Sequence record: PZ496580.1
From: a phage
Length of the DNA: 64,000 nt
Reading direction: 5' to 3' (one strand)
Shown: positions 1 to 64,000 of the stretch, piece by piece
Layout: the number at the start of each line of letters is the position of its first letter
Numbering within the stretch: position 1 is the stretch's first letter
Made by a program: the position numbers and the translations under genes
Notes under the pieces: generated by a model
What the model was told of the DNA's origin: nothing
Database searches by the model: none
The model's input: the letters and a program-made list of their open reading frames with translations, nothing else

Positions 1-251
1 AACTTTTCTTCTGCTTCTTTGATCTGCGCGGTTAACGCCTTAATGACGTGAGGATATACCACATCACGATCTGACGGCGTGGAGTAGTCGACCACAATAC
101 CTTTAGTGTCTGGATCGTATTCAACATTATGAATATAGACAATATGATGTTCTCCCTCTTCATCAACAATTATCAATTCCTGAATAACTGTCTTCATTGC
201 TTCTTGAATCAAGCTGTGTGCTTCTTCTAAACTTGTTGGTTTCTTATCCAT
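1..251 (-). CDS. partial CDS (N-terminal ~83 codons), protein at the gene-40 position downstream of uvsX
   Basis: ATG at 251 preceded by GAGGATTATATT ribosome-binding cassette; ORF runs off the window start; identity by synteny only. Confidence 0.45.
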   Translation of the reverse strand, partial: MDKKPTSLEEAHSLIQEAMKTVIQELIIVDEEGEHHIVYIHNVEYDPDTKGIVVDYSTPSDRDVVYPHVIKALTAQIKEAEEK

Positions 252-306
252 AATATAATCCTCTCTAGATATGAAAAAGGGGCACGTAGCCCCTTTACTA
301 CCATTG

Positions 307-1377
307 TTATGCTAACATATCTTCGATTTCTTTGTCAACTGCTTCGTCGCTGATCACTTGCCCCAGCTTATAATGATCGTTGATTGCTTCGTTAAACTTA
401 TCGTTTGTCAGAAGTGGTTTCCAGAACTCAATGCTATTGGTTTCTTTAGCACGGAACTTGCGTTCTTCGGTTTCCATCTCTCCGGTCTCAGTATTCAGGA
501 TTGAACGAGAATACCAACCGTTTGACGGTTTCACTACCCAGCCTAACTCTACAGCCAACTCCAGCAAACCGGAATAAGGATCGATGCCACCGCTAAATGT
601 TACGCTAATCGGGAACTTAGATTTTTCTTTAACGGTTCGTGATTTTTCCGCATTCAGGATAAAATCATAACCAGTAATTTCGGTTCCTTCTTTCTGCTGA
701 CGACGACCAATAATGAAAACTTCATTGGCTGAATACATCGCGCCCGTGCCGCCGGACATAACGGTCTTACTAAACATTTCTTGCGTTTCGTAAGTGTGGT
801 TAATAGCGATGCACGGGATATCATTCATAGTCAGATACGGCGTAACCATACGGAACAAGCCTTTAAGTGCTTTAGCTCGCGTCATATCCTGTGCGGATTT
901 CTCATTAATCGCGTCTTCAACTTCTTTTTTACTTGCTAAGTTACCGATTGAGTCAATAAAGATGATCACTTTATCTTCACGGGTAATTTGCTCAAGCTGG
1001 TTCATGATTTCAAATTTAAGTTCTTCGATGTTCTTGATTGGAACATGCACCACGCGATCAGGATCTACACCCATAGATTCAAGATAAGCAGACGTAATAC
1101 CGAACTCAGAATCAAAGAACAAGCAAGCCGCATCTGGATTCTGTTTCATGTATGCACTAACGCAAGTTAATCCCATGTTTGATTTAAAGTGCTTAGACGG
1201 ACCAGCAAAGAAAATCAGACCAGATTGAAAGCCTTTTTTAAGATCACCGGAAAACGCAATATTCAGCATCGGGATCTTAGTGCGAGTATTTGTTTTTTCG
1301 TTAAAGAAGCTGGATTTAGACAGTACCGCAGTAGTTTTCAGGGTAGAGTTCTTTTTCAGTTTTTCCAGTACAGACAT
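307..1377 (-). CDS. uvsX: UvsX recombinase (RecA-like strand exchange protein)
   Basis: 356 aa; near-colinear with T4 UvsX (KIPMLNIAFSG, AGPSKHFKS P-loop, INHTYETQEMFSKTVM, KSRTVKEKSKF). Confidence 0.95.
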   Translation of the reverse strand: MSVLEKLKKNSTLKTTAVLSKSSFFNEKTNTRTKIPMLNIAFSGDLKKGFQSGLIFFAGPSKHFKSNMGLTCVSAYMKQNPDAACLFFDSEFGITSAYLESMGVDPDRVVHVPIKNIEELKFEIMNQLEQITREDKVIIFIDSIGNLASKKEVEDAINEKSAQDMTRAKALKGLFRMVTPYLTMNDIPCIAINHTYETQEMFSKTVMSGGTGAMYSANEVFIIGRRQQKEGTEITGYDFILNAEKSRTVKEKSKFPISVTFSGGIDPYSGLLELAVELGWVVKPSNGWYSRSILNTETGEMETEERKFRAKETNSIEFWKPLLTNDKFNEAINDHYKLGQVISDEAVDKEIEDMLA

Positions 1378-1388
1378 TATTAATACCT

Positions 1389-1616
1389 CTATTCAGTTAA
1401 TCCGTAATACTTTAATTGCTTCATTGTTATTCGATCTTTGTAGTGCTCTTGAATTAACTTTTTCATCGCATCAACATCGATCGTCACAAATACTTCGTTG
1501 CTGTGATTTCCGTGAACTTTCTTGAAATGCTCTATGCCTTCCTCACGTTCACGTTTAATCTTTTCAATGTCTCTCATAGTATATTTCTCACGTTGGCGGG
1601 TATCGTCACCCAACAC
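1389..1616 (-). CDS. hypothetical protein (sits where T4 has imm/42/beta-gt)
   Basis: 75-aa ORF between gene 43 and uvsX, co-directional; no motif recognised. Confidence 0.45.
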   Translation of the reverse strand: MLGDDTRQREKYTMRDIEKIKREREEGIEHFKKVHGNHSNEVFVTIDVDAMKKLIQEHYKDRITMKQLKYYGLTE

Positions 1617-1638
1617 CCGCCATTATACACACTTTATC

Positions 1639-4317
1639 TTAAATGTCAAACAGGTCAGTAAGCGATGCAACTTTTTCGTATTGCAGCTTTGCAGCCGTGG
1701 TAATGTTCTCCAGTGGTTTGACGAAAGTCTTATTGAACAACAAAGGCCAGTCCAACCACTTCAACACCTCTGATTCAATTTCTGGCGGAATACGAGTACC
1801 GGACAACCAACCAAAACAGATTTCTCCAAACGGATTTCGATCTTTAAGCGGTACAATCATAACCTTCTCGCCTTCACGAATCGGATCTAGTCCGAATTTT
1901 CTGGCATTACGATTATAACACAATACACTCTTAACCGCATACGGACAACCCTTAATCGGATACCCGTTTGAATCGCTGTATTTCTGTAGGTTGTTTGCAG
2001 ATGATACAGCAGCAACCTCAAGATAATCAAGTTTTCTAAATTCTTGCTCAAAAATACCGTAGTATTCCTGCAATGACTCTTCCCCTTCCTGCAACATACG
2101 GCGAATACATTCTTTCAGTGATTTCTGACATGCTTTAGGGGTAGAGCTACGTTGCGTTTCCAAGCCCATGATTTTTAGCTTAGGTTCAGCAAAGCGTGTT
2201 CCTTCCATATCCCAAACATTAAGAGCATAACGCTTTTTACCAGTCCAGAATCCACCGATACCCGCAGATTTCAACGGAGGACCAGCAATTGCCTCACGGT
2301 CCATAAACATCAAGTGCTCATAGTTGTTCATGTACTCGCATAACTCGCGATATCCTTTGTCGATAATCGGTTCCATTCGATGTTTACCGAAATTATCAAG
2401 GAAGTCAACAAGTTTTTCGGTATCGTCGAAACGATCTTCCCCGCCAACCTTATCAACAACATTGTTAACCAGCACATAAACGGAGTCAGTATCACAATAA
2501 CGAACATATGCAAAATCGGTTGTTCCGCAAAGCTCGTTTAAGTATTCGTTAATCTTACGTTCAATCCACTGAATTGCAAGCTGACCGAACAGTGTGATCG
2601 CACTAGCGTTACGGAGATCATAAAAACGGAATTTAGGATTCCCCAACGCACCATAGAGGGAGTTGATCAAAACTTTTCGAGAAAGCTGGTTTGTATTGCA
2701 CAAGATCGACTCGTCTTTACATTCTTCCAGCAATTTCTCTAAGGCATCTTTACTTAATTCAGAAAGCATCGATTTAAACGCTTCATCGAAGTCGTGACGC
2801 ACTTCAACGCTATAGCTAATGGTTCCCCCATAAACATGATTTTCATCGTGTAGAATCGCTTTACAGAGTTCAGCATTGCGATCACACGCCAACATCATGT
2901 TTTTGTACTGCTTACGCTGATCGAATACCTTTTTAATCTCAATCGGTACGATACCATGAATATCTTTTCGATACATCCACCCGTTAGGCGAGCAAGAATA
3001 CTCATCACTCGGACGTGGTGCAGTTTTATTGATATACTCGTGCATCGGTGCAGCATCAAAAGATCCAGCGATTGTTTCAGGCGAAATATTAACCTGTCGA
3101 ATAATAGATGGGTACAGACTTGTTAAGTCAAAGCTCATCATCCAACGGTAAGCATTCGGCACAGGTTCTTTTACAAATGCGCCCGGATACGTCTGCTTAG
3201 GCTGTATCTTATTTTCCGGTACTACTTTACCCTCAGCTTTCAGAGATCCGAAGATAATAGCATCCCATACTTTCATCGGGTTATAAACATGGTTAAATTT
3301 AATCTTTGCATAGAAACATAGGCTATACACCAGATCAATAAAGCCACGCTTTTTATCAATCGCCAGCACACGGTCAACGTCGCCGATGTTATAATCGATG
3401 TAAAGTTGATGGTTATCATCACGCAATTTCTTTAACGGACCATCATAATCAACCTTACCGATTCCTGTCTCATATTCAGCAACATAATCTAACGCATATG
3501 TTGGTTGAGTCGTAAAGCTAAATTTCTTGTACAAGTCAATGTAATCAAGGCTTTCGATCCCCATGATCGTAAATGCTTCACGCTCGTTGCCAAAATCATC
3601 CTGTGAGATTCGGGATTTAATCTTACCGCACGGGCTTAGACGGTTAGCGGTTCTACTTCCGAACTTATTACTGATACGTTTAATGATATATGGAATATCG
3701 AATGTTTCTGTGTTCCAGCCAGTGAAACCAACTGGTCGGTTTTCCTCAAAGAATCGGATGTATTCTAACAGCAATTCATCTTCTGTGTCATAGACGTTAT
3801 AAACAACGCGCTCTACAATATCAGGTCGAAGAATAGACTTGCTTGATTCCCAGATTTCACCGTTTTTTCCTTTCAAATCAAATACAAAGAAACGATCATG
3901 TACGGAATCATAATGCGTAATTGCATCGATGGGATATTTCGCTTCTTCTGGTTTAGGAAATTCCGGGGCAGTGACCTCAATATCAACCCATGCTACACGG
4001 ATTTTATTTCGGTCATATCGAATCTCGCCTTTATACGTATCGGACAGATAGGAGATGATAAAATCATCCATCCCTAATGCCTCTTGCCCCATTTCTCCCA
4101 TCTTTTTACGCCATTTGTTGGCCTCGTTCATAGATGGGAATTTTTTAGCAATGCAAGGCTTGCCATAGATATCTTTATAATTCGTAACCATACTCGGTGC
4201 GGCATGATGAAATAAAGTTGGCGTATATTCAACGTAACGCTCTTGTTCTTGTCCAGCATCATCAATATAACGCTCGTAGATCTTATCACCCACTCGCTCA
4301 CATGACAGAAAATACAT
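1639..4317 (-). CDS. 43: DNA polymerase gp43 (family B, with 3'-5' exonuclease)
   Basis: ~893 aa from ATG at 4317 (AAGGAG RBS 8 nt upstream); colinear with T4 gp43 (DIEV exo motif, SLYPSIIRQVNISPET, YCDTDS polymerase motif). Confidence 0.95.
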   Translation of the reverse strand: MYFLSCERVGDKIYERYIDDAGQEQERYVEYTPTLFHHAAPSMVTNYKDIYGKPCIAKKFPSMNEANKWRKKMGEMGQEALGMDDFIISYLSDTYKGEIRYDRNKIRVAWVDIEVTAPEFPKPEEAKYPIDAITHYDSVHDRFFVFDLKGKNGEIWESSKSILRPDIVERVVYNVYDTEDELLLEYIRFFEENRPVGFTGWNTETFDIPYIIKRISNKFGSRTANRLSPCGKIKSRISQDDFGNEREAFTIMGIESLDYIDLYKKFSFTTQPTYALDYVAEYETGIGKVDYDGPLKKLRDDNHQLYIDYNIGDVDRVLAIDKKRGFIDLVYSLCFYAKIKFNHVYNPMKVWDAIIFGSLKAEGKVVPENKIQPKQTYPGAFVKEPVPNAYRWMMSFDLTSLYPSIIRQVNISPETIAGSFDAAPMHEYINKTAPRPSDEYSCSPNGWMYRKDIHGIVPIEIKKVFDQRKQYKNMMLACDRNAELCKAILHDENHVYGGTISYSVEVRHDFDEAFKSMLSELSKDALEKLLEECKDESILCNTNQLSRKVLINSLYGALGNPKFRFYDLRNASAITLFGQLAIQWIERKINEYLNELCGTTDFAYVRYCDTDSVYVLVNNVVDKVGGEDRFDDTEKLVDFLDNFGKHRMEPIIDKGYRELCEYMNNYEHLMFMDREAIAGPPLKSAGIGGFWTGKKRYALNVWDMEGTRFAEPKLKIMGLETQRSSTPKACQKSLKECIRRMLQEGEESLQEYYGIFEQEFRKLDYLEVAAVSSANNLQKYSDSNGYPIKGCPYAVKSVLCYNRNARKFGLDPIREGEKVMIVPLKDRNPFGEICFGWLSGTRIPPEIESEVLKWLDWPLLFNKTFVKPLENITTAAKLQYEKVASLTDLFDI

Positions 4318-4349
4318 AATATAAACTCCTTCACTTACGAAAGACACTC

Positions 4350-4378
4350 ATTATAGGGGAATCGACTTAGTTTGTCAA
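4350..4378 (-). promoter_or_regulatory. sigma70-type promoter upstream of gene 43 (TTGACA-17-TATAAT), enclosed by a 7-bp inverted repeat ATAGGGG/CCCCTAT
   Basis: minus strand reads ggTATTGACAaactaagtcgattccccTATAATgagtg then AAGGAG RBS and ATG at 4317. Confidence 0.6.
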
Positions 4379-4399
4379 TACCCCTATCCCATCAGTATC

Positions 4400-4762
4400 T
4401 TAGCGTCCGATCTGATACTTTTCGATCAGTGTCCATTCTTCTTTCTGTTTGAAAGACAGTACACGGAAATTATTAACTTCGGTAGTTTCAAAATCACTAT
4501 CAATCAGGGTACACAGATTCCACTGCGCAAGAAGTTTTGCAATGTTATTACGGCGTAATTCATCTTCCCACGTCATTTTAACACTACGACCATCTAATTT
4601 CAACAACTCCTTGAAATGAACGATGTAATAGCGCCCCTTCTTCTGGAGAATATGACAAGACTGATACAGTGTCTTGTCTCGATTGTTGGTAATGCCGCAG
4701 CGGGTTAAAGTCTCCTTAATTTTAAGGAAGTTTTCAGGATTAATCAAATTAATTTCAATCAT
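4400..4762 (-). CDS. regA: RegA translational repressor of early genes
   Basis: 120 aa; recalled T4 RegA similarity (LYQSCHILQKKGRYYIVHFKE, NNFRVLSFKQK). Confidence 0.9.
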   Translation of the reverse strand: MIEINLINPENFLKIKETLTRCGITNNRDKTLYQSCHILQKKGRYYIVHFKELLKLDGRSVKMTWEDELRRNNIAKLLAQWNLCTLIDSDFETTEVNNFRVLSFKQKEEWTLIEKYQIGR

Positions 4763-4763
4763 T

Positions 4764-5342
4764 TTACCACCTTTCTATAATCTTTTTAAGTCGTTTCCTT
4801 TCTGTCTGATTCTTAGTAACACCCGCCAAAAGTTCATCGGTCGCATACGGTTTAATGTGCTTCAATAACTTGTCCATATATCCCTTTTCATTAGCCAAAT
4901 CGAGATAAAACCGGGCGTCATCCATATTTACACAATATGCTTTCGCCACTGCCATTAAAACCAATTTTTGGTCCAATTCTTCTGTTAGCTTAGCCCATTT
5001 ACCGTATCGTTTCCCCTTAGAAATACTCTGTAAGAGATAATCAAAATGCATTTGATCTGGGAGGCCATGACCGATTAAATTCATCACATACGCGCTATAT
5101 AGGCAATCTGCGTGCTGGGAAAGAGCGGTGTTAATCCATCTCTGATTGTATGCAGAATTGTTCCCAACATTAACGCGCTGTTTATCTAAGGTGATATGAT
5201 CCATCAGAGCAAACAATGCATTGTCGGTTTTCTCGGTGAATGTGTCCGCTAATTCAGACACCTTTTCCCAATCACGAGAGCGCCATGCAATTTCATGCTC
5301 GTTTAATTGTGTATCATCTTCACCGAAAAATTGACCTAACAT
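4764..5342 (-). CDS. 62: clamp loader small subunit gp62
   Basis: 192 aa; recalled T4 gp62 similarity (QLNEHEIAW, KGKRYGKWAKL, VTKN...LKK..ERW); directly upstream of regA. Confidence 0.85.
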   Translation of the reverse strand: MLGQFFGEDDTQLNEHEIAWRSRDWEKVSELADTFTEKTDNALFALMDHITLDKQRVNVGNNSAYNQRWINTALSQHADCLYSAYVMNLIGHGLPDQMHFDYLLQSISKGKRYGKWAKLTEELDQKLVLMAVAKAYCVNMDDARFYLDLANEKGYMDKLLKHIKPYATDELLAGVTKNQTERKRLKKIIERW

Positions 5343-6316
5343 TATACGAACTCCAATTCAACCATTAATTGCATTAACAAAAAGACAATGTGAATCTCTT
5401 TATCAGCCGCGTGCGCAAACATCTGATTATTTTCACCGATAATCTCGGTCAGACGGATAATCGACGCTGGCTTAACTTGAGTATACAACTCATTATAAAG
5501 TTTCTTGACAAATTGAGCGTATGTATTGGTATGGCGTGGTGCGAGTTTACGCACATTAGCAAACTGTTTAGTTTTAAGTGCTTCCACCACATCGGTTACT
5601 TCGGTATTGCTACTTTCGATAACCATGCTCAATACGCCAGCATCAATTTTACCATGTTTAGCGTAGCGGTCCAAAAGTTTCATTACGCGTCGGAAGTCTG
5701 GAAAGTTCTGCTTAACCAGTTCCGCTAATACGCGCATTTCTTCTACTGGCACACCTTCTTTATCAAGAATTGCTTTACACCGGACGATCATTTCTTTCAT
5801 CATGCGAAGCTGGTCATCTTTAGTCGGAGATCCAAACGTGATGGGGTCAAATCGAGACCGCAACGCTGGGATAATACCTTCTAGATCATTTGCTGTAATG
5901 ATGAATGTCACATTGTTTGAGTATGCCTCAGAGAAACTACGCAAGTGTCTTTGAGCATCAGCAAGCCCCGCTCGGTCATACTCATCGATAATAACAACTT
6001 TGCCTTTTTCTCGTTTTTCTTCATCAAGTGATACACTCTGCGCAAAGCGTGTAATCTCATCGCGGATAAAATCAATCTTACAATCTGCGCCGTTAACGAA
6101 CAGATAATCAACACCCACATCTTCGCAAAGCGCCTTAGCAACGGTTGTTTTACCAGTACCCGGCGATGGGCTATGCAGAATCATTGAAGGGATTCGGCCT
6201 TGCTTAACAATCTGCGCGAAGATCTTTTTATCTGCTTCCGGCAGAATACATTCAGAAATTGATTTCGGACGGTATTTCTGTTCCCACTGAAACTCATTTT
6301 CATTAACACTCAGCAT
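5342..6316 (-). CDS. 44: clamp loader large subunit gp44 (AAA+ ATPase)
   Basis: Walker A SPSPGTGKTTVAKAL, DEYDR Walker B, EQKYRP N-terminus as in T4 gp44; start taken at internal Met. Confidence 0.92.
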   Translation of the reverse strand: MLSVNENEFQWEQKYRPKSISECILPEADKKIFAQIVKQGRIPSMILHSPSPGTGKTTVAKALCEDVGVDYLFVNGADCKIDFIRDEITRFAQSVSLDEEKREKGKVVIIDEYDRAGLADAQRHLRSFSEAYSNNVTFIITANDLEGIIPALRSRFDPITFGSPTKDDQLRMMKEMIVRCKAILDKEGVPVEEMRVLAELVKQNFPDFRRVMKLLDRYAKHGKIDAGVLSMVIESSNTEVTDVVEALKTKQFANVRKLAPRHTNTYAQFVKKLYNELYTQVKPASIIRLTEIIGENNQMFAHAADKEIHIVFLLMQLMVELEFV

Positions 6317-6381
6317 ATAATCACCTCTCACAAATTACATCATTAAAATGGGGAGTATTTACACTCCCCGCAAATATTATA

Positions 6382-7068
6382 TTAGTCGGTGTAGCTGGAG
6401 TCAAGGTCACACGCGATCATATAAGATACGGTTTCACTTGCCAGCCATACAGCCTTACGGCGAGTGAAGCTCAGTTTGTAATCGCCGAAGTCAGTAGCAA
6501 CCAGTTTCATGTTATCTTTACGAATAAAGAAATGGAAGTCGGCGGTTCCGGCATATTCGCCCATGTCAAGACAAAACATCTCATTCGGATTATTTTTGTC
6601 AATCTCTTCCCAGCCTTTGATCATAAGACGACCATCAATCGGAAGAAATTCAAGGCGGTCCACTTTAAGCTGATTGCTCATTTTCATAAGCTGTTTCAGA
6701 TCGTCGTTGCTCAGTTCGTAATCTACATCGCTTGCAGGTGGAGTAACTCGGCCTTTCGGTGATACGATAGCAGCAGCACTAGCACCAGGATAATTAATTT
6801 TCAGACGATCGTTAGACACACGAATGTTACCAGTGCGGTTATCAACCGTAATATCTGCTTCATCACCTACCAGATTCAGAATACCCAGGAAAGAGTTAAG
6901 ATCATAGATCCCAATTTCGTGTTCCAGTTCTTGATTCAGAGTCGCTTCACCATATACAACGTTTGTCATGTTTTTGGTGATCAGGACGTTTCCTTTTTTC
7001 AGGATGATACCTGGGTTAATAGCGGAAAAGTTTTTCAGGGTAGCAATGGTTTCTTTAGTAAGTTTCAT
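6382..7068 (-). CDS. 45: sliding clamp gp45
   Basis: 228 aa; recalled T4 gp45 similarity (LKNFSAINPGIILK, IYDLNSFLGIL); synteny 44-45. Confidence 0.9.
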   Translation of the reverse strand: MKLTKETIATLKNFSAINPGIILKKGNVLITKNMTNVVYGEATLNQELEHEIGIYDLNSFLGILNLVGDEADITVDNRTGNIRVSNDRLKINYPGASAAAIVSPKGRVTPPASDVDYELSNDDLKQLMKMSNQLKVDRLEFLPIDGRLMIKGWEEIDKNNPNEMFCLDMGEYAGTADFHFFIRKDNMKLVATDFGDYKLSFTRRKAVWLASETVSYMIACDLDSSYTD

Positions 7069-7098
7069 CAAATCACCTTTATCATGTTAATCAATTAA

Positions 7099-7497
7099 TT
7101 ATGGGTTTACTTTGTGCTCATTTTGAATCTTTAGCATTCTTTCGATAAATTTTTTCTCGGCTTCCTTGTCGGATGAGTGAGTATACTTCAATCCAATGTA
7201 AGCTGTCAAGTATTGTTGCAGAGCATAGACAGTAACAGGATTCTTTGCGGTCTTTTTGCCGTCGAGATATACCAGATCACCACGAACATCAAACGCAAGT
7301 TTACGACGAATCACGTCATCAACAAATTTATCTAGGACAAAATACCACTCAATACATTCTATCCCGTGACGGTAGTTCATTACATCATTATCTTTGATAT
7401 AGTCAAACGGAATATGACATAATTTACGATTTTGTAGTATGAATAGCATTTGTTCTTTTAAGCTCATACGTTTCATTCTATCACTTCCCATCAGCAA
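7099..7497 (-). CDS. hypothetical protein at the rpbA position
   Basis: 132-aa ORF between 45 and 46; no diagnostic motif. Confidence 0.5.
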   Translation of the reverse strand: MLMGSDRMKRMSLKEQMLFILQNRKLCHIPFDYIKDNDVMNYRHGIECIEWYFVLDKFVDDVIRRKLAFDVRGDLVYLDGKKTAKNPVTVYALQQYLTAYIGLKYTHSSDKEAEKKFIERMLKIQNEHKVNP

Positions 7498-7873
7498 TTG
7501 CGATCAGACGAGTTACTACTACGCTAGCGGCTTCAATCAGCAGTTCATCAGTGTCAATCTGATAACCTTTTTCGAGAATATCTTTACCACGAATAGTTTT
7601 AGCGCCTTTAGCAATTGAATCATCGTAATACTTGCGCATTGCAGCGATCCATTCTTTTTGCACCATATCATCAATATGCGCGTACAGTTCAAAGCGTGCT
7701 TGCTGCGGGATAACCTTCATTTTAGCTTTCTCGCTTTCCGGCATTTGCAGTACCCACGCTTTACGGATCTTGTTCATTGCTCGGTCAAATTCGAGGCTGG
7801 TTTTCTTGTTCTGAATGTCTGCTACAGTAATTTTAGCCAGGTTTGCGGAAGTAGTCATAATATTAATCTCCAA
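7481..7873 (-). CDS. hypothetical protein
   Basis: 130-aa ORF, co-directional early array. Confidence 0.5.
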   Translation of the reverse strand: MEINIMTTSANLAKITVADIQNKKTSLEFDRAMNKIRKAWVLQMPESEKAKMKVIPQQARFELYAHIDDMVQKEWIAAMRKYYDDSIAKGAKTIRGKDILEKGYQIDTDELLIEAASVVVTRLIAIADGK

Positions 7874-7888
7874 AATAAAATCAGTATA

Positions 7889-8119
7889 TCACGTTCTAAA
7901 GTTTGTTGCAACCCCAGCATCAGGGTAATCAAGTTTATCAAAGTTGGGGACCAGCATAAACTCATGATGACGACAAGACAACATTTTTGTTATGTCTTCA
8001 TCGCTGTATATGCTGTTTTTCATATCCCCCATACTAACTACATATTCTTCACCGGAATATAGATTGATTAATGTATACAATTCTAACTCCGGCTGCGTTA
8101 CTCTGTCAAATGTTAACAT
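7889..8119 (-). CDS. hypothetical protein
   Basis: 76-aa ORF immediately upstream of gene 46. Confidence 0.4.
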   Translation of the reverse strand: MLTFDRVTQPELELYTLINLYSGEEYVVSMGDMKNSIYSDEDITKMLSCRHHEFMLVPNFDKLDYPDAGVATNFRT

Positions 8120-9788
8120 TCATTTCAGTGAATCGCCCACGTTTAACCATCTTGAGATGACGGCTAAAATCATCAGGGTTATGGTCACGATGGCTGATAA
8201 TATACACGTTATCATCTAACTTGTCAATGATGGAATCAAGTGCTTTTACGCCTTGAACGTCCGTAGCCCCATCATAAATTTCGTCGAGTACCAACAAAGA
8301 AATATTAGTACCAGATACTTTACCAGCAACATCACGCCATGTAAAGAGCATCGCAAGGTCAATACGTGCTTTTTCGCCTTGACTGAATGATGTATACGAA
8401 AACGATTCACGCCCCCGTGATTTAATTGTCTCGTTAAACTCTTCATCTAACGTAAAGATATAATCCGCTTCCATGATATCAAGATAATACGCAATCCGAT
8501 CATTGAAATATGGAATATATTTCTTGACGATAGACGCCTTAACACCGGAATCTTTCAACATTTCTGTTACAAATCCACGATGATATTTTTCAAGAACTAG
8601 CTTTGATTTTTCATTAGTAATCTCTACCAGTTCGTGTTCCAGTTTAGCAAGTTCTTCGGAATTGTCAACCCTTTCTTTTTGTAATTCCTGAATTGCTTTC
8701 TGGATCTGTTTAGCCCGACCTACAGATGCCGTTAAATTCGCTCTCTGTGACTCTATAGCGCGTTTAATTTCCAATACCTTAGTTTGTGCTGTCTGGAAAG
8801 AATTGGCCTTCTCTGCGTATTCTACGCGTTTCTCGTCAATCAGAGACAGTTTATGTTCTGCTTGTGCTTTTTGTTCTCGTACAGCCTGATCATTACCTTG
8901 AATGATCGGTTGTGTGCACGTAGGACAGACCCCGCCTTTCTCATGCATATGAATAACACGGTCAAAGTTCTGGATCTGCGCACCAATCTGTGCGATAGCC
9001 GTATTAATTTTAGCCAATGCCGCGCTAGGATCTTCCGGCATAACAACAGCCAATAGCTCATCGGTCAAGCGCGTTTCTTCGGCTTTAAATGCTTTAGCCG
9101 ACTCTACCTCTTTATCATACATATTCTGTAAACGCTGGAGATTCTCGGCACTCGCCTTGCTAGCGTCTTCTATGTACTTTTTATGAGTGTTGATTTGTTG
9201 CTGAACGTGATTAGCTTTCATTTCCTGCATTTGGATATTCTGGGTTATCTCGCGCACATACGCTTTATTCAGTTTATCCATTTCGCCTAGCGTAGCAATA
9301 TCAAGCAAATCCTCGACCAGTTTACGGCGACCCGCTGCCGGAAGACTCATAAACGGAACATAACCAGCAGTGCCTAAAACAACGATCTGTTTGAAGCTGG
9401 CTAGGTTCATGCCTATGATACCTTCAAAATATTCCTGAAAGTCTTTGGTGCTTGCGCTCTCATCGATCTTTTGACCGTCGCGATGCACTTCGAATACTTC
9501 CGGCTTTTGTCCACGTTTAATATAAAATTCTTTCCCGTCCAGTTCAAACCAGACTTCGACCAACAGTTTCTTTTTGTTGACGCTGTTAATCAATTGGCCT
9601 TTCTTGATACTACGAAACGGTTTACCGAACAACACAAAGCAAAGCGCCTCGATCATTGTTGATTTACCAGCACCGTTAACACCAGTGATTAGTGTCTTTT
9701 TGAATCCGTCTAGCTGAATCTCTACAGGTTCAGCACCCACGCTCATTATATTTTGATAGCGCAAGGTTTTAAAATTTAACTTTGCCAT
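8106..9788 (-). CDS. 46: recombination endonuclease subunit gp46 (SbcC/Rad50-like ATPase)
   Basis: Walker A ITGVNGAGKST, C-terminal LVLDEIYDG D-loop; colinear with T4 gp46 (KYQNIMSVG, RGQKP, EKYHRG, FNETIKSRGRE). Confidence 0.92.
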   Translation of the reverse strand: MAKLNFKTLRYQNIMSVGAEPVEIQLDGFKKTLITGVNGAGKSTMIEALCFVLFGKPFRSIKKGQLINSVNKKKLLVEVWFELDGKEFYIKRGQKPEVFEVHRDGQKIDESASTKDFQEYFEGIIGMNLASFKQIVVLGTAGYVPFMSLPAAGRRKLVEDLLDIATLGEMDKLNKAYVREITQNIQMQEMKANHVQQQINTHKKYIEDASKASAENLQRLQNMYDKEVESAKAFKAEETRLTDELLAVVMPEDPSAALAKINTAIAQIGAQIQNFDRVIHMHEKGGVCPTCTQPIIQGNDQAVREQKAQAEHKLSLIDEKRVEYAEKANSFQTAQTKVLEIKRAIESQRANLTASVGRAKQIQKAIQELQKERVDNSEELAKLEHELVEITNEKSKLVLEKYHRGFVTEMLKDSGVKASIVKKYIPYFNDRIAYYLDIMEADYIFTLDEEFNETIKSRGRESFSYTSFSQGEKARIDLAMLFTWRDVAGKVSGTNISLLVLDEIYDGATDVQGVKALDSIIDKLDDNVYIISHRDHNPDDFSRHLKMVKRGRFTEMNVNI

Positions 9789-10032
9789 TAATCCACTCCG
9801 CAATCACACATTCCATAATATTAAATGCTAACACATCTTCATCAATGTTGTAAACACTTGCCGCCTTCACTTTAACTAATGTGTCTCTGCGATCTGGCAA
9901 CATGATAACATAATCCAGTGTCGCCGGATCATATGTCATAAAGGGGTCAATATAAACCCCTTTATTCAATGCCAGATATTCGCGAAGACCTTCTATAACC
10001 CTGTGTCTAAGGTAGGTCATCGATAGAATCAT
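9769..10032 (-). CDS. hypothetical protein
   Basis: 87-aa ORF between 47 and 46. Confidence 0.45.
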   Translation of the reverse strand: MILSMTYLRHRVIEGLREYLALNKGVYIDPFMTYDPATLDYVIMLPDRRDTLVKVKAASVYNIDEDVLAFNIMECVIAEWINGKVKF

Positions 10033-10619
10033 TTTAGTTTATGTTCCTCTAAAAATTCTTCAATTTCACCTTGCAGGTCTTCCGCTTGCTGTTCCAGAAT
10101 ATCGCGAAATTCACCTACAGTCAAGCGGTAATCACATTTCACCAGTCGATGCGGGAGAATATACCCTTTATACATTGTCTCTGACGCTTCCAGGAATACC
10201 CCGCTATGCATGACGGAGATCCAACCTGTTAACGTCAATGGAGTATTCGGAAAATAATACTTGCTGGATTGTTTCCACTGGACGAAAGCACCATATACAA
10301 TCGGATTATATTCACCAACCACACTCTTAATAATGGATTCTACTTTGTCTTTTACAAATACGCCCATATCCATAGTGGTCATCAATTCTTGTGGATGAAT
10401 CACTTTAAGGTAACGACGATAGTCATCATCATAATACAGCTTAACTACTGGTTCACCCCACATAGACGAAATATTCGCTTTCAGATATCCATAAATCGGA
10501 TTCTTATCATAGGATTGTTTTAGCGTGTAGGTATGCAACAGCGTAATAAAATGTCGCATTACCAGTTTATCTGGATCAACCGCGCCCATAGTCGTATTCA
10601 TAATATGTTCCTTTCTCAA
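10029..10619 (-). CDS. hypothetical protein
   Basis: 196-aa ORF between 47 and 46. Confidence 0.5.
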   Translation of the reverse strand: MRKEHIMNTTMGAVDPDKLVMRHFITLLHTYTLKQSYDKNPIYGYLKANISSMWGEPVVKLYYDDDYRRYLKVIHPQELMTTMDMGVFVKDKVESIIKSVVGEYNPIVYGAFVQWKQSSKYYFPNTPLTLTGWISVMHSGVFLEASETMYKGYILPHRLVKCDYRLTVGEFRDILEQQAEDLQGEIEEFLEEHKLK

Positions 10620-10899
10620 TTGCTTCTTGTTTCAGGTCTTCTAACATTTCATCAATAGCTTGTTTCAGCATATGACGCAGAGTAAAGTAGTAGTGTTCAT
10701 CAAATTCTATTTCTCGACGGGGAATAGAACGGAACTTACATTTAACGACTGTATCAGTCATTCGTTTTTCGACCAACATACGCACTTCTTGATGTTCTTT
10801 AGAATACCAGACCATCACATGCATATCTTTACGGCGAGCGAACATAGGCAAAGACGCATTAAACCATATTACCTTTTGTGCAAGTGTAAGGGTTTTCAT
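10576..10899 (-). CDS. hypothetical protein
   Basis: 107-aa ORF. Confidence 0.45.
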   Translation of the reverse strand: MKTLTLAQKVIWFNASLPMFARRKDMHVMVWYSKEHQEVRMLVEKRMTDTVVKCKFRSIPRREIEFDEHYYFTLRHMLKQAIDEMLEDLKQEAIEKGTYYEYDYGRG

Positions 10900-11159
10900 A
10901 GTACAGACTCCATAGATCCACGCGCAATAACATTCTGGGTGATATCAGCAATCTTACGGGATACGATGTTTGTTAGCCCTTCTTTGGTGATATTTTCACG
11001 ATCAAATGGGATTTCGTCATGAGTCCACAAACCATAGTTAGATCGAAATGATAGCATATACTGACCATCTCGCACAACCTCAAATACATGGATCTTAGTG
11101 AATTTCGATAAACCTTCGTTGATTTCTTTCAGTGCATTAGTAATCATAACAACCTCCAA
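10896..11159 (-). CDS. hypothetical protein
   Basis: 87-aa ORF directly downstream of gene 47. Confidence 0.45.
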   Translation of the reverse strand: MEVVMITNALKEINEGLSKFTKIHVFEVVRDGQYMLSFRSNYGLWTHDEIPFDRENITKEGLTNIVSRKIADITQNVIARGSMESVL

Positions 11160-11200
11160 TCAATTTTAGAGAGTATAACGGGGATTTCTCCCCGCGTCAA

Positions 11201-12226
11201 CTAACTTTTTGCGCTATTTACTTCGGCTAAAAGTTCATCAGAAATACGCTTGACCGCCGCAAGTTCTTCCGGTTCTAGGTTTTGTTCTTCCAGATATTCA
11301 TAGACCATCTGAATAGTGCTTTTAACTTCAATAACACCTGTTTCCTGTGATGCGCTACTCTCCAGTTTATGGACCACTTTTAGCTTGTGTACAACGGCCT
11401 CTAACGCGCTTTCTAACTTAGTTAACCCATTATCAGCGACCGTTGCGATAAGACGCACACTAAGCCCCTTAAAGCGTTCTACATCGATTTTATCATCTGA
11501 CGGGTAAGTGATACGCACATGATAAGTTTTGTCATTCTGAATAAACTCTTTTTTGTGTGTATCGGTATCGAATACCCAAAAACCACGCGGATCGTTTTCG
11601 TCACCCGCCGTTAGTGTGTATGGTGTACCGATATACGTTACGTTACCCCCATCACTAATAGTATGAAAATGACCAGAAAACACTTCACGGTATTTCTTGA
11701 GGAAGTCCGCGCTATAACCTTCGGATTTTAGCCCTTTATAGAAATAGTAACCGGACAATTCCCAATGGCCTACACAATATTCGCTGAATGAGTTTTGAAT
11801 AAACTCTAAAATCTCTGATTTATTGTCATCACAAAACCACGGGAACAGATCAAATGATACACCATCAAAGGTAACTGTTTCTGGTTTATCAATAACCTTA
11901 ATACAATCATACTGGCTTAACACTTCACGCGGTGCGTTAGGCTGGATCTTGTTTCGTTTAAACATATCATGATTCCCGACCGTGATATAACAAGTAATAC
12001 CAGCCTCTTCCAGTAGCGGGATGATTTTCGTTCTATTAAAACGCATAGTTGCATGTGTGATTGCTTTTCGGCAATCAAACCAGTCCCCTGTCTGAATCCA
12101 TGCCTTAATATTATGTTTTTTTGAATAATCGACTGCCTTTTTAATAGTATCAAGAATATACTCATGTATCCACGGATCATCGTTGCCGATACCAGTATGC
12201 AGATCACCCAAAAGCAAAATTTTCAT
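11201..12226 (-). CDS. 47: recombination endonuclease subunit gp47 (SbcD/Mre11-like phosphoesterase)
   Basis: MKILLLGDLHTG and GNHD metallophosphatase motifs; colinear with T4 gp47. Confidence 0.9.
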   Translation of the reverse strand: MKILLLGDLHTGIGNDDPWIHEYILDTIKKAVDYSKKHNIKAWIQTGDWFDCRKAITHATMRFNRTKIIPLLEEAGITCYITVGNHDMFKRNKIQPNAPREVLSQYDCIKVIDKPETVTFDGVSFDLFPWFCDDNKSEILEFIQNSFSEYCVGHWELSGYYFYKGLKSEGYSADFLKKYREVFSGHFHTISDGGNVTYIGTPYTLTAGDENDPRGFWVFDTDTHKKEFIQNDKTYHVRITYPSDDKIDVERFKGLSVRLIATVADNGLTKLESALEAVVHKLKVVHKLESSASQETGVIEVKSTIQMVYEYLEEQNLEPEELAAVKRISDELLAEVNSAKS

Positions 12227-12241
12227 ATTATACATAATCTC

Positions 12242-12796
12242 CTAAAAATTTTTAACACCATATTCACCAAAATAAAGATCAACCGCTTTGTCATAAGCTC
12301 TGGCCGCATCTTCTTCGTTGACATAATACCCAAGAGATATTAGTTTATCATTATTTCGTATTCTTGCAACCCATTTCTTCGTATGTTTATGCCAGCTAAC
12401 CCCTTTATACTTGCTTGCTTTATTCTTGTACTTTCCAACGTTACAAGCATTTTTCTTTGCGTCGGACTCTCTAAGATTGCGCGGTGCGTTGTTTAAAGGA
12501 TTTCGGTCTATATGATCTATAATTTCTGGTTGTGTTCCATGCTCAAGAAACCATACAATACGATGTACATATGGCTTTAAAACCCTCCCATTATCCATAA
12601 CAATTGCAATTTGGAGATGATCCTGACTTTTAAAAGTTTTTACTTTATCTCCTGCCTTATAAAACTTTCCTTCGTAATTCTTTCCTCCGGCTCGGCTATT
12701 CTTTAAATGATAAAGAATACCATCGTCGTCATGTCTATATCTTTCTCGTATAATTCGTTGCGTTTCTTCATCCCACAATTTGGAACGTCTACTCAT
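12242..12796 (-). CDS. HNH homing endonuclease with C-terminal AP2 DNA-binding domain
   Basis: HNH core IDHIDRNPLNNAPRNLR; AP2-like YKGVSWHKHTKKWVARIRNNDKLISLGYYVNEEDAARAYDKA; free-standing 6 nt upstream of gene 47. Confidence 0.8.
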   Translation of the reverse strand: MSRRSKLWDEETQRIIRERYRHDDDGILYHLKNSRAGGKNYEGKFYKAGDKVKTFKSQDHLQIAIVMDNGRVLKPYVHRIVWFLEHGTQPEIIDHIDRNPLNNAPRNLRESDAKKNACNVGKYKNKASKYKGVSWHKHTKKWVARIRNNDKLISLGYYVNEEDAARAYDKAVDLYFGEYGVKNF

Positions 12797-12837
12797 AGTC
12801 TCTTCCTCTCTTCGTTTTCGATGCTCTCACTATATCA

Positions 12838-12864
12838 CAGAAAAATAAAAAGGGAAACCCCTTT
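12838..12864 (-). terminator. candidate intrinsic terminator (weak stem plus T-run)
   Basis: minus strand gaaagggGTTTccctttttattttt. Confidence 0.35.
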
Positions 12865-12886
12865 CAGAGTCTCCCTTATAAAGCCA

Positions 12887-13174
12887 TTACAGCATACTTA
12901 ATACCGTTTGCCGTGTACTAACCCACATAGCAGAAAGCAGTTCTGGCGTGTGTGGCTGTTTGTAGATATCACGTAATTTTCCGATAGCGTAGATATACGC
13001 ATCACGGTTATCATCGATGATAGCTTGTTCAGCCCACCTCTTAAGGCGTGCAATCTCTCGCGAGTTCTTACGCAAGATCTTTTCCGCTTTCTTAGCGGCT
13101 TTCGCCTCTAGTTCTGCTTGTACTTTGTCTACTTCATTCACTACAATCTGGTCATGTTGTTCATCGTAAGTCAT
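12887..13174 (-). CDS. hypothetical protein
   Basis: 95-aa ORF, lysine/alanine-rich helical segment. Confidence 0.5.
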   Translation of the reverse strand: MTYDEQHDQIVVNEVDKVQAELEAKAAKKAEKILRKNSREIARLKRWAEQAIIDDNRDAYIYAIGKLRDIYKQPHTPELLSAMWVSTRQTVLSML

Positions 13175-13175
13175 A

Positions 13176-13409
13176 TTATTTTCCTTCTGGGATATAGTCG
13201 ATGATTAAAGAAAATTCATCTTCTGATACATTATAGCTATGTGAGATTGTACCCGTAAAGACCTCAAGGTCCGGTGATTTGATATTGCACGGATCGATAA
13301 TCACCGGAACGCCGCAATCTCTCAAAAATAATTTGGCGAAATACGGCACAAGGTCAGTTTCAAACTCTGCTTCTTCCAGCAAACGGGAAATGTTAATTTT
13401 CAATCTCAT
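13176..13409 (-). CDS. hypothetical protein
   Basis: 77-aa ORF immediately downstream of gene 55. Confidence 0.45.
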
Positions 13410-13926
13410 AAAATTGGTCCAGGCTAGGCAATTCCTCGGTCAATACATCTTCAACCTTTGGCGCTTTCGGTTTATTGACCGATTCCTCGTAGTTGTTGAT
13501 TTTATCGTAAATGTCCTGTATGAATGCCTCATCCGCAATCTGGCACATATCAGCGTCGCGTTCGTCATATACATGATGCACAAAATATTTGTATTTTGCG
13601 GCGGTTGCTGTTCTTTCTTTTTTAATGCGCTGTACAAAGGCATTAAAGCACGCTTGCGTAATGTAAGCATGAGGATTTTTATACTTTGTCTCGTCAAAAT
13701 TAATCAAACCCTTGACCGCCGCTTCGATTCCATCGTCGATCATTTCTTCGCGCCACGTTTGACTATAGCCAGAAAAGTTAAAACGCCGTGATAGATTTTT
13801 AGAGATTTGCATAATTGCTAGGCCGATTTGGTCGCTCATTGGCACTTGTCGACCTTCGGCTGCAATTCGTTGTTTCCAACGGCAAATTTCTTCGTAAAGC
13901 TCTTTATTGTTTACATAATCAGACAC
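13393..13926 (-). CDS. 55: late-promoter sigma factor gp55
   Basis: 177 aa; recalled T4 gp55 similarity ([55 protein letters not shown]). Confidence 0.9.
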
Positions 13927-13966
13927 TTCGCACCCTCGCTATTATTTAGGAAATAACCCTTTCGGG

Positions 13967-15436
13967 CTATTCCCCATTACCATTATACTTTCTTTGCTTA
14001 GTTATCCACACTCTAACCATCTCTACAGATTCGCCGTCAGACGGATCAAGAGTTTTTCCTTTTTTCTTCATGCGGTACTTAAATCCGTTAAATCTTGCAT
14101 TCTCTTGCTCGTTAAAGTCGAACATCTTTTTAAATGATTTTCGCCCTTTACGCTCACCGCATTCTAGAGGAATCATTCGGTCTGTTATTACATTGGCATT
14201 AGGTAGAAACGTTTTTAGATAATCTACCAACGCCCAATCAGGAACATATAGATTAACATTCTCCTTGCTCTCGTTGTCTCTCAGGTTACAACGCAAACAT
14301 AATTGAAATGCTGGTTCCAGATAATCAGACACATGACGCGCTTTCAAAAACTCGTTTGTTGGGAGATCGCAACTATTAGCAAGACCTTTTAAAATATCAA
14401 TCTCCCATCGTTGAGGGTTAAAGCTGAACATCACAGCAACATTTTTATGATGAATGTAAGAGTTAAGACCATAAGATCCGTAAGGTATCCGCTCACCAAT
14501 ACCATTTGTGCACGCTTCTCGGTCCCGATTCACGGTATAAATGAAGTCATCACCACATTCATTTTTAACCATATCAACAAGACGTTCAAAGGTATTGTTT
14601 GTTTCTGACTGGTGACGCGACCATCGTTCAGAGTCCGTCATAAGGATGATATTAACTCTATCTGTATTTTTATACTCTTTGAAATATAGTCTGGATTCTA
14701 GCGCACTCGGAACAAAATCACAATTTGCATAGTATCGTAGATACTTCCCACTATATGTATCAAAGAGATTTGCACATGCTATCGTAACCTTTTTAAAGTC
14801 TCCCCACGTACCGTGTTTGTTATCGTTCAAGAAAACAATTTTCGACCCATTCTTCCGGTGGCCTTCGTTATGTTTTACCATAACGTTGATTTTCTTCTCT
14901 AATAACGCCTCATAAAGCCCTCTAAGAGAAGAATCGATCATATCAGTACCATCCTTTGCACTTTCTATCTTTTCTTTGATAGCGGCCTTCTCAGAGTCTT
15001 TTAGAACTAAGTTCTGTAGGCATTCCGATTCGTCGGCGATTGGTTCGCAATGCTTCGTGATAAGTTCAAGATTAGACTTAAACGGATACTCATTAAATTC
15101 AACCAGTTGAGGAACTTCATCAATGTAAAGAGCATAATCACCAAACATTTTTGAACGTTCCATATTAGATAACGCTGTATGTGTAATGAATATCACATCA
15201 GCACCATCTTTAACTGATTGCATTATCGACGCTTGCACTGTCTTAAGGCTTCTTAGTCTTGTGCTATCAATCAAGACAGCACGACCGCCCATTCTTTTAA
15301 ACTTATTGTAAGATTGTTCACTTAAAACACGAGATGGCGAAGCAATAACCGCTTTTTCTTTTGTCTCTAGGACGTGGGAAAGTATAGCATCAGTTTTCCC
15401 CGCCGCTGGCAATGCGATTAATGTTTCAATCTTCAT
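13967..15436 (-). CDS. P-loop NTPase of unknown function (N-terminal Walker A, helicase-like motifs)
   Basis: 489 aa; N-terminal ALPAAGKTDAIL Walker A, downstream LYIDEVPQ Walker-B-like; no confident family assignment. Confidence 0.6.
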   Translation of the reverse strand: MKIETLIALPAAGKTDAILSHVLETKEKAVIASPSRVLSEQSYNKFKRMGGRAVLIDSTRLRSLKTVQASIMQSVKDGADVIFITHTALSNMERSKMFGDYALYIDEVPQLVEFNEYPFKSNLELITKHCEPIADESECLQNLVLKDSEKAAIKEKIESAKDGTDMIDSSLRGLYEALLEKKINVMVKHNEGHRKNGSKIVFLNDNKHGTWGDFKKVTIACANLFDTYSGKYLRYYANCDFVPSALESRLYFKEYKNTDRVNIILMTDSERWSRHQSETNNTFERLVDMVKNECGDDFIYTVNRDREACTNGIGERIPYGSYGLNSYIHHKNVAVMFSFNPQRWEIDILKGLANSCDLPTNEFLKARHVSDYLEPAFQLCLRCNLRDNESKENVNLYVPDWALVDYLKTFLPNANVITDRMIPLECGERKGRKSFKKMFDFNEQENARFNGFKYRMKKKGKTLDPSDGESVEMVRVWITKQRKYNGNGE

Positions 15437-15741
15437 TAGAAACCCTTACGTCGTGCTTTCTGACATTTCTTGATCATTTTATCAGAAATTTCGCGCTTCG
15501 GTGCAATCTCTTTCACACCGAAAGCACTAATGCCAAATTCAGAGAGAATATATTCAACCAACAATTCACGCACACGCGCTTTACCGATATTCACGCCGTT
15601 ATTTTTCAGATATGTCTGGCCTTCGACTTGCATCAGATCTAAATCCGCGTCGGTAATATTGATTTCTTCCATGCGCCCAAATCGAGAATAAACCATGTGT
15701 GCGATTGCATTGTGTACTAACATAATATATTCCTCACTCAA
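15436..15741 (-). CDS. hypothetical protein
   Basis: 101-aa ORF. Confidence 0.5.
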   Translation of the reverse strand: MSEEYIMLVHNAIAHMVYSRFGRMEEINITDADLDLMQVEGQTYLKNNGVNIGKARVRELLVEYILSEFGISAFGVKEIAPKREISDKMIKKCQKARRKGF

Positions 15742-15744
15742 GAA

Positions 15745-15903
15745 TTACTTAATGATACTTACTTTACCAGATCCGTGACAATGAGCGCAACACCCATCAC
15801 CACGCAATCCTGTTCCGTTACAGTGTTTACACGTCTTCAACGGTAAAGCCATTATAGCAAATAAAGCAATAATGAACACCGAAACTAAATTCTCAATAAT
15901 CAT
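15745..15903 (-). CDS. small membrane-anchored protein with two CxxCxGxG zinc-finger motifs (not in ORF track, 52 aa)
   Basis: hand translation MIIENLVSVFIIALFAIMALPLKTCKHCNGTGLRGDGCCAHCHGSGKVSIIK. Confidence 0.4.
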   Translation of the reverse strand: MIIENLVSVFIIALFAIMALPLKTCKHCNGTGLRGDGCCAHCHGSGKVSIIK

Positions 15904-16162
15904 AAATCGCCCTCAGTTCTTTATAGCCTCCAATGTGCTCGTTGTCAATGAATATCTGGGGGTATACAAATCGGAGGCTCTTTGAGTTCAGCCTCCCCGC
16001 CAGTTCTTCAATCATATCACGGTCGGGAATAATGTCAACCCCAACCTGCTTGAATACTGGTTTAAGTGTATACGGAATACCCAGATCATCCAGTAGCTTC
16101 ATTGCACTAATACAACCATAACAATGATAAGCCTCTTTCGGTATACCGTATATCTCGATCAT
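15893..16162 (-). CDS. nrdH: glutaredoxin-like protein (NrdH-type redoxin)
   Basis: 89 aa; CYGC active site and YPQIFIDNEHIGGY glutaredoxin signature. Confidence 0.75.
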   Translation of the reverse strand: MIEIYGIPKEAYHCYGCISAMKLLDDLGIPYTLKPVFKQVGVDIIPDRDMIEELAGRLNSKSLRFVYPQIFIDNEHIGGYKELRAIYDY

Positions 16163-16665
16163 TTCTCAGCCTTTAATCTTTCTAGTTCTTCTTCCAGTTC
16201 CTTAATGCGCTTCTCGCGTTCAATATCACGTTGGATCTTAGTGGCGAATACTCGTTTAAACTGACTATAGTCATCAATTTTAAATACTTCCTCTTCACCA
16301 TATCGACGTACAGAAACTTCGTAGTTGTTGAAAAATTGTTCCAACATTGCATCAGTGGTCAGTTCTGCCGATACCACTTTAAAATGACGTTCTTCTGATT
16401 GCAAAAACCAGTTGTGCGCGTATTCCCGTACATCATCAACATTGCGGCAGGTGTATACCGTGCCATCAATTTCAATCGCAGAAACATAATCATCATCCGA
16501 TGCATGGTGATCAAATGCAATAACTTTAAATGGACGGTCGCCGATAAACTCTGCTATTGCATCATTTGCAACGCTAAAGTTTGCAAAATCTTTTCTCGTT
16601 TTCTTATCTTTCCACTGATAGGTCACGCCAGCAACAAACATATTACCATCCTCGCTCTTTACCAA
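16159..16665 (-). CDS. paralog-family protein (member A1), C-terminal coiled coil
   Basis: GVTYQWKDKKTRKDF ... RPFKVIAFD ... IEIDGTVYT module shared with neighbouring ORFs. Confidence 0.6.
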   Translation of the reverse strand: MVKSEDGNMFVAGVTYQWKDKKTRKDFANFSVANDAIAEFIGDRPFKVIAFDHHASDDDYVSAIEIDGTVYTCRNVDDVREYAHNWFLQSEERHFKVVSAELTTDAMLEQFFNNYEVSVRRYGEEEVFKIDDYSQFKRVFATKIQRDIEREKRIKELEEELERLKAEK

Positions 16666-17467
16666 TCAAAAATTCAACTTCACGACGTTTAATGTCTTCT
16701 TGAAGGTCTTTAATCTTCTGTCGATCTTGCATGATTTCGTCCATCTTGTCAAGTGCTGCAATGAAATCATCGAAACGTTCAAAGGTTTTACCTTCATTTG
16801 CTTCGCTAAATTTAACCATAGTCAGACCGTAACGACTACTAAACAGACGTTTCAACTGTCCAACGATCTTAGAATCAGTGGTTATAACTTCCAATTCTTC
16901 TACTTCTTGAAAGAATTTTCTATCAGAATCAATAAACCAGCTAGTTCCTTTATGGTCTCTATCTCCGGTTGCGCTCATTAGAGTATGGTCTTTACCATCA
17001 ATTTCAATTACATCAATTTGCCCACATGGACTAACATTTTTAACAGTAAAAGGTCTATAATTTATTGCTCGTGCAATAACATAATTAAGGTTAGATACGT
17101 TTTCAGCATAATGGCAGAAGTCGGTCATAGCCTTCGCATCTTTCCAAGTATAAGTTTTACCAACTTCCCATTTCTGGGGAACTTCTTCAACTTCACGAAA
17201 GAATTTTCTATCGAATGGACTAAAGAAATATGTTGCAGTCCAAATGTCTTTTCCTGTAGCAGTTTTCGCCGTATGATAAACACCGTCTAGCTCTATTGCA
17301 TTAATCCAACCGTTACCCTCGATCTCGATGATGGTAAATGGCTTGTCACCAATAGCTGCACTAATATCGCTGTTAAGTGGAGAAAGAACACCTTCTCCGT
17401 TAGTAATAAACTCAGTTTTAGCGTTTTCATCTTTCCAAGTGTAAGTTTTACCAATTTCCCATTTCAT
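16643..17467 (-). CDS. paralog-family protein (member A2, two tandem copies of the module)
   Basis: WEIGKTYTWKDENAKTEF and WEVGKTYTWKDAKAMTDF repeats each followed by ..PFT.. IEIDG .. DRKFF.EVEE. Confidence 0.6.
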   Translation of the reverse strand: MKWEIGKTYTWKDENAKTEFITNGEGVLSPLNSDISAAIGDKPFTIIEIEGNGWINAIELDGVYHTAKTATGKDIWTATYFFSPFDRKFFREVEEVPQKWEVGKTYTWKDAKAMTDFCHYAENVSNLNYVIARAINYRPFTVKNVSPCGQIDVIEIDGKDHTLMSATGDRDHKGTSWFIDSDRKFFQEVEELEVITTDSKIVGQLKRLFSSRYGLTMVKFSEANEGKTFERFDDFIAALDKMDEIMQDRQKIKDLQEDIKRREVEFLIGKERGW

Positions 17468-17479
17468 AATATATTCCCC

Positions 17480-17959
17480 TTAACCGATTTTATCAAGTTC
17501 GTTTAATGCTTTCTCTGCTTCCTGTATAGCTTGCACCCTTTCCGGCATTTTGTCAAGAAAATCTTTCAACTCTTCAAAACTGGAGATATGACGCAAGGCA
17601 TTAGCACCGATAGCCGCATGTGATTTGCATTCAAAGCGAATTTTATAATTATCCATCGCCAACTTGAGAAGATCAATTAGTTTAGATTCTTCTGGAATAA
17701 TAATTTCTTCAAATCTGCTACGGTCGTGATCCAGAAACCAACAAGATAGACCTACATCGGTTGAACTCATATAAGTTCCATCATGAAGATATACAGATCG
17801 CACGTATCCTTTTTTCGCATCAACCGACGCAACTTTAAACGGTAATCTCAGATATTTCAAATAATCAACATCATACCATTTAAAAAATTGGTTTGCATCT
17901 TTTACATCTTTCCACGCATAGGTCTTACCAGCTTCCCATTTCATAATATCATCTCTCAT
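17480..17959 (-). CDS. paralog-family protein (member A3)
   Basis: WEAGKTYAWKDVKDANQFF module, helical C-terminus. Confidence 0.6.
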   Translation of the reverse strand: MRDDIMKWEAGKTYAWKDVKDANQFFKWYDVDYLKYLRLPFKVASVDAKKGYVRSVYLHDGTYMSSTDVGLSCWFLDHDRSRFEEIIIPEESKLIDLLKLAMDNYKIRFECKSHAAIGANALRHISSFEELKDFLDKMPERVQAIQEAEKALNELDKIG

Positions 17960-18497
17960 TTTTGATACGTGATTCTAATTGGATCATACGGTCGCGCGTT
18001 TGCTTGTATTCGCGGATAGCACCGATACGGCTAGGCATACCATTTAGAACGCTCTTAATACCTTCTAGGGTAGTAATTTTAGCAATGCTATTATGTAACC
18101 CCATCTTATCGATTAACTGAATATCGTAGGCTTCCATAAGCAGACCCAGACGTTCTAAGGTTAAATCTTGTTCTTTATCTTCTTCCTTTTCTTCCGGTTC
18201 TGGGATTTCTTTGTTAATAGTAGCTTCGGTAAAGAAACGACGCTCACCTGCCCAAAACCACACACCGGAAAAGCCAATAGGGGATTCTTTTAACGTCATA
18301 GAGTCGTAACCACTGCCGATAATAGTAATTTCTCTAACATCACCATCATCGTCAATGTCTTCTACCCTAAACGGGCGACCAGCCAACAAGTCCACAATAC
18401 ATCTGTTAATAGACGACGAAAATTTAGTCAGTTCGGCTTTCGACGCTTCGCATTCAATCTTGTAAGTTTTACCAACTTCCCATTCCATAATAATCAC
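17949..18497 (-). CDS. paralog-family protein (member A4)
   Basis: WEVGKTYKIECEASKAELTKF ... RPFRVEDID module, acidic linker, helical C-terminus. Confidence 0.6.
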   Translation of the reverse strand: MIIMEWEVGKTYKIECEASKAELTKFSSSINRCIVDLLAGRPFRVEDIDDDGDVREITIIGSGYDSMTLKESPIGFSGVWFWAGERRFFTEATINKEIPEPEEKEEDKEQDLTLERLGLLMEAYDIQLIDKMGLHNSIAKITTLEGIKSVLNGMPSRIGAIREYKQTRDRMIQLESRIKNER

Positions 18498-18498
18498 C

Positions 18499-19008
18499 TC
18501 AAATAATTTTCACTGGAATACTATTAACAATCTTGTATTGTACTTGATTGTCGGACCCCCGCCACGGCTTCTTCGTTGGCATATCTTTAATATAACGCCC
18601 ATCGATGAACATGTCAACCGATTCTACAATTTTTCTTTGCTCATCATTCAATTGGTCAAGGGTATAACCAGACCATAGCCAAATATCTTTATTTGGCATC
18701 CATGATTTTACTTCATCGATGATCCGCTGTACACCCTTTAAATTGCGTTTATACAGTGGATCGCCACCTAAGAATGTTAGCCCCTGAATAAAATCAGGTC
18801 TAAGCAGATCCAGAATCAATCCCATTGTATCATCAGTGAATGGTTCCCCGTTCTTAGGATTGAGTAGGCTAGCATTAAAGCAACCATCACATGCGTGTGA
18901 ACATCCGGTAACGTAAAGGGAGACTCTCACTCCCTCACCGTTAACCATATCACAATCTTTAATATCGGCATAGCGTAGTTTGCCGTATGTATCAGAACTC
19001 ATATTCAA
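18499..19008 (-). CDS. nrdG: anaerobic ribonucleotide reductase activating protein NrdG (radical SAM)
   Basis: CSHACDGC radical-SAM cysteine triad, GGDPLY, WRGSDNQ; colinear with T4 NrdG. Confidence 0.9.
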   Translation of the reverse strand: MNMSSDTYGKLRYADIKDCDMVNGEGVRVSLYVTGCSHACDGCFNASLLNPKNGEPFTDDTMGLILDLLRPDFIQGLTFLGGDPLYKRNLKGVQRIIDEVKSWMPNKDIWLWSGYTLDQLNDEQRKIVESVDMFIDGRYIKDMPTKKPWRGSDNQVQYKIVNSIPVKII

Positions 19009-19219
19009 TTACCCCAAACTCGTTTACAATCTGCGCTTTATAGTATCCACCGCGAGATGCTAATAGATAAGCCGGGCTTAGGTATTCGTATTCACGGATT
19101 TCTACTTGTGCGTTTTCAGTTTCCCAAATCAGTAAAGTCCACATATTTGATTCTCCTGTAAAGTTGTATCTCGTCTTGATGAATATAGTATAGGGGATCT
19201 CTCGATCCCCGTCAAGCAT
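18992..19219 (-). CDS. hypothetical protein
   Basis: 75-aa ORF. Confidence 0.45.
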   Translation of the reverse strand: MLDGDREIPYTIFIKTRYNFTGESNMWTLLIWETENAQVEIREYEYLSPAYLLASRGGYYKAQIVNEFGVIEYEF

Positions 19220-19549
19220 TTATTTTAAATTTTTTCGAATGTATTCAGACCATTCCTTCCCTGTCAGTTCGGTCCCATTCTGGAAACTGAAATATTCATA
19301 CGGCATAGAGTCAAGATAAAACAGGATCATACATCGCGCCATATAATACCAATCACGATTAAAGTAAACTACGTTATCACCAGTACCATCAGCACCTTTA
19401 TCATAACCATCGCGGGTACGGGCGACCCATTGAATAGTATCATTTTTCTCACGGATAGTAACAGGTTCCCAATATCCAGCACCATCCAGCATGACCACAC
19501 GAACAAGTAAGGAAATATTGGCCTTTTGATTTGTTGTCATCCCATTCAC
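19220..19549 (-). CDS. hypothetical protein (overlaps upstream ORF by ~100 nt; possible frameshifted single gene)
   Basis: 109-aa ORF; track start codon is not ATG (first ATG a few codons in). Confidence 0.4.
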   Translation of the reverse strand: MNGMTTNQKANISLLVRVVMLDGAGYWEPVTIREKNDTIQWVARTRDGYDKGADGTGDNVVYFNRDWYYMARCMILFYLDSMPYEYFSFQNGTELTGKEWSEYIRKNLK

Positions 19550-19769
19550 GATGGATTGGTTCGATCTCGTGAAACAGTGCTAAACAATCATGATTATGCA
19601 ACACTGGCTTACCATCAATCAATGCATGGAATGTATACAAACGACCAGTAGACAAATAGCTGTCCTCACGCTCAACCAGTTCAATAGCAATCTTTTTAGC
19701 TCGTTCCTTGTGTCGTTGTGCTTTACGCTTACGGTTTAATGATTTCATATTCACCTCACACATTATCAA
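19449..19769 (-). CDS. hypothetical basic protein (C-terminal 30 aa look out-of-frame)
   Basis: 106-aa ORF; Cys/Trp-rich tail CSCGHAGWCWILGTCYYP overlaps the next ORF. Confidence 0.4.
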   Translation of the reverse strand: MIMCEVNMKSLNRKRKAQRHKERAKKIAIELVEREDSYLSTGRLYTFHALIDGKPVLHNHDCLALFHEIEPIHREWDDNKSKGQYFLTCSCGHAGWCWILGTCYYP

Positions 19770-20311
19770 AGGTCGCGATATAGTACATTATGAAAATGAG
19801 AACTTGCATTACCAATATTGTAGATAATAAATTCTTCATCCGGCGCTTGCGCTACAAATTGAGTATGAGCAACCGCTACAACCTTAAAAATACGATCCGT
19901 GATCTTGTGTTTAATTTCTGTTCCTACTTCCATAGGAACATATTCATGTGTTTCTGTTTCAGTCGCAAAACAGCCATCTTCTTCATAAGCACGAACAAAT
20001 CGATCGCAATCAGTACGCTTAACAAATTCAAGAGTATATAATTCTCGTGAATTGTCGGTATAAACCAACACAGAATTATTCTGATAGCGAATCACATACA
20101 GGTTATTATCATCGTCAATTACGCAAAAGCTACGGATTTGTGTTCCTTCGCCTTTACTCCAGCAGATATTAACCACCGTTCCTCTAATAAAAAAACTTTC
20201 CTTTAAATTAAAACTAGCCAATGTGCTAGCGTGCATTTTAACAACAACACCATCGCCAATTTCCAGTTTACGAAGTTTAACTTCTTTGCTCAGCACACAA
20301 AACATCATCAT
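19766..20311 (-). CDS. hypothetical protein
   Basis: 181-aa ORF downstream of a promoter cassette. Confidence 0.55.
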   Translation of the reverse strand: MMMFCVLSKEVKLRKLEIGDGVVVKMHASTLASFNLKESFFIRGTVVNICWSKGEGTQIRSFCVIDDDNNLYVIRYQNNSVLVYTDNSRELYTLEFVKRTDCDRFVRAYEEDGCFATETETHEYVPMEVGTEIKHKITDRIFKVVAVAHTQFVAQAPDEEFIIYNIGNASSHFHNVLYRDL

Positions 20312-20340
20312 GTTGTCCTCTCGTTGTTTTCGATGTGAGC

Positions 20341-20369
20341 ATTATACATTAGCTAATCAGGTTGTCAAC
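20341..20369 (-). promoter_or_regulatory. early sigma70-type promoter (TTGACA-17-TATAAT)
   Basis: minus strand TTGACAacctgattagctaatgTATAATgctcacatcgaaaacaacgagagg. Confidence 0.6.
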
Positions 20370-20373
20370 ACCT

Positions 20374-20406
20374 AAAAACGAAAAAGCCGACCCTTTCGGA
20401 TCGGCT
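20374..20406 (-). terminator. intrinsic terminator after nrdD
   Basis: minus strand agccgatccGAAAgggtcggc followed by tttttcgttttt. Confidence 0.7.
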
Positions 20407-20411
20407 GAAAA

Positions 20412-22274
20412 TTACATGTGCTTAACGCGGTTTACCATCTCGGAATGTTTCCCGTGGTTAAATGGACGCAGATCAACAGATCCAAGATATCCACTAACGC
20501 GACGGATAACATTCATTTTTTCCAGATTATCATTTCCGCAATCAGGGCAAACAAAACCAGACTCGGTCGCTCTCATTTCCTTAGTAGATCCGCATACATG
20601 ACACACATCAGAAGGGGTATTAACACCGAAGTAGTGCAATTTATCCATTGCATAGTCTACTACAGTTTCAAGCCCTTTAATGTTGTTTTTCATGTCTGGA
20701 AACTCAACATAAGAGATCATGCCACCGGACGCCAGCCAGTGATAGTCTTTCTCAAAGTCGATTTTCTCAAACGGTGTGACTTTCCGGTCTACGTCAAGGT
20801 GGAATGAGTTGGTGTACCAGTCTTTATCGGTAGCACCCTTAACAATACCAAATTGCTCTCGGTCCAGTCGATTAAATCGATAGCAAAGGCTTTCGGCTGG
20901 CGTACCGTAAAGACTAAACCCAAGTCCGGTTTCGTCCTTCCATTTTTCAGTATAATGACGCAAGATCTTAAGAATATGTTTACCGTATCGCTGCGCATCT
21001 TCCGAATCAAACGGATGAACACCAAACAGGACGCTCAATACCTCATGTAAACCAATATACCCAAGAGAGATACTAGCGCGACCATCTTTCAACACTTCCA
21101 AAATTTCATCGTTTTGATGAATACGGAAAAATGCACCTTCGGTATACAGTACAGGAGCAACATTGGCTTTAGCGCCTTTTAAAGCGTCTACGCGACTCAT
21201 GAGCGCATCAAAACAAATAGGCATACGATTAGCTAGCTCTTGTTCGAATAGCTCAATTCTGCGCATTACAGACGCTTTACCAGCACGACGCGCGGCAATA
21301 AGGGCAATACGCGGAAGATTCAGAGTAACAACACCTAAGTTATTACGTCCGTCTAATACTTCTTCGCCTTTCTCATTATGCCACACACCCAGGAAGCTAC
21401 GACAACCCATCGGGCTAACCGGAACACTAGATCCAGTGATACTACGGTTATTCTTCGCAGAGATATAATCAGGGTAAAGACGCTTACTAGAACATTCCAA
21501 TGCAAGTTGTTTAATGTCGTAGTTCGGATCTTCCGGTTTAAGGTTTAATCCTTCTTCTAAGAACATCACCAGCTTAGGAAACACCGGAGTTATACCATCT
21601 TTACCTAAACCTTTAGTTCGAACTTTCAGGATCGCTTTCTGAATCAGTTTTTCTTCCCAGCTAGTACCCATACCAAATGTTAAAGTCACAAAAGGTGTTT
21701 GACCGTTGGTGGAGAACAAAGTGTTGATTTCATATTCCAACGCCTGATACCCGTCTAGCGTTTCTTTTTCTGTCTTCTCTTGTGCATAGAGAGTATCAGC
21801 TTTGATTCCGTAGGTTTCGGCATCAGCAAGGTGTTTATGATATGTTTTCTCAACATACGGTGCTAACACCTGATCGATGTTTGCAATTGTGGTCCCGCCA
21901 TATTGATGACTTGCCACCTGTGCGATAATTTGAGCGGTTACAGCACAAGCAACGCCGATTGATTTCGGACTTTCGATTTGTGCGCTACCCAATTTAAAAC
22001 CATTCTCTAGCATGTCTTTTAGATTAACAAGACAGCAGTTAGTAAACGGCATAGCGGGTGCATAATCCATATCATGATAATGAATATCACCGTCTACATG
22101 CGCTTTATAGATGTGCTCAGGTAACACGGTTTTAGCAATCTGTTTAGACACAGCGCCAGCAATCAGATCTCGACGTGTCGGGAATGTTCGCGCGTCTTTG
22201 TTCGCGTTCTCTTTGCTTACTTCGTTTTCTTTACCCGTTGCGATCTCTGTAATGTCTTTGATTAGTTTTTCCAT
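20412..22274 (-). CDS. nrdD: anaerobic ribonucleoside-triphosphate reductase NrdD (glycyl radical enzyme)
   Basis: 620 aa; C-terminal Cys-rich zinc ribbon CHVCGS..CPDCG and glycyl-radical RVSGY motif; uninterrupted (no intron). Confidence 0.92.
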   Translation of the reverse strand: MEKLIKDITEIATGKENEVSKENANKDARTFPTRRDLIAGAVSKQIAKTVLPEHIYKAHVDGDIHYHDMDYAPAMPFTNCCLVNLKDMLENGFKLGSAQIESPKSIGVACAVTAQIIAQVASHQYGGTTIANIDQVLAPYVEKTYHKHLADAETYGIKADTLYAQEKTEKETLDGYQALEYEINTLFSTNGQTPFVTLTFGMGTSWEEKLIQKAILKVRTKGLGKDGITPVFPKLVMFLEEGLNLKPEDPNYDIKQLALECSSKRLYPDYISAKNNRSITGSSVPVSPMGCRSFLGVWHNEKGEEVLDGRNNLGVVTLNLPRIALIAARRAGKASVMRRIELFEQELANRMPICFDALMSRVDALKGAKANVAPVLYTEGAFFRIHQNDEILEVLKDGRASISLGYIGLHEVLSVLFGVHPFDSEDAQRYGKHILKILRHYTEKWKDETGLGFSLYGTPAESLCYRFNRLDREQFGIVKGATDKDWYTNSFHLDVDRKVTPFEKIDFEKDYHWLASGGMISYVEFPDMKNNIKGLETVVDYAMDKLHYFGVNTPSDVCHVCGSTKEMRATESGFVCPDCGNDNLEKMNVIRRVSGYLGSVDLRPFNHGKHSEMVNRVKHM

Positions 22275-22319
22275 TGTATCACCTATGAAAAAGCGGGATT
22301 TTCTCCCGCTCGTTGATAG

Positions 22320-22814
22320 TTATTTTACCAGTTCTGCTAATTCTTTTTCTTTAGCTTCTAGTTCAGCTTTAAGCTGTTTAATCTCTTGTCGCTTCTTATT
22401 AGCGGCTTCTTGCTTACTATTTCGGATAACCTGATCTAGATACAACTCCCAATCCTGAATATTTTTGATAATGTAACCGTCAACATTAATTGGTCGGAGA
22501 TTCAGTACAGCTTCCAGTTTAGTTGCAAAAACTTTAATTGCTGGGGTGAAGTATTCATATTCGTTATCTTCAAACCAATAACCTAGACTTGCATTATCAA
22601 TACGAAGACGAAGTTCAAGATCAAGGTCTTTATCTTCGGTGTATAGGTCTTTTACACCCCCCATCGAACCAACAACAACTTTAAAACGAATTTTATCAAC
22701 ACCACCAAACACATCAGTAAGGATACCAGCAATTGAGCTATTAGCGCAAGATTGGTCGCTGAATGCGTCAAGGTTTTCTTTAGTTACAGTATACCAAACA
22801 TCTTGTTTCCACAT
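22320..22814 (-). CDS. paralog-family protein (member B1), C-terminal coiled coil
   Basis: WKQDVWYTVTKENLDAFS module resembling the A-group; KQLKAELEAKEKELAELVK tail. Confidence 0.55.
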   Translation of the reverse strand: MWKQDVWYTVTKENLDAFSDQSCANSSIAGILTDVFGGVDKIRFKVVVGSMGGVKDLYTEDKDLDLELRLRIDNASLGYWFEDNEYEYFTPAIKVFATKLEAVLNLRPINVDGYIIKNIQDWELYLDQVIRNSKQEAANKKRQEIKQLKAELEAKEKELAELVK

Positions 22815-22844
22815 AATATAATCCTCTCGTTGTTAAGTGGGAGT

Positions 22845-22872
22845 ATTATAGCATACTCCCTTTGCATGTCAA
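22845..22872 (-). promoter_or_regulatory. early promoter (TTGACA-16-TATAAT) with -10 inside GGGAGTAT/ATACTCCC inverted repeat
   Basis: minus strand TTGACAtgcaaagggagtatgcTATAATactccc. Confidence 0.55.
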
Positions 22873-24047
22873 GCACGAACTTTTTTCTTTACTGCTTTCA
22901 CCTTCTGGCGAATTGCTCGAATCTCTTCGATCTCTTTTTCAGTCTCTTTAACAATTTCTTTGCGATTCTGAATATCTGTATCGAGATTATCATCAAGTTT
23001 AGGCAGCATGTCAATCAAGAACTTTTTAAAGTCTTTCAGGTTTCGGATAACAGCACCTTCACCCATTACCGCCACCCCTACACCATCCGGTAGATCACCA
23101 AACAGTTTAACCAGTTCAGACAGATGATCATGATCTTCTAGTGCTTCTTCCGGTTCAGATGGTAGTTCAACAAAGTAATAGCGTTCATCATTGCTGATCA
23201 GGTGATACCAGCAAAGCCCAAAAGATTTAGGAGTATATTCTACACCATCAACTTCAACCGCGTCAACACTTCCGAAAGAATCTACTTTAGTTACCTTAAA
23301 TCCGTGTTCCAGCTTTTGAACAATTTCAATAACATGACTGGATACGGTTTCAGTGTTAAACCAATGAGGCAAATTATGTGGATTTGGTTTGTAGCGTTCG
23401 CCCACTTTAAATCTCTGACCACGCTCTTGCATACGGACATATTCAACTCGCGTTATTTCCGCGAAGTATTCAAATTCGCTACCGTCAAACACACAAGCCC
23501 ATTGATCACAAAAACGATCCGCCTTAACAGTTTCACCTTTCGCGGTGATCATGGTAGCCGATCCGTGAAATTCTTCTTCAACTAAAAAGCCATATTCGAC
23601 AAAATCAACAAGTTTCATGGCTTCTTTGTGCTCTGGATCATGCTCTCCCCAGAATCGCTTAAATTCTTGCAAACCTTCCGGGGTAAACGAATAACATTTA
23701 CCTTTTTCAAAGTAAGTCGGCATTGCATCCTCTTTCTTGTTCATCGCTTCGTATGTCTCTTTTGAGATACGTTTAAAGTATTTGCGCTCATTGTGCATAA
23801 TCATAGTAGCCCAATAATCCACAATATCATTAGCGGAATAAACTACATCTCCAGCTTCAATAGTAATAACATGACCGTGGTCATCTTTTTCTAATACTTT
23901 AAAGCCCTTTTCTACGATTTCAGCAACCCGAATATGACCACGGCGCGAAGCATCAGTCAGAATAATTGAATAGCGAGAAAAGTCTAGAAACTCATCTTTA
24001 CCGCCTTCACGGAATGCATAGTAATGCCCTTCAAAGAATTTAGCCAT
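22869..24047 (-). CDS. paralog-family protein (member B2, several tandem copies of the module)
   Basis: 392 aa; repeated Y.F...GFKVL...G.V..IE..G..Y...ERKYFKRISK units. Confidence 0.6.
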   Translation of the reverse strand: MAKFFEGHYYAFREGGKDEFLDFSRYSIILTDASRRGHIRVAEIVEKGFKVLEKDDHGHVITIEAGDVVYSANDIVDYWATMIMHNERKYFKRISKETYEAMNKKEDAMPTYFEKGKCYSFTPEGLQEFKRFWGEHDPEHKEAMKLVDFVEYGFLVEEEFHGSATMITAKGETVKADRFCDQWACVFDGSEFEYFAEITRVEYVRMQERGQRFKVGERYKPNPHNLPHWFNTETVSSHVIEIVQKLEHGFKVTKVDSFGSVDAVEVDGVEYTPKSFGLCWYHLISNDERYYFVELPSEPEEALEDHDHLSELVKLFGDLPDGVGVAVMGEGAVIRNLKDFKKFLIDMLPKLDDNLDTDIQNRKEIVKETEKEIEEIRAIRQKVKAVKKKVRA

Positions 24048-24078
24048 AATATAATCCTCTCGTTGTTTAGATGGGAGT

Positions 24079-24107
24079 ATCTTACTACTCCCGTTTCATC
24101 ATGTCAA
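24079..24107 (-). promoter_or_regulatory. early promoter (TTGACA-17-TAAGAT) with -10 inside GGGAGTA/TACTCCC inverted repeat
   Basis: minus strand TTGACAtgatgaaacgggagtagTAAGATactccc. Confidence 0.5.
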
Positions 24108-24670
24108 GCGTTAAATGACTTTTGGATCTCTTTCAGTTCAGCTACTTTATCGGCGCTATACTTTGCTTGATGTTCCATGCGCTTAAGCTCACCTTTGATA
24201 TAGGTTTCTAGCTTAGGTTTATTCTCAATCAGAAAATCTTTCAAGTCATCGGCATTTTTAAAGTATAGCTGATTATCAAAGCTAAAATCTTCCAGCGTCA
24301 ATGATACCAAAGAAGACTTCGCAAACAAGTTAATCAGATCTTCCAGAGATTCTTCTTTCTTAACTGGTTTCATTTCTTCAAACTGCTTTTTAGTGATGCG
24401 TTTAAAGTATTTGCGCTCGCTTGCATCAATCAGAATCGATGCACCCTCATAATCATGAGTTTCTACCAAATACACATTACCCATAACATTAACGGTCAGA
24501 ACTTTAAAGCCATTGCGAAGCACATCATGCAGGAATTTGTTATGTTGCGGGTATAGTTTAACAAATTCAACAGCAGCATTAGCACTACGGAAAGTGTAGT
24601 AACGGCCTCTTTCAAAAACAGCATCATTGGAAGATTTAGCCGGATATACTTTGTATGTTTTCTGCACCAT
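24104..24670 (-). CDS. paralog-family protein (member B3)
   Basis: ATG at 24670 after GAGGATTATATT; contains GFKVLTV and SERKYFKRITKK. Confidence 0.6.
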   Translation of the reverse strand: MVQKTYKVYPAKSSNDAVFERGRYYTFRSANAAVEFVKLYPQHNKFLHDVLRNGFKVLTVNVMGNVYLVETHDYEGASILIDASERKYFKRITKKQFEEMKPVKKEESLEDLINLFAKSSLVSLTLEDFSFDNQLYFKNADDLKDFLIENKPKLETYIKGELKRMEHQAKYSADKVAELKEIQKSFNA

Positions 24671-24684
24671 AATATAATCCTCTA

Positions 24685-24957
24685 TCATTTCACTAATTGA
24701 ACAGCACGGAACAGAATGCGATCACATGGAAGTAGCATAAAGTTCCAGCTCGGATCAAAGTCTTTAGCGGTGTAGGGTTTCCCATCAACAGAGATTTCAC
24801 TTACATAACCAATGGGCGACACTTTAAGAACAGTAAATCCATTCTTGATGACTTCGTAGGTATCTTTCAGACCTTCGTAGTCGTCCTCTAAGAAGTCTTT
24901 ACGTGCTTGCTCAGATTTAAAAACATAGGCCACACCAGCTTTAAACATCTTACGCAT
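24685..24957 (-). CDS. paralog-family protein (member B4, single module)
   Basis: AGVAYVFKSEQARKDF ... GFTVLKV ... ISVDGKPYT. Confidence 0.55.
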   Translation of the reverse strand: MRKMFKAGVAYVFKSEQARKDFLEDDYEGLKDTYEVIKNGFTVLKVSPIGYVSEISVDGKPYTAKDFDPSWNFMLLPCDRILFRAVQLVK

Positions 24958-24988
24958 TGTTGATTCTCCTTCTTGATTAGATGGGAGT

Positions 24989-25018
24989 ATTTTACTACTC
25001 CCATTTCATGTTGTCAAC
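24989..25018 (-). promoter_or_regulatory. early promoter (TTGACA ... TAAAAT) with -10 inside GGGAGTA/TACTCCC inverted repeat
   Basis: minus strand TTGACAacatgaaatgggagtagTAAAATactccc. Confidence 0.5.
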
Positions 25019-25023
25019 TACTA

Positions 25024-25497
25024 CTATCTTAATTTTTGTATGAATTGTTTCTTATACTTCTTCGTGATTTCTTCTCGTGTATCAGCGTCGCAGTAATCGA
25101 AACCTTCTGCGTCCATAATAGCAACCATCTCCGCGCGTGTCAAGCGTGAAAATCGTTTTACTTTATCAACAGCATATTGAGGATGTAAATGATTGTTGGT
25201 GTAGTCTCCTTTGATGTAATTAACATAGTTTGTAGCCCAAACAACGAAATCAGCACCTAAAGCACCAACCCCAAACCGCTTAAAGTCTCCGGTCAGCGAT
25301 CCTTCTAGGCGGTTGCAACACGAATGAAGCAATCCCCTTACGCGGCCTTGCCCTTTCCCATCTAGATCGTGATCATGGTCAAGATGGTTTTTGCTCATAT
25401 CCTCAAAAAGTGGCAATTGACAAAGGGGGCAAATGCCCCCCTGTTTTTCGAATAGTTCTTGTTTGTACTCTTTAGCACTCTTAGCAGTCAGTAACAT
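25024..25497 (-). CDS. 49: endonuclease VII (Holliday junction resolvase) gp49
   Basis: Colinear with T4 endo VII: CPLCQ, NHLDHDHDLDG, VRGLL, CNRLEG zinc site. Confidence 0.9.
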   Translation of the reverse strand: MLLTAKSAKEYKQELFEKQGGICPLCQLPLFEDMSKNHLDHDHDLDGKGQGRVRGLLHSCCNRLEGSLTGDFKRFGVGALGADFVVWATNYVNYIKGDYTNNHLHPQYAVDKVKRFSRLTRAEMVAIMDAEGFDYCDADTREEITKKYKKQFIQKLR

Positions 25498-25521
25498 AAA
25501 TTCACCCTCCAAAGAAGGTAT

Positions 25522-25803
25522 TTAACCATTAATCTTGTTTTTGACTACAAAGGACCGGAACTCATCAAAGCCACCGATATAATCACCATTATAGAAAATC
25601 TGCGGCATGGTGGCAATAACTTCTACCCCTGCGCGATCCTGAATATCGGCAATGATAGAATCAATCTTTACCGGGCGACCGTTTTCGTCAACACCATCAT
25701 TAACCGGAATGTAGATGTAAGGGATCTTACGCGCTTCACAAAGGCGCTTTGCATTCTGGCAATACTTACAGTTGTAACCTTCAAAACCAAAAATTTCTAC
25801 CAT
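25522..25803 (-). CDS. nrdC: thioredoxin/glutaredoxin NrdC
   Basis: CKYCQNAKRL active site and TMPQIFYNGDYIGGFDEF as in T4 NrdC; ATG at 25803 with GAGGT RBS. Confidence 0.85.
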   Translation of the reverse strand: MVEIFGFEGYNCKYCQNAKRLCEARKIPYIYIPVNDGVDENGRPVKIDSIIADIQDRAGVEVIATMPQIFYNGDYIGGFDEFRSFVVKNKING

Positions 25804-25811
25804 GTTATACC

Positions 25812-26624
25812 TCAATCTACGTTAGTTACATAAACTTCTTGCGTATCAGAAGACTTGCCACCTGAACGATCTAGGCAATAGGTCTTATTCAACAGGACGC
25901 AGTTTAAATCGTTCCGCTTGATAAAGTCAAGAAGATGATCATTTACCTTTCCCTTATGATGTGTGACATTACTGATACCAAACTGAAAACCACGCGCCAT
26001 AATAGATTCTACCCACTGATAGAATTTAATCTCTTCCTCGTCACTCCAGAACTTATTATATTCCGCAGAAGTGATAAGGTACGGCGGGTCCAAATAAACG
26101 AAATCACCTGGCAAGATCTCGATCTCGTCATATCGTCCAGAAGTAAAATTGATTCGACCGTCTTTGTTTTCTTCTTTAAAATTCAGGACACGCTCTACCG
26201 CGTTTTCGTTAAAAGTCCGGCGACCAAAGTTAGCATTAAATTCGCCCTTCCGGTTATGGCGGTTAATGTTGCTAAAACTATGCTGAATCAACACAAACAG
26301 AGATAGCGGATCTGGATTCTCGTTATACTTCTTGCGGAATGCCATATAAGAATCTTTATCATCACGAGACAAACCATTCTCGGCAATAATCCGCTTGATC
26401 GTAGAAACCGGATCAGGACACTCGTCAATCGCTTTGTACGCGTCAATTAAGCGGTGATCATAGTCATTAGCCAGCACATCCCCTTCGACGTACAGAGACA
26501 CGCTCAAGCCGCCACAAAAGGCATCAACAAAGCGGTTATAGTGCTTAGGGAAATACTTACTAACACCAGGCAATAACTTTTCCTTATTGCCCGTATAGGG
26601 AATTAAACCTAATGCTTTCTTCAT
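25812..26624 (-). CDS. dam: DNA adenine methyltransferase (Dam family)
   Basis: YTGNKEKLLP, FVDAFCGGLSV SAM motif, DFVYLDPPYL catalytic motif; near-colinear with T4 Dam. Confidence 0.9.
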   Translation of the reverse strand: MKKALGLIPYTGNKEKLLPGVSKYFPKHYNRFVDAFCGGLSVSLYVEGDVLANDYDHRLIDAYKAIDECPDPVSTIKRIIAENGLSRDDKDSYMAFRKKYNENPDPLSLFVLIQHSFSNINRHNRKGEFNANFGRRTFNENAVERVLNFKEENKDGRINFTSGRYDEIEILPGDFVYLDPPYLITSAEYNKFWSDEEEIKFYQWVESIMARGFQFGISNVTHHKGKVNDHLLDFIKRNDLNCVLLNKTYCLDRSGGKSSDTQEVYVTNVD

Positions 26625-27055
26625 TATCCCTTCCTCAAATAAGTTCGCTCAATCTCTACCAGTTCGAAAAAATCTTGCCAACCGCAAGGAAAATTGCAGT
26701 TTCCGAAATGATCCTCTTTGTAAAGTTCTTTACCGGATGGCAGCTTAATATCTGTTACGCTGTAGTATCCGCAACAATCGCAATCACCCTCTGTATATTC
26801 TGTTTTAGTCGGAATATCCATCATTGCCAGATACAAAGGTACATCGTCTTGCTCAAAGTTCATGTAACCTTCATGGTCAAACGAAACAAAATTGTCATCA
26901 CCACCGAAAGGGATATAATGGTCATAGTCGGTTACAGGTTGACCGTGTAATTCCCATTCTACAATTTTAATATTACCGCTAAAATTGATACCCATAATTT
27001 CAACAAGAAAATGAGTATCGTCAATGTAAATCTTACTAGGAGTTGGATAAACCAT
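26624..27055 (-). CDS. hypothetical Cys-rich protein
   Basis: 143-aa ORF; CDCCG..C..C cluster. Confidence 0.5.
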   Translation of the reverse strand: MVYPTPSKIYIDDTHFLVEIMGINFSGNIKIVEWELHGQPVTDYDHYIPFGGDDNFVSFDHEGYMNFEQDDVPLYLAMMDIPTKTEYTEGDCDCCGYYSVTDIKLPSGKELYKEDHFGNCNFPCGWQDFFELVEIERTYLRKG

Positions 27056-27065
27056 TATATAATCC

Positions 27066-27362
27066 TCATATCTCAGAGAATAGAATCTCTGTTAGCTTCA
27101 CTGACTGCTCTCTGAATGTTAGCGTATACTCGAAAGGAAAGTCAACACCTAATTTCAGAAGAGAATAGCCTACCGCCTCTTTATGCTTATCGGTTAGGGC
27201 AATCCTAACCAATTCCCGTTGAATCTCTTTAGGCGGTGAATGGATAGTAACACTGGTATCATGCAATGTCCAGTCACCATTACGAATCAAGATTAACGGT
27301 TTATCGTCATTGAAGATCACCGACCCCTTTCCGGTCGGTGAGTGTTTTATACTAATCATCAA
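27066..27362 (-). CDS. hypothetical protein
   Basis: 98-aa ORF. Confidence 0.5.
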   Translation of the reverse strand: MMISIKHSPTGKGSVIFNDDKPLILIRNGDWTLHDTSVTIHSPPKEIQRELVRIALTDKHKEAVGYSLLKLGVDFPFEYTLTFREQSVKLTEILFSEI

Positions 27363-27573
27363 ATTCTAAGAAATATTCTGGAACGATATAACCGTTAAAG
27401 TCATTGCACTTATAAAAATGTGGTGCATTTAATGCTGGATGAGCGTTTGTAAACCTCACGTCAGCCAGAAACAGAACGTAATTAACAGGTCTGATACCGA
27501 CAGAATCAGGATCTAATCCCTTTTCTCTCAGTTCAGCCAGCGTTAAAACTCGTCCAGATCGTAACTTAGCCAT
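27352..27573 (-). CDS. hypothetical protein
   Basis: 73-aa ORF. Confidence 0.45.
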   Translation of the reverse strand: MAKLRSGRVLTLAELREKGLDPDSVGIRPVNYVLFLADVRFTNAHPALNAPHFYKCNDFNGYIVPEYFLEFDD

Positions 27574-27859
27574 GATTTACCCCCAATTCATCAAGATTAT
27601 GTCGCAGCATTTCAGAGTATTTTTCTACTTCCTTGATCTTAGTGTGGATCTCCACGATCTCATCTTCACTATCAGAAAGTTTAATGGCAATAGCGGTGCT
27701 GCTTTTACCCGCCTTGATCGCTTCTTTCAGTTCAACCAACATGTCCGCGTGTTTCAATAGTAATTCTTCACGTTGAACATAAGCGACGGTCAAAGCCTCA
27801 TCAGCGATTTCTAAAGCATTTTCAGCGACACCAACAACCATTTTACGAGTAGACAGCAT
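27566..27859 (-). CDS. hypothetical protein (helical)
   Basis: 97-aa ORF. Confidence 0.5.
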   Translation of the reverse strand: MLSTRKMVVGVAENALEIADEALTVAYVQREELLLKHADMLVELKEAIKAGKSSTAIAIKLSDSEDEIVEIHTKIKEVEKYSEMLRHNLDELGVNHG

Positions 27860-27873
27860 AAATTCACCTCACA

Positions 27874-28182
27874 TTATTTCACGTTAACGCCGTCATCAAT
27901 CCAGCCGACGCTATTTGGTTTAACAGTTTTACCATAGGATGCATACTTAATCAAGCATGGTTTAACATCATTATCAAATCTTCCTAAACGTACTCCAAAA
28001 TCAGGAATATCCATGTATGCGGCTTTATATCCCCATGTACCGTATTCAGAATCAATCTCAACCGGACGGCCTTTAAAAGCATACACGACACCGTGACGGT
28101 CAACGATAACATAGCAATAGCCAGCCGGAAGATACACAGTTTCGCCGTAAACTTTAACTGGAGTAGCAGAAGAGATAAACAT
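27874..28182 (-). CDS. hypothetical protein
   Basis: 102-aa ORF; ATG after GAGGATTATATT cassette. Confidence 0.55.
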   Translation of the reverse strand: MFISSATPVKVYGETVYLPAGYCYVIVDRHGVVYAFKGRPVEIDSEYGTWGYKAAYMDIPDFGVRLGRFDNDVKPCLIKYASYGKTVKPNSVGWIDDGVNVK

Positions 28183-28216
28183 AATATAATCCTCACATCG
28201 TTCATTTGATGCGGTT

Positions 28217-28245
28217 ATTATATGATAACCGCATTTTCATGTCAA
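28217..28245 (-). promoter_or_regulatory. early promoter (TTGACA-17-TATAAT) with -10 inside GCGGTTAT/ATAACCGC inverted repeat
   Basis: minus strand aaaaacTGTTGACAtgaaaatgcggttatcaTATAATaaccgc. Confidence 0.6.
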
Positions 28246-28251
28246 CAGTTT

Positions 28252-28626
28252 TTAAAAATCTTCTTCCGGTTTATATCGACCGTCGTCTTCTTGTTTTGGA
28301 GTAAATCCTTTATGCGTGCGCGGCTTCGCTTCCGGTTTACCAGCAATCATCAAACCAAAACATTTCAGCCCTTTATAACACATAACAATATTAACCACGG
28401 TCCACGTTATAGGCCATATAATAGAACAAATGGCATATGCTCCAGTATCGACCTCTTTGGTGTCCTTGTCGAATCTAGCATACAAGCAAATTATAAGATA
28501 GGTGATCATTGCACCAGTAGGCCAGATATAAAGTACATTAACAATATCTTGTGACGTCACGTTATCCTCCTTACATGTCTTGCAGTGCATAAAAGCATTT
28601 TTCTTCATAGTCATAGAAAATGTCAA
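28252..28626 (-). CDS. hypothetical membrane protein
   Basis: 124-aa ORF with two hydrophobic segments. Confidence 0.5.
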   Translation of the reverse strand: MTFSMTMKKNAFMHCKTCKEDNVTSQDIVNVLYIWPTGAMITYLIICLYARFDKDTKEVDTGAYAICSIIWPITWTVVNIVMCYKGLKCFGLMIAGKPEAKPRTHKGFTPKQEDDGRYKPEEDF

Positions 28627-28849
28627 AGTATGCTTTTTCTACATACTCGCCATTGATCCAAGCGGCAGTAACAATCAGAGTGGTCCAGTTAGATCCGCTC
28701 TCAACCGTAAAGGTTTTAATACCCAGCTTCGCTGCTAAGTCGAACGCAAACCGGACGCAACCACGGCAGGAAGTGATATTGGAAGTTTTGATTTTGATGC
28801 CACCGCGAGTTTTAGAAATTTCTACTTTAGCGAAAGACAGGTTGCTCAT
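28571..28849 (-). CDS. hypothetical protein
   Basis: 92-aa ORF; ATG after AGGAGAATCAAA cassette. Confidence 0.55.
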   Translation of the reverse strand: MSNLSFAKVEISKTRGGIKIKTSNITSCRGCVRFAFDLAAKLGIKTFTVESGSNWTTLIVTAAWINGEYVEKAYFDIFYDYEEKCFYALQDM

Positions 28850-28891
28850 TTTGATTCTCCTTAAGAAAGTGTGTTTCGTTTTGATGTGTTT

Positions 28892-28920
28892 AGTATAGGG
28901 GATACGTGATCCCCTGTCAA
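28892..28920 (-). promoter_or_regulatory. early promoter (TTGACA-17-TATACT) with AGGGGAT/ATCCCCT inverted repeat in spacer
   Basis: minus strand TTGACAggggatcacgtatccccTATACTaaacacatcaaaacgaaacacac. Confidence 0.5.
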
Positions 28921-28936
28921 CAACTTTTTTATGATT

Positions 28937-29257
28937 TTAGTGAATTAACTCTACACCAAAATGAGGCACAGAGAACGCCTTACGAAACACATATTCATCA
29001 TGTTTAGGGATCGCCCCTAACCTCTCTATTTCGCTCGCTAACACGATAAACTGTTTATCTGGTGCATATGCCTTGTGTGCTTCAACAACGCACGGAAAAC
29101 GCGTTTTAGAGAGTTCTGGATAGTTTTCTGAATCCAGAAGGACGATGAATACCCTATTACATTGATTGTAGAATCCTGTTTTTGATTTCATCAAGTTTTT
29201 TTCTATGTACATTTCGTGCAATCTTCCTTTCATGATTTCGTTGGTTCTTGTCTTCAC
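28937..29257 (-). CDS. hypothetical protein (5' end overlaps upstream ORF ~100 nt)
   Basis: 106-aa ORF. Confidence 0.4.
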   Translation of the reverse strand: MKTRTNEIMKGRLHEMYIEKNLMKSKTGFYNQCNRVFIVLLDSENYPELSKTRFPCVVEAHKAYAPDKQFIVLASEIERLGAIPKHDEYVFRKAFSVPHFGVELIH

Positions 29258-29498
29258 AGTTTACCCACTCAACAAGATCTTTACCTAACTCGAAAGCCCA
29301 TTCTCGGTCCTGCTTTACGTTTTGTAGGTATGGACTTTCCGACACTCTACGAAGTGATGTTGTCGTAACAAGAATGATCCCAGGAATGGTCGGATGTTCC
29401 TTGCCATAAACAATAGGACGCGAGTCACTATCAATACCTTGTAAGAAGGTGTATCCTGAATCACTTAGAATCATATACATTTTCATTTCACACATCAC
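29157..29498 (-). CDS. hypothetical protein
   Basis: 113-aa ORF. Confidence 0.45.
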   Translation of the reverse strand: MMCEMKMYMILSDSGYTFLQGIDSDSRPIVYGKEHPTIPGIILVTTTSLRRVSESPYLQNVKQDREWAFELGKDLVEWVNCEDKNQRNHERKIARNVHRKKLDEIKNRILQSM

Positions 29499-29752
29499 AG
29501 TTTCCTCAACCAGTTATTAAAGCGAGCAAACCATGATGCTTTTCGTGCTTCTTTTACTTTATGTGCACGAAAACCACTGAAACACCATTCATAATCATCA
29601 CCGAAACATGATTCAACAGGAACACCCGCATTTCGTAGTTCTCTGGTCTTTATCATGAATCCTTGACATAAGGGGCGACCTTCAACAATGATAGGAAGTT
29701 TAACTTTTTCCATGAAAGTATACCCAGCACGGTCAATAATTTCAATCTTCAT
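29495..29752 (-). CDS. KIEIID-family small protein (paralog 1)
   Basis: MKIEIIDRAGYTFMEKVKLPIIVEGR; ATG after GAGGATTATATT. Confidence 0.55.
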   Translation of the reverse strand: MKIEIIDRAGYTFMEKVKLPIIVEGRPLCQGFMIKTRELRNAGVPVESCFGDDYEWCFSGFRAHKVKEARKASWFARFNNWLRKL

Positions 29753-29770
29753 AATATAATCCTCAATTAG

Positions 29771-29968
29771 TTATACTGCCCATGCTTCATTTGCACGAAA
29801 ACACCATTCATACTCAGGAAAATAACCTTTAATTGGTACGCCAGCTTTTTGTAGTTCCTGCGTTTCTACAAGATAATCAAGCCCATAACGACGACCTTCC
29901 ACAATAATAGGAAGTTTAACGCCATTCATGAAAGAAAATCCACCATCATCAATAATTTCAATTTTCAT
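29771..29968 (-). CDS. KIEIID-family small protein (paralog 2)
   Basis: MKIEIIDDGGFSFMNGVKLPIIVEGR ... YEWCF. Confidence 0.55.
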   Translation of the reverse strand: MKIEIIDDGGFSFMNGVKLPIIVEGRRYGLDYLVETQELQKAGVPIKGYFPEYEWCFRANEAWAV

Positions 29969-30213
29969 TTTACATTGTCTCCATAGATCTTTCCATCAAT
30001 ACCAATTTCACCAGCACGAACATCTAGGATAAGATGCGGTAGGTGTATGCAGTTTTCCCACCCTACGCGCTTCATTTCTGAAACAGTGACGTAAGCCCAT
30101 CCGTTCGCTGTAATAAAGTCTACTTCAACCTTGAGAGGAAAGCAAGACTTTTCTATGTTTTCAAATCCGACAATGTGTTTTGTCGTTGAATATGGAATAT
30201 ATCCGGTGATCAT
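29965..30213 (-). CDS. hypothetical protein
   Basis: 82-aa ORF. Confidence 0.45.
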   Translation of the reverse strand: MITGYIPYSTTKHIVGFENIEKSCFPLKVEVDFITANGWAYVTVSEMKRVGWENCIHLPHLILDVRAGEIGIDGKIYGDNVK

Positions 30214-30671
30214 TTTGTGATCTCCTTATACTCAACACACCATAAACGGGTCGCCCATGATAAACGCTCATAACGCTGGCAGAAATCAGACCATAGATAT
30301 TGTGTACCGTCTTGCATAGTTGAAATATGCGTTTTCTCTCCTACTTTCACGAATGAAGTATTCGATTTTGTGATCTCGACCGGAGTATATCCGAAAGCTG
30401 GTTCCAAGTCAACATCTGAACTAAATGCTAATTTAACAGAATTTGTTTTTCTGACCGCTGTCCGGTTTCCTTCTGGGTATAGCACAGCAGGTTTAGCGCC
30501 TAAGCGGATAAACTCAGTGTTTTTAATGAACAGAATATCATGATAACCGTCATATTCCGACACTTCCATAGTAACAGGAAAATCGACATGTTCTAAACCT
30601 GGTAGATCTCGCATATCATGAAATGTAGCCATCAACTTTTTCATCTTGTATTCCTCACTCTTCTGTTTCAT
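30210..30671 (-). CDS. hypothetical protein
   Basis: 153-aa ORF. Confidence 0.5.
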   Translation of the reverse strand: MKQKSEEYKMKKLMATFHDMRDLPGLEHVDFPVTMEVSEYDGYHDILFIKNTEFIRLGAKPAVLYPEGNRTAVRKTNSVKLAFSSDVDLEPAFGYTPVEITKSNTSFVKVGEKTHISTMQDGTQYLWSDFCQRYERLSWATRLWCVEYKEITK

Positions 30672-30891
30672 TTCTTTTATATGGTACTATAACAGGATTA
30701 ATACAGCAAGCACCAATTACGTTATGAGCACCACAATTTAAGCATTTATAATCATGGAACTTATTAAGGAATCGACCAAACTCATAGCCGACTAACGCCG
30801 CGTGTACTTGAGTCTCGATCTCATCCATATCAGCCAATGTTTTAACCTTCATAATATAATCCTCAAATGGTAGTTTTGCGAAGATGGTCAT
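30655..30891 (-). CDS. hypothetical Cys-containing small protein
   Basis: 78-aa ORF; CLNCG...CC. Confidence 0.45.
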   Translation of the reverse strand: MTIFAKLPFEDYIMKVKTLADMDEIETQVHAALVGYEFGRFLNKFHDYKCLNCGAHNVIGACCINPVIVPYKRNETEE

Positions 30892-31153
30892 TACATGCTT
30901 TTAATGCATCAGTCGCGGTGTCATAGCGAGTATTATCATAGCACCAGTAACCATCTGTCAACTGATAAATCAATCCGTCCCTTTTAGCTTCGATGAAAGA
31001 TAACTCTTTGAAAGTTTCTACTTTCTTTGCTGATACTCCACGGTCACGGCGCTTATAGAGTTTAGCTAAAATGCGTTCAGCTTGTTCCTCTTTATCACCA
31101 GACAGATCCCAAATAATGTTGCGGATATGTTTGATTAATTGTTCAGTGGTCAT
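30863..31153 (-). CDS. hypothetical protein
   Basis: 96-aa ORF; ATG after AGGAGAATCAAAG cassette. Confidence 0.55.
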   Translation of the reverse strand: MTTEQLIKHIRNIIWDLSGDKEEQAERILAKLYKRRDRGVSAKKVETFKELSFIEAKRDGLIYQLTDGYWCYDNTRYDTATDALKACNDHLRKTTI

Positions 31154-31182
31154 CTTTGATTCTCCTTAGTTGGTATGTGTGC

Positions 31183-31210
31183 ATTATAGCATTGTGATTA
31201 TCTTTGTCAA
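31183..31210 (-). promoter_or_regulatory. early promoter (TTGACA-16-TATAAT)
   Basis: minus strand TTGACAaagataatcacaatgcTATAATgcacacatacc. Confidence 0.6.
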
Positions 31211-31214
31211 CACC

Positions 31215-31247
31215 CAAAAACAAAAAGGCTACCCCGAAGGATAGCCC
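31215..31247 (-). terminator. intrinsic terminator after glycine-rich protein gene
   Basis: minus strand gggctatccTTCGgggtagcc followed by tttttgttttt. Confidence 0.7.
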
Positions 31248-31253
31248 ATAAAA

Positions 31254-32039
31254 TTACACGCGAGCACCGTAGATCGTGCCTACTTTATCCCAGCGAGGGG
31301 CATTGCCAGTAACAGCCTTACCAGCTGCGCCACCCGAGTGAACAGTTCCTCCAGTACCACCTTGAATATATGAAGATTTGCCAGCAGACCCCAAATCTCC
31401 ACCATTTCCTCCATAGTGAACCCCAGAAACAGTGCCTTTACCTGGGGCAGAAATTGTACCAGCAGATGCTGCCGCTGCGCCGCCTCCTGCCTTACCAGCA
31501 GCACCAAATGGACGGCCTCCGCCGCCTCCAAATATCATATCCATTTGAGGGAAAGGATGGTATCTAGCACCAGCACCGCCACCACCGCCACCACCAATAA
31601 TACCATTATTGTTTATTCTTAAACGAGTTCCAATTCCGTTATTTATTGCATTTCCTCCTGCTCCACCAGCAGAGTTACTTCCGCCATTTCCTCCCCGACC
31701 TAATACATGAACACCAGAGTTAATGATTAGTGTCACATATTCATTTGTTAGTGAGCTAGGGAAATCAAGACAAGGAACGCCAGTAGATTGGGAAACAATA
31801 TTACCTGTGATAGTAATTACTACCGGAGTAGATCCTTGTGCTTTCATCCAGTTAATAAGAGTGTCTTTATTGTAAGAGTTACTAGCGCCAATGCTATAAT
31901 GAATCTCTTTAGAACGTCCGACCATCGCTGACATATACGCCGGACGACCTAAGCGTACAGCTTGCATTGCGGCGCTCATCCACCGTTGACCAGTCTCAGA
32001 CACAGCCGATGATCCGACCCAACCTGCTTTAATTGCCAT
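31254..32039 (-). CDS. glycine-rich low-complexity protein
   Basis: 261 aa; long GGNGG/GGGGGGGAGA/GGTGG tracts in C-terminal two thirds, non-repetitive N-terminal 100 aa. Confidence 0.6.
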   Translation of the reverse strand: MAIKAGWVGSSAVSETGQRWMSAAMQAVRLGRPAYMSAMVGRSKEIHYSIGASNSYNKDTLINWMKAQGSTPVVITITGNIVSQSTGVPCLDFPSSLTNEYVTLIINSGVHVLGRGGNGGSNSAGGAGGNAINNGIGTRLRINNNGIIGGGGGGGAGARYHPFPQMDMIFGGGGGRPFGAAGKAGGGAAAASAGTISAPGKGTVSGVHYGGNGGDLGSAGKSSYIQGGTGGTVHSGGAAGKAVTGNAPRWDKVGTIYGARV

Positions 32040-32093
32040 AAAGTTTCCTCACAAGAAAAGCCCCAATTAAGGGGCATTGATTAATAATATTAC

Positions 32094-32315
32094 TTAGATG
32101 ACCTCTGCTTCACCATTCAGGAAGAAAGACCATGTTTTGTTAGGATAGCGAAGCGCCCATGATTCAGCAGTTTTAACACCAGCTTCGAACAATTGACGGC
32201 TGGTCACTTTAGCCATGCCATCTTCGATGGCAACGTTTTCAATAATCATTGGGTACTTAGCGCCACGCATGAAACCGAAGCCAGCGGAAGATTTGATAAT
32301 TTTAACAGTTGCCAT
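32094..32315 (-). CDS. KIEIID-family-like small protein (paralog 3)
   Basis: MATVKIIKSSAGFGFMRGAKYPMIIEN; start at internal Met after AGGAGAATCAAA (upstream part of the track ORF is the promoter leader). Confidence 0.5.
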   Translation of the reverse strand: MATVKIIKSSAGFGFMRGAKYPMIIENVAIEDGMAKVTSRQLFEAGVKTAESWALRYPNKTWSFFLNGEAEVI

Positions 32316-32356
32316 TTTGATTCTCCTAGAAAGTGTATCTCGTTTCGATGTGTGTA

Positions 32357-32385
32357 TTATGCAATAACACCGGAACGCTGTCAAC
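32357..32385 (-). promoter_or_regulatory. early promoter (TTGACA-17-CATAAT) with conserved leader
   Basis: minus strand TTGACAgcgttccggtgttattgCATAATacacacatcgaaacgagatacac. Confidence 0.55.
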
Positions 32386-32402
32386 ACTTTCTAAGAAAAA
32401 TT

Positions 32403-32687
32403 TTAAATTAATCGAATATAGCCCAGAATTTCAGCACCTTTAGCCAGTCCTAAAACCTCCCATTCAAGGTCGCCGTAGTCATAATTTGCAACCATCAGTT
32501 CACCGTTTTTCATGCAGCAATCATGAGAGAAAATTTGCCCCGCATAAACTACGATAGTAATAAACTTTCCTGATTCTGGCGGTGTGGAAGACAAAGCGAC
32601 CATATGACCATTCAGCTTAGTCACCAGTGATGGAACAATAAAATTCGGGCTTACCTGAATACCGTTAAATTCGTTTGTGTCTTTCAT
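32403..32687 (-). CDS. hypothetical protein
   Basis: 94-aa ORF. Confidence 0.5.
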   Translation of the reverse strand: MKDTNEFNGIQVSPNFIVPSLVTKLNGHMVALSSTPPESGKFITIVVYAGQIFSHDCCMKNGELMVANYDYGDLEWEVLGLAKGAEILGYIRLI

Positions 32688-33034
32688 GCCAGACCTCGCA
32701 AAACACTAATAGCATAATCATGCTGGTTATTCATAATATCAATTGCATTGTGATAACGAGCTAAACCATCAAGGATAAATTCTTGTTTATCCTGTTTCAG
32801 TTTGGTATCACGCGCAGCCATAAGAGCATCAAGAACAGGTCCAAAGTGATTATCTAATTCATCTTCGGTTGCAATGTTTCCTATTGCCTCGTCGATCCGT
32901 GATTCTAATGCTTGCTTTTCGTTGATCGCTTGCTGGGTATATTCCAACACATCAAGAATATCGCGGGTAACGTCTCCGTGATAAGGTATTCCCGCATGAA
33001 GATGATCAATTAATCGCTGAATATCAATGTTCAA
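32684..33034 (-). CDS. hypothetical protein
   Basis: 116-aa ORF. Confidence 0.5.
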   Translation of the reverse strand: MNIDIQRLIDHLHAGIPYHGDVTRDILDVLEYTQQAINEKQALESRIDEAIGNIATEDELDNHFGPVLDALMAARDTKLKQDKQEFILDGLARYHNAIDIMNNQHDYAISVLRGLA

Positions 33035-33369
33035 TTGTAACCCTCCTCTGAAAGTACATCCCAGATAATCGGTTCAAGGTGCATTAAATTCCACATAATA
33101 GAGTCATAACTACCGGAGCCATAAGTAAAAATTACATCACACTGGCGATAGGTCTTATGAAAATCGGTAGCGGTCTTTGCGTTAATAGGCATATCGTCAC
33201 CGGAAAGCACCAGACATTTAAGAATCATGATTCGGTTAGCCGTTGGTGCTTCCTTAGTCGCTTCGGCGTATTTTTCGATGATCCGTTTTGCCTTTTCTTC
33301 TTTGATACGTCCAGAATAGACACGGTTTCTATATTGATTCATAATAATTTCAATCATATCATTTTGCAT
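33031..33369 (-). CDS. hypothetical protein
   Basis: 112-aa ORF. Confidence 0.5.
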   Translation of the reverse strand: MQNDMIEIIMNQYRNRVYSGRIKEEKAKRIIEKYAEATKEAPTANRIMILKCLVLSGDDMPINAKTATDFHKTYRQCDVIFTYGSGSYDSIMWNLMHLEPIIWDVLSEEGYN

Positions 33370-33568
33370 TCTTCACGGTCTCCATAATTGTTTTGTAAGC
33401 CAGTTTAAGATGATCACCGAAAAACTTTGCAGTGTTACCCTTCGGATCGCGGAGCATGGTTTCTACGATCTCATCGGCAGTAACAATTTCTCCTTTCTTT
33501 GCTGCATGTTCTACCATATACTTCAAAGTTTCTTCGGAAGCAAGTGCTGCGGCTACTGGATTAATCAT
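33359..33568 (-). CDS. hypothetical protein
   Basis: 69-aa ORF; ATG after AGGAGAATCAAA cassette. Confidence 0.5.
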   Translation of the reverse strand: MINPVAAALASEETLKYMVEHAAKKGEIVTADEIVETMLRDPKGNTAKFFGDHLKLAYKTIMETVKNAK

Positions 33569-33597
33569 TTTGATTCTCCTTTGTTGTCGATGTGTGC

Positions 33598-33626
33598 ATT
33601 ATGCTATACCCTATTCCGGTTGTCAA
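33598..33626 (-). promoter_or_regulatory. early promoter (TTGACA-17-CATAAT) with conserved leader
   Basis: minus strand TTGACAaccggaatagggtatagCATAATgcacacatcgacaacaaaggagaatcaaaATG. Confidence 0.6.
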
Positions 33627-33631
33627 CACCT

Positions 33632-33663
33632 AAAAACGAAAAAGCCACCCTTTCGGATGGCTT
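33632..33663 (-). terminator. intrinsic terminator after 715-aa gene
   Basis: minus strand agccatccGAAAgggtggct followed by ttttcgttttt. Confidence 0.7.
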
Positions 33664-33674
33664 TTGATTATATT

Positions 33675-35822
33675 TTATTCACGTCCATTTGTATAGTAGT
33701 GTTTGAATCGACCATAGCCAGTTTCAATAGACATATCCTTCTGGCGGACAATAGCCCAATAACCATTACACGAATCTTGAAGATACAAATCCTTACCTTT
33801 TAGGAACTCATTAAAGATAGTGATTTGCCAGTCATAGTAGACAGAATCTTCAAGTTTATCCATCCAACCATGCGGATCTTCCATCAATTCGACAAGCTCA
33901 TCAATCACCCAATACGGACACGGACTAAATCGACCTTTGCTAAACTCGTTAAACATAGTAACAATTTTAACTTCCGGTCTAGGTTCATCCGGTCGCACAG
34001 GACGTTTATTAACTACAACCTGAACATATTTTGTATACCCGACAATCTCGCCAGGATCTAGTTCATCGTTGCTGTTTTTATCAGCAAATGCAACAAATCG
34101 ATAAACACCAGCATCCTCTAGCGTAACGTTTGCTTTACGGTAAATCGGACTTCTTGAGTCTTCCATTTCCATTTTAACACCGTTTTTACTAAACTCATAA
34201 GTCGGAACATATGAGGCTGGCGGTTTTAGCATGGTTGCTTCTAGCGTCAGAGTATCACCTTCCGTAACCTGTACCGGATGAGGACCGTCAAACTCCATAT
34301 TCGGCACTACTTCAACATGATAGGTCGAACGACCAGCAATATCAAAATCAGTATGCGCACTAAATGGATCTTTACTCGGACTATCACGATATTCATGCGC
34401 CCAGATGCCGTTATGGTCTCGGTCCGCAGAGTCGGTGATCTTATATTCCTTAGTACCTAGCGGAAGTTCCGTTACTTTAACGTCGTTTTTGGTGATAACC
34501 AAAGTTCGCGTTTGTTCGGGATCATCACTAGCTGGCGGTTCAGGATCTACGATCTTGAGAACAATAGGTTCACCCACTTCAATATTACGATAATCATACT
34601 CTTTATCATAAATCTCAAGCATACGACGATCATAAAATAATGGGCGACCGTTAGGAATCACCTGTTCACCCGCTGGATTGGCAGGAGCAACCAACAATTG
34701 AAGCGCAACGCTGTTATCATATTGCAATCCAGATAGCGTTATCCGGTCATAACCCTCATCGCCATATTTTTTACTTTGTAGTTTCTTACCGCCAAGCATC
34801 CACGTAAAGTAAACGTTGTTAGTAAGCATACCATAATGACGATTCCATGAGCTATCGGCTTGCATCACTGGCATATCAAGGTTTACAGTAGATCCAGAAG
34901 GATAACGAAAATCAATAGCACTAAAATCACGGCTAAAAAATTCGTTTTCTTTTACGTTAACTGTAAATTGGTGTCGCTGTCCATCAATATATTGTTCACC
35001 AGATCCGGGTCCATTAACAACCTTATACGCACGAACAAAAGCAACATAAACCCCAGCATCTGACGGTTGAGCGTGTTTAGTCACGTATAGAGTCTTATCT
35101 TTAGACTCATAAACCAAGCTACCATCATTACGCTCTAGTCGATATCGGACAATAGTATATTCCGCCTGATTAGGTGCATCATCCTCTACAGTAAAATAAG
35201 CAGGTGCATATTTTTGTACGTTGAATACTTCCTTATTTTCAGTGATGTTTGCATAGAAAGGATATACAAATTTAACCTCACCATGTTCATCACTCAATTC
35301 CATTTTATATGTACCGGAAAATTCAGGCCACGCGAATTTTGCAATTTTAAATTCACGATGGTCCAACCCCAGATCACCATCAACGGAATCAACCAAACCA
35401 TCATTATAATAGAGGTCAACCGAAATATTAGGCTGGATATGACTACGAAAAACAATCTTTGCCTTGATTTCATCACCAATATTAAAAGACGTCGGCGGGT
35501 ATACATGTTCCACATATGGATTGTCAAAAAGTTCAAAGGTGAAGTTTTCCGTGCCGATATCTACGGATTCGCCAGAAAGATTTTCATCATCTTGAGCAAA
35601 ACCACGAACATTAACAGACCAACCTGTTTTATCTTCCTCTTTAACAGATTTTAGTGGAAAAGATGGACCATCTGTCATTGTGATCAACTTATCATTCTTT
35701 TTCCACAAATAACCTTTTCGTCTTTTCTCTGGGTCTTCCGACTCAGCAACAATAGAACATTCAAAAGTATGAGGAAGCCAAATTTGAGAGTTAATTGTAG
35801 TGTTTTTGATTTCTGCTGGCAT
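33675..35822 (-). CDS. large multi-domain protein with Ig-like (beta-sandwich) repeats
   Basis: 715 aa; repeated Ig-type signatures (SDAGVYVAFV, EDAGVYRFVAF); no signal peptide seen. Confidence 0.5.
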   Translation of the reverse strand: MPAEIKNTTINSQIWLPHTFECSIVAESEDPEKRRKGYLWKKNDKLITMTDGPSFPLKSVKEEDKTGWSVNVRGFAQDDENLSGESVDIGTENFTFELFDNPYVEHVYPPTSFNIGDEIKAKIVFRSHIQPNISVDLYYNDGLVDSVDGDLGLDHREFKIAKFAWPEFSGTYKMELSDEHGEVKFVYPFYANITENKEVFNVQKYAPAYFTVEDDAPNQAEYTIVRYRLERNDGSLVYESKDKTLYVTKHAQPSDAGVYVAFVRAYKVVNGPGSGEQYIDGQRHQFTVNVKENEFFSRDFSAIDFRYPSGSTVNLDMPVMQADSSWNRHYGMLTNNVYFTWMLGGKKLQSKKYGDEGYDRITLSGLQYDNSVALQLLVAPANPAGEQVIPNGRPLFYDRRMLEIYDKEYDYRNIEVGEPIVLKIVDPEPPASDDPEQTRTLVITKNDVKVTELPLGTKEYKITDSADRDHNGIWAHEYRDSPSKDPFSAHTDFDIAGRSTYHVEVVPNMEFDGPHPVQVTEGDTLTLEATMLKPPASYVPTYEFSKNGVKMEMEDSRSPIYRKANVTLEDAGVYRFVAFADKNSNDELDPGEIVGYTKYVQVVVNKRPVRPDEPRPEVKIVTMFNEFSKGRFSPCPYWVIDELVELMEDPHGWMDKLEDSVYYDWQITIFNEFLKGKDLYLQDSCNGYWAIVRQKDMSIETGYGRFKHYYTNGRE

Positions 35823-35843
35823 GTATCCCCCTTGTGACTGACA

Positions 35844-36242
35844 TTAAGCCAGTCGAGTGAGTTTATAAATTGTTTTAAAGCATAGAACTTTGATATCGTC
35901 TAAAACGCTCTGTAACGAGCTATCAACATCATTATAAATCTCACTAGCCATTTGCGTTAACTCTTGCAAATAGGCAATTTCGCTAATCTCCTTGCGGACG
36001 ACCAACGTTGGCTGATAACGACCAGTGATCCCAATATTGGTTTCAGTGAAATTATCAACCAATTCTTGCATTTCAAGATAGAACTCTTCTAAAGCCTTAT
36101 GTTTTGCATAAGATCCTGGACCAGTTACCCCAAAATGCGCAGAATGCATATAAGTAACACTCATCAGACATTCACCGATAAAGCGGTCAACTTTATTAGC
36201 TTTCCCCTCTTCGGACGTCTTTCGAAAATCACTGAATTTCAT
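35844..36242 (-). CDS. Dps-like ferritin-superfamily protein
   Basis: YMHSAHFGVTGPGSYAKHKALEEFYLEMQELVDNFTE matches the Dps ferroxidase-site pattern H..H..VTGP.....H...EEFY.E.....D...E; start at internal Met. Confidence 0.7.
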   Translation of the reverse strand: MKFSDFRKTSEEGKANKVDRFIGECLMSVTYMHSAHFGVTGPGSYAKHKALEEFYLEMQELVDNFTETNIGITGRYQPTLVVRKEISEIAYLQELTQMASEIYNDVDSSLQSVLDDIKVLCFKTIYKLTRLA

Positions 36243-36531
36243 GTTCTCGATTCTCCACATTATGCAACATAACAAATTGTTGTGCGGCATATTCCCCCAT
36301 AATAAAACACTGCTTAGAATCCATACATTTACTACGAGCATACATCTTCATAATATGGGCATGAAATTTCTGGCTGGTTTCAATGGAAGGAGATATTTTG
36401 TTTACATATACTATCATTGCACCGTCGAAATAATCAGTAAAGTCACCAGTTGGATCATATTGATCAGCACTGACGCTTCCGACCGCAGTCAAGCATATTG
36501 CCGCTGTTAGAGTTTTACGAATAAATGACAT
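36229..36531 (-). CDS. secreted small protein (signal peptide)
   Basis: N-terminal MSFIRKTLTAAICLTAVGSVSA signal-like segment. Confidence 0.55.
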   Translation of the reverse strand: MSFIRKTLTAAICLTAVGSVSADQYDPTGDFTDYFDGAMIVYVNKISPSIETSQKFHAHIMKMYARSKCMDSKQCFIMGEYAAQQFVMLHNVENREHEIQ

Positions 36532-36564
36532 AAGTCATTCCCCCAGATTGAAAATATTCAGTTA

Positions 36565-36572
36565 TATTTATA
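36565..36572 (-). promoter_or_regulatory. candidate T4-type late promoter (TATAAATA) inside a 9-bp inverted repeat
   Basis: minus strand ccccagattATAAATAtaactgaatattttcaatctgggg, ~35 nt upstream of ATG at 36531. Confidence 0.3.
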
Positions 36573-36599
36573 ATCTGGGGCTTTATTTATGATTAACTC

Positions 36600-44987: not shown

Positions 44988-45170
44988 TTAACAATCCTCG
45001 CGGCTTAAGTCAACAGCAATTGCATACAGCATAATGAATATGCTAGCCGATCCGAGAATCAACGCACCGTCACATTTTGAAACTCGCTCATCAAAATGTA
45101 ACATTATCCATCCGAGGATGTTAAAGGCGCATACCGCGCCTATGTTCGCTAGCCAATTAATCTTTTTCAT
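44988..45170 (-). CDS. small membrane protein
   Basis: 60-aa hydrophobic ORF. Confidence 0.5.
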   Translation of the reverse strand: MKKINWLANIGAVCAFNILGWIMLHFDERVSKCDGALILGSASIFIMLYAIAVDLSREDC

Positions 45171-45178
45171 AATATACC

Positions 45179-45505
45179 TTAGAAAGAAACCGTTTTCAAG
45201 AAATCCAGATTTTCAGTACCGAATACAGAAAAGTAGTGTTTTCCTTTTTCGGTTTTAGAGAAAGCGATTGTCTTCTCTACATGGTGACGGAAGCCAGACA
45301 GACGATCACCCAGGTCAAGGCGGCAAGCGTAAGTAGTGCCGTTTTCGAAAGTAACCTCGATTTGAGTTTTGTCATATTCGCTTTCATAGGCTTTTGCTGC
45401 CGCGTCCTGTGCTTTACGCTCGAAGTCTTCGAAGTGGAATACTTCGTTTGCGTTAGCGAATACAGAAGATTCAGAGAAGATAACTTTAACAGATACTGGT
45501 TTCAT
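45179..45505 (-). CDS. hypothetical protein
   Basis: start at internal Met 45505 after AGGAGTATCAAA; upstream part of the track ORF is promoter leader. Confidence 0.55.
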   Translation of the reverse strand: MKPVSVKVIFSESSVFANANEVFHFEDFERKAQDAAAKAYESEYDKTQIEVTFENGTTYACRLDLGDRLSGFRHHVEKTIAFSKTEKGKHYFSVFGTENLDFLKTVSF

Positions 45506-45541
45506 TTTGATACTCCTTAGTGTGTTTCGTTTCGATGGGTG

Positions 45542-45570
45542 TATTATGCTATACACCCTCTCGTATGTCA
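45542..45570 (-). promoter_or_regulatory. early promoter (TTGACA-17-CATAAT) with conserved leader
   Basis: minus strand TTGACAtacgagagggtgtatagCATAATacacccatcgaaacgaaacacac. Confidence 0.6.
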
Positions 45571-45578
45571 ACAACTTT

Positions 45579-45779
45579 TTAGTCTTTTTTCAAAATTTTT
45601 AAGGCAGTATCTACCGCACCTTTCCAACCCTCCCACATAATGGACATAGCCAAATAGTTAAAAGTAGAATTTGGGCTTGGATTGAATTTGTTATCAATAA
45701 ACCATTCAACAAATCCTTCGCTCATGCCGTGGTCTTTAGCCGATTCTCGAACTAATACAAGTTGCTCTTTAATATCCAT
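45579..45779 (-). CDS. hypothetical protein
   Basis: 66-aa ORF. Confidence 0.45.
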   Translation of the reverse strand: MDIKEQLVLVRESAKDHGMSEGFVEWFIDNKFNPSPNSTFNYLAMSIMWEGWKGAVDTALKILKKD

Positions 45780-45788
45780 AGTATCACC

Positions 45789-45977
45789 TCAACACTTAAC
45801 GTTATTCAAACGATTTTGAAAGTACATATAGCAAGCATAATTTTGCTTTGGCTGTACCGTATCAGACAGACACGCTTTTACAGCCTCTCGATCAGATGGA
45901 TCTACACCCTCAGCTTTAAGTAATGCTAAAATCTGGTTATAGCGTACTCTTAGTTGCACTAATGGTTTCTCTCCCAT
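45789..45977 (-). CDS. hypothetical protein
   Basis: 62-aa ORF. Confidence 0.45.
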   Translation of the reverse strand: MGEKPLVQLRVRYNQILALLKAEGVDPSDREAVKACLSDTVQPKQNYACYMYFQNRLNNVKC

Positions 45978-45986
45978 ATTACCCCC

Positions 45987-46208
45987 TCACAGTTGATCAG
46001 CGATGTAAGCGTGACAAGCGCGGAGTTTCATTAATGCACTACCTTTCACTTCGCCTACGATGTTCATAACTTCTAAGCGATCAGATGGATTCATTTTAGA
46101 GCACCAGATCTGGTTAGCCAATTCCAGTTTGCTCATATTTGGTTCCATCTCAAACAGTTCGCGCTCAAAGTCGATAATTTCTTTTGCTGCGTCTTTAAAG
46201 TTAATCAT
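45987..46208 (-). CDS. hypothetical protein
   Basis: 73-aa ORF. Confidence 0.5.
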   Translation of the reverse strand: MINFKDAAKEIIDFERELFEMEPNMSKLELANQIWCSKMNPSDRLEVMNIVGEVKGSALMKLRACHAYIADQL

Positions 46209-46237
46209 TTTGGTCCTCCCGTTTCGTTGATGGTTGT

Positions 46238-46266
46238 ATTGTAGGGGAGTTATCCTCCCCTGTCAA
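46238..46266 (-). promoter_or_regulatory. early promoter (TTGACA-17-TACAAT) with AGGGGAG/CTCCCCT inverted repeat in spacer
   Basis: minus strand TTGACAggggaggataactccccTACAATacaacc. Confidence 0.5.
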
Positions 46267-46274
46267 CACTTTTA

Positions 46275-46460
46275 TCAGAAATATGCAATATAGTTTGCCA
46301 GTCCTACAGAGTCATCATTCGGCATTGCTTTTACTGCCAGTTCAAACCCTGCTTCAACTTTCTGTTTAGCGGATTCTTCGTTATAACCCCAGATAACCAG
46401 AATAGCTACTACGTTTTCTTTGCTTACTGCTTTCAGTGCTTTAGTGATGCGACGTGCCAT
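46275..46460 (-). CDS. hypothetical protein
   Basis: 61-aa ORF; ATG after GGAGAATCAAATT. Confidence 0.5.
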   Translation of the reverse strand: MARRITKALKAVSKENVVAILVIWGYNEESAKQKVEAGFELAVKAMPNDDSVGLANYIAYF

Positions 46461-46506
46461 AATTTGATTCTCCGTTTAAGAAAGTGTGTTTCGTTTCGAT
46501 GGGTGT

Positions 46507-46535
46507 ATTATGCTATAGGCCGGATCTGGTGTCAA
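46507..46535 (-). promoter_or_regulatory. early promoter (TTGACA-17-CATAAT) with conserved leader
   Basis: minus strand TTGACAccagatccggcctatagCATAATacacccatcgaaacgaaacacac. Confidence 0.6.
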
Positions 46536-46559
46536 CAACTTTTTTAAAAAATTTAGGCA

Positions 46560-46586
46560 ATAAAAAAGCCACTCCGAAGAGTGGCT
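46560..46586 (-). terminator. intrinsic terminator
   Basis: minus strand gccactcTTCGgagtggc followed by ttttttatt. Confidence 0.7.
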
Positions 46587-46590
46587 TATA

Positions 46591-46735
46591 GGGAAGGTAG
46601 CGAATCTTCCTTGTCTCCAACCTGCTAGCGGCCTAGCAAGTGAATGCTTTAGCGTACCGGATCACCCCATACGCTGTAATAAATGCGGCTAGGTGACGTC
46701 CAAATCATTCTAACCGCGCTGTCTTTAGTTCATTA
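46591..46735 (-). ncRNA. candidate structured non-coding segment (3' UTR or small RNA) upstream of the terminator
   Basis: 145 nt without ORF on either strand; perfect hairpins tgctag-cggc-ctagca and agcgta-N13-tacgct; no tRNA cloverleaf recognisable. Confidence 0.2.
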
Positions 46736-46954
46736 TTATTTATATCGCTTTCTCTCGCGACGTTTTTGATCTTCTTCCTTGATAGAGTTAAATGCATCAA
46801 AAAGACACATGACACTGATAATAAACATAACCGTATTTTCTACGATATCCCACGGCTTCGCATCAGTACAGATCCCCCAAACGGTAAGAAATGCAAATAA
46901 GGCAGAAGAGATCACAAGCATGATACTTGCTAAGATATAAAAAGTCATTTTCAT
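46736..46954 (-). CDS. small membrane protein with basic C-terminus
   Basis: 72 aa; ends EEDQKRRERKRYK. Confidence 0.5.
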   Translation of the reverse strand: MKMTFYILASIMLVISSALFAFLTVWGICTDAKPWDIVENTVMFIISVMCLFDAFNSIKEEDQKRRERKRYK

Positions 46955-47145
46955 GGTTTTACCTCAATTCTTCGATATTCATCACACATCCACGCAGTAA
47001 GCAAGAATCCCAACACATAAGCAACAAAATACGTTAATGCTTCTTCTGGTTCGGTGCTATGCGCCATCATCAGACCAGCGAGAAAGGTCTTAACAATTAC
47101 ATTTAAAATAATTAGCCACGCAAATAATTTCATCGTTTGCCCCAT
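46951..47145 (-). CDS. small membrane protein
   Basis: 64-aa hydrophobic ORF. Confidence 0.5.
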   Translation of the reverse strand: MGQTMKLFAWLIILNVIVKTFLAGLMMAHSTEPEEALTYFVAYVLGFLLTAWMCDEYRRIEVKP

Positions 47146-47369
47146 TTCGGACGAGTCTTTTCAAACTTATACATTCCGTAACAATCTCGAATCATCCACG
47201 TAACAAGAGCACCAGTCAACACAGACAATACACAGAAGAAGTAAAACGGTCCGGTTGCATTATCAACATGAGCAAGCCATGTAAAGAAAACACATGCAAG
47301 GAATGTAAAGAACATCATAAAGCACAAGAAAGCGAAATATTTTATACTACTCATAGCGCCACCATACAA
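47130..47369 (-). CDS. small membrane protein
   Basis: 79-aa hydrophobic ORF. Confidence 0.5.
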   Translation of the reverse strand: MYGGAMSSIKYFAFLCFMMFFTFLACVFFTWLAHVDNATGPFYFFCVLSVLTGALVTWMIRDCYGMYKFEKTRPKWGKR

Positions 47370-47457
47370 CAGATCATAAGAAACCCCAACGCAATAAGAA
47401 TTGCATCAAATTTAGTGAACTCCGGTCCACCTATCAACATCATTCGTTCCTGTTCAG

Positions 47458-47703
47458 TCATAGATCACAGATCCATCTTAAAGCACCACATAAAGCGATC
47501 AGAAGACTAGGTATAAACGAGACTAAAACAAGATTACAAAAATCATCTAAGGTAACGCCGGAATAGCTACCAACTGTAACAACACCGATCATCAGACACA
47601 GAAAGAAAACAAATGCAATCAGAAACAAAGTATTGCTAAACAGTTTAGTGATCATTAGACACCCCACGACGGTCAATTTCAAAAACTTTCTTATCACCAA
47701 CAA
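47458..47703 (-). CDS. small membrane protein
   Basis: 81-aa hydrophobic ORF. Confidence 0.45.
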   Translation of the reverse strand: MLVIRKFLKLTVVGCLMITKLFSNTLFLIAFVFFLCLMIGVVTVGSYSGVTLDDFCNLVLVSFIPSLLIALCGALRWICDL

Positions 47704-47848
47704 AGCAGGTCACTACCGCCTCGTTGACTTCCGCAAATTGTTGTGTTACCCACTTAAGGTCAGATCGAAACAATGTTCTATTAATAACAAAACTTTTGCC
47801 GCTCTTATCCTTACCCATAAATTTTGCTTTAACCATATCCAATTCCAT
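47645..47848 (-). CDS. hypothetical protein
   Basis: 67-aa ORF. Confidence 0.4.
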   Translation of the reverse strand: MELDMVKAKFMGKDKSGKSFVINRTLFRSDLKWVTQQFAEVNEAVVTCFVGDKKVFEIDRRGVSNDH

Positions 47849-47857
47849 ATTATCACC

Positions 47858-48016
47858 TTATTTGCTAATCGCTAAACCTAATCCGAAGAGAGCACCCGAC
47901 GCTACAGTATACCCGAAAGTTTCAAAGGCAGTAAAGATATCTAAGCCACCAGCTAACAGAGTTGCAGTAAACAGAGTACCAGCTACGAACATAAAAGTTT
48001 TACCGATAAATTTCAT
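47858..48016 (-). CDS. small membrane protein (52 aa, not in ORF track)
   Basis: hand translation MKFIGKTFMFVAGTLFTATLLAGGLDIFTAFETFGYTVASGALFGLGLAISK; ATG after AGGAGAATCAAA. Confidence 0.45.
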   Translation of the reverse strand: MKFIGKTFMFVAGTLFTATLLAGGLDIFTAFETFGYTVASGALFGLGLAISK

Positions 48017-48047
48017 TTTGATTCTCCTTTCGTTTGTTTGTGGGGGT

Positions 48048-48076
48048 ATCTTACTACCCCCGTTTCATGTTGTCAA
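48048..48076 (-). promoter_or_regulatory. early promoter (TTGACA-17-TAAGAT) with GGGGGTA/TACCCCC inverted repeat
   Basis: minus strand TTGACAacatgaaacgggggtagTAAGATaccccc. Confidence 0.5.
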
Positions 48077-48082
48077 CTGTTT

Positions 48083-48460
48083 TTAAGAATATTTTACTTC
48101 GTCTACAATGTCTTTCATGACATTGATTTCCATTCCGGTCAGAACACGTTGGAACATGTGCTGAACATACGCTTTCAGGTATTCATTTGACGGCTTGCTA
48201 TCAAAAGTCTTTTTAGTGTAGTAGTCATCACCGAACGCTACTGTAATTACATTTTCGTCGTCATTCCAAGCGATATAAGCAAATTTGCCGTTATCCCAGA
48301 AGCGAGCACTAATTGCTACTTTTGTTGAATCGAATCCTACTTCGCTGTGAGATTCAAGAACTACTTGCGTGCCAGTTTCTTTATGAATGTAGTAGCGGGA
48401 TACTAAGTCAAAGTTACGGGTGTAGTGACATTCGAATTTATCTTTAAACATCATCATCAT
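48083..48460 (-). CDS. hypothetical protein
   Basis: start at ATG run (MMMM) at 48460 after AGGAGAATCAAA; upstream part of the track ORF is promoter leader. Confidence 0.55.
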   Translation of the reverse strand: MMMMFKDKFECHYTRNFDLVSRYYIHKETGTQVVLESHSEVGFDSTKVAISARFWDNGKFAYIAWNDDENVITVAFGDDYYTKKTFDSKPSNEYLKAYVQHMFQRVLTGMEINVMKDIVDEVKYS

Positions 48461-48497
48461 TTTGATTCTCCTAAGTGTGTTTCGTTTCGATGTGTGC

Positions 48498-48526
48498 ATT
48501 ATGCTATAGTCGTTTATGGTTGTCAA
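48498..48526 (-). promoter_or_regulatory. early promoter (TTGACA-17-CATAAT) with conserved leader
   Basis: minus strand TTGACAaccataaacgactatagCATAATgcacacatcgaaacgaaacacac. Confidence 0.6.
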
Positions 48527-48530
48527 CACA

Positions 48531-48564
48531 TAAAAACAAAAAAACCCCGAAAAATTTTCGGGGT
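48531..48564 (-). terminator. intrinsic terminator after 57B-like gene
   Basis: minus strand ccccgaaaatttttcgggg followed by tttttttgttttt. Confidence 0.7.
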
Positions 48565-48570
48565 ATAGAA

Positions 48571-49041
48571 TTACAGTTTGGTCGTCCACTCCAGATCTAG
48601 ATCTTCGACATACTCATGAGATCGGACAATCTCTAAATCGAACTCTAGGTCAGTGCCAAATTTACGCGCACCAACATCATAAGAAAGCGTGATATGCGGT
48701 ACATATTCAGGATAATCCCACGTCGCACCTAAAGCAGTTCCGATATCGTGTCTGAATTGCATGTAGTCGCTTTCAAATGCCAGCACCAGTGCATTAGTAC
48801 CGGATTGAGTTTCAAACACTTTCAGGTGGCATAGAGAGCCTAAAAACTTTTCACCCTCTTCTGGGATAAACGGAACATAGACACGAGAATATAAGATAGT
48901 GCTATGCAGTTTATCACGAGGAACGGCATTAGGCAGATCGTAGAACTCCTGCAATTTTTCAATGCGGTCTAGTGTATCCTCAGTGAATTTAACCGCCGCA
49001 TATGTACCTTTAACGGATTCTCGAAACGGGGTCATAATCAA
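48571..49041 (-). CDS. 57B: 2H phosphoesterase (T4 57B / Acb1-like cyclic-oligonucleotide phosphodiesterase candidate)
   Basis: two H-x-T/S-x motifs (HSTIL, HITLS) typical of 2H/LigT fold; position immediately before 57A-1-3 as in T4. Confidence 0.65.
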   Translation of the reverse strand: MIMTPFRESVKGTYAAVKFTEDTLDRIEKLQEFYDLPNAVPRDKLHSTILYSRVYVPFIPEEGEKFLGSLCHLKVFETQSGTNALVLAFESDYMQFRHDIGTALGATWDYPEYVPHITLSYDVGARKFGTDLEFDLEIVRSHEYVEDLDLEWTTKL

Positions 49042-49295
49042 GCCTCCGTGATCAGTTCTACTTCCTCTTCTGCTTCTTCGTCTTTAGGGAGAAGTGCTTT
49101 TACTTCTTCGACGATAGCATCAAGGGAAACAGTGCCATTTTCATCTGGCTGAATACCCAGAATGCGTACCAGTTCCATCAATACACGCTCACGATCTTTC
49201 AGTTGGCCTTCTAAGAATGCGGCCTTTTCTTGAGTGTCAAACAGACGGACTTTCAGGACATTAATCATTTGTTCATGCTGATTGGACATATTCAC
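49038..49295 (-). CDS. 57A: small acidic coiled-coil protein at the 57A position (tail-fibre chaperone candidate)
   Basis: 85 aa, helical/acidic; assignment by synteny. Confidence 0.45.
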   Translation of the reverse strand: MNMSNQHEQMINVLKVRLFDTQEKAAFLEGQLKDRERVLMELVRILGIQPDENGTVSLDAIVEEVKALLPKDEEAEEEVELITEA

Positions 49296-49321
49296 ATCTC
49301 CTACTTGTTGATAACTTTTTA

Positions 49322-49978
49322 TTAAATGTTCGCGAGAATCGCGCTTTCAAATTCTTCTAATGTACCATTATTTATGATAATGGTTTCACCGTCAATAGGC
49401 ACAATTCCTTTTTCGGTGGAGTGAGTCGATACAATACCAGTATCACGCTGAATATGCAGCACCTTAGCACCCATAGAACGCATGAGAGCAATTTCAATAG
49501 GCTGACGCACATCAACCACTACAAAATACCCTTCTTCATTTTTTCGCTTCATAAACTCATTCACGAAGAGATTACACCAATAAAGCGGATTGATCAAGTT
49601 AACCATTATATCAGTACCGAGAGTGGTTAACATGAGACGAATGGACCAGACGTTATTATGTTTTTCGCCGATCTCATTAACGACCTTGTAAATCTCAGCC
49701 AGACGATCACAAGTAAAGGAACTACCGCCATACTTCGAATCTAGCATAAGCAGACACTGAATAAACCACTTATGCGCGGTATAGGTATCAATACCTAGAT
49801 CGGCTTCTCTGTCACGCCCTAACCCGTCAAAGTCAAGATAAGTCAGACCTAAGTCTGGTTGACATTCGCATAAGATTTCTTTGATCGGTGCTGCCAGTTG
49901 ATAACTATGTCCATCAATGATTAACGCGGCAGTGTCTTTTCCTACTCGCTTTTTACCACAAAGTGCAATCAATTTCAT
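49322..49978 (-). CDS. 1: deoxynucleoside monophosphate kinase gp1
   Basis: MKLIALCGKKRVGKDT P-loop; colinear with T4 gp1 (LMRSMGAKVLHIQR, TH.TE.G). Confidence 0.85.
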   Translation of the reverse strand: MKLIALCGKKRVGKDTAALIIDGHSYQLAAPIKEILCECQPDLGLTYLDFDGLGRDREADLGIDTYTAHKWFIQCLLMLDSKYGGSSFTCDRLAEIYKVVNEIGEKHNNVWSIRLMLTTLGTDIMVNLINPLYWCNLFVNEFMKRKNEEGYFVVVDVRQPIEIALMRSMGAKVLHIQRDTGIVSTHSTEKGIVPIDGETIIINNGTLEEFESAILANI

Positions 49979-49993
49979 TATATAAGCCTCTTA

Positions 49994-50584
49994 TTACTTT
50001 CTAAAAGCAGGGTGCATAGCTTTAATACCTTCCACCCGCTGACGATCCGCCGCCTGAATTGCAGGGCGAGGAACGATCAGTTGACCATCACGTTCAATGC
50101 TCATTGTTTTAAATGGAAGAATTGCAGTACATACCAGAGATTCATGCATATCATCGGTGTATGTTAACTCAAGTTCCCCCAATTGTGAACACCAACAACC
50201 ATAAAAGTTAAAAGTGCATACAATGTTACGGCGTTCATTGTCCATCATGTGAACTTGAACGGCTTCCGGCATTGAATCCTTCCACGCTGTGGAGTTACCG
50301 TTATTGTAGTCTACTATAGAAAGCATCCATGTGTAAAGGTTTAGATAGCTTTCTAGATGTTCATCGACAATAAACCGAACTACCAACGGGTCAAACTCCA
50401 CATGACTAGACGGATAATCAGCAACCGCCAAACCATATTGACCAGCAACTTGCTTAGTCGGTGGAATGGTTATAGCAGGAAGTGTAACACCTTGAGCATT
50501 TAAAGTAAAGCCTTTTGTTAGTTGACCATCTGGAATGGCAATCTGCCAGTTGCTAGGGTTAGCATAGTTAAAGAGATTGGACAT
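49994..50584 (-). CDS. 3: putative tail completion/sheath stabiliser protein at the gene 3 position
   Basis: 196-aa ORF upstream of gene 1; assignment by synteny; TAATAAATA late-promoter-like element ~25 nt upstream. Confidence 0.4.
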   Translation of the reverse strand: MSNLFNYANPSNWQIAIPDGQLTKGFTLNAQGVTLPAITIPPTKQVAGQYGLAVADYPSSHVEFDPLVVRFIVDEHLESYLNLYTWMLSIVDYNNGNSTAWKDSMPEAVQVHMMDNERRNIVCTFNFYGCWCSQLGELELTYTDDMHESLVCTAILPFKTMSIERDGQLIVPRPAIQAADRQRVEGIKAMHPAFRK

Positions 50585-50773
50585 TTTCGATTCCTCAAAT
50601 GAAAATATTTATTAACAATTGTCGCTTTGCGACGTGCCGTAGGCACTGACTACTTTTTAACCGAAACAAATTTTTATTATTCTAAAGATCTTTCTTCGTT
50701 TTGGTTATGTTTTAACCAATAACTATATTTTTATACAGTAATAAATAAAACGGGTACTATACGAGGACTTCTT

Positions 50774-51028
50774 ATGACAGAAGACATTTTGTTAAAACTC
50801 TATGATCGTTTGGATAACGAATTAGCAACATTGCGGGGTGAAGTTCTCTATTTGTCTAAATGCAATACAGATCTGCTTAAGCAGATTGCAGAAAGGGATG
50901 ACCAAATAAAATCCCTTTCAGGTGCATTACGTGATCGCGACAAGGCATTAGAGATTTTACAGCGTGTTACCAATAAGGAAGAATTAAAAGACTTCTTACA
51001 TGGTTATGCTCATGCTATCGATCTATAA
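50774..51028 (+). CDS. small coiled-coil protein (plus strand) in the gene 3 / gene 2 intergenic gap
   Basis: 84 aa with GAGGA RBS; heptad-like LxxL pattern. Confidence 0.5.
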   Translation: MTEDILLKLYDRLDNELATLRGEVLYLSKCNTDLLKQIAERDDQIKSLSGALRDRDKALEILQRVTNKEELKDFLHGYAHAIDL

Positions 51029-51054
51029 TAAAAAAGCCCGTCAATGACGGGCTT
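51027..51054 (-). terminator. intrinsic terminator after gene 2 (hairpin shared with plus-strand ORF end)
   Basis: perfect 7-bp stem gcccgtc-aat-gacgggc with T-run on minus strand. Confidence 0.6.
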
Positions 51055-51058
51055 AATC

Positions 51059-51880
51059 TTATGCATCCTTCCAAACTTTCCTTGCGTCGTATTTCTTGCC
51101 TTTTGACATAAACTGATATGTAGGCATATAGATAATATTGCTCCAGTCTTTCGGGCTAATCTCAACAAGTTTTGTTTTAATGTGTCCCGGTAGATATGCT
51201 TTGATCATGTGATCACTTCCACGCATACCTTTTACATCGCTCCATTTGATTTTTAAGCGTGTTTTATTGCTCAATGTAGGAGTAGATGCATATTGCTTTA
51301 AAAGTGCTTCCAGAAACTGCTGACGGGCTTTAGGCGTTACATAGTGTAAGTTAAGACCCAACATTACAGTATTACCCGCCTTTGTCTTAGAATCACCCAG
51401 ACAAATGATCAGCGGGAAAACATCCCAATATGGCAAAGTGTCTTTATACTTCGCATCATACATAAAGGTATAGATTCGCCCTACTTGCGGTTTTACAATC
51501 TGGTGTCCCTTTATTCCCGTTTTTATTGTTTTAGTAAACCATTCCTGTGATTTTTCTTTAGGACGACTTTTGGATACAGCACGCATAGACGCACGAAAAT
51601 CATTAATCATCATCATTGCGCGTTGCTGCTTATTGAGACCCTTTGCACTTTTCCCTTTTAGTTTTTCAACTTCTATTGCTGTTTTAATTTCGCTGGCATA
51701 ACGAGACATACTTTTAGTGAAAGTCGCATAGGCTATTCCCTTAGAATCTGCAAATACTTTAGCTGTCATGCCTTTGGCTTTTGCTTTCGCAAATTCTACA
51801 CCCAATTCGACCCACTGTTTAGACTTTCGTTTTTGGGGAGACGGCTTTTCGTCTTCTGTGATTATTTCAAATACGCTCAT
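51059..51880 (-). CDS. 2: DNA end-protector protein gp2 (candidate)
   Basis: 273 aa, basic; position and orientation match T4 gene 2; no motif verified. Confidence 0.5.
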   Translation of the reverse strand: MSVFEIITEDEKPSPQKRKSKQWVELGVEFAKAKAKGMTAKVFADSKGIAYATFTKSMSRYASEIKTAIEVEKLKGKSAKGLNKQQRAMMMINDFRASMRAVSKSRPKEKSQEWFTKTIKTGIKGHQIVKPQVGRIYTFMYDAKYKDTLPYWDVFPLIICLGDSKTKAGNTVMLGLNLHYVTPKARQQFLEALLKQYASTPTLSNKTRLKIKWSDVKGMRGSDHMIKAYLPGHIKTKLVEISPKDWSNIIYMPTYQFMSKGKKYDARKVWKDA

Positions 51881-51891
51881 AATATTATCCT

Positions 51892-52368
51892 CTATTTGTT
51901 AAGCCCTTTAAAGCCAAACACTTTCTTTAATGCATGTTCGGTTATGATCTTAAACTCCATGTTATGCTTTTGGCACAAATCAACCGCAGCTTTCCACTTT
52001 TCCGTGTTTACAGTATATGTGTAACACTCTTGCATATATCTTTGCTTAGTCTTAGTGGTTATTCTTTTTGGCCTTTCCGGTGGCCTTGTCTCTTTTGCTG
52101 GTTTTATTTCCCATAAATGCTCTTTACCATCATCAAACTTAACGTATATATCCATGTAGTAGCGCCTTTTTTTGTTATCGGCGCTGGACCAGTATGGAAT
52201 CACTACGGTCTCTGACCCCCATTTAGCGACTCTAGGGTTACGGTCTAGCCACTTAAAAATGTGCAACTCCCAGCTTGACCTATACGTTATTTTATGCAAG
52301 TTATTCCCTTTGTACTTCTCAGGATTTTCCGGTCTATACTTGCCCTTATAAGTGTTAGATCCTCCCAT
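51892..52368 (-). CDS. 4: head completion protein gp4 (candidate)
   Basis: ATG at 52368 with AGGGTGCTAAA upstream; size ~158 aa and divergent arrangement with gene 53 as in T4. Confidence 0.5.
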   Translation of the reverse strand: MGGSNTYKGKYRPENPEKYKGNNLHKITYRSSWELHIFKWLDRNPRVAKWGSETVVIPYWSSADNKKRRYYMDIYVKFDDGKEHLWEIKPAKETRPPERPKRITTKTKQRYMQECYTYTVNTEKWKAAVDLCQKHNMEFKIITEHALKKVFGFKGLNK

Positions 52369-52383
52369 TTTAGCACCCTTTAT

Positions 52384-52391
52384 TATAAATA
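52384..52391 (+). promoter_or_regulatory. T4-type late promoter TATAAATA upstream of gene 53
   Basis: exact TATAAATA ~32 nt before ATG 52424. Confidence 0.65.
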
Positions 52392-52423
52392 CATAATAAT
52401 ATTTATCAATTGAGGGTGCTAAA

Positions 52424-52978
52424 ATGCTCTTTTCTTTCTTCCCTGCCATTGAATACAACGGCAAGATGATTACTGACATTGTGCGCAATTACCGCGCATA
52501 TTTCAACGCAATAATTTCTGATTATAACATACAAACATATTACATTCAAGGTAGTCCACGACCGGAACAAGTTGCATATGAAGTATACGGAAACCAACAA
52601 CTTTACTGGATCTTGCTGATGCTTAATGACGTATACGATCCGTTCCATGACTGGATCACCGATCAAGAGACAGCATATGAATCAGCCGAACAGCGATATG
52701 CAAATGTAGGAGGAAATCAAGTATTATACCACGTTGATATTGACGGAAACAAGTATTGGAATCTTACCGAATATCCTAAAGGATCAAGCAATTGGTATGA
52801 TAAAGGGGATATTCATCACCGTCATTTGCAGTTTCATGGTGCATTATCGGCAGTAGACACACTGGAAGATGCGATCCTCCGTAATGAGGAACGACGCAAG
52901 ATCAAGATCATAGATCCTACACAAATTAAACAATTTATTAACGCATTCATTCGAGAAATGGAAAAGGCTGATGTGTAA
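52424..52978 (+). CDS. 53: baseplate wedge protein gp53 (candidate)
   Basis: 184 aa directly upstream of gene 5 behind a late promoter. Confidence 0.55.
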   Translation: MLFSFFPAIEYNGKMITDIVRNYRAYFNAIISDYNIQTYYIQGSPRPEQVAYEVYGNQQLYWILLMLNDVYDPFHDWITDQETAYESAEQRYANVGGNQVLYHVDIDGNKYWNLTEYPKGSSNWYDKGDIHHRHLQFHGALSAVDTLEDAILRNEERRKIKIIDPTQIKQFINAFIREMEKADV

Positions 52979-52989
52979 GGTGATTAATT

Positions 52990-54789
52990 ATGCTAATGTT
53001 TAATAACTCCGTTAAATGGTTTACCGGAATTGTAGAAAACAGGGAAGACCCATTAATGCTGGGGCGTGTTCAGGTTAGGATTCATGGTATACATCCCTCG
53101 CTATCCGCGCACGGTGACATTCAAGGTCTTCCAACCGAAGATCTATTATGGATTACGCCAGTACAAGATATTACAAGCGCGGCGATCTCCGGTATAGGTC
53201 AAAGCCCTACTGGTATTGTTGAAGGTTCAATGGTATTTGGTTTGGCTTTAGATGAACGTTATTTAAACTGCGTTATTCTGGGTACTATTGCCGGACAATA
53301 TACAGAGAAACCACTCACTACAGAAGGTTTTTGCGACCCTTCTGGTGCATATCCTCGTTATATTGGTAATGATGTTAATATTCTTGCTCGTGGCGGTATT
53401 AACCCAGAAACCGGGCAAACAACAAAACCTGATAGTGTCTATATTCGAGATGAAAACACTGGAGTTGCAGTAAATCCAGACGACGAGCCATTAGATCAAA
53501 TTCCGGTTGATGATAATCCTGATTTTACAATAGAAAAAATGCTGCGTGGCGATGAGGGATATCGCGAGAAATGGTATCTTGATTCAGAAGGATATCCGAC
53601 AATAGGCATCGGGCATTTGATCATTTATAAGAAAACCAGTGATCTGGGTATTATCAATAATGAACTTTCTAAGCTGGTAGGGCGCGAAGTTACAAACGGA
53701 AGACTTACTGCCGAAGAAGTTAGCAAAGTATTTGCTGACGATATAGAAAAAACTCGTCGTGATATGCGCAAACATCCACGAATTGCACCTGTCTATAATA
53801 AATGTAATGCTTCTCGTCGTATGGCATTAGAAAATATGGCGTTTCAAATGGGTGTTGGTGGCTTAGGGAAATTTAAGAATAGTCTTGCTGCAATGCTGGC
53901 GGAAGAATGGAAACAAGCCTATGATGGATTACGTCAATCGGTATGGGCTAACCAAACTCCAGGACGTTCAAGCCGTGTATCTAAAATTATTCTGACTGGT
54001 AACTTAGAATCATATGGCGTAATTGCTCCAAAGAAAGAGGAATCAATTTCTGATGACCCGCGAGCACGTTTGAGAAATGCCCGTATTGCTGCCTATAAGA
54101 CGCAGAGAGCAGAAGAAGACCCAGAAGCACCGTTTACCCCACAAGACACACGAATCATGTTTAAAGAGCCTAAGAGTTCGTATTCTGCAAGGTATCCATA
54201 TAACCATGTATACGAGTCAGAGAGCGGTCATATTATCGAGATTGATGATACTCCTTCTCACGAACGTTATCATCGTAAACATCCTTCTGGTACATTTGAA
54301 GAAACCAGACCGGACGGAACGAGGGTAGAAAAGATTGAAGGCGATGACTATTTGATCGTTAAACAAGGCCGGAAAGTAAACGTTAAGGGTAATTTGCAAG
54401 TTGTTGTTGAAGGTGACGCGCAAGTTTATTATATGGGTAATGTGATGCAAACCGTTGATGGTAACGTCACTGAATTTATTCGTGGCAATGTTAATCAGAC
54501 CGTTGAGGGTACTGCAAATATGCATGTTGTAGGTGATGTTATCGCACAGCTTGACGCTAATTTGACGGCTAATGTCAAGGGTAATGCTGAATTAATGATC
54601 GAGGGTAACACTACAGAGACAATTAAAGGTAACTATGATTTAACCGTTGAGGGTAATTTTAATATGACCGTCAATGGCACTAAATCAGATCAGGTTAATG
54701 GTGACTGGTCCCGTAATTGTGGTGCAAGCGTTAAAGATATTGCATCTGGCACAGTTAAAATTGATGGTAGCCGTATTGATCTTGGGTGA
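52990..54789 (+). CDS. 5: baseplate hub / tail-associated lysozyme gp5
   Basis: central T4-lysozyme-like domain (DSEGYPTIGIGHLI, MAFQMGVGGLGKF, WANQTPGRSSRVSKII); C-terminal VxGxxxxx beta-helix repeats. Confidence 0.92.
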   Translation: MLMFNNSVKWFTGIVENREDPLMLGRVQVRIHGIHPSLSAHGDIQGLPTEDLLWITPVQDITSAAISGIGQSPTGIVEGSMVFGLALDERYLNCVILGTIAGQYTEKPLTTEGFCDPSGAYPRYIGNDVNILARGGINPETGQTTKPDSVYIRDENTGVAVNPDDEPLDQIPVDDNPDFTIEKMLRGDEGYREKWYLDSEGYPTIGIGHLIIYKKTSDLGIINNELSKLVGREVTNGRLTAEEVSKVFADDIEKTRRDMRKHPRIAPVYNKCNASRRMALENMAFQMGVGGLGKFKNSLAAMLAEEWKQAYDGLRQSVWANQTPGRSSRVSKIILTGNLESYGVIAPKKEESISDDPRARLRNARIAAYKTQRAEEDPEAPFTPQDTRIMFKEPKSSYSARYPYNHVYESESGHIIEIDDTPSHERYHRKHPSGTFEETRPDGTRVEKIEGDDYLIVKQGRKVNVKGNLQVVVEGDAQVYYMGNVMQTVDGNVTEFIRGNVNQTVEGTANMHVVGDVIAQLDANLTANVKGNAELMIEGNTTETIKGNYDLTVEGNFNMTVNGTKSDQVNGDWSRNCGASVKDIASGTVKIDGSRIDLG

Positions 54790-54797
54790 GGTAACTA

Positions 54798-55364
54798 ATG
54801 GTTGAAATTCTTCCTGTGAGTTCAAAATTGGAGGATATCAGCGAGCGAGAAATCTTTGAGGTGGTGTTCTCTTATAAAGCAACGCCACCTGATGCAAACA
54901 CCACATACACGATTAAAGAGTTTAAGATCAGCGAGTATCGCCCTAATAAGGGCGTTACCGTTGAAGAAACTAAAATATCTGGTGAGTATCGGGATAGTTT
55001 TTCGCTTGGCGCGGATTCTCTTAAATATATAACGAAAGATCGAATTAAAAAATCTGCCGGAAGTTTTGATGATTTACCAGATCCAACTACCGCAGATCTA
55101 TATTATTTTAACGCTCCTACACGTCTACAGGAGGTTTATACTTATAAAGTAACCCTAACCTATATCCAATCTGTTTCAGAGTCTTCTGGTGGTTCCGGTG
55201 AAGGAAATAGTGGTGGTTCTAATAGCCGAGAGGGTGCTGGTGAAACTAATCCGCCTCCGGTAGTAACCGAACACACAATAGAGAAAGTTTATACTCAAAC
55301 CGTTTTTGGAAATTGGGATGTGTGGAGTAAACAGTTAAGAGATTATGTACATAGGGGTGTTTAA
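54798..55364 (+). CDS. hypothetical protein (gene 5.1 position)
   Basis: 188-aa ORF between 5 and 5.4; Gly/Ser-rich segment. Confidence 0.55.
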
Positions 55365-55657
55365 TGGCTGGATTATCCTACGATAAAGCTAAAACTACAG
55401 GGCACGGAAACTACCCACCTACGGTAATTAATGCAACTCAATCTAAGGTATTTGTTGAGGGTATCCCTGTATTAGTCGAAGGAGACCCAATTACACCACA
55501 TACAAAAACAACAAAACCTTATGATACACACGGGGGAACTACGGTCGCCAGTACCCCGAAAGTATTTGTTACCGGAAAGAAAGCAATTCAAATGGCAGAT
55601 CGTATTAGCTGTGGCGATACCGTCGCTATGGCATCACCGAAGGTATTCATAAAATGA
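55364..55657 (+). CDS. 5.4: PAAR-repeat spike-tip protein gp5.4
   Basis: 97 aa, same size/position as T4 gp5.4; repeated PKVFV(E/T)[17 protein letters not shown]. Confidence 0.8.
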
Positions 55658-57558
55658 CAAAGCAAAAGATTACACAAATTCCTGATATTTTTAATGCTGC
55701 TACATTCGATGAAATTAAAAGCGCATTAACAGACTGGATGAGAAACCAGGAAGAATTTAAAGATTTTGATTTTAATGGTGCTGGTATTAACGTATTGATG
55801 GACTTGCTCGCATATAACACTCTGTATATTCAGCAATTCGCTAACGCCGCTCTATATGAATCTTTTATCAGAACTGCAATTAAACGTAGTTCAGTGGTTC
55901 AAGCCGCGCAAGATTTAGGATATTTGCCAGCAAGTAAAACTAGTGCATCAACTACAATTATGTTGCATGTATCACATCCGCGAAATCCGGCAAGTATTCG
56001 AATCCCACGAGGAACTAAATTTATTGCAAGTGTGGATCGCCAGACGTCTTATCCGTTTGTGACTACAGAAGACGTTGTGAGCGTTTTAGGTTCAAATGGT
56101 TTATATACGCCTATGCTTAAAGTCGCACAAGGTCGTATTGTTCGTACAGAAATGTTATTTGATCCGAAGAAACAAATTCTGATCCGTGACCCTGATATTG
56201 ACCGCGCTCAGGTTAAGTTGTGGGTAGACGGTGCTGAATGGAAAGACTGGACGCGAGAAAGTATTGTTAATGCAACTGGCGCTAGTAATATTTTCTATAT
56301 GCGTGAAACCGTAGACGGACATACAGAAATCTTCTTTGGTGAAGGTGAATCAACTTTATCTGCTGCTGGCGGTGCACTGGAAGCAAATTATATTGGTGGA
56401 CTTAAGCCGTCAACTGGTGCTAATATTGTTATTGAATATATCAGCACTAAGGGCGCGGAAGCAAACGGTTCAGTTAATTTTACATATGCGGATACATTGG
56501 CATCAATTTCTATTGTTAAAATTATTGAGAATCCGACAAATGATCGTGATTATGTCGGTGCAGATGGTGGTGGTGATCCTGAATCAATCGAACGTATTCG
56601 TGAACTTGCTCCGGTAATGCGTGAATCTCAGCGTCGTTGTGTAACTGCTTCCGACTATGAGGCTTTTGTGTCTAGCCGTTTTGGTAGTATTGTTCAGGCT
56701 GTACAATGTTTCACCGACCGAGAAAAACCGGGTTATGCTTTTGTTGCTGTTAAGCCTAAATCTGGCTTGCGTTTGACAACTGTTCAAAAAGAAGATATGC
56801 GGGATTATCTGGCAAAATATAATCTTGCCCCTATCACGCCGAGCATAATTGACCCTAACTATCTGTATATTAAACAGAATATTAAAGTTTCCTATTCAAT
56901 CAACGACTTGTCAGAATCAGAGCAGTGGTTGCGCGGTGCGGTTATTGATCAGATTGATGCATATTATACCGACGAAGTGGAAATTTTTAACCAGACATTT
57001 AGTAAGTCTAAAATGCTTGCTCGTATTGACAAAGCTGACGTGTCTGTGATAGGTTCTAGTGCAGAAATCGAGATGGTGCGAGAGATCGACAACTTCTATA
57101 AAGCACCTATGGCTGGAATCAAGTTTTTAAACCAGTATAAGAGCGGAATTAAGTCTAGTTCATTCAACTTCGAAAAGGACGACAAGCAATATCCGATCCA
57201 TTATGTAAGTACAGAAATGAACAAAGAATCCGGTTTAGCTAAATTGCTGGTTGGACCTTTCCCTGTTGGTTCTACAATCGCTTTACCGCACTATTCCGGC
57301 ACTGATTTTGATAAAGAGGTTATCGACGGTGCGGACCTATACTTTGAGGTTGGAGAGGTTCAGCATTATGAAGACCTTATTTCATGGGATCTGGGTAAAC
57401 TGAATATCAATAGCGATCGCTTTACTGGTTCATATATTGAGTTGACAGCTAAACCGATTGCTGATAACATCTTTACTAAAGACGGTTCTTTGATCGTGTT
57501 TGAAAACGATCTCCGTCCTCAGTACACAACTATTAGTCTGGAGGCAATTGCTCAATGA
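55654..57558 (+). CDS. 6: baseplate wedge protein gp6
   Basis: 634 aa; size and order as T4 gp6. Confidence 0.7.
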
Positions 57559-60500
57559 TTAAAGCGCCTAGTGTAACTAGCTTGACAATAGAAAAATTGT
57601 CTGCTAATCAGGCGTATATCACATGGGATGACGTAGGCGAAAACTTCTTTTATTTTGTGGAGTTAGCCGAAACCAGAACACGAGACGGGGAGATCATCCC
57701 CGTCGATGAGTTAAGCTGGGTAAACCTGGGATATACTGCCGACCAAAACTGGTTTGAGGACAAAAACCTTTTTCCAGAATATTATTACAAGTTTCGTGTA
57801 GCAGTAGCCGCAGAAGGATTTGAACAAAGTAAATGGGTTGAGACAGAAGAGTTTCAGACATTTAAAACAAACGCATATAATTTTTCTATGATGCGAGAGT
57901 TCAACCTTGCAAACGAGTTTATAAAGGAAAAATTTACATACGATAATAGAGAGTATGTCAAGTTTAACACTGACCTGATTCAAGCATCCTTGATGAAGGA
58001 AGATTTTGTCTTTAGTCCTGAATATGCAAACATGACAAATATCTCAAACTACATTGTAGTTGACGAGAACTTTCATGAAATACAGGACCACATAGAAAAA
58101 GTTTGTACTGATATAAACCGCACGATGTTAGCGGAAATGAACGGTGTTTTATACCTTTTCGAAAGGTTCCAGCCGATCGTGAAAGTGTCAAATGATAAAG
58201 GTCAATCATGGAAAGCATACAAGGCTTTTAATGATCGTGTAGGCAATCCGGTTTCCCGTACATGCGTTTATCAGTCTAAAACCACTACTTACGTTTTAGG
58301 ATATGACCGAATCTTTTACGGACGACAAGCTAGCGATACTCGATGGAGCGCGGACGATGTTCGATTTAGTGATGATACGATCACTTTTGCAAAGGTTGGT
58401 GACGAAAACGACTTAGGGTTTGATGTTGAGGTCTTTGGTGTATTTTCCAGATTAACAGGGGACACCACAAAATACGCCGAAGCTATGGCGTGCAGTGATG
58501 ACTATTTGTGGGTTGGAGCTAAAGATGTTATTCGCCGGATTCGTCTTAAGAATACTCCTGTTGATACCGTACAGGGTTCTCCTACGTTTGGAGAAAAAAT
58601 ATTCGATCCTGATGTTATCCGAGTAACAGGAAATGATAAAGCTGTCATTCAGAAAATGGATGTGATCGACGGTAAATTGCTTGTGTTTGTTACTGGTGAA
58701 GTTAAACAGCGTTATCAAGATCCAACCAAACCAGAAAACGTTGTTCCGTCAGATGATGCGGGTGTATACTTAATAGGGAGTGATGGTCTGTCTTTTCAGA
58801 GAGTATTTGGCAACACTCCACAGGAAAGGGAATATATTCAGCATGGGTTCAGTAATATGTCAACCAATGGTGATGAGGTGTTCATAAGCCATTATAATCA
58901 TCACTTCGAAAGCATTTTACCTGATCCAGAAACTGCCGCGAAATATGAATTAAGCGAAGCTGTAAAATATTCTCAGGAGCCAACTTATCTAACTGATAAG
59001 AAAATACATCAAACTACTTTCAGAGCAAGTTATGATGATTTGCGTATTTGGGAGCTAGGTCCACAAGCATATTATAACGAGGCTGATTATACATGGATGC
59101 GTCGAAACGGTGTCCGTGTGTGGATCACAAATGATAATCGCCCGTTGGTTGTTTATCCAGAGGTTATCTATACTCAAGAAGTTGATACGTCTGGCATTCT
59201 TGACCAAAATAGGGTCAACCGAGAAGTTTATGATAAAGGGACCGTGACCTGTTATCTTAACAATGTTAAATTTGAAGGATTCAAACAATATGCATCCGGT
59301 GTAATGTTCCATAAAAACACGGGAGAGATCATTGGATTCTATCAATTTAATTATCGTGTTCGTGATCAAGTTGGTGTATATTGGAAACCTACAAATGTAG
59401 CATTTGTTGCTGAATTGCAAAATCAGGTTCGAGAGGTTCCCTGGGTTCCTGTTCATTATGACAGAGAGCAAGATCCAGATTTGCGACCTTTACTGAATAA
59501 GATGACACCGGATAGCTTTTTACTTGAGAACGAAAATTTCAGAAAATTCTCTGAATATTATCTGCAATTCTTAAGTGATGGTTCAGGAACATATTATAAT
59601 AAACTAAAAAATCTGATTAAAAACAAATATCCACGCGAGCAAGATGCATATGAGTATCTTTGGTCAGAGATGAACAAACGAAACATCTATGCAGATAAAA
59701 ACAAGCGAGATGCGGTAGTAAGATTCTTTGAATCCCGCAAATCAGATTTTTATTCCACTAAGGGCGTGGAGGCTTCTTATAAGTTCTTGTTTAAGTTACT
59801 TTATAATGAAGATGTGGAAATTGAGGTTGAATCACAAGCCGGACTAGAGTATGATATTGTTGTTAGTTCAACGAACATTGACGAGGATATCGTAGGTCGC
59901 ACGATTTATACTCAAACCGGACGGGCTAACGTGACGTATCTTGAAAGGGAATATGAAGGTGGTCGCCTACGCTGGCGAGTAACCATTCATAACCTGATCG
60001 GGCGGTTCGAAGAAGGTCAAGTGATCAAATCAGAGAAAACAGCGTTTGAAGGGATGATCCTTGTTGGTGTACGTGGTAAAGAGTTGTTGAGTAGTTCAAT
60101 CGACTATATCAACCGCTCACGAAGCCAATACACCATGAAGATTAAAAGCGCATTGCCAGTTTCGCGCTATGCAAATGATGTAATGCGATTCGTTCATCCT
60201 GTCGGCTTTGGGTTTATCGGTGTTACCCTGCTTACGATGTTCATTAACAGCGGGTTAAGCATGAAACACACAGAGACGATAATTCAATCTCTAAAAAATT
60301 ATAAGTTTGACAGCGGATTGCCTAGCGTGTATCCTGATCGGGTGGCAGACCTTGACGTTGACGGAAACATTAAGAAAGACCCGCTTACCGGAAAAGCATT
60401 ATATTTGACTTCACCTTTAATTGGCGATGAATTTCCGGTTCCTCCTGAATATGATCAGGAGAACAGCGAATTGTTCCACGGACTTAAAGCAAGTGAACGA

Positions 60501-60641
60501 AGATTTGCAATGAGTCCACTGTTTGACCAGTCGGCGGTAACATTCTCTATGTTCCGTGAACTTGTAGATAAACGGTTGAAGGATAATATAGGGAATCCAC
60601 GCGATCCGAAGAATCCGACACAGAGGAAAATTAATGGCTAA
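57555..60641 (+). CDS. 7: baseplate wedge protein gp7
   Basis: 1028 aa (T4 gp7 ~1032 aa); synteny. Confidence 0.7.
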   Translation: MIKAPSVTSLTIEKLSANQAYITWDDVGENFFYFVELAETRTRDGEIIPVDELSWVNLGYTADQNWFEDKNLFPEYYYKFRVAVAAEGFEQSKWVETEEFQTFKTNAYNFSMMREFNLANEFIKEKFTYDNREYVKFNTDLIQASLMKEDFVFSPEYANMTNISNYIVVDENFHEIQDHIEKVCTDINRTMLAEMNGVLYLFERFQPIVKVSNDKGQSWKAYKAFNDRVGNPVSRTCVYQSKTTTYVLGYDRIFYGRQASDTRWSADDVRFSDDTITFAKVGDENDLGFDVEVFGVFSRLTGDTTKYAEAMACSDDYLWVGAKDVIRRIRLKNTPVDTVQGSPTFGEKIFDPDVIRVTGNDKAVIQKMDVIDGKLLVFVTGEVKQRYQDPTKPENVVPSDDAGVYLIGSDGLSFQRVFGNTPQEREYIQHGFSNMSTNGDEVFISHYNHHFESILPDPETAAKYELSEAVKYSQEPTYLTDKKIHQTTFRASYDDLRIWELGPQAYYNEADYTWMRRNGVRVWITNDNRPLVVYPEVIYTQEVDTSGILDQNRVNREVYDKGTVTCYLNNVKFEGFKQYASGVMFHKNTGEIIGFYQFNYRVRDQVGVYWKPTNVAFVAELQNQVREVPWVPVHYDREQDPDLRPLLNKMTPDSFLLENENFRKFSEYYLQFLSDGSGTYYNKLKNLIKNKYPREQDAYEYLWSEMNKRNIYADKNKRDAVVRFFESRKSDFYSTKGVEASYKFLFKLLYNEDVEIEVESQAGLEYDIVVSSTNIDEDIVGRTIYTQTGRANVTYLEREYEGGRLRWRVTIHNLIGRFEEGQVIKSEKTAFEGMILVGVRGKELLSSSIDYINRSRSQYTMKIKSALPVSRYANDVMRFVHPVGFGFIGVTLLTMFINSGLSMKHTETIIQSLKNYKFDSGLPSVYPDRVADLDVDGNIKKDPLTGKALYLTSPLIGDEFPVPPEYDQENSELFHGLKASERRFAMSPLFDQSAVTFSMFRELVDKRLKDNIGNPRDPKNPTQRKING

Positions 60642-61629
60642 TGAAAATAGTGTGATCTATCGCTCAATCATTACTAGTAAATTCAGAACGGAAAAACTTC
60701 TGAATTTCTATAATTCTGTAGGCGATGGGGCAAATCAAATTACAATTTATGGAACGTTTGGACGTTCGGAGCCGTGGTCAGAAAACGAAAAAGAGGTGGG
60801 CTTTGCCCCACCTTATCCAACCGACTCAACGGCTGGCGTTGTTGATATGTGGACCCATATGATGGGGGCGGTTAAGATTAACAAATCACTTCTTGATGCG
60901 GTTATCCCTCGTAAAGATTGGGGTGATACCGGACAGGATAACCCGCGCACGTTCTTTATCAATGACATTGTTGTCGTAAACTCAGCACCATATAACCGTA
61001 CAGATGTTGGTAGCGGCTGGATGGTGTATCGCGTAACCGATGTTCCTGATCGCGGTTACTGCTCGATTTCAAGCATTGACGCTAAAGTAGAGTGTTTGAA
61101 GCTGGGCGGAAAGTGGACACCTACTCATGAATCAATCGCGCCACCTGTAGGAAAGGGCGATTCTATTGATATGGGTGATGGGTATCGTTGGGAATATCTG
61201 TACACAATTCCACCTGATGCGGCGATCAACCGTTGCACCAATGAACATATTGTTGTTCCATTCCCAGATGAATTGAGACAAGATCCGGCGCGTTGGGGAT
61301 ATGATAATGTGATCACCTGGTATAATGACTATAATCTGCTTTATCGGCTGAAAGTAGTAACTTTGCGTTTTCAGGCTTATATGGACTCAGCGCAATTCCC
61401 AACTACCGCGTTAGTGGGTAATACTGGCTTCCGTCAGTTAAGCATTATCCTTAACCCATTGGAAAAGAAAGCACGCCCTAGCGATCCAGATGTTAAAGCG
61501 GTTAAAGATAAGTACCGTCCGCAAGACTTAGAGCCACACTCAGGAGAAATGATCTACATGGAAAACCGACAACCTATCGTTCGGTCATTAGATCAAACAG
61601 AACTTGTTTCTGTATTGTTTGAGTTCTAA
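60634..61629 (+). CDS. 8: baseplate wedge protein gp8
   Basis: 331 aa (T4 gp8 ~334 aa); synteny. Confidence 0.7.
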   Translation: MANENSVIYRSIITSKFRTEKLLNFYNSVGDGANQITIYGTFGRSEPWSENEKEVGFAPPYPTDSTAGVVDMWTHMMGAVKINKSLLDAVIPRKDWGDTGQDNPRTFFINDIVVVNSAPYNRTDVGSGWMVYRVTDVPDRGYCSISSIDAKVECLKLGGKWTPTHESIAPPVGKGDSIDMGDGYRWEYLYTIPPDAAINRCTNEHIVVPFPDELRQDPARWGYDNVITWYNDYNLLYRLKVVTLRFQAYMDSAQFPTTALVGNTGFRQLSIILNPLEKKARPSDPDVKAVKDKYRPQDLEPHSGEMIYMENRQPIVRSLDQTELVSVLFEF

Positions 61630-61642
61630 GTGTATGATTTAA

Positions 61643-61670
61643 AAGCCAATTCGAGAGAGTTGGCTTTTTC
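61643..61670 (+). terminator. intrinsic terminator after gene 8
   Basis: aagccaa-ttcgagagag-ttggctt then ttttt. Confidence 0.55.
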
Positions 61671-61681
61671 CATTTTGGGGG

Positions 61682-61709
61682 TTGACAATCTTGTCTGATA
61701 AGGTATAAT
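61682..61709 (+). promoter_or_regulatory. sigma70-type early promoter (TTGACA-16-TATAAT) inside the late baseplate cluster
   Basis: gggggTTGACAatcttgtctgataaggTATAATgctcacatctaaacaacggaggataaattATG. Confidence 0.6.
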
Positions 61710-61738
61710 GCTCACATCTAAACAACGGAGGATAAATT

Positions 61739-61996
61739 ATGGCACGTCGTAAATTTACAGATAATTGTGAAGCAATTCAGGTATCCCCTTGCGGTTGGGA
61801 TGTGATCGCGAACGGTGAAAAGATCGGAGAGATCATCGATCATACTCATTCATCACTAGCCGATTACACCGATGAACTATGGGAGGGTATTAATTGCGCT
61901 AACGTAACCAAACGATTCAAGACTATTGATGAAGCTATACATTTTGTGTATAATCCAACTTTCGGTATGTGGAGTGATAGAAAATGGCACGCGTAA
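61739..61996 (+). CDS. hypothetical protein (first gene of inserted cassette)
   Basis: 85-aa ORF with GGAGG RBS. Confidence 0.55.
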   Translation: MARRKFTDNCEAIQVSPCGWDVIANGEKIGEIIDHTHSSLADYTDELWEGINCANVTKRFKTIDEAIHFVYNPTFGMWSDRKWHA

Positions 61997-62313
61997 ATAT
62001 TAAACTGCATTATACAATGGGTAAACCAAAACATCCAATGTATAAAGTGTTTTGGGGCTTGCATCTTCAAGAAAAATGGCACGATAACTATTGGTTTTGT
62101 GACCATGATAAGAAGTGGCATTCTCAAGATGAAGTTAATGCGATGATGGAACAGGGTATCAAATTTAATTACTCTAATTATGACCATAGCATTACTTGTA
62201 TTCGAAAATTAAAACGGTTTATTCGAAAGAATCCGCAATTTAAAAACTTTGTGTTCTTTATGTCTCATGTTTATTTGGGGCATAGCGTTACCGTAACAGC
62301 AAAGGTTAAATAA
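61984..62313 (+). CDS. hypothetical protein (His/Trp-rich)
   Basis: 109-aa ORF. Confidence 0.5.
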   Translation: MARVNIKLHYTMGKPKHPMYKVFWGLHLQEKWHDNYWFCDHDKKWHSQDEVNAMMEQGIKFNYSNYDHSITCIRKLKRFIRKNPQFKNFVFFMSHVYLGHSVTVTAKVK

Positions 62314-63152
62314 TGGCACGACTTTCTAAACAAGAACAAAAATTACACGATCGAGCAATGGAGTTGATTAATTCAGATCGTCCATTGACCTATGAAGAAA
62401 AAGAATTTTGCTATAACAACTATCAGGGCGATGGTCTAGGTGGTTCCGGTGCATTCTTTACCCCAGAAGGTCTTGCATGGGATTTTACCATCGATGCACA
62501 TTGCACAGGAAAAGTATTAGATCTTTGTGCTGGGATCGGTCGCTTATCTTTTTGTATGTTACATCGTTGTAAGCCAGAAAAGATCGTATGCGTCGAACTC
62601 AATCCAGAATTTGCGCGTATAGGTAAACGACTATTACCGGAAGCAGAATGGATCACCAGCGATGTATTCGAATTTGAGTCAAACGAAAAATTCGATGTGG
62701 TGATCAGCAATCCACCTTTCGGGAAAATCAATACAACCGACACAAAGGATGTATTTGAGTACACTGGCGGCGAATTTGAATTTAAGGTTATGACATTAGG
62801 CCAGAAGTTTGCCGATGTAGGTTATTTTATTGTTCCTGTTGGTTCCGCTGGTTTTGCCTATTCCGGTAGACCTTATTATGACGGGACCATGAAGTCTAAT
62901 AAATATCTAAAATGGAGCAAACAAACTGGTTTGGTGACTTATGCCGGATGTGGGATCGATACATCAATCTATCGCGATGAATGGCATAGTACCAACGTTT
63001 TAACAGAAGTGGTTGAGGTTCGGTATTACGAGAAAGAAGCCGTAGAAGCGCCTAAATCGCGTCCTAACGAACAAATAGAAGAAAGTAAGGAGATTACCTT
63101 ACCGAAACAGGAAAGCGAGTCTGGGACACTCTCAGATTTGTTTGACATTTAA
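62313..63152 (+). CDS. SAM-dependent amino-methyltransferase (N6-adenine/N4-cytosine type or HemK-like), gamma-type motif order
   Basis: motif I VLDLCAGIGRLSF followed by motif IV VISNPPFG. Confidence 0.7.
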   Translation: MARLSKQEQKLHDRAMELINSDRPLTYEEKEFCYNNYQGDGLGGSGAFFTPEGLAWDFTIDAHCTGKVLDLCAGIGRLSFCMLHRCKPEKIVCVELNPEFARIGKRLLPEAEWITSDVFEFESNEKFDVVISNPPFGKINTTDTKDVFEYTGGEFEFKVMTLGQKFADVGYFIVPVGSAGFAYSGRPYYDGTMKSNKYLKWSKQTGLVTYAGCGIDTSIYRDEWHSTNVLTEVVEVRYYEKEAVEAPKSRPNEQIEESKEITLPKQESESGTLSDLFDI

Positions 63153-63156
63153 TTAT

Positions 63157-63184
63157 AAGCCGTCCTTGTGGGCGGCTTTTTTGT
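63157..63184 (+). terminator. intrinsic terminator after methyltransferase cassette
   Basis: agccgtcc-ttgtg-ggcggct then tttttt. Confidence 0.6.
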
Positions 63185-63192
63185 ATGTATTT

Positions 63193-63200
63193 TATAAATA
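63193..63200 (+). promoter_or_regulatory. T4-type late promoter TATAAATA upstream of gene 9
   Basis: exact TATAAATA 27 nt before ATG 63228. Confidence 0.65.
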
Positions 63201-63227
63201 ATACACCATAACATGAGGAATTAAACA

Positions 63228-64000
63228 ATGGCACAAGTTCCAAAGAAAAGAATAGACACAGGTACTGTCGGCAATCCATCGACTGGCGATATCTTATATG
63301 ATGGCGGTAATAAAATTAACGATAACTTTGATTCAATATATGACGCATTTGCTGATCAGCGGTTTAAAGACGTAGACCACGGCGTAGGAAGAATGGTTAT
63401 TCATGCAACCGGATACTATCAGAAACATCCACGTCAAAGCTACGCTGGTTCCGCTGTTGAGATTGGGAGTCTACACGATATCGATACAACTCAAGGCGCA
63501 CTTATTGCTATTCTACCTAAAGCAAAGGTTGGTGAGGGTGTTGTATTCATAAATAGTAACGGTAGCCTTTCAACGACGACACCGCTCAATATTCGAACTC
63601 AAGCAGGTGATTCTATTAGCGGGTATTCCGGTGATGCTACAATAACACAACCATTTTCAAAAGTCACTGTTTGGTGTACTGCCGTTGAAGGTAGTCGCGT
63701 AACATGGCGATTGGGTATCGAAAGTATGTTTACCGATACAACAACGCCATTAGATAAAACAGTTAACGTAACTGGAGTAGCAACAAACGTTGCTATTGCC
63801 GCAAAAACAGAATACGTTTCCATCAAATTATTAACTACCGCTAGCAATACATCCGGTTCAAAAATGCGTTCAAGTGAAACGCTACTGATGATTGATTCTA
63901 AAGCCGGAAAAGTTTATGCGACGGAATATGCAGTTTTGCAGAAGACAGAAGATGAACTATACACGGTTCGTTATTTCATCGGTTCCGGCGATAAAGTATA
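63228..64000 (+). CDS. 9: baseplate wedge / tail-fibre connector gp9 (partial, runs off window end)
   Basis: colinear with T4 gp9 (KKRIDTGTVGNPSTGDILYDGGNKIN, IHATGYYQKH, FINSNGS, EYAV). Confidence 0.85.
   Translation, partial: MAQVPKKRIDTGTVGNPSTGDILYDGGNKINDNFDSIYDAFADQRFKDVDHGVGRMVIHATGYYQKHPRQSYAGSAVEIGSLHDIDTTQGALIAILPKAKVGEGVVFINSNGSLSTTTPLNIRTQAGDSISGYSGDATITQPFSKVTVWCTAVEGSRVTWRLGIESMFTDTTTPLDKTVNVTGVATNVAIAAKTEYVSIKLLTTASNTSGSKMRSSETLLMIDSKAGKVYATEYAVLQKTEDELYTVRYFIGSGDKV

Follow-up and report, generated by a model that had tools for sequence, protein, structure and literature searches.

A putative HNH-AP2 homing endonuclease gene on the start codon of gene 47 in an RB49-like coliphage, with a linked gene 47 haplotype

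The window analysed here, a 64,000-nucleotide stretch of phage DNA (record PZ496580.1), carries on its minus strand an open reading frame (ORF) of 184 codons plus a stop at positions 12242..12796, identified from the ORF list, Pfam, PHROG and relatives as a homing endonuclease gene equivalent to RB49 ORF040c (RB49p040). The translation begins MSRRSKLWDEE and ends GEYGVKNF. The ORF has its own start and stop codons and lies between a-gt.4 and gene 47, the latter being intact. Gene 47 (11201..12235, minus strand) encodes a Mre11/SbcD-like recombination nuclease subunit, as indicated by its Pfam Metallophos domain, a match to PHROG 100 at 1.7e-125 (labelled 'SbcD-like') and the RB49 annotation. 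Upstream of the endonuclease gene, a-gt.4 (DUF2654; 12887..13174), a-gt.5 (13176..13409) and gene 55, which encodes the late sigma factor (13393..13926), were identified using Pfam and PHROG. The endonuclease gene has a G+C content of 36.2%, compared with 40.1% for the window. A search for a second copy within the window returned only a chance-level match inside nrdD (E=2.4), which was dismissed.

The initial annotation, made from the sequence alone, had assigned the 184-aa ORF to positions 12236-12886 and left its strand unstated; the ORF is indeed present, and the range additionally takes in a 6-nt spacer and the upstream intergenic region. The ORF had also been described as ending 6 nt before gene 47. 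Its stop codon, TAG (12244..12242), is followed by GAGATT and then by ATG TAT AAT ATG AAA, so the spacing is correct for the first in-frame ATG (12235; MYNMKILL...), whereas the start conserved in all relatives is the ATG at 12226, 15 nt past the endonuclease stop. The 3.2 kb around the ORF matched 59 phage records at 93-98% identity, all of them from Krischvirus (RB49-like coliphages). According to these nucleotide matches, the phage is a Krischvirus ('pseudo-T-even', RB49-like) and not a T-even phage proper, as had first been assumed.

Both the HNH and the AP2 motif quoted earlier were found in the ORF translation, and the domain search that had been proposed as a check placed both Pfam domains above their curated cut-offs: HNH_3 (PF13392) at residues 76-117 (E=1e-11, 44.7 bits against a cut-off of 24.8) and AP2 (PF00847) at residues 128-171 (E=2.4e-10, 41 bits against 33.3). 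PHROG 99 ('HNH endonuclease') matched residues 8-183 at 1.4e-50. Three regions were delimited, all encoded on the minus strand: an I-HmuI-like domain of beta-strands at the N-terminus (residues 1-75; 12572..12796), which probably contacts DNA; the HNH catalytic core of the beta-beta-alpha-metal type (residues 76-120; 12437..12571), defined by Pfam, conserved columns and the I-HmuI alignment and comprising H78, D94-H95, N103, N107-L108-R109 and N116; and the C-terminal AP2 DNA-binding domain (residues 128-184; 12245..12415). A homologue search over 5.8 billion proteins yielded 93 homologues, most of which contain PF13392 and PF00847 together. Conservation was read from an alignment of 45 sequences, in which D94, H95 and N107 are invariant and H78, N103, L108, R109, N116 and N119 are conserved in at least 90%.

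The profile built from these 45 sequences matches I-HmuI (PDB 1U3E) with E=1.8e-11 over the N-terminal beta domain and the catalytic core, and the VDH...NLR...N of the endonuclease aligns with I-HmuI residue for residue. The absence of HNH catalytic residues had been named at the outset as evidence against a homing endonuclease; D94/H95/N107/N116 are all intact and aligned to D74/H75/N87/N96 of I-HmuI, with D94/H95 corresponding to its Asp-His general base pair and N116 to its Asn metal ligand. The same profile also matches plant AP2 domains (WRI1, 1e-23; TEM1, 1e-11). An AlphaFold model computed on the alignment (pLDDT 91.1, pTM 0.82) resembles a solved HNH_3, I-HmuI-like member in fold, and its AP2/ERF domain, above the curated threshold in sequence, forms a three-stranded sheet packed on a helix. 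This domain is 35-42% identical to the AP2 domains of Arabidopsis WRI1 and TEM1 and superposes on them at 1.3-1.6 Å, although the plant proteins are transcription factors without a nuclease domain, unlike the window protein. Given the profile matches to I-HmuI and plant AP2 domains and the confident model, we regard the protein as an I-HmuI-like nuclease, its activity being predicted, with an AP2 domain as the C-terminal DNA-binding module. I-HmuI itself, from Bacillus phage SPO1, is an intron-encoded HNH nicking enzyme, whereas the gene here is free-standing, and its C-terminal helix-turn-helix DNA-binding module takes the place that the AP2 domain occupies in the window protein. The window protein belongs to the HNH-AP2 homing endonuclease class, reportedly described by Magnani et al. 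and Wuitschick et al. in 2004, in which, as here, an N-terminal HNH domain is combined with a C-terminal AP2 domain.

The endonuclease gene looks functional by its pattern of sequence conservation, which speaks for purifying selection. The five window-type copies contain nine variable nucleotides, with variable codons divided into 6 synonymous and 3 conservative nonsynonymous (D25E, I80V, A164V), and all three domains are conserved at full length among the phage paralogues. One metagenomic copy has an extra T (a 1-nt insertion) in the terminal T-run, which changes the C-terminus and lengthens the ORF by five codons.

Judged by its sequence, the window gene is the already published and annotated HNH-AP2 homing endonuclease gene of the RB49 ORF040 type. 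Its product is 100% identical to those of JK32, MIZ4 and MIZ5, annotated as 'homing endonuclease' or 'HNH endonuclease', and 98.9% identical to RB49p040 (NP_891611; annotated as 'putative endonuclease; similar to HNH endonuclease; DNA-binding AP2 domain'), from which it differs by two conservative substitutions (D25E, I80V). RB49 ORF040c and its orthologues in JK32 and MIZ4/5 (98.9-100% amino acid identity) occupy the same site and have an identical gene 47 junction. Nolan et al. (2006) included RB49ORF040c, with its AP2 and HNH domains, among putative mobile elements and referred for the AP2-HNH class to Magnani et al. 2004 (PMC1524935), Arbiol et al. (2010) placed ORF040 among the RB49-specific genes in a comparison of RB49 with phi1 (PMC2839356), and Petrov et al. 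(2010) counted one HNH-AP2 gene in RB49 (PMC2993671). Because the window gene is identified with RB49 ORF040c, which was published between 2006 and 2010 as an AP2-HNH putative homing endonuclease without a copy in phage phi1 (PMC1524935, PMC2839356, PMC2993671), the gene was already known. In the papers found on RB49 ORF040c there is no description of the start-codon junction, of the gene 47 haplotype linked to the gene or of a second allele at the site, and the literature searched contained no cleavage or homing experiments on the window protein or on any HNH-AP2 enzyme of T4-like phages.

A comparison of this interval in related phages had been suggested with the initial annotation, which held that universal presence of the ORF would argue against a mobile gene. 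The ORF is carried by only 5 of the 59 Krischvirus records (JK32, MIZ4, MIZ5 and RB49 twice), whereas the remaining 54 align in two pieces with the ORF missing between them. In 53 of the 59, the same upstream sequence continues straight into gene 47; in phage phiS, the place is taken by a different HNH-AP2 gene. A presence/absence polymorphism at one locus with conserved flanks, as looked for in intronless homing, is thus found among close relatives. Alignment with Phi1 and anchor-to-ATG distances define a 570-bp insert (12227..12796, minus strand) relative to phages without the gene, its boundaries being ambiguous by 4 nt because ATGA is common to both ends. The distance from an upstream anchor to the gene 47 ATG is longer by exactly 570 bp in four carriers and by 0 in 10 of 10 non-carriers, the measurements having been made on representatives of every identity class (Phi1, GoldenSnicker, Delraymugoa, JSE, kaaroe, SSG23, Makalu_002, ELT3, 011D4 and PHB13). 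All ten empty sites are clean fusions, and none contains remnants of the endonuclease gene. In an alignment of Phi1 with the window, RB49 and phiS, ...GAGGAAGAGACT of Phi1 runs directly into ATGAAAATTTTG (the gene 47 start), whereas in the window ...GAGGAAGAGACT runs into ATGAGTAGA... (the endonuclease start) and the ATGAAAATTTTG of gene 47 returns 570 nt later, after TTT TAG GAGATT ATG TAT AAT. The difference of 570 bp against 0 places the insert, by alignment, exactly on the start codon of gene 47. The initial proposal, an HNH-AP2 homing endonuclease gene that is free-standing and was inserted upstream of gene 47, is therefore supported, with the correction that the insertion lies at the start codon itself and is not simply intergenic. 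Comparison with the empty site further indicates that the insert consists of the ORF and 15 nt only and does not lie inside an intron or intein. Apart from the common ATGA, no direct or inverted repeats were found at the insert ends (12227, 12796).

The position of the insert affects the translation signals of both genes. The native ribosome-binding site of gene 47, GAGGAAGAG (12800..12808, minus strand), immediately precedes the ATG of that gene in all ten of the non-carriers measured; in carriers the identical sequence stands before the ATG of the endonuclease gene. Read from this sequence comparison, the ribosome-binding site and ATG that originally belonged to gene 47 now serve the endonuclease gene. 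At the other end, in the last 15 nt of the insert, the endonuclease stop overlaps a TAGGAG (12239..12244, minus strand), a putative new Shine-Dalgarno sequence that phages lacking the gene do not have, gene 47 being served there by GAGGAAGAG. We infer that TAGGAG is the replacement ribosome-binding site of gene 47; with this site supplied by the 3′ end of the insert, gene 47 would still be expressed.

A terminator-like hairpin upstream of the ORF had been taken as typical of such an insertion. Scanning and folding confirmed a terminator-like hairpin with a T-run after a-gt.4 (12846..12877, minus strand), with a 12-bp stem and a GAAA loop at 12877..12850 followed by TTTATTTTT, while the 94-nt spacer as a whole folds no better than shuffled sequences (z = -1.24). 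Phages without the ORF have the same hairpin in unchanged form, and the annotations of Makalu_002 and GEC-3S label it as a terminator. Since it is equally found in these relatives, it is part of the conserved a-gt.4/47 flank and not a mark of insertion. A consensus scan of the a-gt.4/47 spacer detected no promoter for the endonuclease gene. By eye, a possible extended -10 element, TGATATAGT, can be read in this spacer at about 12829-12837, and nothing in the analysis rests on it.

Carriers and non-carriers also differ within gene 47. We aligned 23 kb of eight relatives to the window. Outside the block that surrounds the gene, carriers resemble the window no more closely than non-carriers do (about 97-98% in both), and the mosaic variable patches elsewhere in the 23 kb are independent of the presence of the gene. 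At nt +42..+111 of gene 47 (12116..12185, minus strand), however, SNP tables revealed one haplotype in the four aligned carriers and another in the non-carriers, with fixed differences at 16 of 70 positions (probability of at least 16 of 70 at a background of 3%, 2e-10). Most of these 16 differences are at third codon positions, and the amino acid changes in the patch relative to most non-carriers are G15N, V20I, E33D and E37K. In BLAST searches with the 127-bp segment 12100-12226, the five carrier records matched at 99.2-100% and the other 54 at 81.9-87.4%, so that the association between gene and haplotype is perfect across the 59 records; a metagenomic carrier (L030) has the same gene 47 haplotype. 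No linked differences were found upstream of the gene (12797-12900).

By comparison of sequences, carriers thus have the co-inherited flanking markers and/or target-site differences expected in intronless homing, and the patch is a candidate for a one-sided co-conversion tract and/or an altered target site that confers immunity. It would be equally expected from repair of a break within gene 47 or from a need of carriers for an uncut target variant. The cut made by a free-standing phage endonuclease lies at a distance from the endonuclease gene, and flanking markers are co-converted; a variant, uncut target in carriers is likewise an established feature of such enzymes (PMC2988022). The stretch between the insert and the patch, nt +1..+41, is essentially identical in carriers and non-carriers, and the tract is therefore no simple contiguous block of foreign sequence; unless the stretch is constrained, this identity is unlike a simple contiguous co-conversion from a divergent donor. 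The linked haplotype could also reflect tight physical linkage within a recombination block of ~0.7 kb with no role in targeting or immunity. Likewise, the independent carriers number only about five and all have one haplotype, which one ancient insertion and subsequent ordinary recombination may have produced. Searches for a donor yielded no donor lineage: an IMG/VR scan with the window protein returned one match at 42%, and among 39 loci at up to 45% identity, obtained from JGI metagenomes with an alignment of phage paralogues, none had a gp46 or gp47 homologue within 2.5 kb.

The site is also occupied by a second gene. In phiS, gp018 is a different 184-aa HNH-AP2 ORF with the same left junction on the gene 47 ATG, and its 574-bp insert brings its own ribosome-binding site for gene 47. 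A protein identical to phiS gp018 was found at the same site in four further metagenomic contigs, with pig gut among their sources (P0002 cluster). This gene shares family, length, left junction and Asn15 in gp47 with the window gene, and differs from it in the 574-bp insert, in the flanking gene 47 haplotype and in protein sequence (47-48% identity). The phiS gene was ruled out as a close allele of the window gene, as 48% is the level of identity to paralogues at other loci. Family members are present at five or more other Krischvirus loci, including sites between genes 2 and 3 (phiS), near gene 34 and rnh (a truncated fragment in KFS-EC), after the endolysin gene (JSE), between the primase gene and gene 56 (ELT3) and after gene 39 (W115), and at one further locus in related phages, downstream of gene 46 (RB16 and Slopekvirus). 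The paralogues are 41-50% identical to one another, with higher values for the truncated KFS-EC fragment (57-58%) and for RB16/Matisse (86%). The HNH-AP2 genes of RB16 and Klebsiella Slopekvirus were considered as occupants of the same site in other genera and ruled out because of their location downstream of gene 46.

Only at codon 15 of gp47 (12182..12184, minus strand) do both endonuclease types differ in nucleotide sequence from all the non-carriers examined: the codon is AAC (Asn) in the window type, AAT (Asn) in the phiS type and GGC (Gly) in non-carriers. The change from Gly15 to Asn turns the GC-rich ATCGGTGGCGATG into ATCGGCAACGATG or ATTGGTAATGATG, such that GGTGGCG in the gene 47 of non-carriers becomes GGCAACG or GGTAATG in carriers. 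Codons 14-15 adjoin the sequence encoding Mre11 motif I. A passage in PMC10448857, citing Magnani 2004, reports that AP2 domains prefer GC-rich sites, and on account of this preference we propose the GC-rich stretch at codons 14-15 as part of a putative recognition site. It is conceivable, if on balance improbable, that the gene 47 start is the homing site of two divergent HNH-AP2 enzymes (48% identity) which would recognise one stretch at codons 14-15 and would both be evaded by Gly15Asn.

Taken together, we consider it highly probable that the window carries a free-standing HNH-AP2 homing endonuclease gene which sits on the gene 47 start codon and spread by intronless homing with co-conversion, its nuclease activity being predicted. 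The comparisons that point to this reading are the domain architecture, the intact catalytic residues, the presence/absence polymorphism, the exact junction, the linked one-sided haplotype and the second gene at the same site. If the predicted nuclease is active and the gene still mobile, then in a mixed infection with a Krischvirus lacking the gene the enzyme would nick or cut the empty allele, probably within the initial ~110 nt of gene 47, near the GC-rich ...ATCGGTGGCGATGATCC... that encodes Gly14-Gly15. I-HmuI-type HNH enzymes are typically nickases, and the lesion may accordingly be either a nick or a double-strand break. The phage recombination machinery would repair the break from the endonuclease-carrying genome and would thereby copy in the gene together with the adjacent 5′ piece of gene 47, which amounts to intronless homing with co-conversion. 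Carrier genomes would be protected because their gene 47 holds the divergent patch, including the change from Gly15 to Asn.

Several other explanations of the locus were weighed against homing. The gene might be a decayed or domesticated relic that arrived once by homing, has since lost its mobility and is kept either neutrally or for another use, such as an AP2-type regulator, a nuclease against host or competitor DNA, or help against host defence. The near identity of the window-type copies and their single flank haplotype fit one historical event, the metagenomic copy with the 1-nt insertion has an altered C-terminus, and passages in PMC13096335 and bioRxiv 10.1101/2025.09.07.674715 report a part for phage homing endonucleases in immune evasion. 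However, neither the catalytic residues nor any of the three domains has decayed, all of them being conserved; variation is mostly synonymous, a protein needed by the phage would not be missing from 54 of 59 close relatives, and the presence of a second, divergent member of the family at this site speaks for invasion that is repeated or still continuing. A relic therefore fits poorly and appears unlikely. Another reading that fits poorly is an endonuclease-bearing state ancestral in Krischvirus, with precise deletion of the gene in most lineages. Cycles of invasion, decay and loss are to be expected of homing endonuclease genes, and a clean-fusion empty site could be reproduced by recombination with any empty allele; against this, the gene is absent from 54 of the 59 records, the carrier patch is about 23% divergent compared with a genome background of 2-3%, which points to import from a more distant donor, and two deeply divergent endonuclease genes occupy the same site. 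We regard ancestral presence as extremely improbable.

Mechanisms other than homing could also generate presence and absence, namely shuffling of promoter/stem-loop (PeSL) cassettes, other illegitimate recombination or transposition. Arbiol et al. (2010) ascribed many RB49/phi1 indels to PeSL recombination, with ORF040 being specific to RB49 (PMC2839356), and a stem-loop with the possible extended -10 read by eye (TGATATAGT) is located about 50-80 nt upstream of the ORF. Yet the insert boundaries are at the gene 47 ATG and not at the stem-loop, which is single, lies about 50 nt outside the left joint and is unchanged in phages without the gene, and no second cassette or direct or inverted repeat was found at the other boundary. 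PeSL cassettes are thus not located at the recombination joints, as they would be in a shuffling module, and the one-sided divergent patch in gene 47 is predicted by break repair from a donor rather than by cassette exchange. An IS-like transposable element was ruled out, as there are no terminal repeats beyond ATGA and no transposase domain in Pfam or PHROG. Without repeats at the insert ends, the transposon and PeSL-cassette readings find no support and were rejected, and an origin of the polymorphism by such processes in place of homing is very improbable.

Intronless homing of the HNH-AP2 gene has parallels among known phage systems. The T4 genes segF, segG, segB and mobE encode free-standing enzymes, lie beside conserved DNA-metabolism genes, are patchily distributed and have flanking markers that travel with them (PMC2988022), and the window gene behaves likewise. 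The T4 Seg enzymes belong to the GIY-YIG family and the Mob enzymes are HNH proteins with other C-terminal domains, in contrast to the HNH-AP2 architecture of the window protein; Petrov et al. also keep 'mob-like HNH' and 'HNH-AP2' as separate categories (PMC2993671). A further difference from the T4 enzymes is that, by alignment, the linked tract begins only about 40 nt from the insertion point, and that cleavage is predicted here. The 'IPA-HNH' HNH domains of ICP1 are too divergent for Pfam HNH_3 (PMC10448857), whereas the window protein has a canonical HNH_3 domain.

The gene itself adds little, as it is a published and annotated HNH-AP2 homing endonuclease of RB49-like coliphages, and the details added here are modest, namely the junction at the start codon, the patch of gene 47 that is perfectly linked to the gene, the Gly15Asn common to the two same-site types, and the position of the hairpin outside the element. 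Many isolates of Krischvirus are candidates for phage therapy, and for the genomics of such phages these details explain one 570-bp difference that recurs and a local mosaic patch within gene 47. The locus also constitutes an experimental system, since carrier and empty alleles exist in cultured phages that are otherwise 97-98% identical, with RB49, JK32 and MIZ4 as carriers and Phi1, JSE and many others lacking the window gene, and since it offers a short candidate target interval of ~110 nt in gene 47, one substitution as a candidate for immunity, and another, divergent enzyme encoded at the same position. A phage ancestry has been proposed for the plant AP2 DNA-binding domain, and the recognition sequence of a phage AP2 domain, readable from its target, bears on this proposal. 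If the shared-target reading of the two same-site enzymes is true, they would form a natural matched pair for studying the evolution of AP2-domain specificity. The locus would then exemplify a selfish element that alters the recombination gene on which it depends, in its translation start as well as in its protein sequence, and Gly15Asn would change the very nuclease subunit that resects breaks during homing.

In the 23-kb alignment of the window with eight relatives, mosaic patches were found at window positions 7001-7500, 16001-17000, 19001-20500 and 22501-23500, each with at least two haplotypes among Krischvirus genomes, as illustrated by the split between 81% and 98% identity at 7001-7500. 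The haplotypes of the four regions assort independently, both of one another and of the endonuclease gene. Judged from these sequence patches, such independent assortment indicates that recombination among Krischvirus genomes is frequent.

The greatest divergence of any stretch in this alignment lies at window 10001-11000, where identity to nearly all eight relatives is 82-93%, compared with approximately 97-98% elsewhere. Two small ORFs are located here, between genes 46 and 47 (10029..10619 and 10576..10899, assigned to PHROGs 16328 and 15856), and the low identity implies that the version of them found in the window is an uncommon allele. Directly downstream of gene 47, a sigma-70-type promoter was predicted on the minus strand at 11172..11200, with a good match to the consensus (TTGACG, a 17-nt spacer and TATACT); the annotation of GEC-3S places a promoter at the equivalent position. 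Within gene 47 itself, a second divergent haplotype block was observed at window 11951-12092 (nucleotides about +135 to +275). This block is common to JSE and phiS, and in part to Delraymugoa, and is unlinked to the presence of the endonuclease gene.

A variant of the window-type endonuclease gene was found in a metagenomic carrier contig (L030; ENA contig k141_58148, positions 3440-3475), in which the terminal T-run contains one extra T. The TAG stop is consequently lost and the ORF is lengthened by five codons, ending 1 nt ahead of the gene 47 ATG. The extra T could reflect either genuine variation or a mistake in the assembly.

The DNA polymerase gene 43 is split, being present as two ORFs, in JK32, MIZ4 and JSE (positions 1130-2308, 1130-2308 and 1780-2308 of the respective sequences). 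In the first two of these phages an ORF occupies the gap, annotated as NUMOD3 in JK32 and as an HNH endonuclease in MIZ4. The window gene 43 (1639..4347) is intact, forming a single ORF of approximately 900 aa, as it does in RB49. In JSE, an ORF annotated as "homing endonuclease" interrupts nrdD (19027-21649); in the other relatives, as in the window, nrdD is uninterrupted. In RB16 (positions 781-3570 of its sequence), gene 46 is flanked by two putative homing endonuclease genes, one placed between genes 47 and 46 and the other after gene 46. Given these two genes, the 46/47 neighbourhood of T4-like phages is one that has been colonised repeatedly, at differing sites.

What the first reader, a model, noticed from the sequence alone, without database searches (positions are those of the whole stretch)
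13967..15436. 489-aa P-loop NTPase of unknown family between gene 55 and nrdH
A large early ORF has an N-terminal Walker A (ALPAAGKTDAIL) and a Walker-B/DExx-like LYIDEVPQ, but no recognisable helicase C-terminal motifs and no similarity I can place to T4 proteins of this interval. Its size and ATPase signature make it the largest uncharacterised enzyme candidate in the window.
Basis: seen in the sequence. Interest (0 to 1): 0.55.

Follow-up and report, generated by a model that had tools for sequence, protein, structure and literature searches.

The report
Extra uncharacterised helicase in RB49-like phages
The 489-aa ORF is a real and complete, but experimentally uncharacterised, superfamily-2 helicase carried as an accessory gene by about one in eight T4-like phages; its closest solved structural neighbours are XPD/DinG DNA helicases, and its bacterial sister lineage is fused to a primase, which points to a role in DNA replication or recombination.

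Summary
ORF 13967..15436 (minus strand, 489 aa) lies between gene 55 and nrdH in a Krischvirus (RB49/JSE/Phi1-like) genome, and its Walker A and DExx motifs are invariant across 42 homologues.

The C-terminal half is not motif-less. It holds a second RecA domain with an invariant GLN motif and a motif VI-like Q378-x3-R382-x3-R386.

The protein is unrelated to T4 UvsW, which Krischvirus Phi1 encodes separately. It occurs in 244 of about 1,881 gp55-encoding phage records. Its start codon usually overlaps the stop of the gene for the 55.2-type topoisomerase I inhibitor.

The family was probably flagged as a putative "virus/plasmid helicase" in 2018 but has never been characterised.

Best reading: an accessory DNA helicase for replication or recombination. 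Its polarity and substrate are inferred, not shown.

The parts
13967..15436 (-). Gene for the 489-aa SF2 helicase (56 kDa, pI 8.15); stop codon TAG at 13967-13969
   Evidence: the ORF listing; PHROG 2467 E=2.9e-175; 42 homologues; AF2 model pLDDT 87.7; mass and pI
15392..15415 (-). Motif I / Walker A, residues 8-15 ALPAAGKT. The P-loop starts 8 residues from the N-terminus, which leaves no room for a Q motif.
   Evidence: P10, G13, K14, T15 invariant; G13/K14 invariant also in the wider family
15311..15340 (-). Motif Ia-like, residues 33-42 SPSRVLSEQS
   Evidence: S33, L38, S42 invariant, Q41 >=90%; aligns with PTRELAxQ of DDX52 in the profile search
15107..15130 (-). Motif II / Walker B, residues 103-110 LYIDEVPQ (DExx)
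   Evidence: L103, D106, E107, P109 invariant; D/E invariant in the wider family
14792..15106 (-). Insertion of about 105 residues (111-215) in RecA domain 1 between motifs II and III, at the position where XPD/DinG helicases carry the Arch domain; mixed alpha/beta, acidic
14768..14788 (-). Motif III-like, residues 217-223 VTIACAN (beta strand ending RecA domain 1)
   Evidence: T218, N223 >=90% conserved; strand 216-221 in the model. The motif assignment is my reading.
14177..14719 (-). RecA domain 2, residues about 240-420, including motif V-like YGLNSY (residues 322-327, nt 14456-14473) and the invariant VPD (398-400)
   Evidence: G323, N325, V398, P399, D400 invariant; G/N invariant in the wider family; fold matches to helicase C-terminal domains
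14279..14317 (-). Motif VI-like, residues 374-386 EPAFQLCLRCNLR: Q378-x3-R382-x3-R386 (candidate arginine fingers)
   Evidence: P375, F377, Q378, L379, C380, R382, R386 invariant; Q/R/R invariant in the long forms and intermediate forms
13970..14176 (-). Basic C-terminal tail, residues 421-489: a low-confidence linker (426-431) then two helices (443-458, 468-486); invariant E445 and W477. It occupies the place where the sister lineage carries a primase domain.
   Evidence: Net charge +7 here, family median +8 and pI 10.1, against -8 and pI 5.6 for the core; model
15436..15741 (-). Upstream gene for a gp55.2-like protein (101 aa from TTG, or 95 aa from the ATG used in W115). Its TAA stop overlaps the helicase ATG (TAATG), which suggests translational coupling.
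   Evidence: Sequence; phrog_1475; annotated gp55.2 in JSE, Phi1, RB16, Aeh1, phage 65 and PX29; the same adjacency holds in RB16 and L003

Best explanation
The ORF encodes an active, monomer-sized superfamily-2 nucleic-acid motor. It has two RecA-like domains with a complete catalytic set (Walker A K14, DExx D106/E107, motif VI-like Q378/R382/R386). An insertion of about 105 residues sits in domain 1 at the position of the XPD/DinG Arch domain. There is no iron-sulfur cluster, and the protein ends in a basic tail of about 65 residues. I infer that it is an ATP-driven DNA translocase/helicase that loads on single-stranded DNA and unwinds branched or hybrid intermediates (forks, D-loops, R-loops) during phage DNA replication and recombination. 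It would probably move 5' to 3', as its nearest structural neighbours do. It acts as a fourth, accessory helicase beside the core gp41, Dda and UvsW. It is expressed before late genes and is usually co-translated with the gp55.2-type inhibitor of host topoisomerase I. The basic tail is proposed to bind DNA or an acidic partner such as the gp32 C-terminus. Shown here: gene reality, conservation, motif set, fold class, distribution, gene neighbourhood, and primase fusion in the sister lineage. Inferred: DNA rather than RNA as substrate, polarity, role in replication or recombination, and tail function.
Confidence: 0.6

Rival explanations
1. It is a replication-initiator helicase that works like herpesvirus UL9 or a plasmid Rep. 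The basic C-terminal tail recognises an origin or an R-loop/D-loop, and the motor opens DNA so that the phage primosome (gp41-gp61 loaded by gp59) can assemble. In the bacterial sister lineage the fused AEP primase makes the first primer itself.
For: Helicase-primase fusion occurs in the sister lineage, within integrated elements that need their own replication start. Kazlauskas et al. 2018 relate the SPbeta group of this family to the UL9 origin-binding protein, and SPbeta YonV does match my family profile (hhalign 97.7%). The tail is basic. The nearest non-T4 relatives sit beside a gene-free, AT-rich, repeat-bearing stretch of 1.2-1.8 kb where transcription direction flips and cumulative GC skew peaks.
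Against: No origin is known or detected next to the gene in this window. Pfam Herpes_ori_bp (PF02399) is not hit by the phage protein, YonV or intermediate members at E <= 1. The tail is only about 65 residues with no recognisable DNA-binding fold. The repeats in L015 and L016 could equally be promoters or operators, and I did not pursue them.
Confidence: 0.15
2. It is a counter-defence or inter-element competition factor: a helicase that strips or disarms host immunity complexes (for example R-loop-forming CRISPR effectors or DNA-scanning defence motors), or that acts against co-infecting elements. On this reading it is not a replication enzyme.
For: Distribution is patchy and lineage-specific (244 of about 1,881 gp55-encoding records). 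The gene lies in a variable early region beside host-modulating small genes such as 55.2. Distant relatives sit repeatedly next to orphan DNA methyltransferases, which are typical anti-restriction cargo. Structural neighbours include the defence helicases CasDinG, DdmD and Hna.
Against: There is no PADLOC hit above noise and no known anti-defence family is matched. Within the lineages that have the gene it is retained and syntenic: Aeromonas-named records number 77 for the helicase and 77 for gp55, and the 55.2-helicase pair is kept at about 35% identity. That pattern is unlike fast-turnover anti-defence genes. The primase fusion of the sister lineage points to DNA synthesis.
Confidence: 0.12
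3. It is an RNA helicase or RNP remodeller (DEAD-box-like) acting on phage or host transcripts or ribosomes.
For: The only Pfam family above its cutoff is DEAD. Sequence-profile hits to solved structures are led by DEAD-box proteins DDX52 and Prp5. Neighbouring paralogous ORFs weakly resemble the goF mRNA-metabolism modulator.
Against: These hits cover only motifs I-II, which all SF2 proteins share. The protein lacks the Q motif (the P-loop begins at residue 8), has DEVP rather than DEAD, and has (C/S)AN rather than SAT. Full-length fold matches favour DNA helicases of the XPD/DinG type by 4 Z units and about 90 more aligned residues. Relatives are fused to a DNA primase-polymerase.
Confidence: 0.06
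4. It is a DNA-dependent ATPase that translocates or clamps but does not separate strands. It would work as a scaffold or remodeller, as reported for the helicase domain of the AEP-SF2 protein IEE.
For: IEE's SF2 domain has all seven motifs and ATPase activity but no unwinding, and it stabilises DNA for its AEP domain (PMC9943667). Many SF2 proteins are translocases rather than helicases.
Against: The phage protein has no polymerase partner domain to serve. Its closest structural neighbours (XPD, DinG, CasDinG) are genuine helicases. My data cannot separate this rival from the best explanation.
Confidence: 0.07

Closest known systems
XPD/Rad3/DinG helicases (SF2 'Fe-S' or SF2B group), especially the cluster-less CasDinG of type IV-A CRISPR systems
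[quoted passage not shown]
   Same: [quoted passage not shown] My family is in some T4-like phages, its profile finds SPbeta YonV (hhalign 97.7%, E 2.3e-12), and it has AEP-fused relatives.
   Different: I could not see their alignment (Fig. S5D is an image), so identity with pVOG1685 is inferred. Their fusions are Prim+zf-CHC2+helicase, with the primase N-terminal, in Bacillales. The fusions found here have the opposite order (helicase N-terminal, AEP C-terminal) and are alphaproteobacterial. Their UL9 similarity was not reproduced with HMMER.
T4 UvsW (and T5 D10), the core SF2 recombination/R-loop helicase of T4-like phages
   Same: An SF2 two-RecA motor of similar size, in the same type of phage, plausibly acting on branched DNA or R-loops.
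IEE (IS-excision enhancer) and other AEP + SF2 helicase proteins of mobile elements
   Same: An AEP primase-polymerase combined with an SF2 motor in one polypeptide, on mobile DNA; comparable to the long forms of this family.
   Different: IEE has the AEP at the N-terminus and a RadD-like helicase domain. The phage protein has no AEP domain at all. Homology between IEE's helicase and this family was not tested.
Herpesvirus UL9 origin-binding helicase (Pfam PF02399)
   Same: An SF2 motor followed by a C-terminal nucleic-acid-binding part, encoded by a virus; named by Kazlauskas et al. as the nearest family to the SPbeta group.
   Different: No Pfam hit to PF02399 for any member tested. UL9 is about 850 aa with a large origin-binding domain (own knowledge), whereas here the tail is about 65 aa.

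Membership tests
Superfamily 2 (SF2) helicases/translocases | Walker A (motif I, GxGKT/S) and Walker B (motif II, DExx) | tested here: met
   AAGKT at residues 11-15 and DEVP at 106-109. G13, K14, T15, D106 and E107 are invariant in 42 homologues and in the distant branches.
Superfamily 2 (SF2) helicases/translocases | Two tandem RecA-like domains | tested here: met
Superfamily 2 (SF2) helicases/translocases | Motif VI with arginine finger(s) in domain 2 (QxxGRxxR-type) | tested here: met
   Q378, R382 and R386 are invariant, and the equivalent Q/R/R are invariant in A4 and A5. The spacing is Q-x3-R-x3-R, one residue longer than the classical motif. Their role as arginine fingers is inferred.
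Superfamily 2 (SF2) helicases/translocases | Nucleic-acid-dependent NTPase and translocation or unwinding | not testable with these tools
   Needs biochemistry.
XPD/Rad3/DinG family (SF2B) | Sequence signature (Pfam DEAD_2 PF06733 and Helicase_C_2 PF13307) | tested here: not met
   None of the 42 members hits either model at E <= 1. XPD appears only at E = 0.17 in the PDB profile search.
XPD/Rad3/DinG family (SF2B) | 4Fe-4S cluster domain (four Cys) inserted between motifs Ia and II | tested here: not met
   Only C130 and C380 are invariant, and there is no Cys in the 43-102 segment. CasDinG also lacks a functional cluster, so this alone does not exclude a relationship.
XPD/Rad3/DinG family (SF2B) | Arch domain inserted in RecA domain 1 between motifs II and III | tested here: inconclusive
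   An insertion of 94-105 aa is present at that position in all members. XPD/DinG align over up to about 100 more residues than other SF2 proteins. No residue-level superposition was available to show that the insertion itself superposes on Arch.
XPD/Rad3/DinG family (SF2B) | 5'-3' polarity on ssDNA | not testable with these tools
   Needs polarity assays with 5'- and 3'-tailed duplexes.
pVOG1685/9714 virus/plasmid helicase family (Kazlauskas et al. 2018) | [quoted passage not shown] | tested here: met
   The family is present in 244 phage records, nearly all T4-like. The broad profile matches SPbeta YonV at hhalign probability 97.7%, E 2.3e-12, over 366 columns, although hmmsearch alone finds nothing. 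Direct pVOG membership could not be looked up.
pVOG1685/9714 virus/plasmid helicase family (Kazlauskas et al. 2018) | Occurs fused to AEP primases in bacterial mobile elements | tested here: met
   109 of 237 relatives carry an AEP-fold domain, but with the opposite domain order to the published Prim+zf-CHC2+helicase architecture.
pVOG1685/9714 virus/plasmid helicase family (Kazlauskas et al. 2018) | Similarity to herpesvirus UL9 (PF02399) | tested here: not met
   PF02399 is not hit at E <= 1 by the window protein, the 42 members, YonV or intermediate members. The published claim used more sensitive profile-profile methods and referred to pVOG9714.
DEAD-box RNA helicases | Q motif upstream of motif I, D-E-A-D motif II, SAT motif III, HRIGR motif VI | tested here: not met
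   The P-loop starts at residue 8, so there is no room for a Q motif. Motif II is DEVP, motif III-like is (C/S)AN, and motif VI-like is QLCxRxxxR. The Pfam DEAD hit covers residues 11-130 only, at 27.3 bits against a cutoff of 26.
T4 core helicases (UvsW, Dda, gp41) | Detectable homology or positional orthology with the T4 gene | tested here: not met

The most novel reading that the evidence does not exclude
The protein is the phage representative of a distinct, mobile-element-specific lineage of replication-initiation helicases. Its bacterial branch is a self-contained helicase-primase with an unusual order (SF2 motor first, AEP second). In RB49-, RB43- and Aeromonas-type T4 relatives it would form, together with the co-translated gp55.2 topoisomerase I inhibitor, a module that creates or exploits R-loops and negative supercoiling to fire replication by a route that T4 itself does not use.
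Probability: 0.12. Interest if true: 0.7.

Novelty: new variant of a known kind. Interest (0 to 1): 0.4.

Why it matters
T4-type replication and recombination is one of the best-understood DNA-metabolism systems, with three canonical helicases. A fourth conserved helicase is found in records of Aeromonas T4-like phages (77 helicase records and 77 gp55 records) and in RB49- and RB43/RB16-type phages. Its presence shows that a sizeable part of the family runs a variant of that scheme which nobody has examined. The family also links phage biology to a large set of helicase-primase fusion proteins in bacterial genomic islands that is barely annotated (more than 1,300 representatives, mostly from metagenomes). 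These could be a new class of self-priming replication proteins for integrative elements. Practically, RB49-like Krischviruses are used in phage therapy collections, and this is their largest enzyme without a function. The protein is small, predicted with confidence and monomer-sized, so ATPase, polarity and knockout experiments are straightforward.

Tried and rejected
1. Sequence searches against solved structures found nothing for the single protein or the family profile. The more diverse profiles A4 and A5 reached only generic SF2 motif I-II matches, so they gave no family assignment.
2. NCBIfam gave no hit and PADLOC gave only noise (RTasSLATT, E 0.009). I rejected the known-defence-protein reading.
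3. The genome-contig scan returned two loci. L003 repeats the RB16 gene order, and L002 rests on similarity alone; both look like T4-like phage DNA inside 'bacterial' assemblies. This approach did not reach bacterial relatives.
4. tblastn of a long form against plasmids gave only three unannotated Sinorhizobium megaplasmid hits, which were not informative.
5. The AEP-domain profile against PDB sequences gave only chance hits. The fold search was needed.
6. The idea that short relatives in bacteria have a separate primase gene next door was not supported. In L011 the downstream ORF is the post-DxD part of the AEP domain (hhalign E 8.7e-32), so that 'short form' is a split or frameshifted long form. 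In L013 the downstream ORF shows no similarity.
7. P0214 could not be located, and P0043's contig had no DNA available.
8. hmmsearch of SPbeta ORFs found nothing. Only hhalign with the 197-module profile found YonV.
9. The UL9 (PF02399) link was not reproducible with HMMER.
10. Promoter and terminator scans were no better than shuffled controls, and there is no TATAAATA nearby. I draw only the weak conclusion 'not obviously late'.
11. The literature on defence triggers (AbpAB; Retron-Eco11 with UvsW/D10) does not involve this gene.
12. In one search I trimmed the wrong end of the minus-strand reference and lost Met1. The alignment was redone as A2, and A2 is the one used throughout.
Full report
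OBSERVATION. It begins MKIETLIALPAAGKTDAIL (Walker A at residues 8-15) and carries LYIDEVPQ at residues 103-110. Downstream lies the late sigma factor gp55 (13393..13926, phrog_234). Upstream lie a 101-aa gp55.2-like ORF (15436..15741, phrog_1475), a 52-aa ORF and an NrdH-type glutaredoxin (15893..16162, phrog_22). The window is a Krischvirus, the RB49/JSE/Phi1 group of Straboviridae: the 3.5-kb region is 95-99% identical to 59 phage records, and the protein is 100% identical to that of phage JSE. Base composition across the gene matches its surroundings.

IS IT A REAL GENE? Yes. A word-indexed search of 5.8 billion proteins returned 42 full-length homologues of 473-493 aa at 31-74% identity, from T4-like phages of Escherichia, Providencia, Proteus, Aeromonas and Enterobacter. 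The alignment has 54 invariant columns spread over the whole length. These include P10, G13, K14, T15 (Walker A), D106, E107, P109 (Walker B), G323 and N325, Q378, L379, C380, R382, R386, V398-P399-D400, and W477.

WHAT KIND OF PROTEIN? Libraries say little. Pfam DEAD covers residues 11-130 at 27.3 bits against a cutoff of 26. PHROG 2467 ('unknown function') matches at E = 2.9e-175. NCBIfam gives nothing, and PADLOC gives nothing credible. No solved structure is reachable by sequence.

Mapping conservation onto the predicted secondary structure gives the following layout:
- RecA domain 1 holds motif I (residues 8-15), a motif Ia-like SPSRVLSEQS (33-42), an ITHxAL strand (83-89) and motif II (103-110).
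- An insertion spans residues 111-215.
- A motif III-like VTIACAN follows (217-223).
- RecA domain 2 (about 240-420) holds YGLNSY (322-327), the motif VI-like EPAFQLCLRCNLR (374-386) and VPD (398-400).
- A tail spans residues 421-489.

They are divergent but present, and invariant.

HOW CLOSE TO XPD/DinG? The protein resembles that family in architecture but is not a member. The insertion between motifs II and III is where XPD/DinG carry the Arch domain (established knowledge of the family). The extra residues that XPD/DinG align, up to about 100 more than other SF2 proteins, suggest that part of it superposes. I had no residue-level superposition, so this remains inconclusive.

The Fe-S domain is absent. 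Only two cysteines (C130, C380) are conserved, and the Ia-II segment is short. CasDinG, which has only a 'vestigial FeS' domain, is still a 5'-3' DNA and RNA/DNA helicase (PMC10450177). None of the 42 members hits the Pfam models that define the family (DEAD_2, Helicase_C_2), even at E <= 1. More diverse profiles reach only generic motif I-II matches in the PDB, such as DDX52, the reverse gyrase helicase domain and UvrB, with XPD at E = 0.17. The P-loop starts at residue 8, so there is no Q motif. I therefore treat this as a separate SF2 lineage whose nearest solved neighbours are XPD/DinG.

NOT A T4 CORE PROTEIN. Krischvirus Phi1 encodes its own UvsW at the canonical hoc-inh-uvsW-uvsY locus. 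The family profile shows no similarity to it (hhalign probability 0.3%). gp41, UvsW and Dda are the core helicases of T4-related genomes (PMC2993671, Table 3). This protein is therefore an additional helicase.

DISTRIBUTION. tblastn finds the protein in 244 of 50,697 phage records, whereas gp55 finds 1,881 records, so about 13% of gp55-encoding phages have it. By first word of the organism name, the helicase and gp55 counts are 77 and 77 for Aeromonas, 54 and 612 for Escherichia (Krischvirus and RB16/RB43-type Pseudotevenvirus), and 9 and 278 for Klebsiella. No Synechococcus or Cyanophage name appears among the ten most frequent organism names for the helicase, although they contribute 281 and 45 gp55 records. 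No T4 or other Tequatrovirus record appears in the identity bands: 59 records are >=95% identical (the Krischvirus group seen), and the other 185 are below 60%. It is a lineage-restricted accessory gene that is stably kept where it occurs.

NEIGHBOURHOOD. In the window the TAA stop of the 55.2-like ORF overlaps the helicase ATG (TAATG). The same 55.2-helicase pair, again overlapping, occurs in RB16, where the pair lies next to tail-fibre gene 34 rather than gene 55. It also occurs in L003, and annotations show it in JSE, Phi1, Aeh1, phage 65 and PX29. The pairing therefore survives at about 35% protein identity and through genome rearrangement. T4 gp55.2 is an inhibitor of E. coli topoisomerase I that increases phage fitness (PMC4396842). 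In Aeromonas phage 25 the overlapping upstream gene is instead a DprA-like recombination mediator (phrog_768), with 55.2 two genes further up. No T4-type late promoter (TATAAATA) lies within about 20 kb. Sigma-70-like sites are no more frequent than in shuffled sequence, so the expression class is only weakly inferred as pre-late.

THE WIDER FAMILY. An exhaustive profile search of 1.84 billion representatives gave 1,329 proteins at E <= 0.001 and 765 at E <= 1e-10, in two size classes (about 480-550 and about 750-890 aa). The long forms carry a C-terminal domain of about 300 aa with a conserved hhhDxDxGd...NsfS..nRfRvfIPt...GlDxSK..p.SlFYlPC pattern. It has no Pfam or PDB sequence match.

Local HMM classification of 237 collected relatives gives 109 with the AEP domain. 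A neighbour-joining tree of 197 helicase modules puts all 48 T4-like sequences in one clade, inside an 88-leaf clade with no AEP. All 86 AEP-fused sequences fall in the other branch (midpoint rooted, no support values). The long forms occur in Mesorhizobium, Bosea, Azospirillum, Agrobacterium and Methylocystaceae genomes and in the jumbo phage Atu_ph07. They sit beside a tyrosine integrase (L004), or among two N6/N4 methyltransferases, UmuDC, a Gabija-like AAA_21+UvrD pair and WYL regulators (L005-L007). That is the setting of integrated mobile elements. One apparent short form in such an island is a split long form.

PRIOR ART. Kazlauskas et al. 2018 (PMC5862659, section 'All3500 family') noted AEP primases whose C-terminal domains are 'only remotely similar to helicases of the superfamily 2'. 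[quoted passage not shown] Their alignment figure is not readable here.

As an indirect test I scanned all SPbeta ORFs. HMMER found nothing. hhalign with the 197-module profile matched YonV, a 410-aa hypothetical protein, over 366 columns at probability 97.7%, E = 2.3e-12. I conclude that the T4-like family studied here is very probably the one they flagged. Their proposed similarity of the SPbeta group to herpesvirus UL9 was not reproducible with HMMER/Pfam. Their fusions have the primase first (Prim+zf-CHC2+helicase, Bacillales). The alphaproteobacterial fusions found here have the helicase first, an arrangement I did not find described in the papers I read.

MECHANISM. Shown: a complete and conserved SF2 catalytic set, a two-RecA fold closest to 5'-3' DNA helicases, an accessory insertion in domain 1, a basic tail (family median net charge +8, pI 10.1, on a core of net charge -8), co-translation with a topoisomerase I inhibitor or a DprA-like protein, and a sister lineage fused to a DNA primase-polymerase.

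Inferred: the protein hydrolyses ATP in response to ssDNA and translocates, probably 5'-3', to unwind forks, D-loops or R-loops during phage replication or recombination. The tail would anchor it to DNA or to an acidic partner.

I rate 'active SF2 nucleic-acid motor' at about 0.85, 'DNA rather than RNA' at about 0.8, 'replication/recombination accessory helicase' at about 0.5-0.6, and '5'-3' polarity' at about 0.55. Rivals are an origin- or R-loop-specific initiator (UL9-like logic), a counter-defence factor, an RNA helicase, and a non-unwinding translocase. None is excluded by my data, and the experiments that would separate them are listed under next steps.

VERDICT. The finding is real and the gene is worth an experiment, but it is not of an unknown kind. 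It is a divergent SF2 helicase lineage already hinted at in the literature, annotated as 'hypothetical protein' in nearly all of the 244 records and as 'putative helicase' in one. The most interesting by-product is the large, essentially unannotated family of helicase-first helicase-AEP fusions in bacterial islands. Interest 0.4; novelty: new variant of a known kind.

Noticed in passing
window 16159-18497 (minus strand): ORFs 16159-16665, 16643-17467, 17480-17959, 17949-18497: Four consecutive paralogous genes between nrdH and nrdG. Each carries one or two copies of a domain that starts W(E/K)xGKTYxWKD (the 274-aa ORF has two copies) and ends in a helical tail. The first matches phrog_5347 and, weakly, the 'goF mRNA metabolism modulator' family. 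This is a tandemly expanded family of unknown function.
   Followed up: no
window 12242-12796 (minus strand): A 184-aa HNH endonuclease (phrog_99, E 1.4e-50, with an AP2-like C-terminal part) sits between gene 47 and the 95-aa ORF. The related phage W115 has no gene at this position, so it looks like a polymorphic homing-endonuclease insertion.
   Followed up: partly
window 15745-15903 (minus strand): A 52-aa ORF between nrdH and 55.2 with an N-terminal hydrophobic helix, followed by CKHCNGTGLRGDGCCAHCHGSGKV, two CxxCxGxG repeats of the DnaJ zinc-finger type. It is annotated 'putative membrane protein' in W115.
   Followed up: no
L003 (NZ_JBHSCL010000010.1, 'Flagellimonas marina', 178,077-bp contig); L002 (Bacilli MAG, 43-kb contig); L012 ('Shewanella sp.' contig): Contigs filed under bacterial genomes carry the T4-like helicase (35-36% identity in L002 and L003). 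L003 also has a 55.2-like gene directly upstream and is the size of an RB16/RB43-type phage genome. L012 carries a Gp23 major capsid gene. These are probably phage genomes or contamination inside bacterial assemblies.
   Followed up: partly
L016:10488-12247 and L015:10497-11672: In two phage-like metagenomic contigs of about 140 kb, the nearest non-T4 relatives of the helicase follow an N6/N4 DNA methyltransferase. They are followed by a gene-free, AT-rich stretch of 1.2-1.8 kb where gene orientation flips. L016 has 3-4 copies of the palindrome TATAGCGTTGCTATA spaced 315-385 nt apart, and a peak of cumulative GC skew. L015 has three ATACCCC..AAAATATC repeats and a 39-nt inverted repeat. This could be an origin or a regulatory region.
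   Followed up: partly
L004-L007, L010, L015, L016: Distant relatives of the helicase (both long and short forms) sit repeatedly next to orphan DNA methyltransferases: two N6_N4_Mtase genes in L005-L007, an adenine MTase in Atu_ph07, and one MTase directly upstream in each of L015 and L016. In L005 the same island also holds UmuDC, a Gabija-like AAA_21+UvrD pair and a WYL regulator.
   Followed up: no
L011:8001-10339: A 489-aa 'short' relative in an integrase-bearing island is followed, after a 190-nt gap, by a 226-aa ORF. That ORF is the post-DxD part of the AEP domain (hhalign E 8.7e-32). This is a split, frameshifted or decaying helicase-primase gene.
   Followed up: yes
L018:18251-19483 (SPbeta yonV): SPbeta YonV, annotated as a hypothetical protein, is a remote member of this helicase superfamily (hhalign 97.7%, E 2.3e-12 over 366 columns; weak Pfam ResIII hit at E 7e-4). 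It lies away from the SPbeta replication cluster yorG-yorL.
   Followed up: partly

Follow-up and report, generated by a model that had tools for sequence, protein, structure and literature searches.

A recurrent 15-nt translation-start site on early-strand genes of a Krischvirus phage, a possible marker of one post-transcriptional regime

A 15-nt sequence, GAGGATTATATTATG, recurs at the translation starts of early-strand genes in a phage genome of the genus Krischvirus. These start sites, hereafter class A, are genuine and form a discrete class that is not due to chance, independent of promoter and flanking sequence. As a start-site class, they have apparently not been described before: a string search of a literature collection found neither this motif nor that of the second class treated below (class B) in any phage paper, although an earlier mention is possible. 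Our preferred reading, to which we give a probability of about 0.4, is that class A represents an archetypal ribosome-binding site (RBS) of the early strand. It would be kept, in our view, because it marks one post-transcriptional regime, in which messages would escape RegB and be repressed by RegA.

A discrete class of translation-start sites

The window, i.e. the whole stretch of 64,000 nt that was analysed (PZ496580.1), belongs to an RB49/Phi1-like T4-type coliphage with about 96% identity to phage Phi1. The annotation of Phi1 served as the reference for gene starts, and 119 starts of the window were mapped from it. The class A sequence extends from −12 to +3 relative to the start codon: a GAGG Shine-Dalgarno (SD) sequence is followed by a spacer of 8 nt, all of them A or U, and then by the AUG (GAGGAUUAUAUUAUG). 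With a pairing energy to the anti-SD of −5.6 kcal/mol and a spacing of 8 nt, the GAGG is a regular Shine-Dalgarno sequence.

Seven exact copies of the 15-mer are present in the window, with the first base of the ATG at 251, 22814, 24047, 24670, 28182, 29752 and 30852, and seven further copies carry one or two mismatches, i.e. 14 in total. All 14 lie on the minus strand, and in every case the final ATG opens a reading frame of at least 65 codons that matches an annotated Phi1 gene. An earlier note on this DNA had placed one identical cassette before at least nine minus-strand ATGs. Seven exact copies do exist, but the sites at 27055 and 44570 are one-mismatch variants, and five more variants (15723, 17467, 38336, 49978 and 51880) were missing from its list. 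Moreover, its entry 30891 should be 30852: that in-frame ATG is where the orthologue of Phi1 ORF077 begins in the annotation. Class A thus flags true start codons and helps to mend annotation.

Four of the exact copies precede the orthologues of gene 40 (249..263, minus strand, behind a terminator-like hairpin), ORF059 (24668..24682, minus), ORF073 (29750..29764, minus) and ORF077 (30850..30864, minus; 65 aa). One mismatch separates the archetype from the start sites of the orthologues of gene 55.2 (15721..15735, minus; GAGGAATATATTATG), ORF064 (27053..27067, minus; GAGGATTATATAATG) and ORF109 (44568..44582, minus; TAGGATTATATTATG, with GAGG in the other genomes compared), of tk.4 (38334..38348, minus; GAGGTTTATATTATG) and of gene 2 (51878..51892, minus; GAGGATAATATTATG). 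Two mismatches are found at the ORF049 orthologue (17465..17479, minus; 274 aa; GGGGAATATATTATG) and at gene 1, encoding the dNMP kinase (49976..49990, minus; GAGGCTTATATAATG).

Chance and base composition were excluded as the source of the motif with two kinds of null model. Against dinucleotide shuffles, the 14 matches with at most two mismatches compare with 0.37 expected (largest value in any shuffle, 2), and the 11-mer AGGATTATATT was found 8 times for 0.08 expected in the window. In the second model, each position column was shuffled independently over the 119 starts, which retains both the SD consensus and the AT-richness. Six exact 12-mers at the mapped starts (seven in the whole window) then compare with 0.023 expected. 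Across null models that allow for SD consensus and AT-richness, the expected number of copies ranged from 0.02 to 0.4. In Phi1, the column-shuffled start sites predict 0.03 genes with no mismatch, 0.5 with one and 2.9 with two, whereas 9, 9 and 8 genes were observed, respectively. The genome-wide class thus comprises about 26 of the 275 Phi1 genes (0–2 mismatches), with a per-position match to the archetype of roughly 92%. In addition, all 13 Phi1 occurrences of TTATATTATG fall at annotated starts. The proposal that conservation exceeds what a Shine-Dalgarno sequence needs is therefore borne out, and the clear excess over shuffled controls is not explained by AT-rich composition plus SD consensus. 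In our control, the 88 starts in the first 50 kb of T4, no 12-mer occurs twice.

A longer hidden repeat was also rejected: the flanks 5′ of GAGG and 3′ of ATG are unrelated between copies, except where PeSL leaders (see below) are themselves related, e.g. at 22814 and 24047. The reverse complement of class A contains TATAAT; late or middle promoters on the coding strand and antisense promoters were weighed by eye.

Genomic context and relation to PeSL cassettes

All 26 class A genes of Phi1 are on the early (minus) strand, while none of the 47 plus-strand genes carries the motif (P = 0.008). A promoter-like site was found within 150 nt upstream of only 11 of the 26 genes, even under a lenient rule (sigma70-like, at most two mismatches summed over the two hexamers). 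For 16 of the 26 genes, the intergenic gap is 25 nt or less, which leaves no space for a promoter in the gap. The ORF059 orthologue start (24670) illustrates this arrangement, with no promoter and the upstream stop codon within 14 nt; at 27055 the gap is 10 nt. Core genes carry the motif too (rIIA, cd, 40, frd, 1 and 2), and no ORFan enrichment was detected (17 of the 26 class A genes vs. 148 of the 229 early-strand genes).

Repeated intergenic cassettes ending in SD and ATG are already known from these same phages (PMC2839356, PMC4122927). These promoter-early stem-loops (PeSLs) combine a sigma70 promoter and a stem-loop over ~100 bp in RB49 and Phi1 (PMC2839356), and they have been proposed, and partly shown, to drive modular gene shuffling by recombination between copies (PMC2839356, PMC4122927). 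Several class A copies form the 3′ ends of PeSLs. The first is the start of the ORF057 orthologue (22814; 22812..22826, minus; 164-aa ORF). The PeSL core 5′ of it spans 22839..22872 (minus), with the −35 TTGACA at 22872–22867 and the −10 TATAAT at 22850–22845, the latter overlapped by the stem-loop GGGAGTAT/ATACTCCC. The second is the start of frd.2 (24047; 24045..24059, minus; 392 aa), whose leader after the PeSL is homologous to that of 22814. The third, the ORF068 orthologue (28182; 28180..28194, minus), lies behind a PeSL promoter. By inspection, stem-loops are formed by GGGAGTA.../...TACTCCC at 22814 and 24047 and by GCGGTTAT/ATAACCGC at 28182, and they are absent at 24670, 27055, 29752, 30852, 38336, 44570 and 49978.

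Most class A copies differ from PeSLs, however, in having neither promoter nor stem-loop; they are no more than 15 nt that directly follow the stop codon of the upstream gene. As a whole, the class shows none of the three PeSL marks (promoter, stem-loop, preference for ORFans). The usual PeSL start site is moreover not class A but the GGAGAATCAAA class, and the earlier note was right to set the class A motif apart from the promoter-linked AGGAGAATCAAAATG class. The PeSL papers give the SD generically and do not single out the class A motif (PMC2839356, PMC4122927). We propose that class A would be a cis-acting module for translation start that is complete in itself and needs no promoter, placed either right after the preceding stop codon or where a PeSL leader ends. 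Such a module would make a compact and portable RBS.

Translation strength

Neither the SD duplex energy (−6.4 kcal/mol for class A vs. −6.6 for the other early genes) nor the accessibility of the start site (unpaired probability 0.48 vs. 0.46) differs significantly, so that class A was rejected as a stronger or more accessible RBS. A rival explanation is that the motif is purely a cis translational optimum in E. coli, set by position preferences or by S1 binding, on which genes converge without any trans regulator. The spacer TATATT is indeed what a position-by-position consensus of the other 160 early starts gives, and close to that of the 41 late starts (TATATA); at −3, all classes have A in the majority of their sites (56–59%), and core genes and ORFans bear the motif equally. 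Nevertheless, such an optimum is left unused by all 47 late-strand genes, the most highly expressed structural genes included, and it neither strengthens SD pairing nor raises the predicted accessibility. In T4, which shares the host, spacers tend to be A-rich and no exact reuse was seen among the 88 starts, and independent position preferences would give 0.03 exact copies instead of 9. We consider convergence on a cis optimum unlikely. Under our preferred reading, selection would act on the exact class A sequence.

T4 early genes reportedly prefer a GAGG-type Shine-Dalgarno sequence (Malys 2012). Class A shares this GAGG core on the early genes of a T4-type phage. The preference described for T4 concerns a 4-nt SD only, whereas class A additionally fixes the whole 8-nt spacer, reused letter for letter.

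RegB and the second class of start sites

The second recurrent start site of the genome, class B (GGAGAATCAAA(A)ATG), lies behind a PeSL early promoter in all 28 genes that carry it. The strong cleavage consensus of the T4 RegB endoribonuclease is GGAGRAYARAA (PMC3014915). At 10 or more of 11 positions, it is matched by 23 of the 28 class B sites and by none of the 26 class A sites. The window encodes a regB gene (39395..39817, minus), the likely reader of class B, whose own SD (GGAGAATAAAA) carries GGAGAAUAAAA, an 11/11 match to the consensus. RegB and GGAG are not mentioned in the 2010 PeSL paper (PMC2839356).

Class A resembles RegB sites in being a stereotyped sequence of the SD region common to many early genes, and both would define a post-transcriptional regulon, putative in the case of class A. 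The sequences themselves are different: class B fits the consensus, whereas in class A a U-rich tail comes after GAGG/GGAU. It agrees with the strong consensus at 7–8 of 11 positions, and GGAG occurs in 4% of class A sites. Judged by its letters, class A is thus unlike RegB sites of the T4 type. Class A lacks the GGAG and A-rich consensus typical of class B, i.e. of PeSL-driven ORFans, and according to our preferred reading its mRNAs would outlast RegB. RB49, however, has GGAU in its own regB SD, where cleavage in vivo has been reported (PMC3014915), and class A also contains GGAU, so that this resistance to RegB is predicted from the T4 rules only.

The same GGAU could instead suggest that class A is a ribonuclease processing site that programmes mRNA inactivation, cut either by the divergent Krischvirus RegB at GGAU or by the host RNase E in AUAUU. 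RNase E has a loose preference for single-stranded A/U, with which the AUAUU stretch agrees. The match of class A to the RegB consensus is weak, however, its 3′ context is U-rich and not A-rich as stimulation by S1 needs, and a far better RegB-like class, class B, is already present in the same genome. We regard a processing site as very improbable.

RegA as a candidate reader

The candidate trans-acting reader of class A under our preferred reading is RegA. The earlier note had stated that RegA is encoded in the window, and a homologue is indeed found at 4400..4762 (minus; PF01818, 6e-54; 1.6e-47 against T4 RegA, PDB 1REG). The RNA-binding residues K14, T18, R21, W81 and F106 are conserved, while a 2-aa gap is found at R91/T92.

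RegA binds A+U-rich, unstructured sites on the AUG or just 5′ of it, and ~30 T4 mRNAs are targeted. Class A occupies the position expected of such operators: it spans the SD-to-AUG interval footprinted by RegA proteins, its spacer is A or U at 8 of 8 positions (predicted unpaired probability as for the other early starts, see above), and every copy lies on the early strand. Both kinds of site thus lie between SD and AUG, or overlap the AUG, on early or middle mRNAs, and the ~30 targets of T4 are close in number to the ~26 class A genes. The T4 operators AAAUUAUG (gene 44) and AAAAUUAUG (rIIB) are similar to AUAUUAUG of class A, UUAUG being common to class A, to these two operators and to the SELEX consensus.

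Other comparisons fit less well. Of the 12 positions in the T4 RegA SELEX consensus, class A matches only 7. The natural sites of T4 and RB69 are degenerate, with no exact consensus; T4 RegA prefers a 5′ poly(A) and RB69 RegA prefers UAA repeats, whereas class A alternates U and A. Several classical targets have orthologues without the motif, namely 45, regA, rIIB, 62 and 56 in Phi1. Among the conserved targets, the start sites of 45, regA and rIIB are unrelated to class A and that of rpbA is three mismatches off. The Phi1 gene 44 start site has GAUUAUAU in common with class A and nothing more. Furthermore, T4 has both proteins, RegA and RegB, and uses the same host ribosome, but no 12-mer recurs among its 88 starts, so that RegA binding alone need not lead to exact identity. 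That class A is a RegA operator is plausible, as the earlier note had suggested. RegA would bind in the A/U-only interval between SD and AUG, which would offer a site to RegA-type repressors, and by competing with the ribosome it would shut down the translation of class A messages.

A more elaborate scheme would extend this reading to a two-channel RBS code that times the pre-replicative genes of Krischvirus. Class B (GGAGAAUCAAA) would be the RegB regulon, whose messages (PeSL-driven ORFans) would be cleaved and silenced at an early stage. Class A (GAGGAUUAUAUU) would act as operator for a sequence-specific translational repressor, RegA or another, unnamed protein, with a regulon of ~26 genes (rIIA, cd, frd and genes 1 and 40 among them), and the 15-mer would also serve as cassette junction. 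As motA and the middle promoters are absent from RB49 (PMC1524935), post-transcriptional control may bear more of the timing there. If true, two kinds of RBS would explain how the early programme is ordered in a T4-type phage without middle-mode transcription. If classes A and B are two addressable kinds of RBS, the gene lists of the regulons could be read from any Krischvirus sequence, and many of these phages are therapy candidates. The full two-channel code nevertheless strikes us as doubtful.

Recombination at start-site repeats

We then considered recombination, as the earlier note had also suggested that the motif could be a recombination hotspot for module shuffling. This holds for a sister start-site repeat of the window, ACAGAAGAGTGAGGAATACAAGATGAA (30640..30666, minus). 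In the window it stands as an empty site: other Krischvirus genomes carry here a cassette in which a gene of 72 aa lies between two copies of the sister repeat. Where present (event E1), the 72-aa gene is flanked by a 31-nt direct repeat made of stop codon and start site, ACAGAAGAGTGAGGAATA[T/C]A[G/A][A/G]ATGAA, and the genomes that lack the cassette show two different crossover points inside this repeat. The sister repeat (GAGGAATA...) thus behaves in E1 as a recombination linker, and, as read from these junctions, recombination takes place at it. For class A itself, no exact copy was the junction of any of the ~12 indels surveyed (~40 kb, ~20 genomes), most of which are insertions of homing endonucleases or recombination between paralogues.

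These events could mean that class A is a recombination linker, in the form of a PeSL remnant without a promoter, and that its identity is historical. Crossovers in start-site repeats would move cassettes, e.g. by excision and re-insertion of mini-circles. Since insertion duplicates the start site, one sequence would spread to many gene boundaries and mark module junctions. Besides the E1 crossovers, a second event (E2) removed a single gene from start site to start site, and the insertion of an HNH gene coincides exactly with the gene 47 ATG and swaps the start sites. For PeSL mini-circles, the mapped crossovers lie between the −10 box and the SD or ATG (PMC2839356), and degraded half-PeSLs were reported near indels (PMC4122927). 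In the window, a whole PeSL with its start site is common to 22814 and 24047. The 29752 copy, compared with the divergent L143 allele, is an island of 18/18 identical positions from which homology falls sharply on both sides (flanks roughly 70%, by eye). The absence of exact reuse at the 88 T4 starts is also in line with the lineage-specific abundance of PeSLs.

On the other hand, exact class A copies were missing from the ~12 indel junctions, and class A is not enriched in front of ORFans, occurring also before syntenic core genes. Adjacent pairs of class A genes are just mildly over-represented (5 vs. ~2.8 expected, hand count). In addition, gene conversion cannot spread class A, because the 15-nt identity has no flanking homology. 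A purely historical linker seems to us rather unlikely, though somewhat less so than convergence on a cis optimum. Our preferred reading of class A as the marker of a regulatory regime nevertheless leaves a part to recombination: short-homology exchange between start-site repeats would help to copy and retain the module. The PeSL model is also extended by these results, to the gain and loss of cassettes through crossovers in promoter-less start-site repeats of ~30 nt. Should class A be only a historical or efficiency feature, it would be a tidy but ordinary trait of one phage genus.

Short conserved boundary or linker sequences are known at module junctions in the mosaic genomes of lambdoid phages. 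In both cases, short gene-boundary sequences could guide the recombination of otherwise unrelated modules. Class A differs in doubling as a functional RBS, and the direct crossover evidence concerns the sister repeat only.

Variation of class A sites

Within the genus, the spacer diversity of class A is about half that of other genes, a difference that is not significant. This lower diversity and the 18/18 island at 29752 are hints of constraint. A test for purifying selection gave p = 0.011 with seven comparison sequences plus Phi1. With 17 comparison sequences, this signal was lost (p = 0.53 for segregating sites, p = 0.1–0.25 for diversity), and strong extra purifying selection on class A was therefore rejected in favour of a non-significant trend.

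A protein search of IMG/VR returned two Krischvirus contigs. Scanning the same resource for the 15-mer gave at least 120 loci; among the matches listed, almost all are single copies, mostly on AT-rich contigs of no assigned affiliation, which are uninformative on other T4-like genera. For cd, the protein identity of the orthologues leaps from ≥95% directly to ≤80%.

Natural variants of class A are tolerated, single-base changes from T to C at −2 and from A to G at −1 being among those seen. The 30852 site is polymorphic, with T replaced by C at −2 in 4 of 18 genomes, and the 28182 site is invariant in all 17 sequences compared (Phi1 and 16 other genomes).

Identity and gene layout

The window belongs to a Krischvirus, i.e. 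a T4-type coliphage of the RB49/Phi1/JSE group. Between positions 22000 and 30000, it shares 96% identity with Phi1 and 94.7% with RB49, and the nearest complete record over 25 kb is that of phage Brandy (96.6%). The minus-strand genes up to ~52,400 are pre-replicative (uvsX, 43, regA, 62, 44, 45, then tk, regB, then 1, 3, 2, 4), while the plus strand beyond this point carries late baseplate genes.

A recurrent start site on the early strand

A stereotyped start site, GAGGATTATATTATG (a GAGG Shine-Dalgarno [SD] sequence, an 8-nt A/U spacer and the ATG; class A), was found in the window in 7 exact copies and 7 copies with one or two mismatches, whereas dinucleotide shuffles give 0.37 expected matches. 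All 14 copies lie on the minus strand, and the ATG at the end of each opens an ORF of 65 codons or more. The 11-mer AGGATTATATT occurs 8 times (0.08 expected). Among the nine sites listed as exact in the earlier note, those starting at 27055 and 44570 are one-mismatch variants and the one at 30891 is misplaced, the true site being the ATG at 30852, in the same frame, where the Phi1 orthologue is annotated to start; the others are exact. Five variants (15723, 17467, 38336, 49978 and 51880) were absent from that list.

We then permuted each start-site position independently (column shuffle), which preserves the SD consensus and AT-richness. For the 119 window gene starts mapped from the Phi1 annotation, this shuffle predicts 0.023 exact class A 12-mers versus 6 observed; the conservation thus exceeds what SD consensus and AT composition provide, as the earlier note had suspected. 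Among all 275 annotated starts of Phi1, 9 exact, 9 one-mismatch and 8 two-mismatch copies were counted, versus 0.03, 0.5 and 2.9 expected from the column shuffle, respectively. By our own arithmetic, these counts fit one sub-population of ~26 genes with ~92% per-position identity to the archetype.

In Phi1, class A is confined to the early strand (26/26 genes, versus 0 of 47 genes on the plus strand; P = 0.008). The preceding stop codon is at most 25 nt away in 16 of the 26 genes, and a sigma70-like promoter lies within 150 nt upstream of only 11. Flanks 5' of GAGG and 3' of the ATG are unrelated among copies, except for 22814 and 24047, which have in common the entire leader of the PeSL, the promoter-early stem-loop cassette of RB49/Phi1 phages. 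Core genes with this site are rIIA, 40, 55.2, frd.2, tk.4, 1, 2, cd and frd; ORFans are in background proportion (17/26 vs. 148/229 early-strand genes). The reverse complement of class A (CATAATATAATCCTC) holds a perfect TATAAT hexamer, so every class A site is also a potential antisense -10 element.

Another stereotyped start site, GGAGAATCAAA(A)ATG (class B), precedes 28 genes in Phi1 and 10 in the window (minus strand, ATG first bases at 19144, 24957, 28849, 31153, 32315, 33568, 45505, 46460, 48016 and 48460). A PeSL early promoter precedes all 28 Phi1 members, their leaders are homologous, the median intergenic gap is 75 nt, and the genes are ORFans nearly throughout. Class A is the opposite in promoter linkage, gap and leader homology, and its separation from the promoter-linked class, already proposed from the sequence, holds. 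Identity of class A with PeSL was ruled out, most copies being devoid of the defining promoter and stem-loop. Class A is certainly a real, discrete and promoter-independent class of ribosome-binding sites, used by ~10% of genes and only on the early strand.

The papers on PeSL note an SD and ATG at its 3' end; they describe neither the class A motif nor its promoter independence. Among the papers that we searched, none contains the class A or the class B string in a phage context. We rate class A as a variation on the conserved intergenic expression cassettes known from T4-type phages.

Comparison with other start sites and variation within the genus

Once classes A and B were removed, the consensus of the remaining 160 Phi1 early start sites was ...GGGG.TATATT-ATG; that of 41 late start sites was ...TATATA-ATG. 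Since its spacer agrees with the consensus of the remaining starts, class A is the archetype of the start sites of this phage, not an arbitrary sequence. Independent position preferences cannot, on the other hand, produce nine exact copies. A purely cis-acting translational optimum, one of the main rivals to our preferred reading (below), is an unlikely explanation. A stronger SD was rejected (-6.4 vs. -6.6 kcal/mol in other early genes), as was a more accessible site (predicted accessibility 0.48 vs. 0.46), and class B surpasses class A in both SD pairing and predicted accessibility.

T4 has the host ribosome in common with Krischvirus and possesses both RegA and RegB. In its first 50 kb (88 annotated starts), no 12-mer preceding a start codon recurs, and any 8-mer is seen twice at most. 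As letter-perfect reuse is missing from T4, our sole comparator, neither the ribosome nor RegA in itself makes it inevitable. The position-wise spacer consensus of this T4 stretch is A-rich (GAGGGAATAAA-ATG); in the same host, Krischvirus prefers alternating T/A (TATATT-ATG).

When Phi1 was compared with seven other sequences, class A spacers showed 2 changes in 104 columns versus 9.1% for other spacers (p = 0.011). When 10 further genomes found by exact-protein look-up were added, varying columns numbered 6/56 in class A versus 37/256 in other spacers (p = 0.53), with a nucleotide diversity of 0.015-0.022 versus 0.033-0.039 (p = 0.1-0.25). Natural variants include ORF077 (-2 T>C, 4 of 18 genomes) and ORF064 (-1 A>G, 3 of 17), and single ones were seen at the ORF059 and frd.2 sites. 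At the class A start of ORF073, two relatives with divergent alleles (L143 and L138) share an 18/18-identical island between flanks of ~70% identity by eye. We read these data as some constraint on class A, not demonstrably above that on other start sites.

Recombination at start sites

We catalogued indels in ~15-20 genomes over two 20-kb stretches. A 72-aa gene cassette, present in L136 (7500-7760), L141 and Makalu_001 and missing from the window, lies between two copies of a 31-nt direct repeat, ACAGAAGAGTGAGGAATA[T/C]A[G/A][A/G]ATGAA, which comprises last codons, stop codon, SD, spacer and ATG. The empty site is a start-site repeat at 30640-30666 (minus strand). In genomes without the cassette, the start site is of the left type (L138) or of the right type (L137 and the window), hence at least two independent crossovers inside the repeat; gain or loss mediated by the start site is clear here. 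A second indel is the deletion of a single gene, bounded by start sites at both ends. In addition, an HNH-AP2 endonuclease gene (184 aa; 12242-12796, minus strand), which RB49 has as ORF040c and Phi1 lacks, has been inserted immediately behind the gene 47 ATG; it takes the former start site of gene 47 and supplies a new one, TAGGAGATTATGTATAATATG. The other catalogued indels are homing-endonuclease insertions, paralogue recombination and internal deletions, and none of the junctions in these stretches falls at an exact class A copy. The recombination-hotspot reading suggested in the earlier note is thus borne out only for the start-site repeat at the 72-aa cassette, and for no exact class A copy among these indels. 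That class A is a purely historical recombination linker, another main rival, seems doubtful to us.

Two tandem paralogous small genes (29495-29752 and 29771-29968, minus strand; ~71% identical DNA) are replaced in several relatives by a single hybrid, recombined in the common 5' coding sequence, with loss of one class A start site. A 715-aa ORF (33675-35822, minus strand; Ig-like match only sub-threshold) is whole in the window and several metagenomic relatives; its Phi1 version has an internal deletion with 9-10 nt of junction microhomology, and RB49, Makalu_001 and others a bigger one (~1.96 kb). In Krischvirus LF73P4 (OZ035795.1), the equivalents of Phi1 positions 123,670 and 42,581 are joined at ~12005-12094 through ~90 nt aligning to both regions. 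This overlap is intergenic, upstream of ORF210 and ORF070, both with class B/PeSL-type upstream sequence, and the join is either a large recombination-mediated rearrangement or a misassembly at a repeat.

RegA and RegB as candidate readers

Our preferred reading, to which we give a probability of about 40%, is that class A defines a post-transcriptional regime. Its start sites would escape RegB cleavage, a RegA-type protein would compete with the ribosome there, and the spread of class A would owe something to short-homology recombination between start-site repeats.

RegA is indeed encoded in the window, as previously noted (1.6e-47 to T4 RegA, PDB 1REG), with K14, T18, R21, W81 and F106 conserved and R91/T92 in a 2-residue gap. 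In Phi1, rIIA and cd start with exact class A sites, gene 1 with a near copy, and gene 44 has GAUUAUAU in common with class A; the start sites of genes 45, regA, rIIB, 62 and 56 are unrelated to it. The T4 RegA regulon includes rIIA, cd and gene 1. According to a review, T4 RegA sites (~30 mRNAs) lie on or next to the AUG in A+U-rich, unstructured sequence and follow no strict consensus; SELEX gave AAAAUUGUUAUGUAA, the gene 44 and rIIB operators are AAAUUAUG and AAAAUUAUG, and RB69 RegA prefers UAA repeats. In position and composition, class A (…GAUUAUAUUAUG) resembles the T4 sites, and it has UUAUG in common with the two operators and the SELEX consensus, but it agrees with that consensus at no more than 7 of 12 positions. 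As RB49 has neither motA nor middle promoters (PMC1524935), a larger share of post-transcriptional control is plausible.

For RegB, we scored the Phi1 sites against the T4 strong-site consensus GGAGRAYARAA (Uzan and Miller, PMC3014915). At least 10 of 11 positions match in 23 of 28 class B sites and in none of the 26 class A sites, so class A is ruled out as a T4-type strong RegB site; that it is a nuclease site of any kind is highly improbable. Class B, by the same score, resembles a group of RegB targets, pointing to a RegB regulon made up of the PeSL-driven ORFans. RegB and GGAG go unmentioned in the 2010 PeSL paper, which draws no link between PeSL start sites and RegB. The regB gene itself (39395-39817, minus strand; PF10715) carries in its SD GGAGAAUAAAA (GGAGAATAAAA at 39818-39836, minus strand), an 11/11 match to the strong consensus, where Phi1 has GGAT, as reported in the literature for RB49. 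This perfect RegB-type site would fit RegB autoregulation, as known from T4.

Follow-up and report, generated by a model that had tools for sequence, protein, structure and literature searches.

Repeated promoter and stem-loop cassettes of a Krischvirus coliphage are very probably PeSLs of the RB49/phi1 type

The repeated intergenic cassettes found in a 64-kb stretch of phage DNA (hereafter the window, meaning the whole stretch analysed) are very probably (we put the probability at about 0.93) PeSLs (promoter-early stem-loops), a kind of regulatory cassette that recurs between the genes of RB49/phi1-type phages. About 21 of them were counted in the window, which belongs to an RB49/phi1-type T4-like coliphage of the genus Krischvirus (98% identical to phage Brandy and 95-96% identical to RB49 and phi1; 59 of 59 matching records are Krischvirus-type coliphages). 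As PeSLs have already been described, and partly tested, in the RB49/phi1 group, the cassettes are a rediscovery. In fact, PeSLs were first published in 2010, and at least one RefSeq record, that of GEC-3S, already carries an annotation of this very element, its focal ortholog being given as a terminator and a promoter with -35 and -10 signals. The small additions reported below (a one-stem-per-cassette rule, cassette conservation and a RegB-like module) are cheap, testable leads, not discoveries.

The claim of the initial annotation that a repeated terminator-promoter-leader-RBS module lies at the focal place was confirmed, far above chance. The focal module (33598-33665, minus strand) leads from a terminator hairpin and T-run through a promoter and a G-poor leader to AGGAGAATCAAAATG and a 69-aa ORFan, with the following parts:

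33640..33665, minus strand: intrinsic terminator hairpin AAAAGCCATCC-GAAA-GGGTGGCTTTT, beginning 10 nt past the stop codon of a 715-aa ORF
33598..33626, minus strand: sigma-70-type early promoter, with TTGACA at 33626-33621, a 17-nt spacer and CATAAT at 33603-33598
33566..33597, minus strand: leader GCACACATCGACAACAA, poor in G and rich in A and C, then the SD/spacer module AGGAGAATCAAA and the ATG

At its upstream end the cassette is bounded by the stop codon of the 715-aa ORF (33677-33675, minus strand). The hairpin folds at -16.6 kcal/mol (z -4.76; 0/200 shuffles) and is directly followed on its 3' side by the T-run TTTTTCGTTTTT, which reaches 33632. The promoter, TTGACA-N17-CATAAT, matches the consensus at 11 of 12 positions and would start transcription near A33591-A33593; judged by its sequence, the focal copy is probably active. 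The ATG at 33568 opens the 69-aa ORFan (33359-33568, minus strand), a homologue of ORF084. Searches of Pfam and PHROG placed this ORF in a PHROG family of unknown function and gave no more than a weak Ig/Hoc-like match for the 715-aa ORF.

Across the window, TTGACA-N17-CATAAT with at most one mismatch has 9 matches versus 0.61 expected, and the 23-nt leader with at most three mismatches has 5 versus 0 expected. In an independent repeat search, the highest-ranking direct-repeat families (D1-D4, D6 and D7) were again the cassettes. Every coordinate listed by the initial annotation proved to hold a promoter-like site upstream of an SD, an ATG and an ORF; its term "near-identical" overstates the likeness of the copies, which are mosaic and 61-88% identical across 43-83 nt. 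Promoter consensus scores are 12/12 in five copies and mostly 10-11/12 in the remainder, and the 20 nt 5' of the -35 average 72% A+T (vs 60% for the window), typically as AAAAAGTTG or as the terminator T-run. In the alignment, the cassettes begin at the stop codon of the upstream gene and finish at the SD and start codon. Besides the focal copy they are as follows, those marked "added" being absent from the earlier list:

1575..1657, minus strand (added): TTGACA-N16-TATAAT, with a 12-bp stem-loop directly 3' of the -10; fold z -5.3; annotated early promoter in RB49
4315..4392, minus strand: gene 43 cassette, TTGACA-N17-TATAAT, with a composite stem ATAGGGG...CCCCTAT bracketing the -35 and spacer; fold -17.7 kcal/mol, z -4.3; RB49 ortholog annotated "hypothetical early promoter"
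6314..6412, minus strand (added): upstream of gene 44, TTGACT-N17-TATAAT, with hairpin GGGGAGTG-TAAA-TACTCCCC 3' of the -10
11145..11208, minus strand (added): TTGACG, spacer stem CGGGGA/TCCCCG, TATACT
19142..19223, minus strand (added): TTGACG, spacer stem GGGGATC/GATCCCC, TATACT, leader, AGGAGAATCAAATATG
20309..20406, minus strand: after nrdD, terminator AGCCGATCC GAAA GGGTCGGCT with T-run, TTGACA-N16-TATAAT, leader, SD; terminator and -35 half 88% identical to the focal cassette (repeat family D7)
22812..22880, minus strand: stem GGGAGTA/TACTCCC over the -10, TTGACA-N16-TATAAT, RBS module GAGAGGATTATATTATG
24045..24115, minus strand (cassette 24107): stem GGGAGTA/TACTCCC over the -10 (TAAGAT); stem broken in the ECD7 ortholog
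24955..25025, minus strand: 9-bp stem ATGGGAGTA/TACTCCCAT over the -10 (TAAAAT)
28180..28253, minus strand: 10-bp stem ATGCGGTTAT/ATAACCGCAT over TATAAT
28847..28928, minus strand: stem GGGGAT/ATCCCC in the -35/-10 spacer, then the long leader
31151..31247, minus strand (cassette 31210): after gene 38, UUCG-loop terminator, TTGACA-N16-TATAAT, leader, AGGAGAATCAAAGATG
32313..32392, minus strand (cassette 32384): exact TTGACA-N17-CATAAT, long leader; no significant stem-loop on folding (z +0.5)
40155..40225, minus strand: stem GGGGGTA/TACCCCC over the -10 (TAATAT)
45503..45579, minus strand (cassette 45571): TTGACA-N17-CATAAT, 8-bp stem GGGTGTAT/ATACACCC over the -10, then the long leader; without upstream terminator; fold z -6.3
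46206..46274, minus strand: stem GGGGAG/CTCCCC in the -35/-10 spacer (-10 is TACAAT)
46458..46587, minus strand: UUCG-loop terminator (46587-46566) 31 nt upstream of the promoter, TTGACA-N17-CATAAT, long leader, SD
48014..48084, minus strand: stem GGGGGTA/TACCCCC over the -10 (TAAGAT)
48458..48564, minus strand: terminator ACCCCGAAAATTTTTCGGGGT with T-run, TTGACA-N17-CATAAT, exact leader GCACACATCGAAACGAAACACAC
61641..61741, plus strand: between baseplate gene 8 and ORFan 140, GAGA-loop terminator, TTGACA-N16-TATAAT, leader, SD, ATG

The published PeSLs number about 52 motifs per genome, each combining a sigma-70 consensus promoter and AT-rich upstream tract with one stem-loop in any of five positions (most commonly between -35 and -10 or over the -10) and with an SD and start codon at the 3' end; most of them precede ORFans, and gene 43 and nrdD have flanking copies too (Arbiol et al. 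2010, PMC2839356). The genomic setting in the window is the same: ORFans follow most of the cassettes, one copy (4378) belongs to gene 43 and another (20368) comes after nrdD. All five published stem-loop positions are present. We see no essential difference from the RB49/phi1 PeSLs: the window is a further genome of the same genus and group, with orthologous positions, the TTGACA-N17-TATAAT core, the AT-rich tract and G-run/C-run stems. Cassettes stand at syntenic sites in phi1, RB49, JK32 and G2248, and the tested phi1 PeSLs 211/210, 206/205 and 193 have the -35 flank, leader and SD module in common with the window cassettes. In the GenBank record of RB49, the counterparts of 1649, 4378 and 6404 are annotated as early promoters, and the RB49 early-promoter consensus is reported, in the work of Desplats et al. 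as relayed by Nolan et al. (2006), to be consistent with transcript 5'-end mapping. In lacZ fusions, phi1 PeSL206/205 showed a promoter activity of ~13,000 Miller units, and the phi1 211/210 stem-loop cut expression about as much as rrnB T1 (PMC2839356). For sister copies the literature documents promoter activity, less read-through via the stem-loop and mini-circle formation (PMC2839356), and PeSLs have been reported both as promoter plus terminator and as recombination linkers (PMC2839356; Comeau et al. 2014, PMC4122927). The structural part of the initial annotation (intrinsic terminator, sigma-70-type early promoter, leader and RBS, with ORF calls running through the leader) agrees with this published work. 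The two PeSL papers (PMC2839356, PMC4122927) do not discuss that the leader is conserved, that the SD module resembles a RegB site or that the stem positions exclude one another.

Two other phage systems are comparable in part. T4 early promoters and the T-even IP-locus likewise have strong early promoters, an A-rich upstream element and small non-essential genes, but the T4 early consensus is GTTTAC...TATAAT rather than the TTGACA of the cassettes, and the T4 elements have weaker AT-rich stems and were termed analogues, not homologues (PMC2839356). Lambdoid morons also carry their own promoter and terminator; however, the control sequences of morons do not form conserved repeats, nor are they held responsible for moron mobility (PMC2839356).

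The stem-loop varies in its placement: it lies upstream of the promoter in 6 cassettes, over the -10 in 7, between -35 and -10 in 4, downstream in 2 and across the -35 in 1, and 1 cassette has none. Fold z-scores across the cassettes range from -2.7 to -6.3, and a hairpin of -9 kcal/mol or better occurs in 18 of 20 minus-strand cassettes versus 8% of random 119-nt windows (P ~5e-18). Six "upstream" copies, the focal one included, have the GC-rich hairpin and U-run past a stop codon that define an intrinsic terminator, with loops GAAA (two), UUCG (two), GAGA and one AU loop; the GAAA-type loop previously ascribed to the module thus holds for two copies only. Likewise, the upstream terminator is there in five of the seven minus-strand copies for which it had been proposed, the exceptions being 32384 and 45571, the latter with a stem over the -10 instead. 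A Rfam scan of the whole window gave 0 matches at the gathering threshold, the leader and hairpins corresponding to no catalogued RNA.

A second promoter class, with the -10 inside a palindrome, had also been proposed. This description stands for 22845, 24079, 24989, 28217, 40189 and 48048; at 28892 and 46238 the stem is in the spacer, and at 4350 it brackets the -35 and spacer. The split into two classes is too coarse: all cassettes belong to one family, whose members differ in which of five positions their single stem-loop takes. An internal palindrome together with an upstream terminator occurs in 0 of 21 cassettes (P = 5e-4), and this mutual exclusivity of stem-loop positions is a new observation of the present work. 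It argues that the palindrome replaces the terminator rather than regulating the promoter.

That the GC-rich palindromes at the -10 could be a dimeric-regulator site, as suggested initially, or more broadly operators for a dimeric dsDNA-binding protein of phage or host (a repressor or recombination factor), is very unlikely. Palindromes do lie over the -10 or spacer in 11 cassettes, their G-run/C-run arms recur with T21, C25 and C27 of the right arm invariant, and in E. coli a terminator palindrome has been shown to serve as a LexA site as well (2026 preprint). However, the arms differ (GGGAGTA, GGGGGTA, GGGTGTAT, GCGGTTAT, GGGGAT, GGGGAG, CGGGGA), loop length and sequence are variable, and the position of the palindrome relative to the promoter spans ~90 bp in five subclasses. 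Moreover, the arms covary: tabulated by a custom script in 3'-arm register (MAFFT had placed the gaps 5' instead of in the loop), the pairs show compensatory, double-sided Watson-Crick changes at three positions, and one-sided changes give G.U only. The two one-sided changes among orthologs are A to G, keeping a G.U in the sense RNA and leaving the other strand mismatched. This covariation led us to reject a single sequence-specific operator, and the absence of co-occurrence with upstream terminators is expected if both do the same job. A structure-dependent promoter effect, or a protein binding the GGGG...CCCC stem (on which Arbiol et al. 2010, PMC2839356, speculated), may still play a part on the evidence of these sequences.

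The internal stems that we examined have no U-run and so fall outside the intrinsic-terminator definition, their tails reading ATCTAAACAA, ACTTAACAAC and CAAATGAACG. Together with the location of the 3' arm in the discriminator, between -10 and +1, and with G.U-compatible substitutions suggestive of RNA-level structure, this leaves some room for regarding them as RNA processing or stability elements (3'-end protection after cleavage) or as promoter tuning through a GC-rich discriminator. We consider this rather unlikely. In the one experiment available, a "between" stem-loop that lacks a T-run, that of phi1 211/210, lowered downstream lacZ as much as rrnB T1 (PMC2839356). That these stems and canonical terminators exclude each other is in keeping with a common role in termination or attenuation, and weak terminators overlapping promoters are reportedly strengthened by polymerase at the coupled promoter. 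We therefore favour termination: by analogy, the U-run-less hairpins probably terminate, possibly aided by polymerase at the overlapping promoter. For the hairpins over the -10 this is an extrapolation, as the tested phi1 stem-loop is of the "between -35 and -10" subclass.

The analogy is with bacterial promoter-coupled terminators (Fletcher et al., bioRxiv 2026, 10.64898/2026.08.19.745784), in which, between tandem genes, one piece of DNA serves both as terminator and as the following promoter, and polymerase at the coupled promoter raises termination. Common to both is a hairpin-encoding sequence inside or beside the promoter; in the bacterial cases, however, the stem is over the -35 and a T-tract is in the spacer, whereas in the phage the stem is in the spacer or over the -10, with no T-tract. 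The bacterial pairs were defined by a mapped RNA 3' end at most 35 bp upstream of a mapped start on the same strand. The focal terminator, fully upstream with its 3' end estimated ~45 nt before the start, is outside this limit, and for the "between" and "-10-overlapping" cassettes the geometry suggests a 3' end less than ~10 nt from the transcription start.

The four functions that a cassette of ~70-130 bp would pack upstream of an early gene can be summarized as follows. A stable stem-loop would end or attenuate the transcript from the upstream gene, as a canonical intrinsic terminator with T-run in the focal copy and as a G-rich/C-rich hairpin within, over or just past the promoter in others. 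An A/T-rich tract and near-consensus sigma-70 promoter (TTGACA, 16-18 nt, T/CATAAT) would be used by unmodified host RNA polymerase directly after infection. A short, G-poor leader, predicted to be unstructured, and a strong Shine-Dalgarno and spacer module (AGGAGAATCAAAATG or GAGAGGATTATATTATG) would complete the unit, so that each small early gene becomes insulated and strongly expressed. In this respect the cassettes are a textbook-style case of a large lytic phage in which every accessory gene is equipped for strong early expression, insulated from its neighbours.

The ribosome-site module may have a further role. GGAGAATCAAA agrees with the RegB/S1 consensus GGAGRAYARAA in 10 of its 11 positions, the exception being a C at position 8; this match is new here. 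The pattern GGAGRAYMRAA has 10 matches versus 0.5 expected, nine being cassette SDs and one the SD of regB, which the phage encodes and whose own SD is GGAGAATAAAA. T4-type RegB/S1 sites (Durand et al. 2006, PMC1702504) similarly have GGAG in an early-gene SD followed by an A-rich stretch, but A is strongly preferred at position 8, where the cassette module has C; the RegB of the window phage is divergent and its specificity only partly known. GGAGAATCAAA could also be a RegB/S1 cleavage site that would shut cassette mRNAs off later. A pattern scan of IMG/VR for the promoter plus the GAGGATTATATTATG module returned 11 loci, few of them Krischvirus, a number that does not allow a large covariation analysis; on its own, the RBS module is also present in contigs of unrelated phages.

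We tentatively extend the PeSL reading to a more integrated unit, a possible though not the likelier case, in which promoter-coupled hairpin terminators are combined with an GGAGAATCAAA doubling as a RegB/S1 site. The efficiency of a U-run-less hairpin would here be set by RNA polymerase occupying the very strong overlapping promoter, which would explain why such hairpins do not co-occur with a canonical upstream terminator. If this is true, a gene acquiring a cassette would automatically be expressed early, be insulated from the adjacent gene and be shut off post-transcriptionally at a set time.

Likewise new here is that conservation of the cassettes equals or exceeds that of the genes beside them. 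They are ~97% identical to their orthologs, whereas the remainder of the window is 94-96% identical; divergence is 1.3% in the focal cassette versus 8.3% in its flanks, and the focal 103 nt are at least 99% identical in 40 of 59 genomes and 97-99% identical in phi1 and RB49. The element has 264 blastn places across the 59 genomes. This copy number, the mosaic copies and the excision as mini-circles described in the literature could point to a small mobile element (MITE-like or homing-associated) with an incidental promoter-like sequence, a reading we hold to be extremely improbable. Every copy is intergenic, co-oriented with transcription and ends exactly at the SD and start codon, copies are syntenic and stable in five genomes, homing endonuclease insertions of the region do not coincide with cassettes, and we saw no terminal inverted repeats, target duplications or associated transposase. 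A MITE-like or transposon origin was rejected on the grounds of this orientation and synteny and the lack of terminal inverted repeats and transposase.

As PeSLs, the ~100-bp cassettes are mutually similar and would therefore offer homology patches for recombination that inserts, deletes or swaps the intervening genes, the repeated control sequences doubling as linkers for gene swapping. For example, G2248 has a single PeSL in place of gene 38 with its terminator and promoter; one end of this difference is in the leader of cassette 31210, and the breakpoint lies between -10 and SD, as does the crossover of a sequenced mini-circle (Arbiol et al., PMC2839356). This is the only cassette-ended case among the ~9 large differences between the window and four relatives, so the shuffling role is weakly illustrated here; the others are homing-endonuclease insertions, paralogue slippage and an internal deletion of the 715-aa gene. 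The phi1 and RB49 deletions next to the focal cassette were considered as PeSL-to-PeSL recombination and rejected, both (33883-35730 and 33714-35730) being inside the 715-aa gene.

The leader bears on gene annotation. Previously taken as shared, it occurs in full (CGAAACGAAACACAC) in five copies only (28869, 32333, 45520, 46484 and 48475), the first of which had been put in the second class, and the leader of the first class (ACACCCATCG / GCACACATCG) shares homology with the 3' arm of the stem that overlaps the -10. A leader-derived N-terminal extension MHTSKRNTLRRIKM does arise at 48498, from the in-frame ATG within CATAATG (cassette 48458..48564), and comparable extensions are present at 32356 and 45543; the focal copy and most others lack one through the leader, and five more have different upstream in-frame starts. 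Start codons of the region thus belong at the SD-supported ATG, not at upstream in-frame codons in the promoter or leader.

A search with the 4 kb around the focal cassette (the minus-strand copy at about 33598-33665) matched 59 phage records. Every one of these is a T4-like coliphage of the RB49/phi1 type (genus Krischvirus); phage Brandy is the closest (98%), and RB49 and phi1 match at ~95%. The first 50 kb of the window align colinearly with phi1 and RB49 at 95-96% identity, and according to the annotation of these two phages the window lies between uvsX/gene 43 and baseplate gene 8-9. By the same annotation and by GC skew, the minus strand to ~52 kb carries early and replication genes, and the plus strand late genes. 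The focal copy itself is laid out as follows.

Features of the focal cassette, in the direction of transcription
33677-33675, minus strand, TAA stop codon of a 715-aa ORF
33665-33640, minus strand, hairpin AAAAGCCATCC-GAAA-GGGTGGCTTTT
directly after the hairpin, minus strand, T-run TTTTTCGTTTTT
33626-33621, minus strand, -35 box TTGACA
between TTGACA and CATAAT, minus strand, spacer of 17 nt
33603-33598, minus strand, -10 box CATAAT
between CATAAT and ATG, minus strand, GCACACATCGACAACAA followed by AGGAGAATCAAA
33359-33568, minus strand, 69-aa ORF starting with the ATG at 33568

The hairpin has a folding energy of -16.6 kcal/mol (z -4.8), and none of 200 shuffled sequences folded equally well. 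The 715-aa ORF (33675-35822, minus strand), which adjoins the cassette on its upstream side, has as its sole domain match a weak C-terminal similarity of the Ig-like/Hoc-like type.

The identity of these elements is settled by the literature: they are PeSLs (promoter-early stem-loop units), described from phi1 and RB49 with ~52 motifs per genome (Arbiol et al. 2010, PMC2839356). The hallmarks given there are a sigma-70 consensus promoter with an AT-rich upstream region, a 3' end formed by the Shine-Dalgarno sequence (SD) and start codon, and a stable, often polyG/polyC stem-loop in one of five positions, most commonly between the boxes or over the -10. PeSLs lie mainly upstream of ORFans, but also flank gene 43 and occur at nrdD. 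In the same study lacZ fusions revealed strong promoter activity, a stem-loop reduced the expression behind it by as much as rrnB T1 did, betaine relieved sequencing stops, and mini-circles arose from recombination between neighbouring PeSLs. The RB49/phi1 consensus, TTGACA-N17-TATAAT with G(n)-loop-C(n) stems, was restated by Comeau et al. 2014 (PMC4122927). The experimentally used phi1 PeSLs 211/210, 206/205 and 193 share with the window copies the AAAAAGTTGTTGACA flank, the spacer stems, the ACACACAT... leaders and the AGGAGAATCAAAATG module, and both phi1 and RB49 carry the window's cassettes at the same syntenic positions. Orthologs of the copies at 1649, 4378 and 6404 appear as "hypothetical early promoters" in the RB49 GenBank record, and in the GEC-3S RefSeq record the focal ortholog is annotated with terminator, promoter, -35 and -10, directly followed by the ORF084 homologue. 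The CATAAT form of the -10 is explained by the RB49 -12 position, which may be T or C (Nolan et al. 2006); according to the same authors, the predicted RB49 consensus agrees with the 5'-end mapping of Desplats et al. 2002, and RB49 lacks motA and the middle-promoter system. The whole phenomenon is already known: it has been described, partly tested and, in a sister genome, annotated for the exact focal site.

Within the window, 9 sites match TTGACA-N17-CATAAT with up to 1 mismatch, where 0.61 are expected, and 5 match the 23-nt leader with up to 3 mismatches, where 0 are expected. In a blind repeat search the cassettes came out as the main families of direct repeats (D1-D4, D6 and D7). The structural interpretation in the initial annotation was correct, and each position it listed has a promoter-like site with an SD, an ATG and an ORF behind it; further cassettes at 1649, 6404, 11200 and 19215 bring the total to ~21 per 64 kb. 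The module does recur, but it is not near-identical as first described, the copies being similar and mosaic (61-88% identity over 43-83 nt). An upstream terminator is present in five of the seven minus-strand copies listed as class 1 (upstream terminator, shared leader) and absent at 32384 and 45571; its loop may be GAAA, as proposed, yet also UUCG, GAGA or AU-rich. A copy of the cassette terminator also stands alone at 41427-41451 (minus strand; AAGCCAATCC GAAAA GGGTTGGCTT plus T-run, a D7 member), without a TTGACA promoter behind it.

Seventeen cassettes were aligned, each from its -35 flank through to the ATG. TTGAC is invariant among them, and conservation extends to positions 2 (A) and 6 (T) of the -10, to CA(T)C behind it, to the SD core (A)GGAG and to the start codon. 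The 20 nt preceding the -35 are 72% A+T (window, 60%), and the leaders are G-poor (0-15% G). The position of the stem-loop varies.

Position of the stem-loop in the cassettes
upstream, with T-run: 6 copies
overlapping the -10: 7 copies
in the spacer between -35 and -10: 4 copies
just downstream of the -10: 2 copies
spanning the -35: 1 copy
absent: 1 copy

Of 20 minus-strand cassettes, 18 have a simple hairpin with a folding energy of -9 kcal/mol or lower, compared with 8% of random 119-nt windows (binomial P ~5e-18). None of the 21 cassettes examined combines an upstream terminator with an internal stem; the probability of no overlap, given 6 upstream and 13 internal stems among 21 in a set that we delimited ourselves, is 5e-4. 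Class 2, proposed to have the -10 embedded between inverted repeats, is a mixture: the stem overlaps the -10 at 22845, 24079, 24989, 28217, 40189 and 48048 and lies in the spacer at 28892 and 46238, and at the gene 43 copy (4350) a composite stem brackets the -35 (z -4.3). Both classes are a single family. The 3' arm and tail of the -10-overlapping stems (TACTCCCATC, TACCCCCATCG) reappear as the start of the class-1 leader (ACACCCATCG / GCACACATCG), and copy 45571 combines a CATAAT-type promoter with an intact -10-overlapping stem. The in-frame extension MHTSKRNTLRRIKM attributed to translation of the leader is real at 48498, with akin cases at 32356 and 45543, but is missing from most copies, the focal one included; upstream in-frame starts of other kinds occur in five further copies.

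The palindromes around the -10 had been suggested to be sites for a dimeric regulator. We compared base pairs across the seven paralogous -10-overlapping stems and five distinct variants found among their orthologs in phi1, RB49, JK32 and G2248. All predicted pairs are standard; three pair positions changed on both sides (G-C/T-A; G-C/T-A/A-T; G-C/C-G), and the only two one-sided changes, both A-to-G, yield U.G. Loops are free to vary, spacer-class stems are conserved or extended, and the stem is broken in one ortholog, that of phage ECD7. The overall pattern agrees with selection for a sense-strand hairpin, i.e. in RNA arriving from upstream. A single protein recognizing a single palindrome is a misfit with covarying pairs, and the dimeric site is not favoured, as the arms covary and the one-sided changes keep U.G. 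A structure-specific binding protein may be compatible with the pair pattern; the GGGG...CCCC stem as a possible target of a DNA-binding protein was raised by Arbiol et al. 2010.

For the focal copy, the intrinsic terminator would stop the transcript of the 715-aa gene. UP elements lie just upstream of the -35, and the T-run would fill this zone. Host sigma-70 polymerase would then initiate ~7 nt past CATAAT, and the unstructured A/C-rich leader with its strong SD would direct translation of the 69-aa ORFan. In the internal-stem copies the hairpin can form only in RNA read through from upstream, and no U-run follows it. We argue that these stems, too, may stop or attenuate upstream transcription, because of the published reporter result on a spacer-type stem and because internal stems and canonical terminators strictly exclude each other. 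In bacterial "promoter-coupled terminators", polymerase at an overlapping promoter boosts the efficiency of a weak terminator, and 3' ends commonly lie ~10 bp before the next start site (Fletcher et al. 2026, bioRxiv preprint); by extension to phage, promoter-coupled termination is a plausible mechanism for the cassettes.

The focal 103 nt are present in 59 of 59 Krischvirus-type records (264 blastn places altogether; identity of 99% or more in 40 records), and blastn gave no match in other phage records. Compared with phi1, RB49, JK32 and G2248, cassette positions are ~97% identical and the rest of the window 94-96%; the focal cassette diverges by 1.3% versus 8.3% for the 300 nt on either side. 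Conservation of the non-coding cassettes therefore equals or exceeds that of the neighbouring genes.

In G2248 a single spacer-stem PeSL replaces the terminator - SD - gene 38 - terminator - promoter block (31178-32093, minus strand), and gene 38, the tail-fibre adhesin gene, is missing from the locus. Homology picks up again between the -10 and the SD, which is also where the sequenced mini-circle crossover lies (Arbiol et al. 2010). This one case appears in line with the published recombination model, and a linker role of the cassettes, lightly illustrated in the window, is plausible. The remaining large differences lack cassette boundaries.

Large differences without cassette boundaries
12228-12792, near 41400 and near 42590: homing-endonuclease genes
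gene 43 of JK32: endonuclease-carrying insertion
near 29750-29900: paralogue slippage
33883-35730: missing in phi1, internal deletion of the 715-aa gene (remnant annotated ORF084.1)
33714-35730: missing in RB49, internal deletion of the 715-aa gene

The two deletions have a common right end and distinct left ends; the ORF is intact in Brandy, JK32 and G2248. The homing-endonuclease-type gene at 12228-12792 (minus strand; RB49 ORF040, HNH/AP2) is present also in RB49 and JK32 and absent in phi1 and G2248. Further endonuclease insertions of JK32 adjoin 3115-3127 (gene 43), 41396-41414 and 42576-42600, the last in common with G2248. Two repeat families in coding DNA, D5 (a conserved 69-nt stretch four times, 291-544 bp apart, 17113-18493) and D8 (a tandem pair 216 bp apart, 81% identity, 29676-29968), probably represent small families of paralogous genes.

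The SD/spacer module seen most often, GGAGAATCAAA, agrees with the RegB/S1 target consensus GGAGRAYARAA (Durand et al. 2006, PMC1702504) at 10 of 11 positions and has C instead of the preferred A at position 8. The window holds 10 GGAGRAYMRAA sites (0.5 expected), nine of them cassette SDs and the tenth the SD of the phage's own regB (39817-39827, minus strand). The latter, GGAGAATAAAA, is the exact T4 RegB/S1 consensus; in RB49 and phi1 it is GGATAATAAAA, in agreement with the literature. As a side lead, the cassette SD modules may be candidate RegB cleavage sites; Arbiol et al. 2010 mention neither RegB nor the leader. A second ribosome-site module, GAGGATTATATTATG (D10), is repeated with or without a promoter (24658-24689, 29740-29771, 30840-30871; cassette ends 22812, 24045, 28180) and, in phage contigs of IMG/VR, also follows unrelated promoters. 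The hairpin GGGGAGUG-UAAA-UACUCCCC (6350-6369, minus strand) is located between genes 45 and 44 and follows a TTGACT-N17-TATAAT promoter; an RNA operator with a UAAA loop has been mentioned in a review for RB49 gp43, and this hairpin may be that operator.
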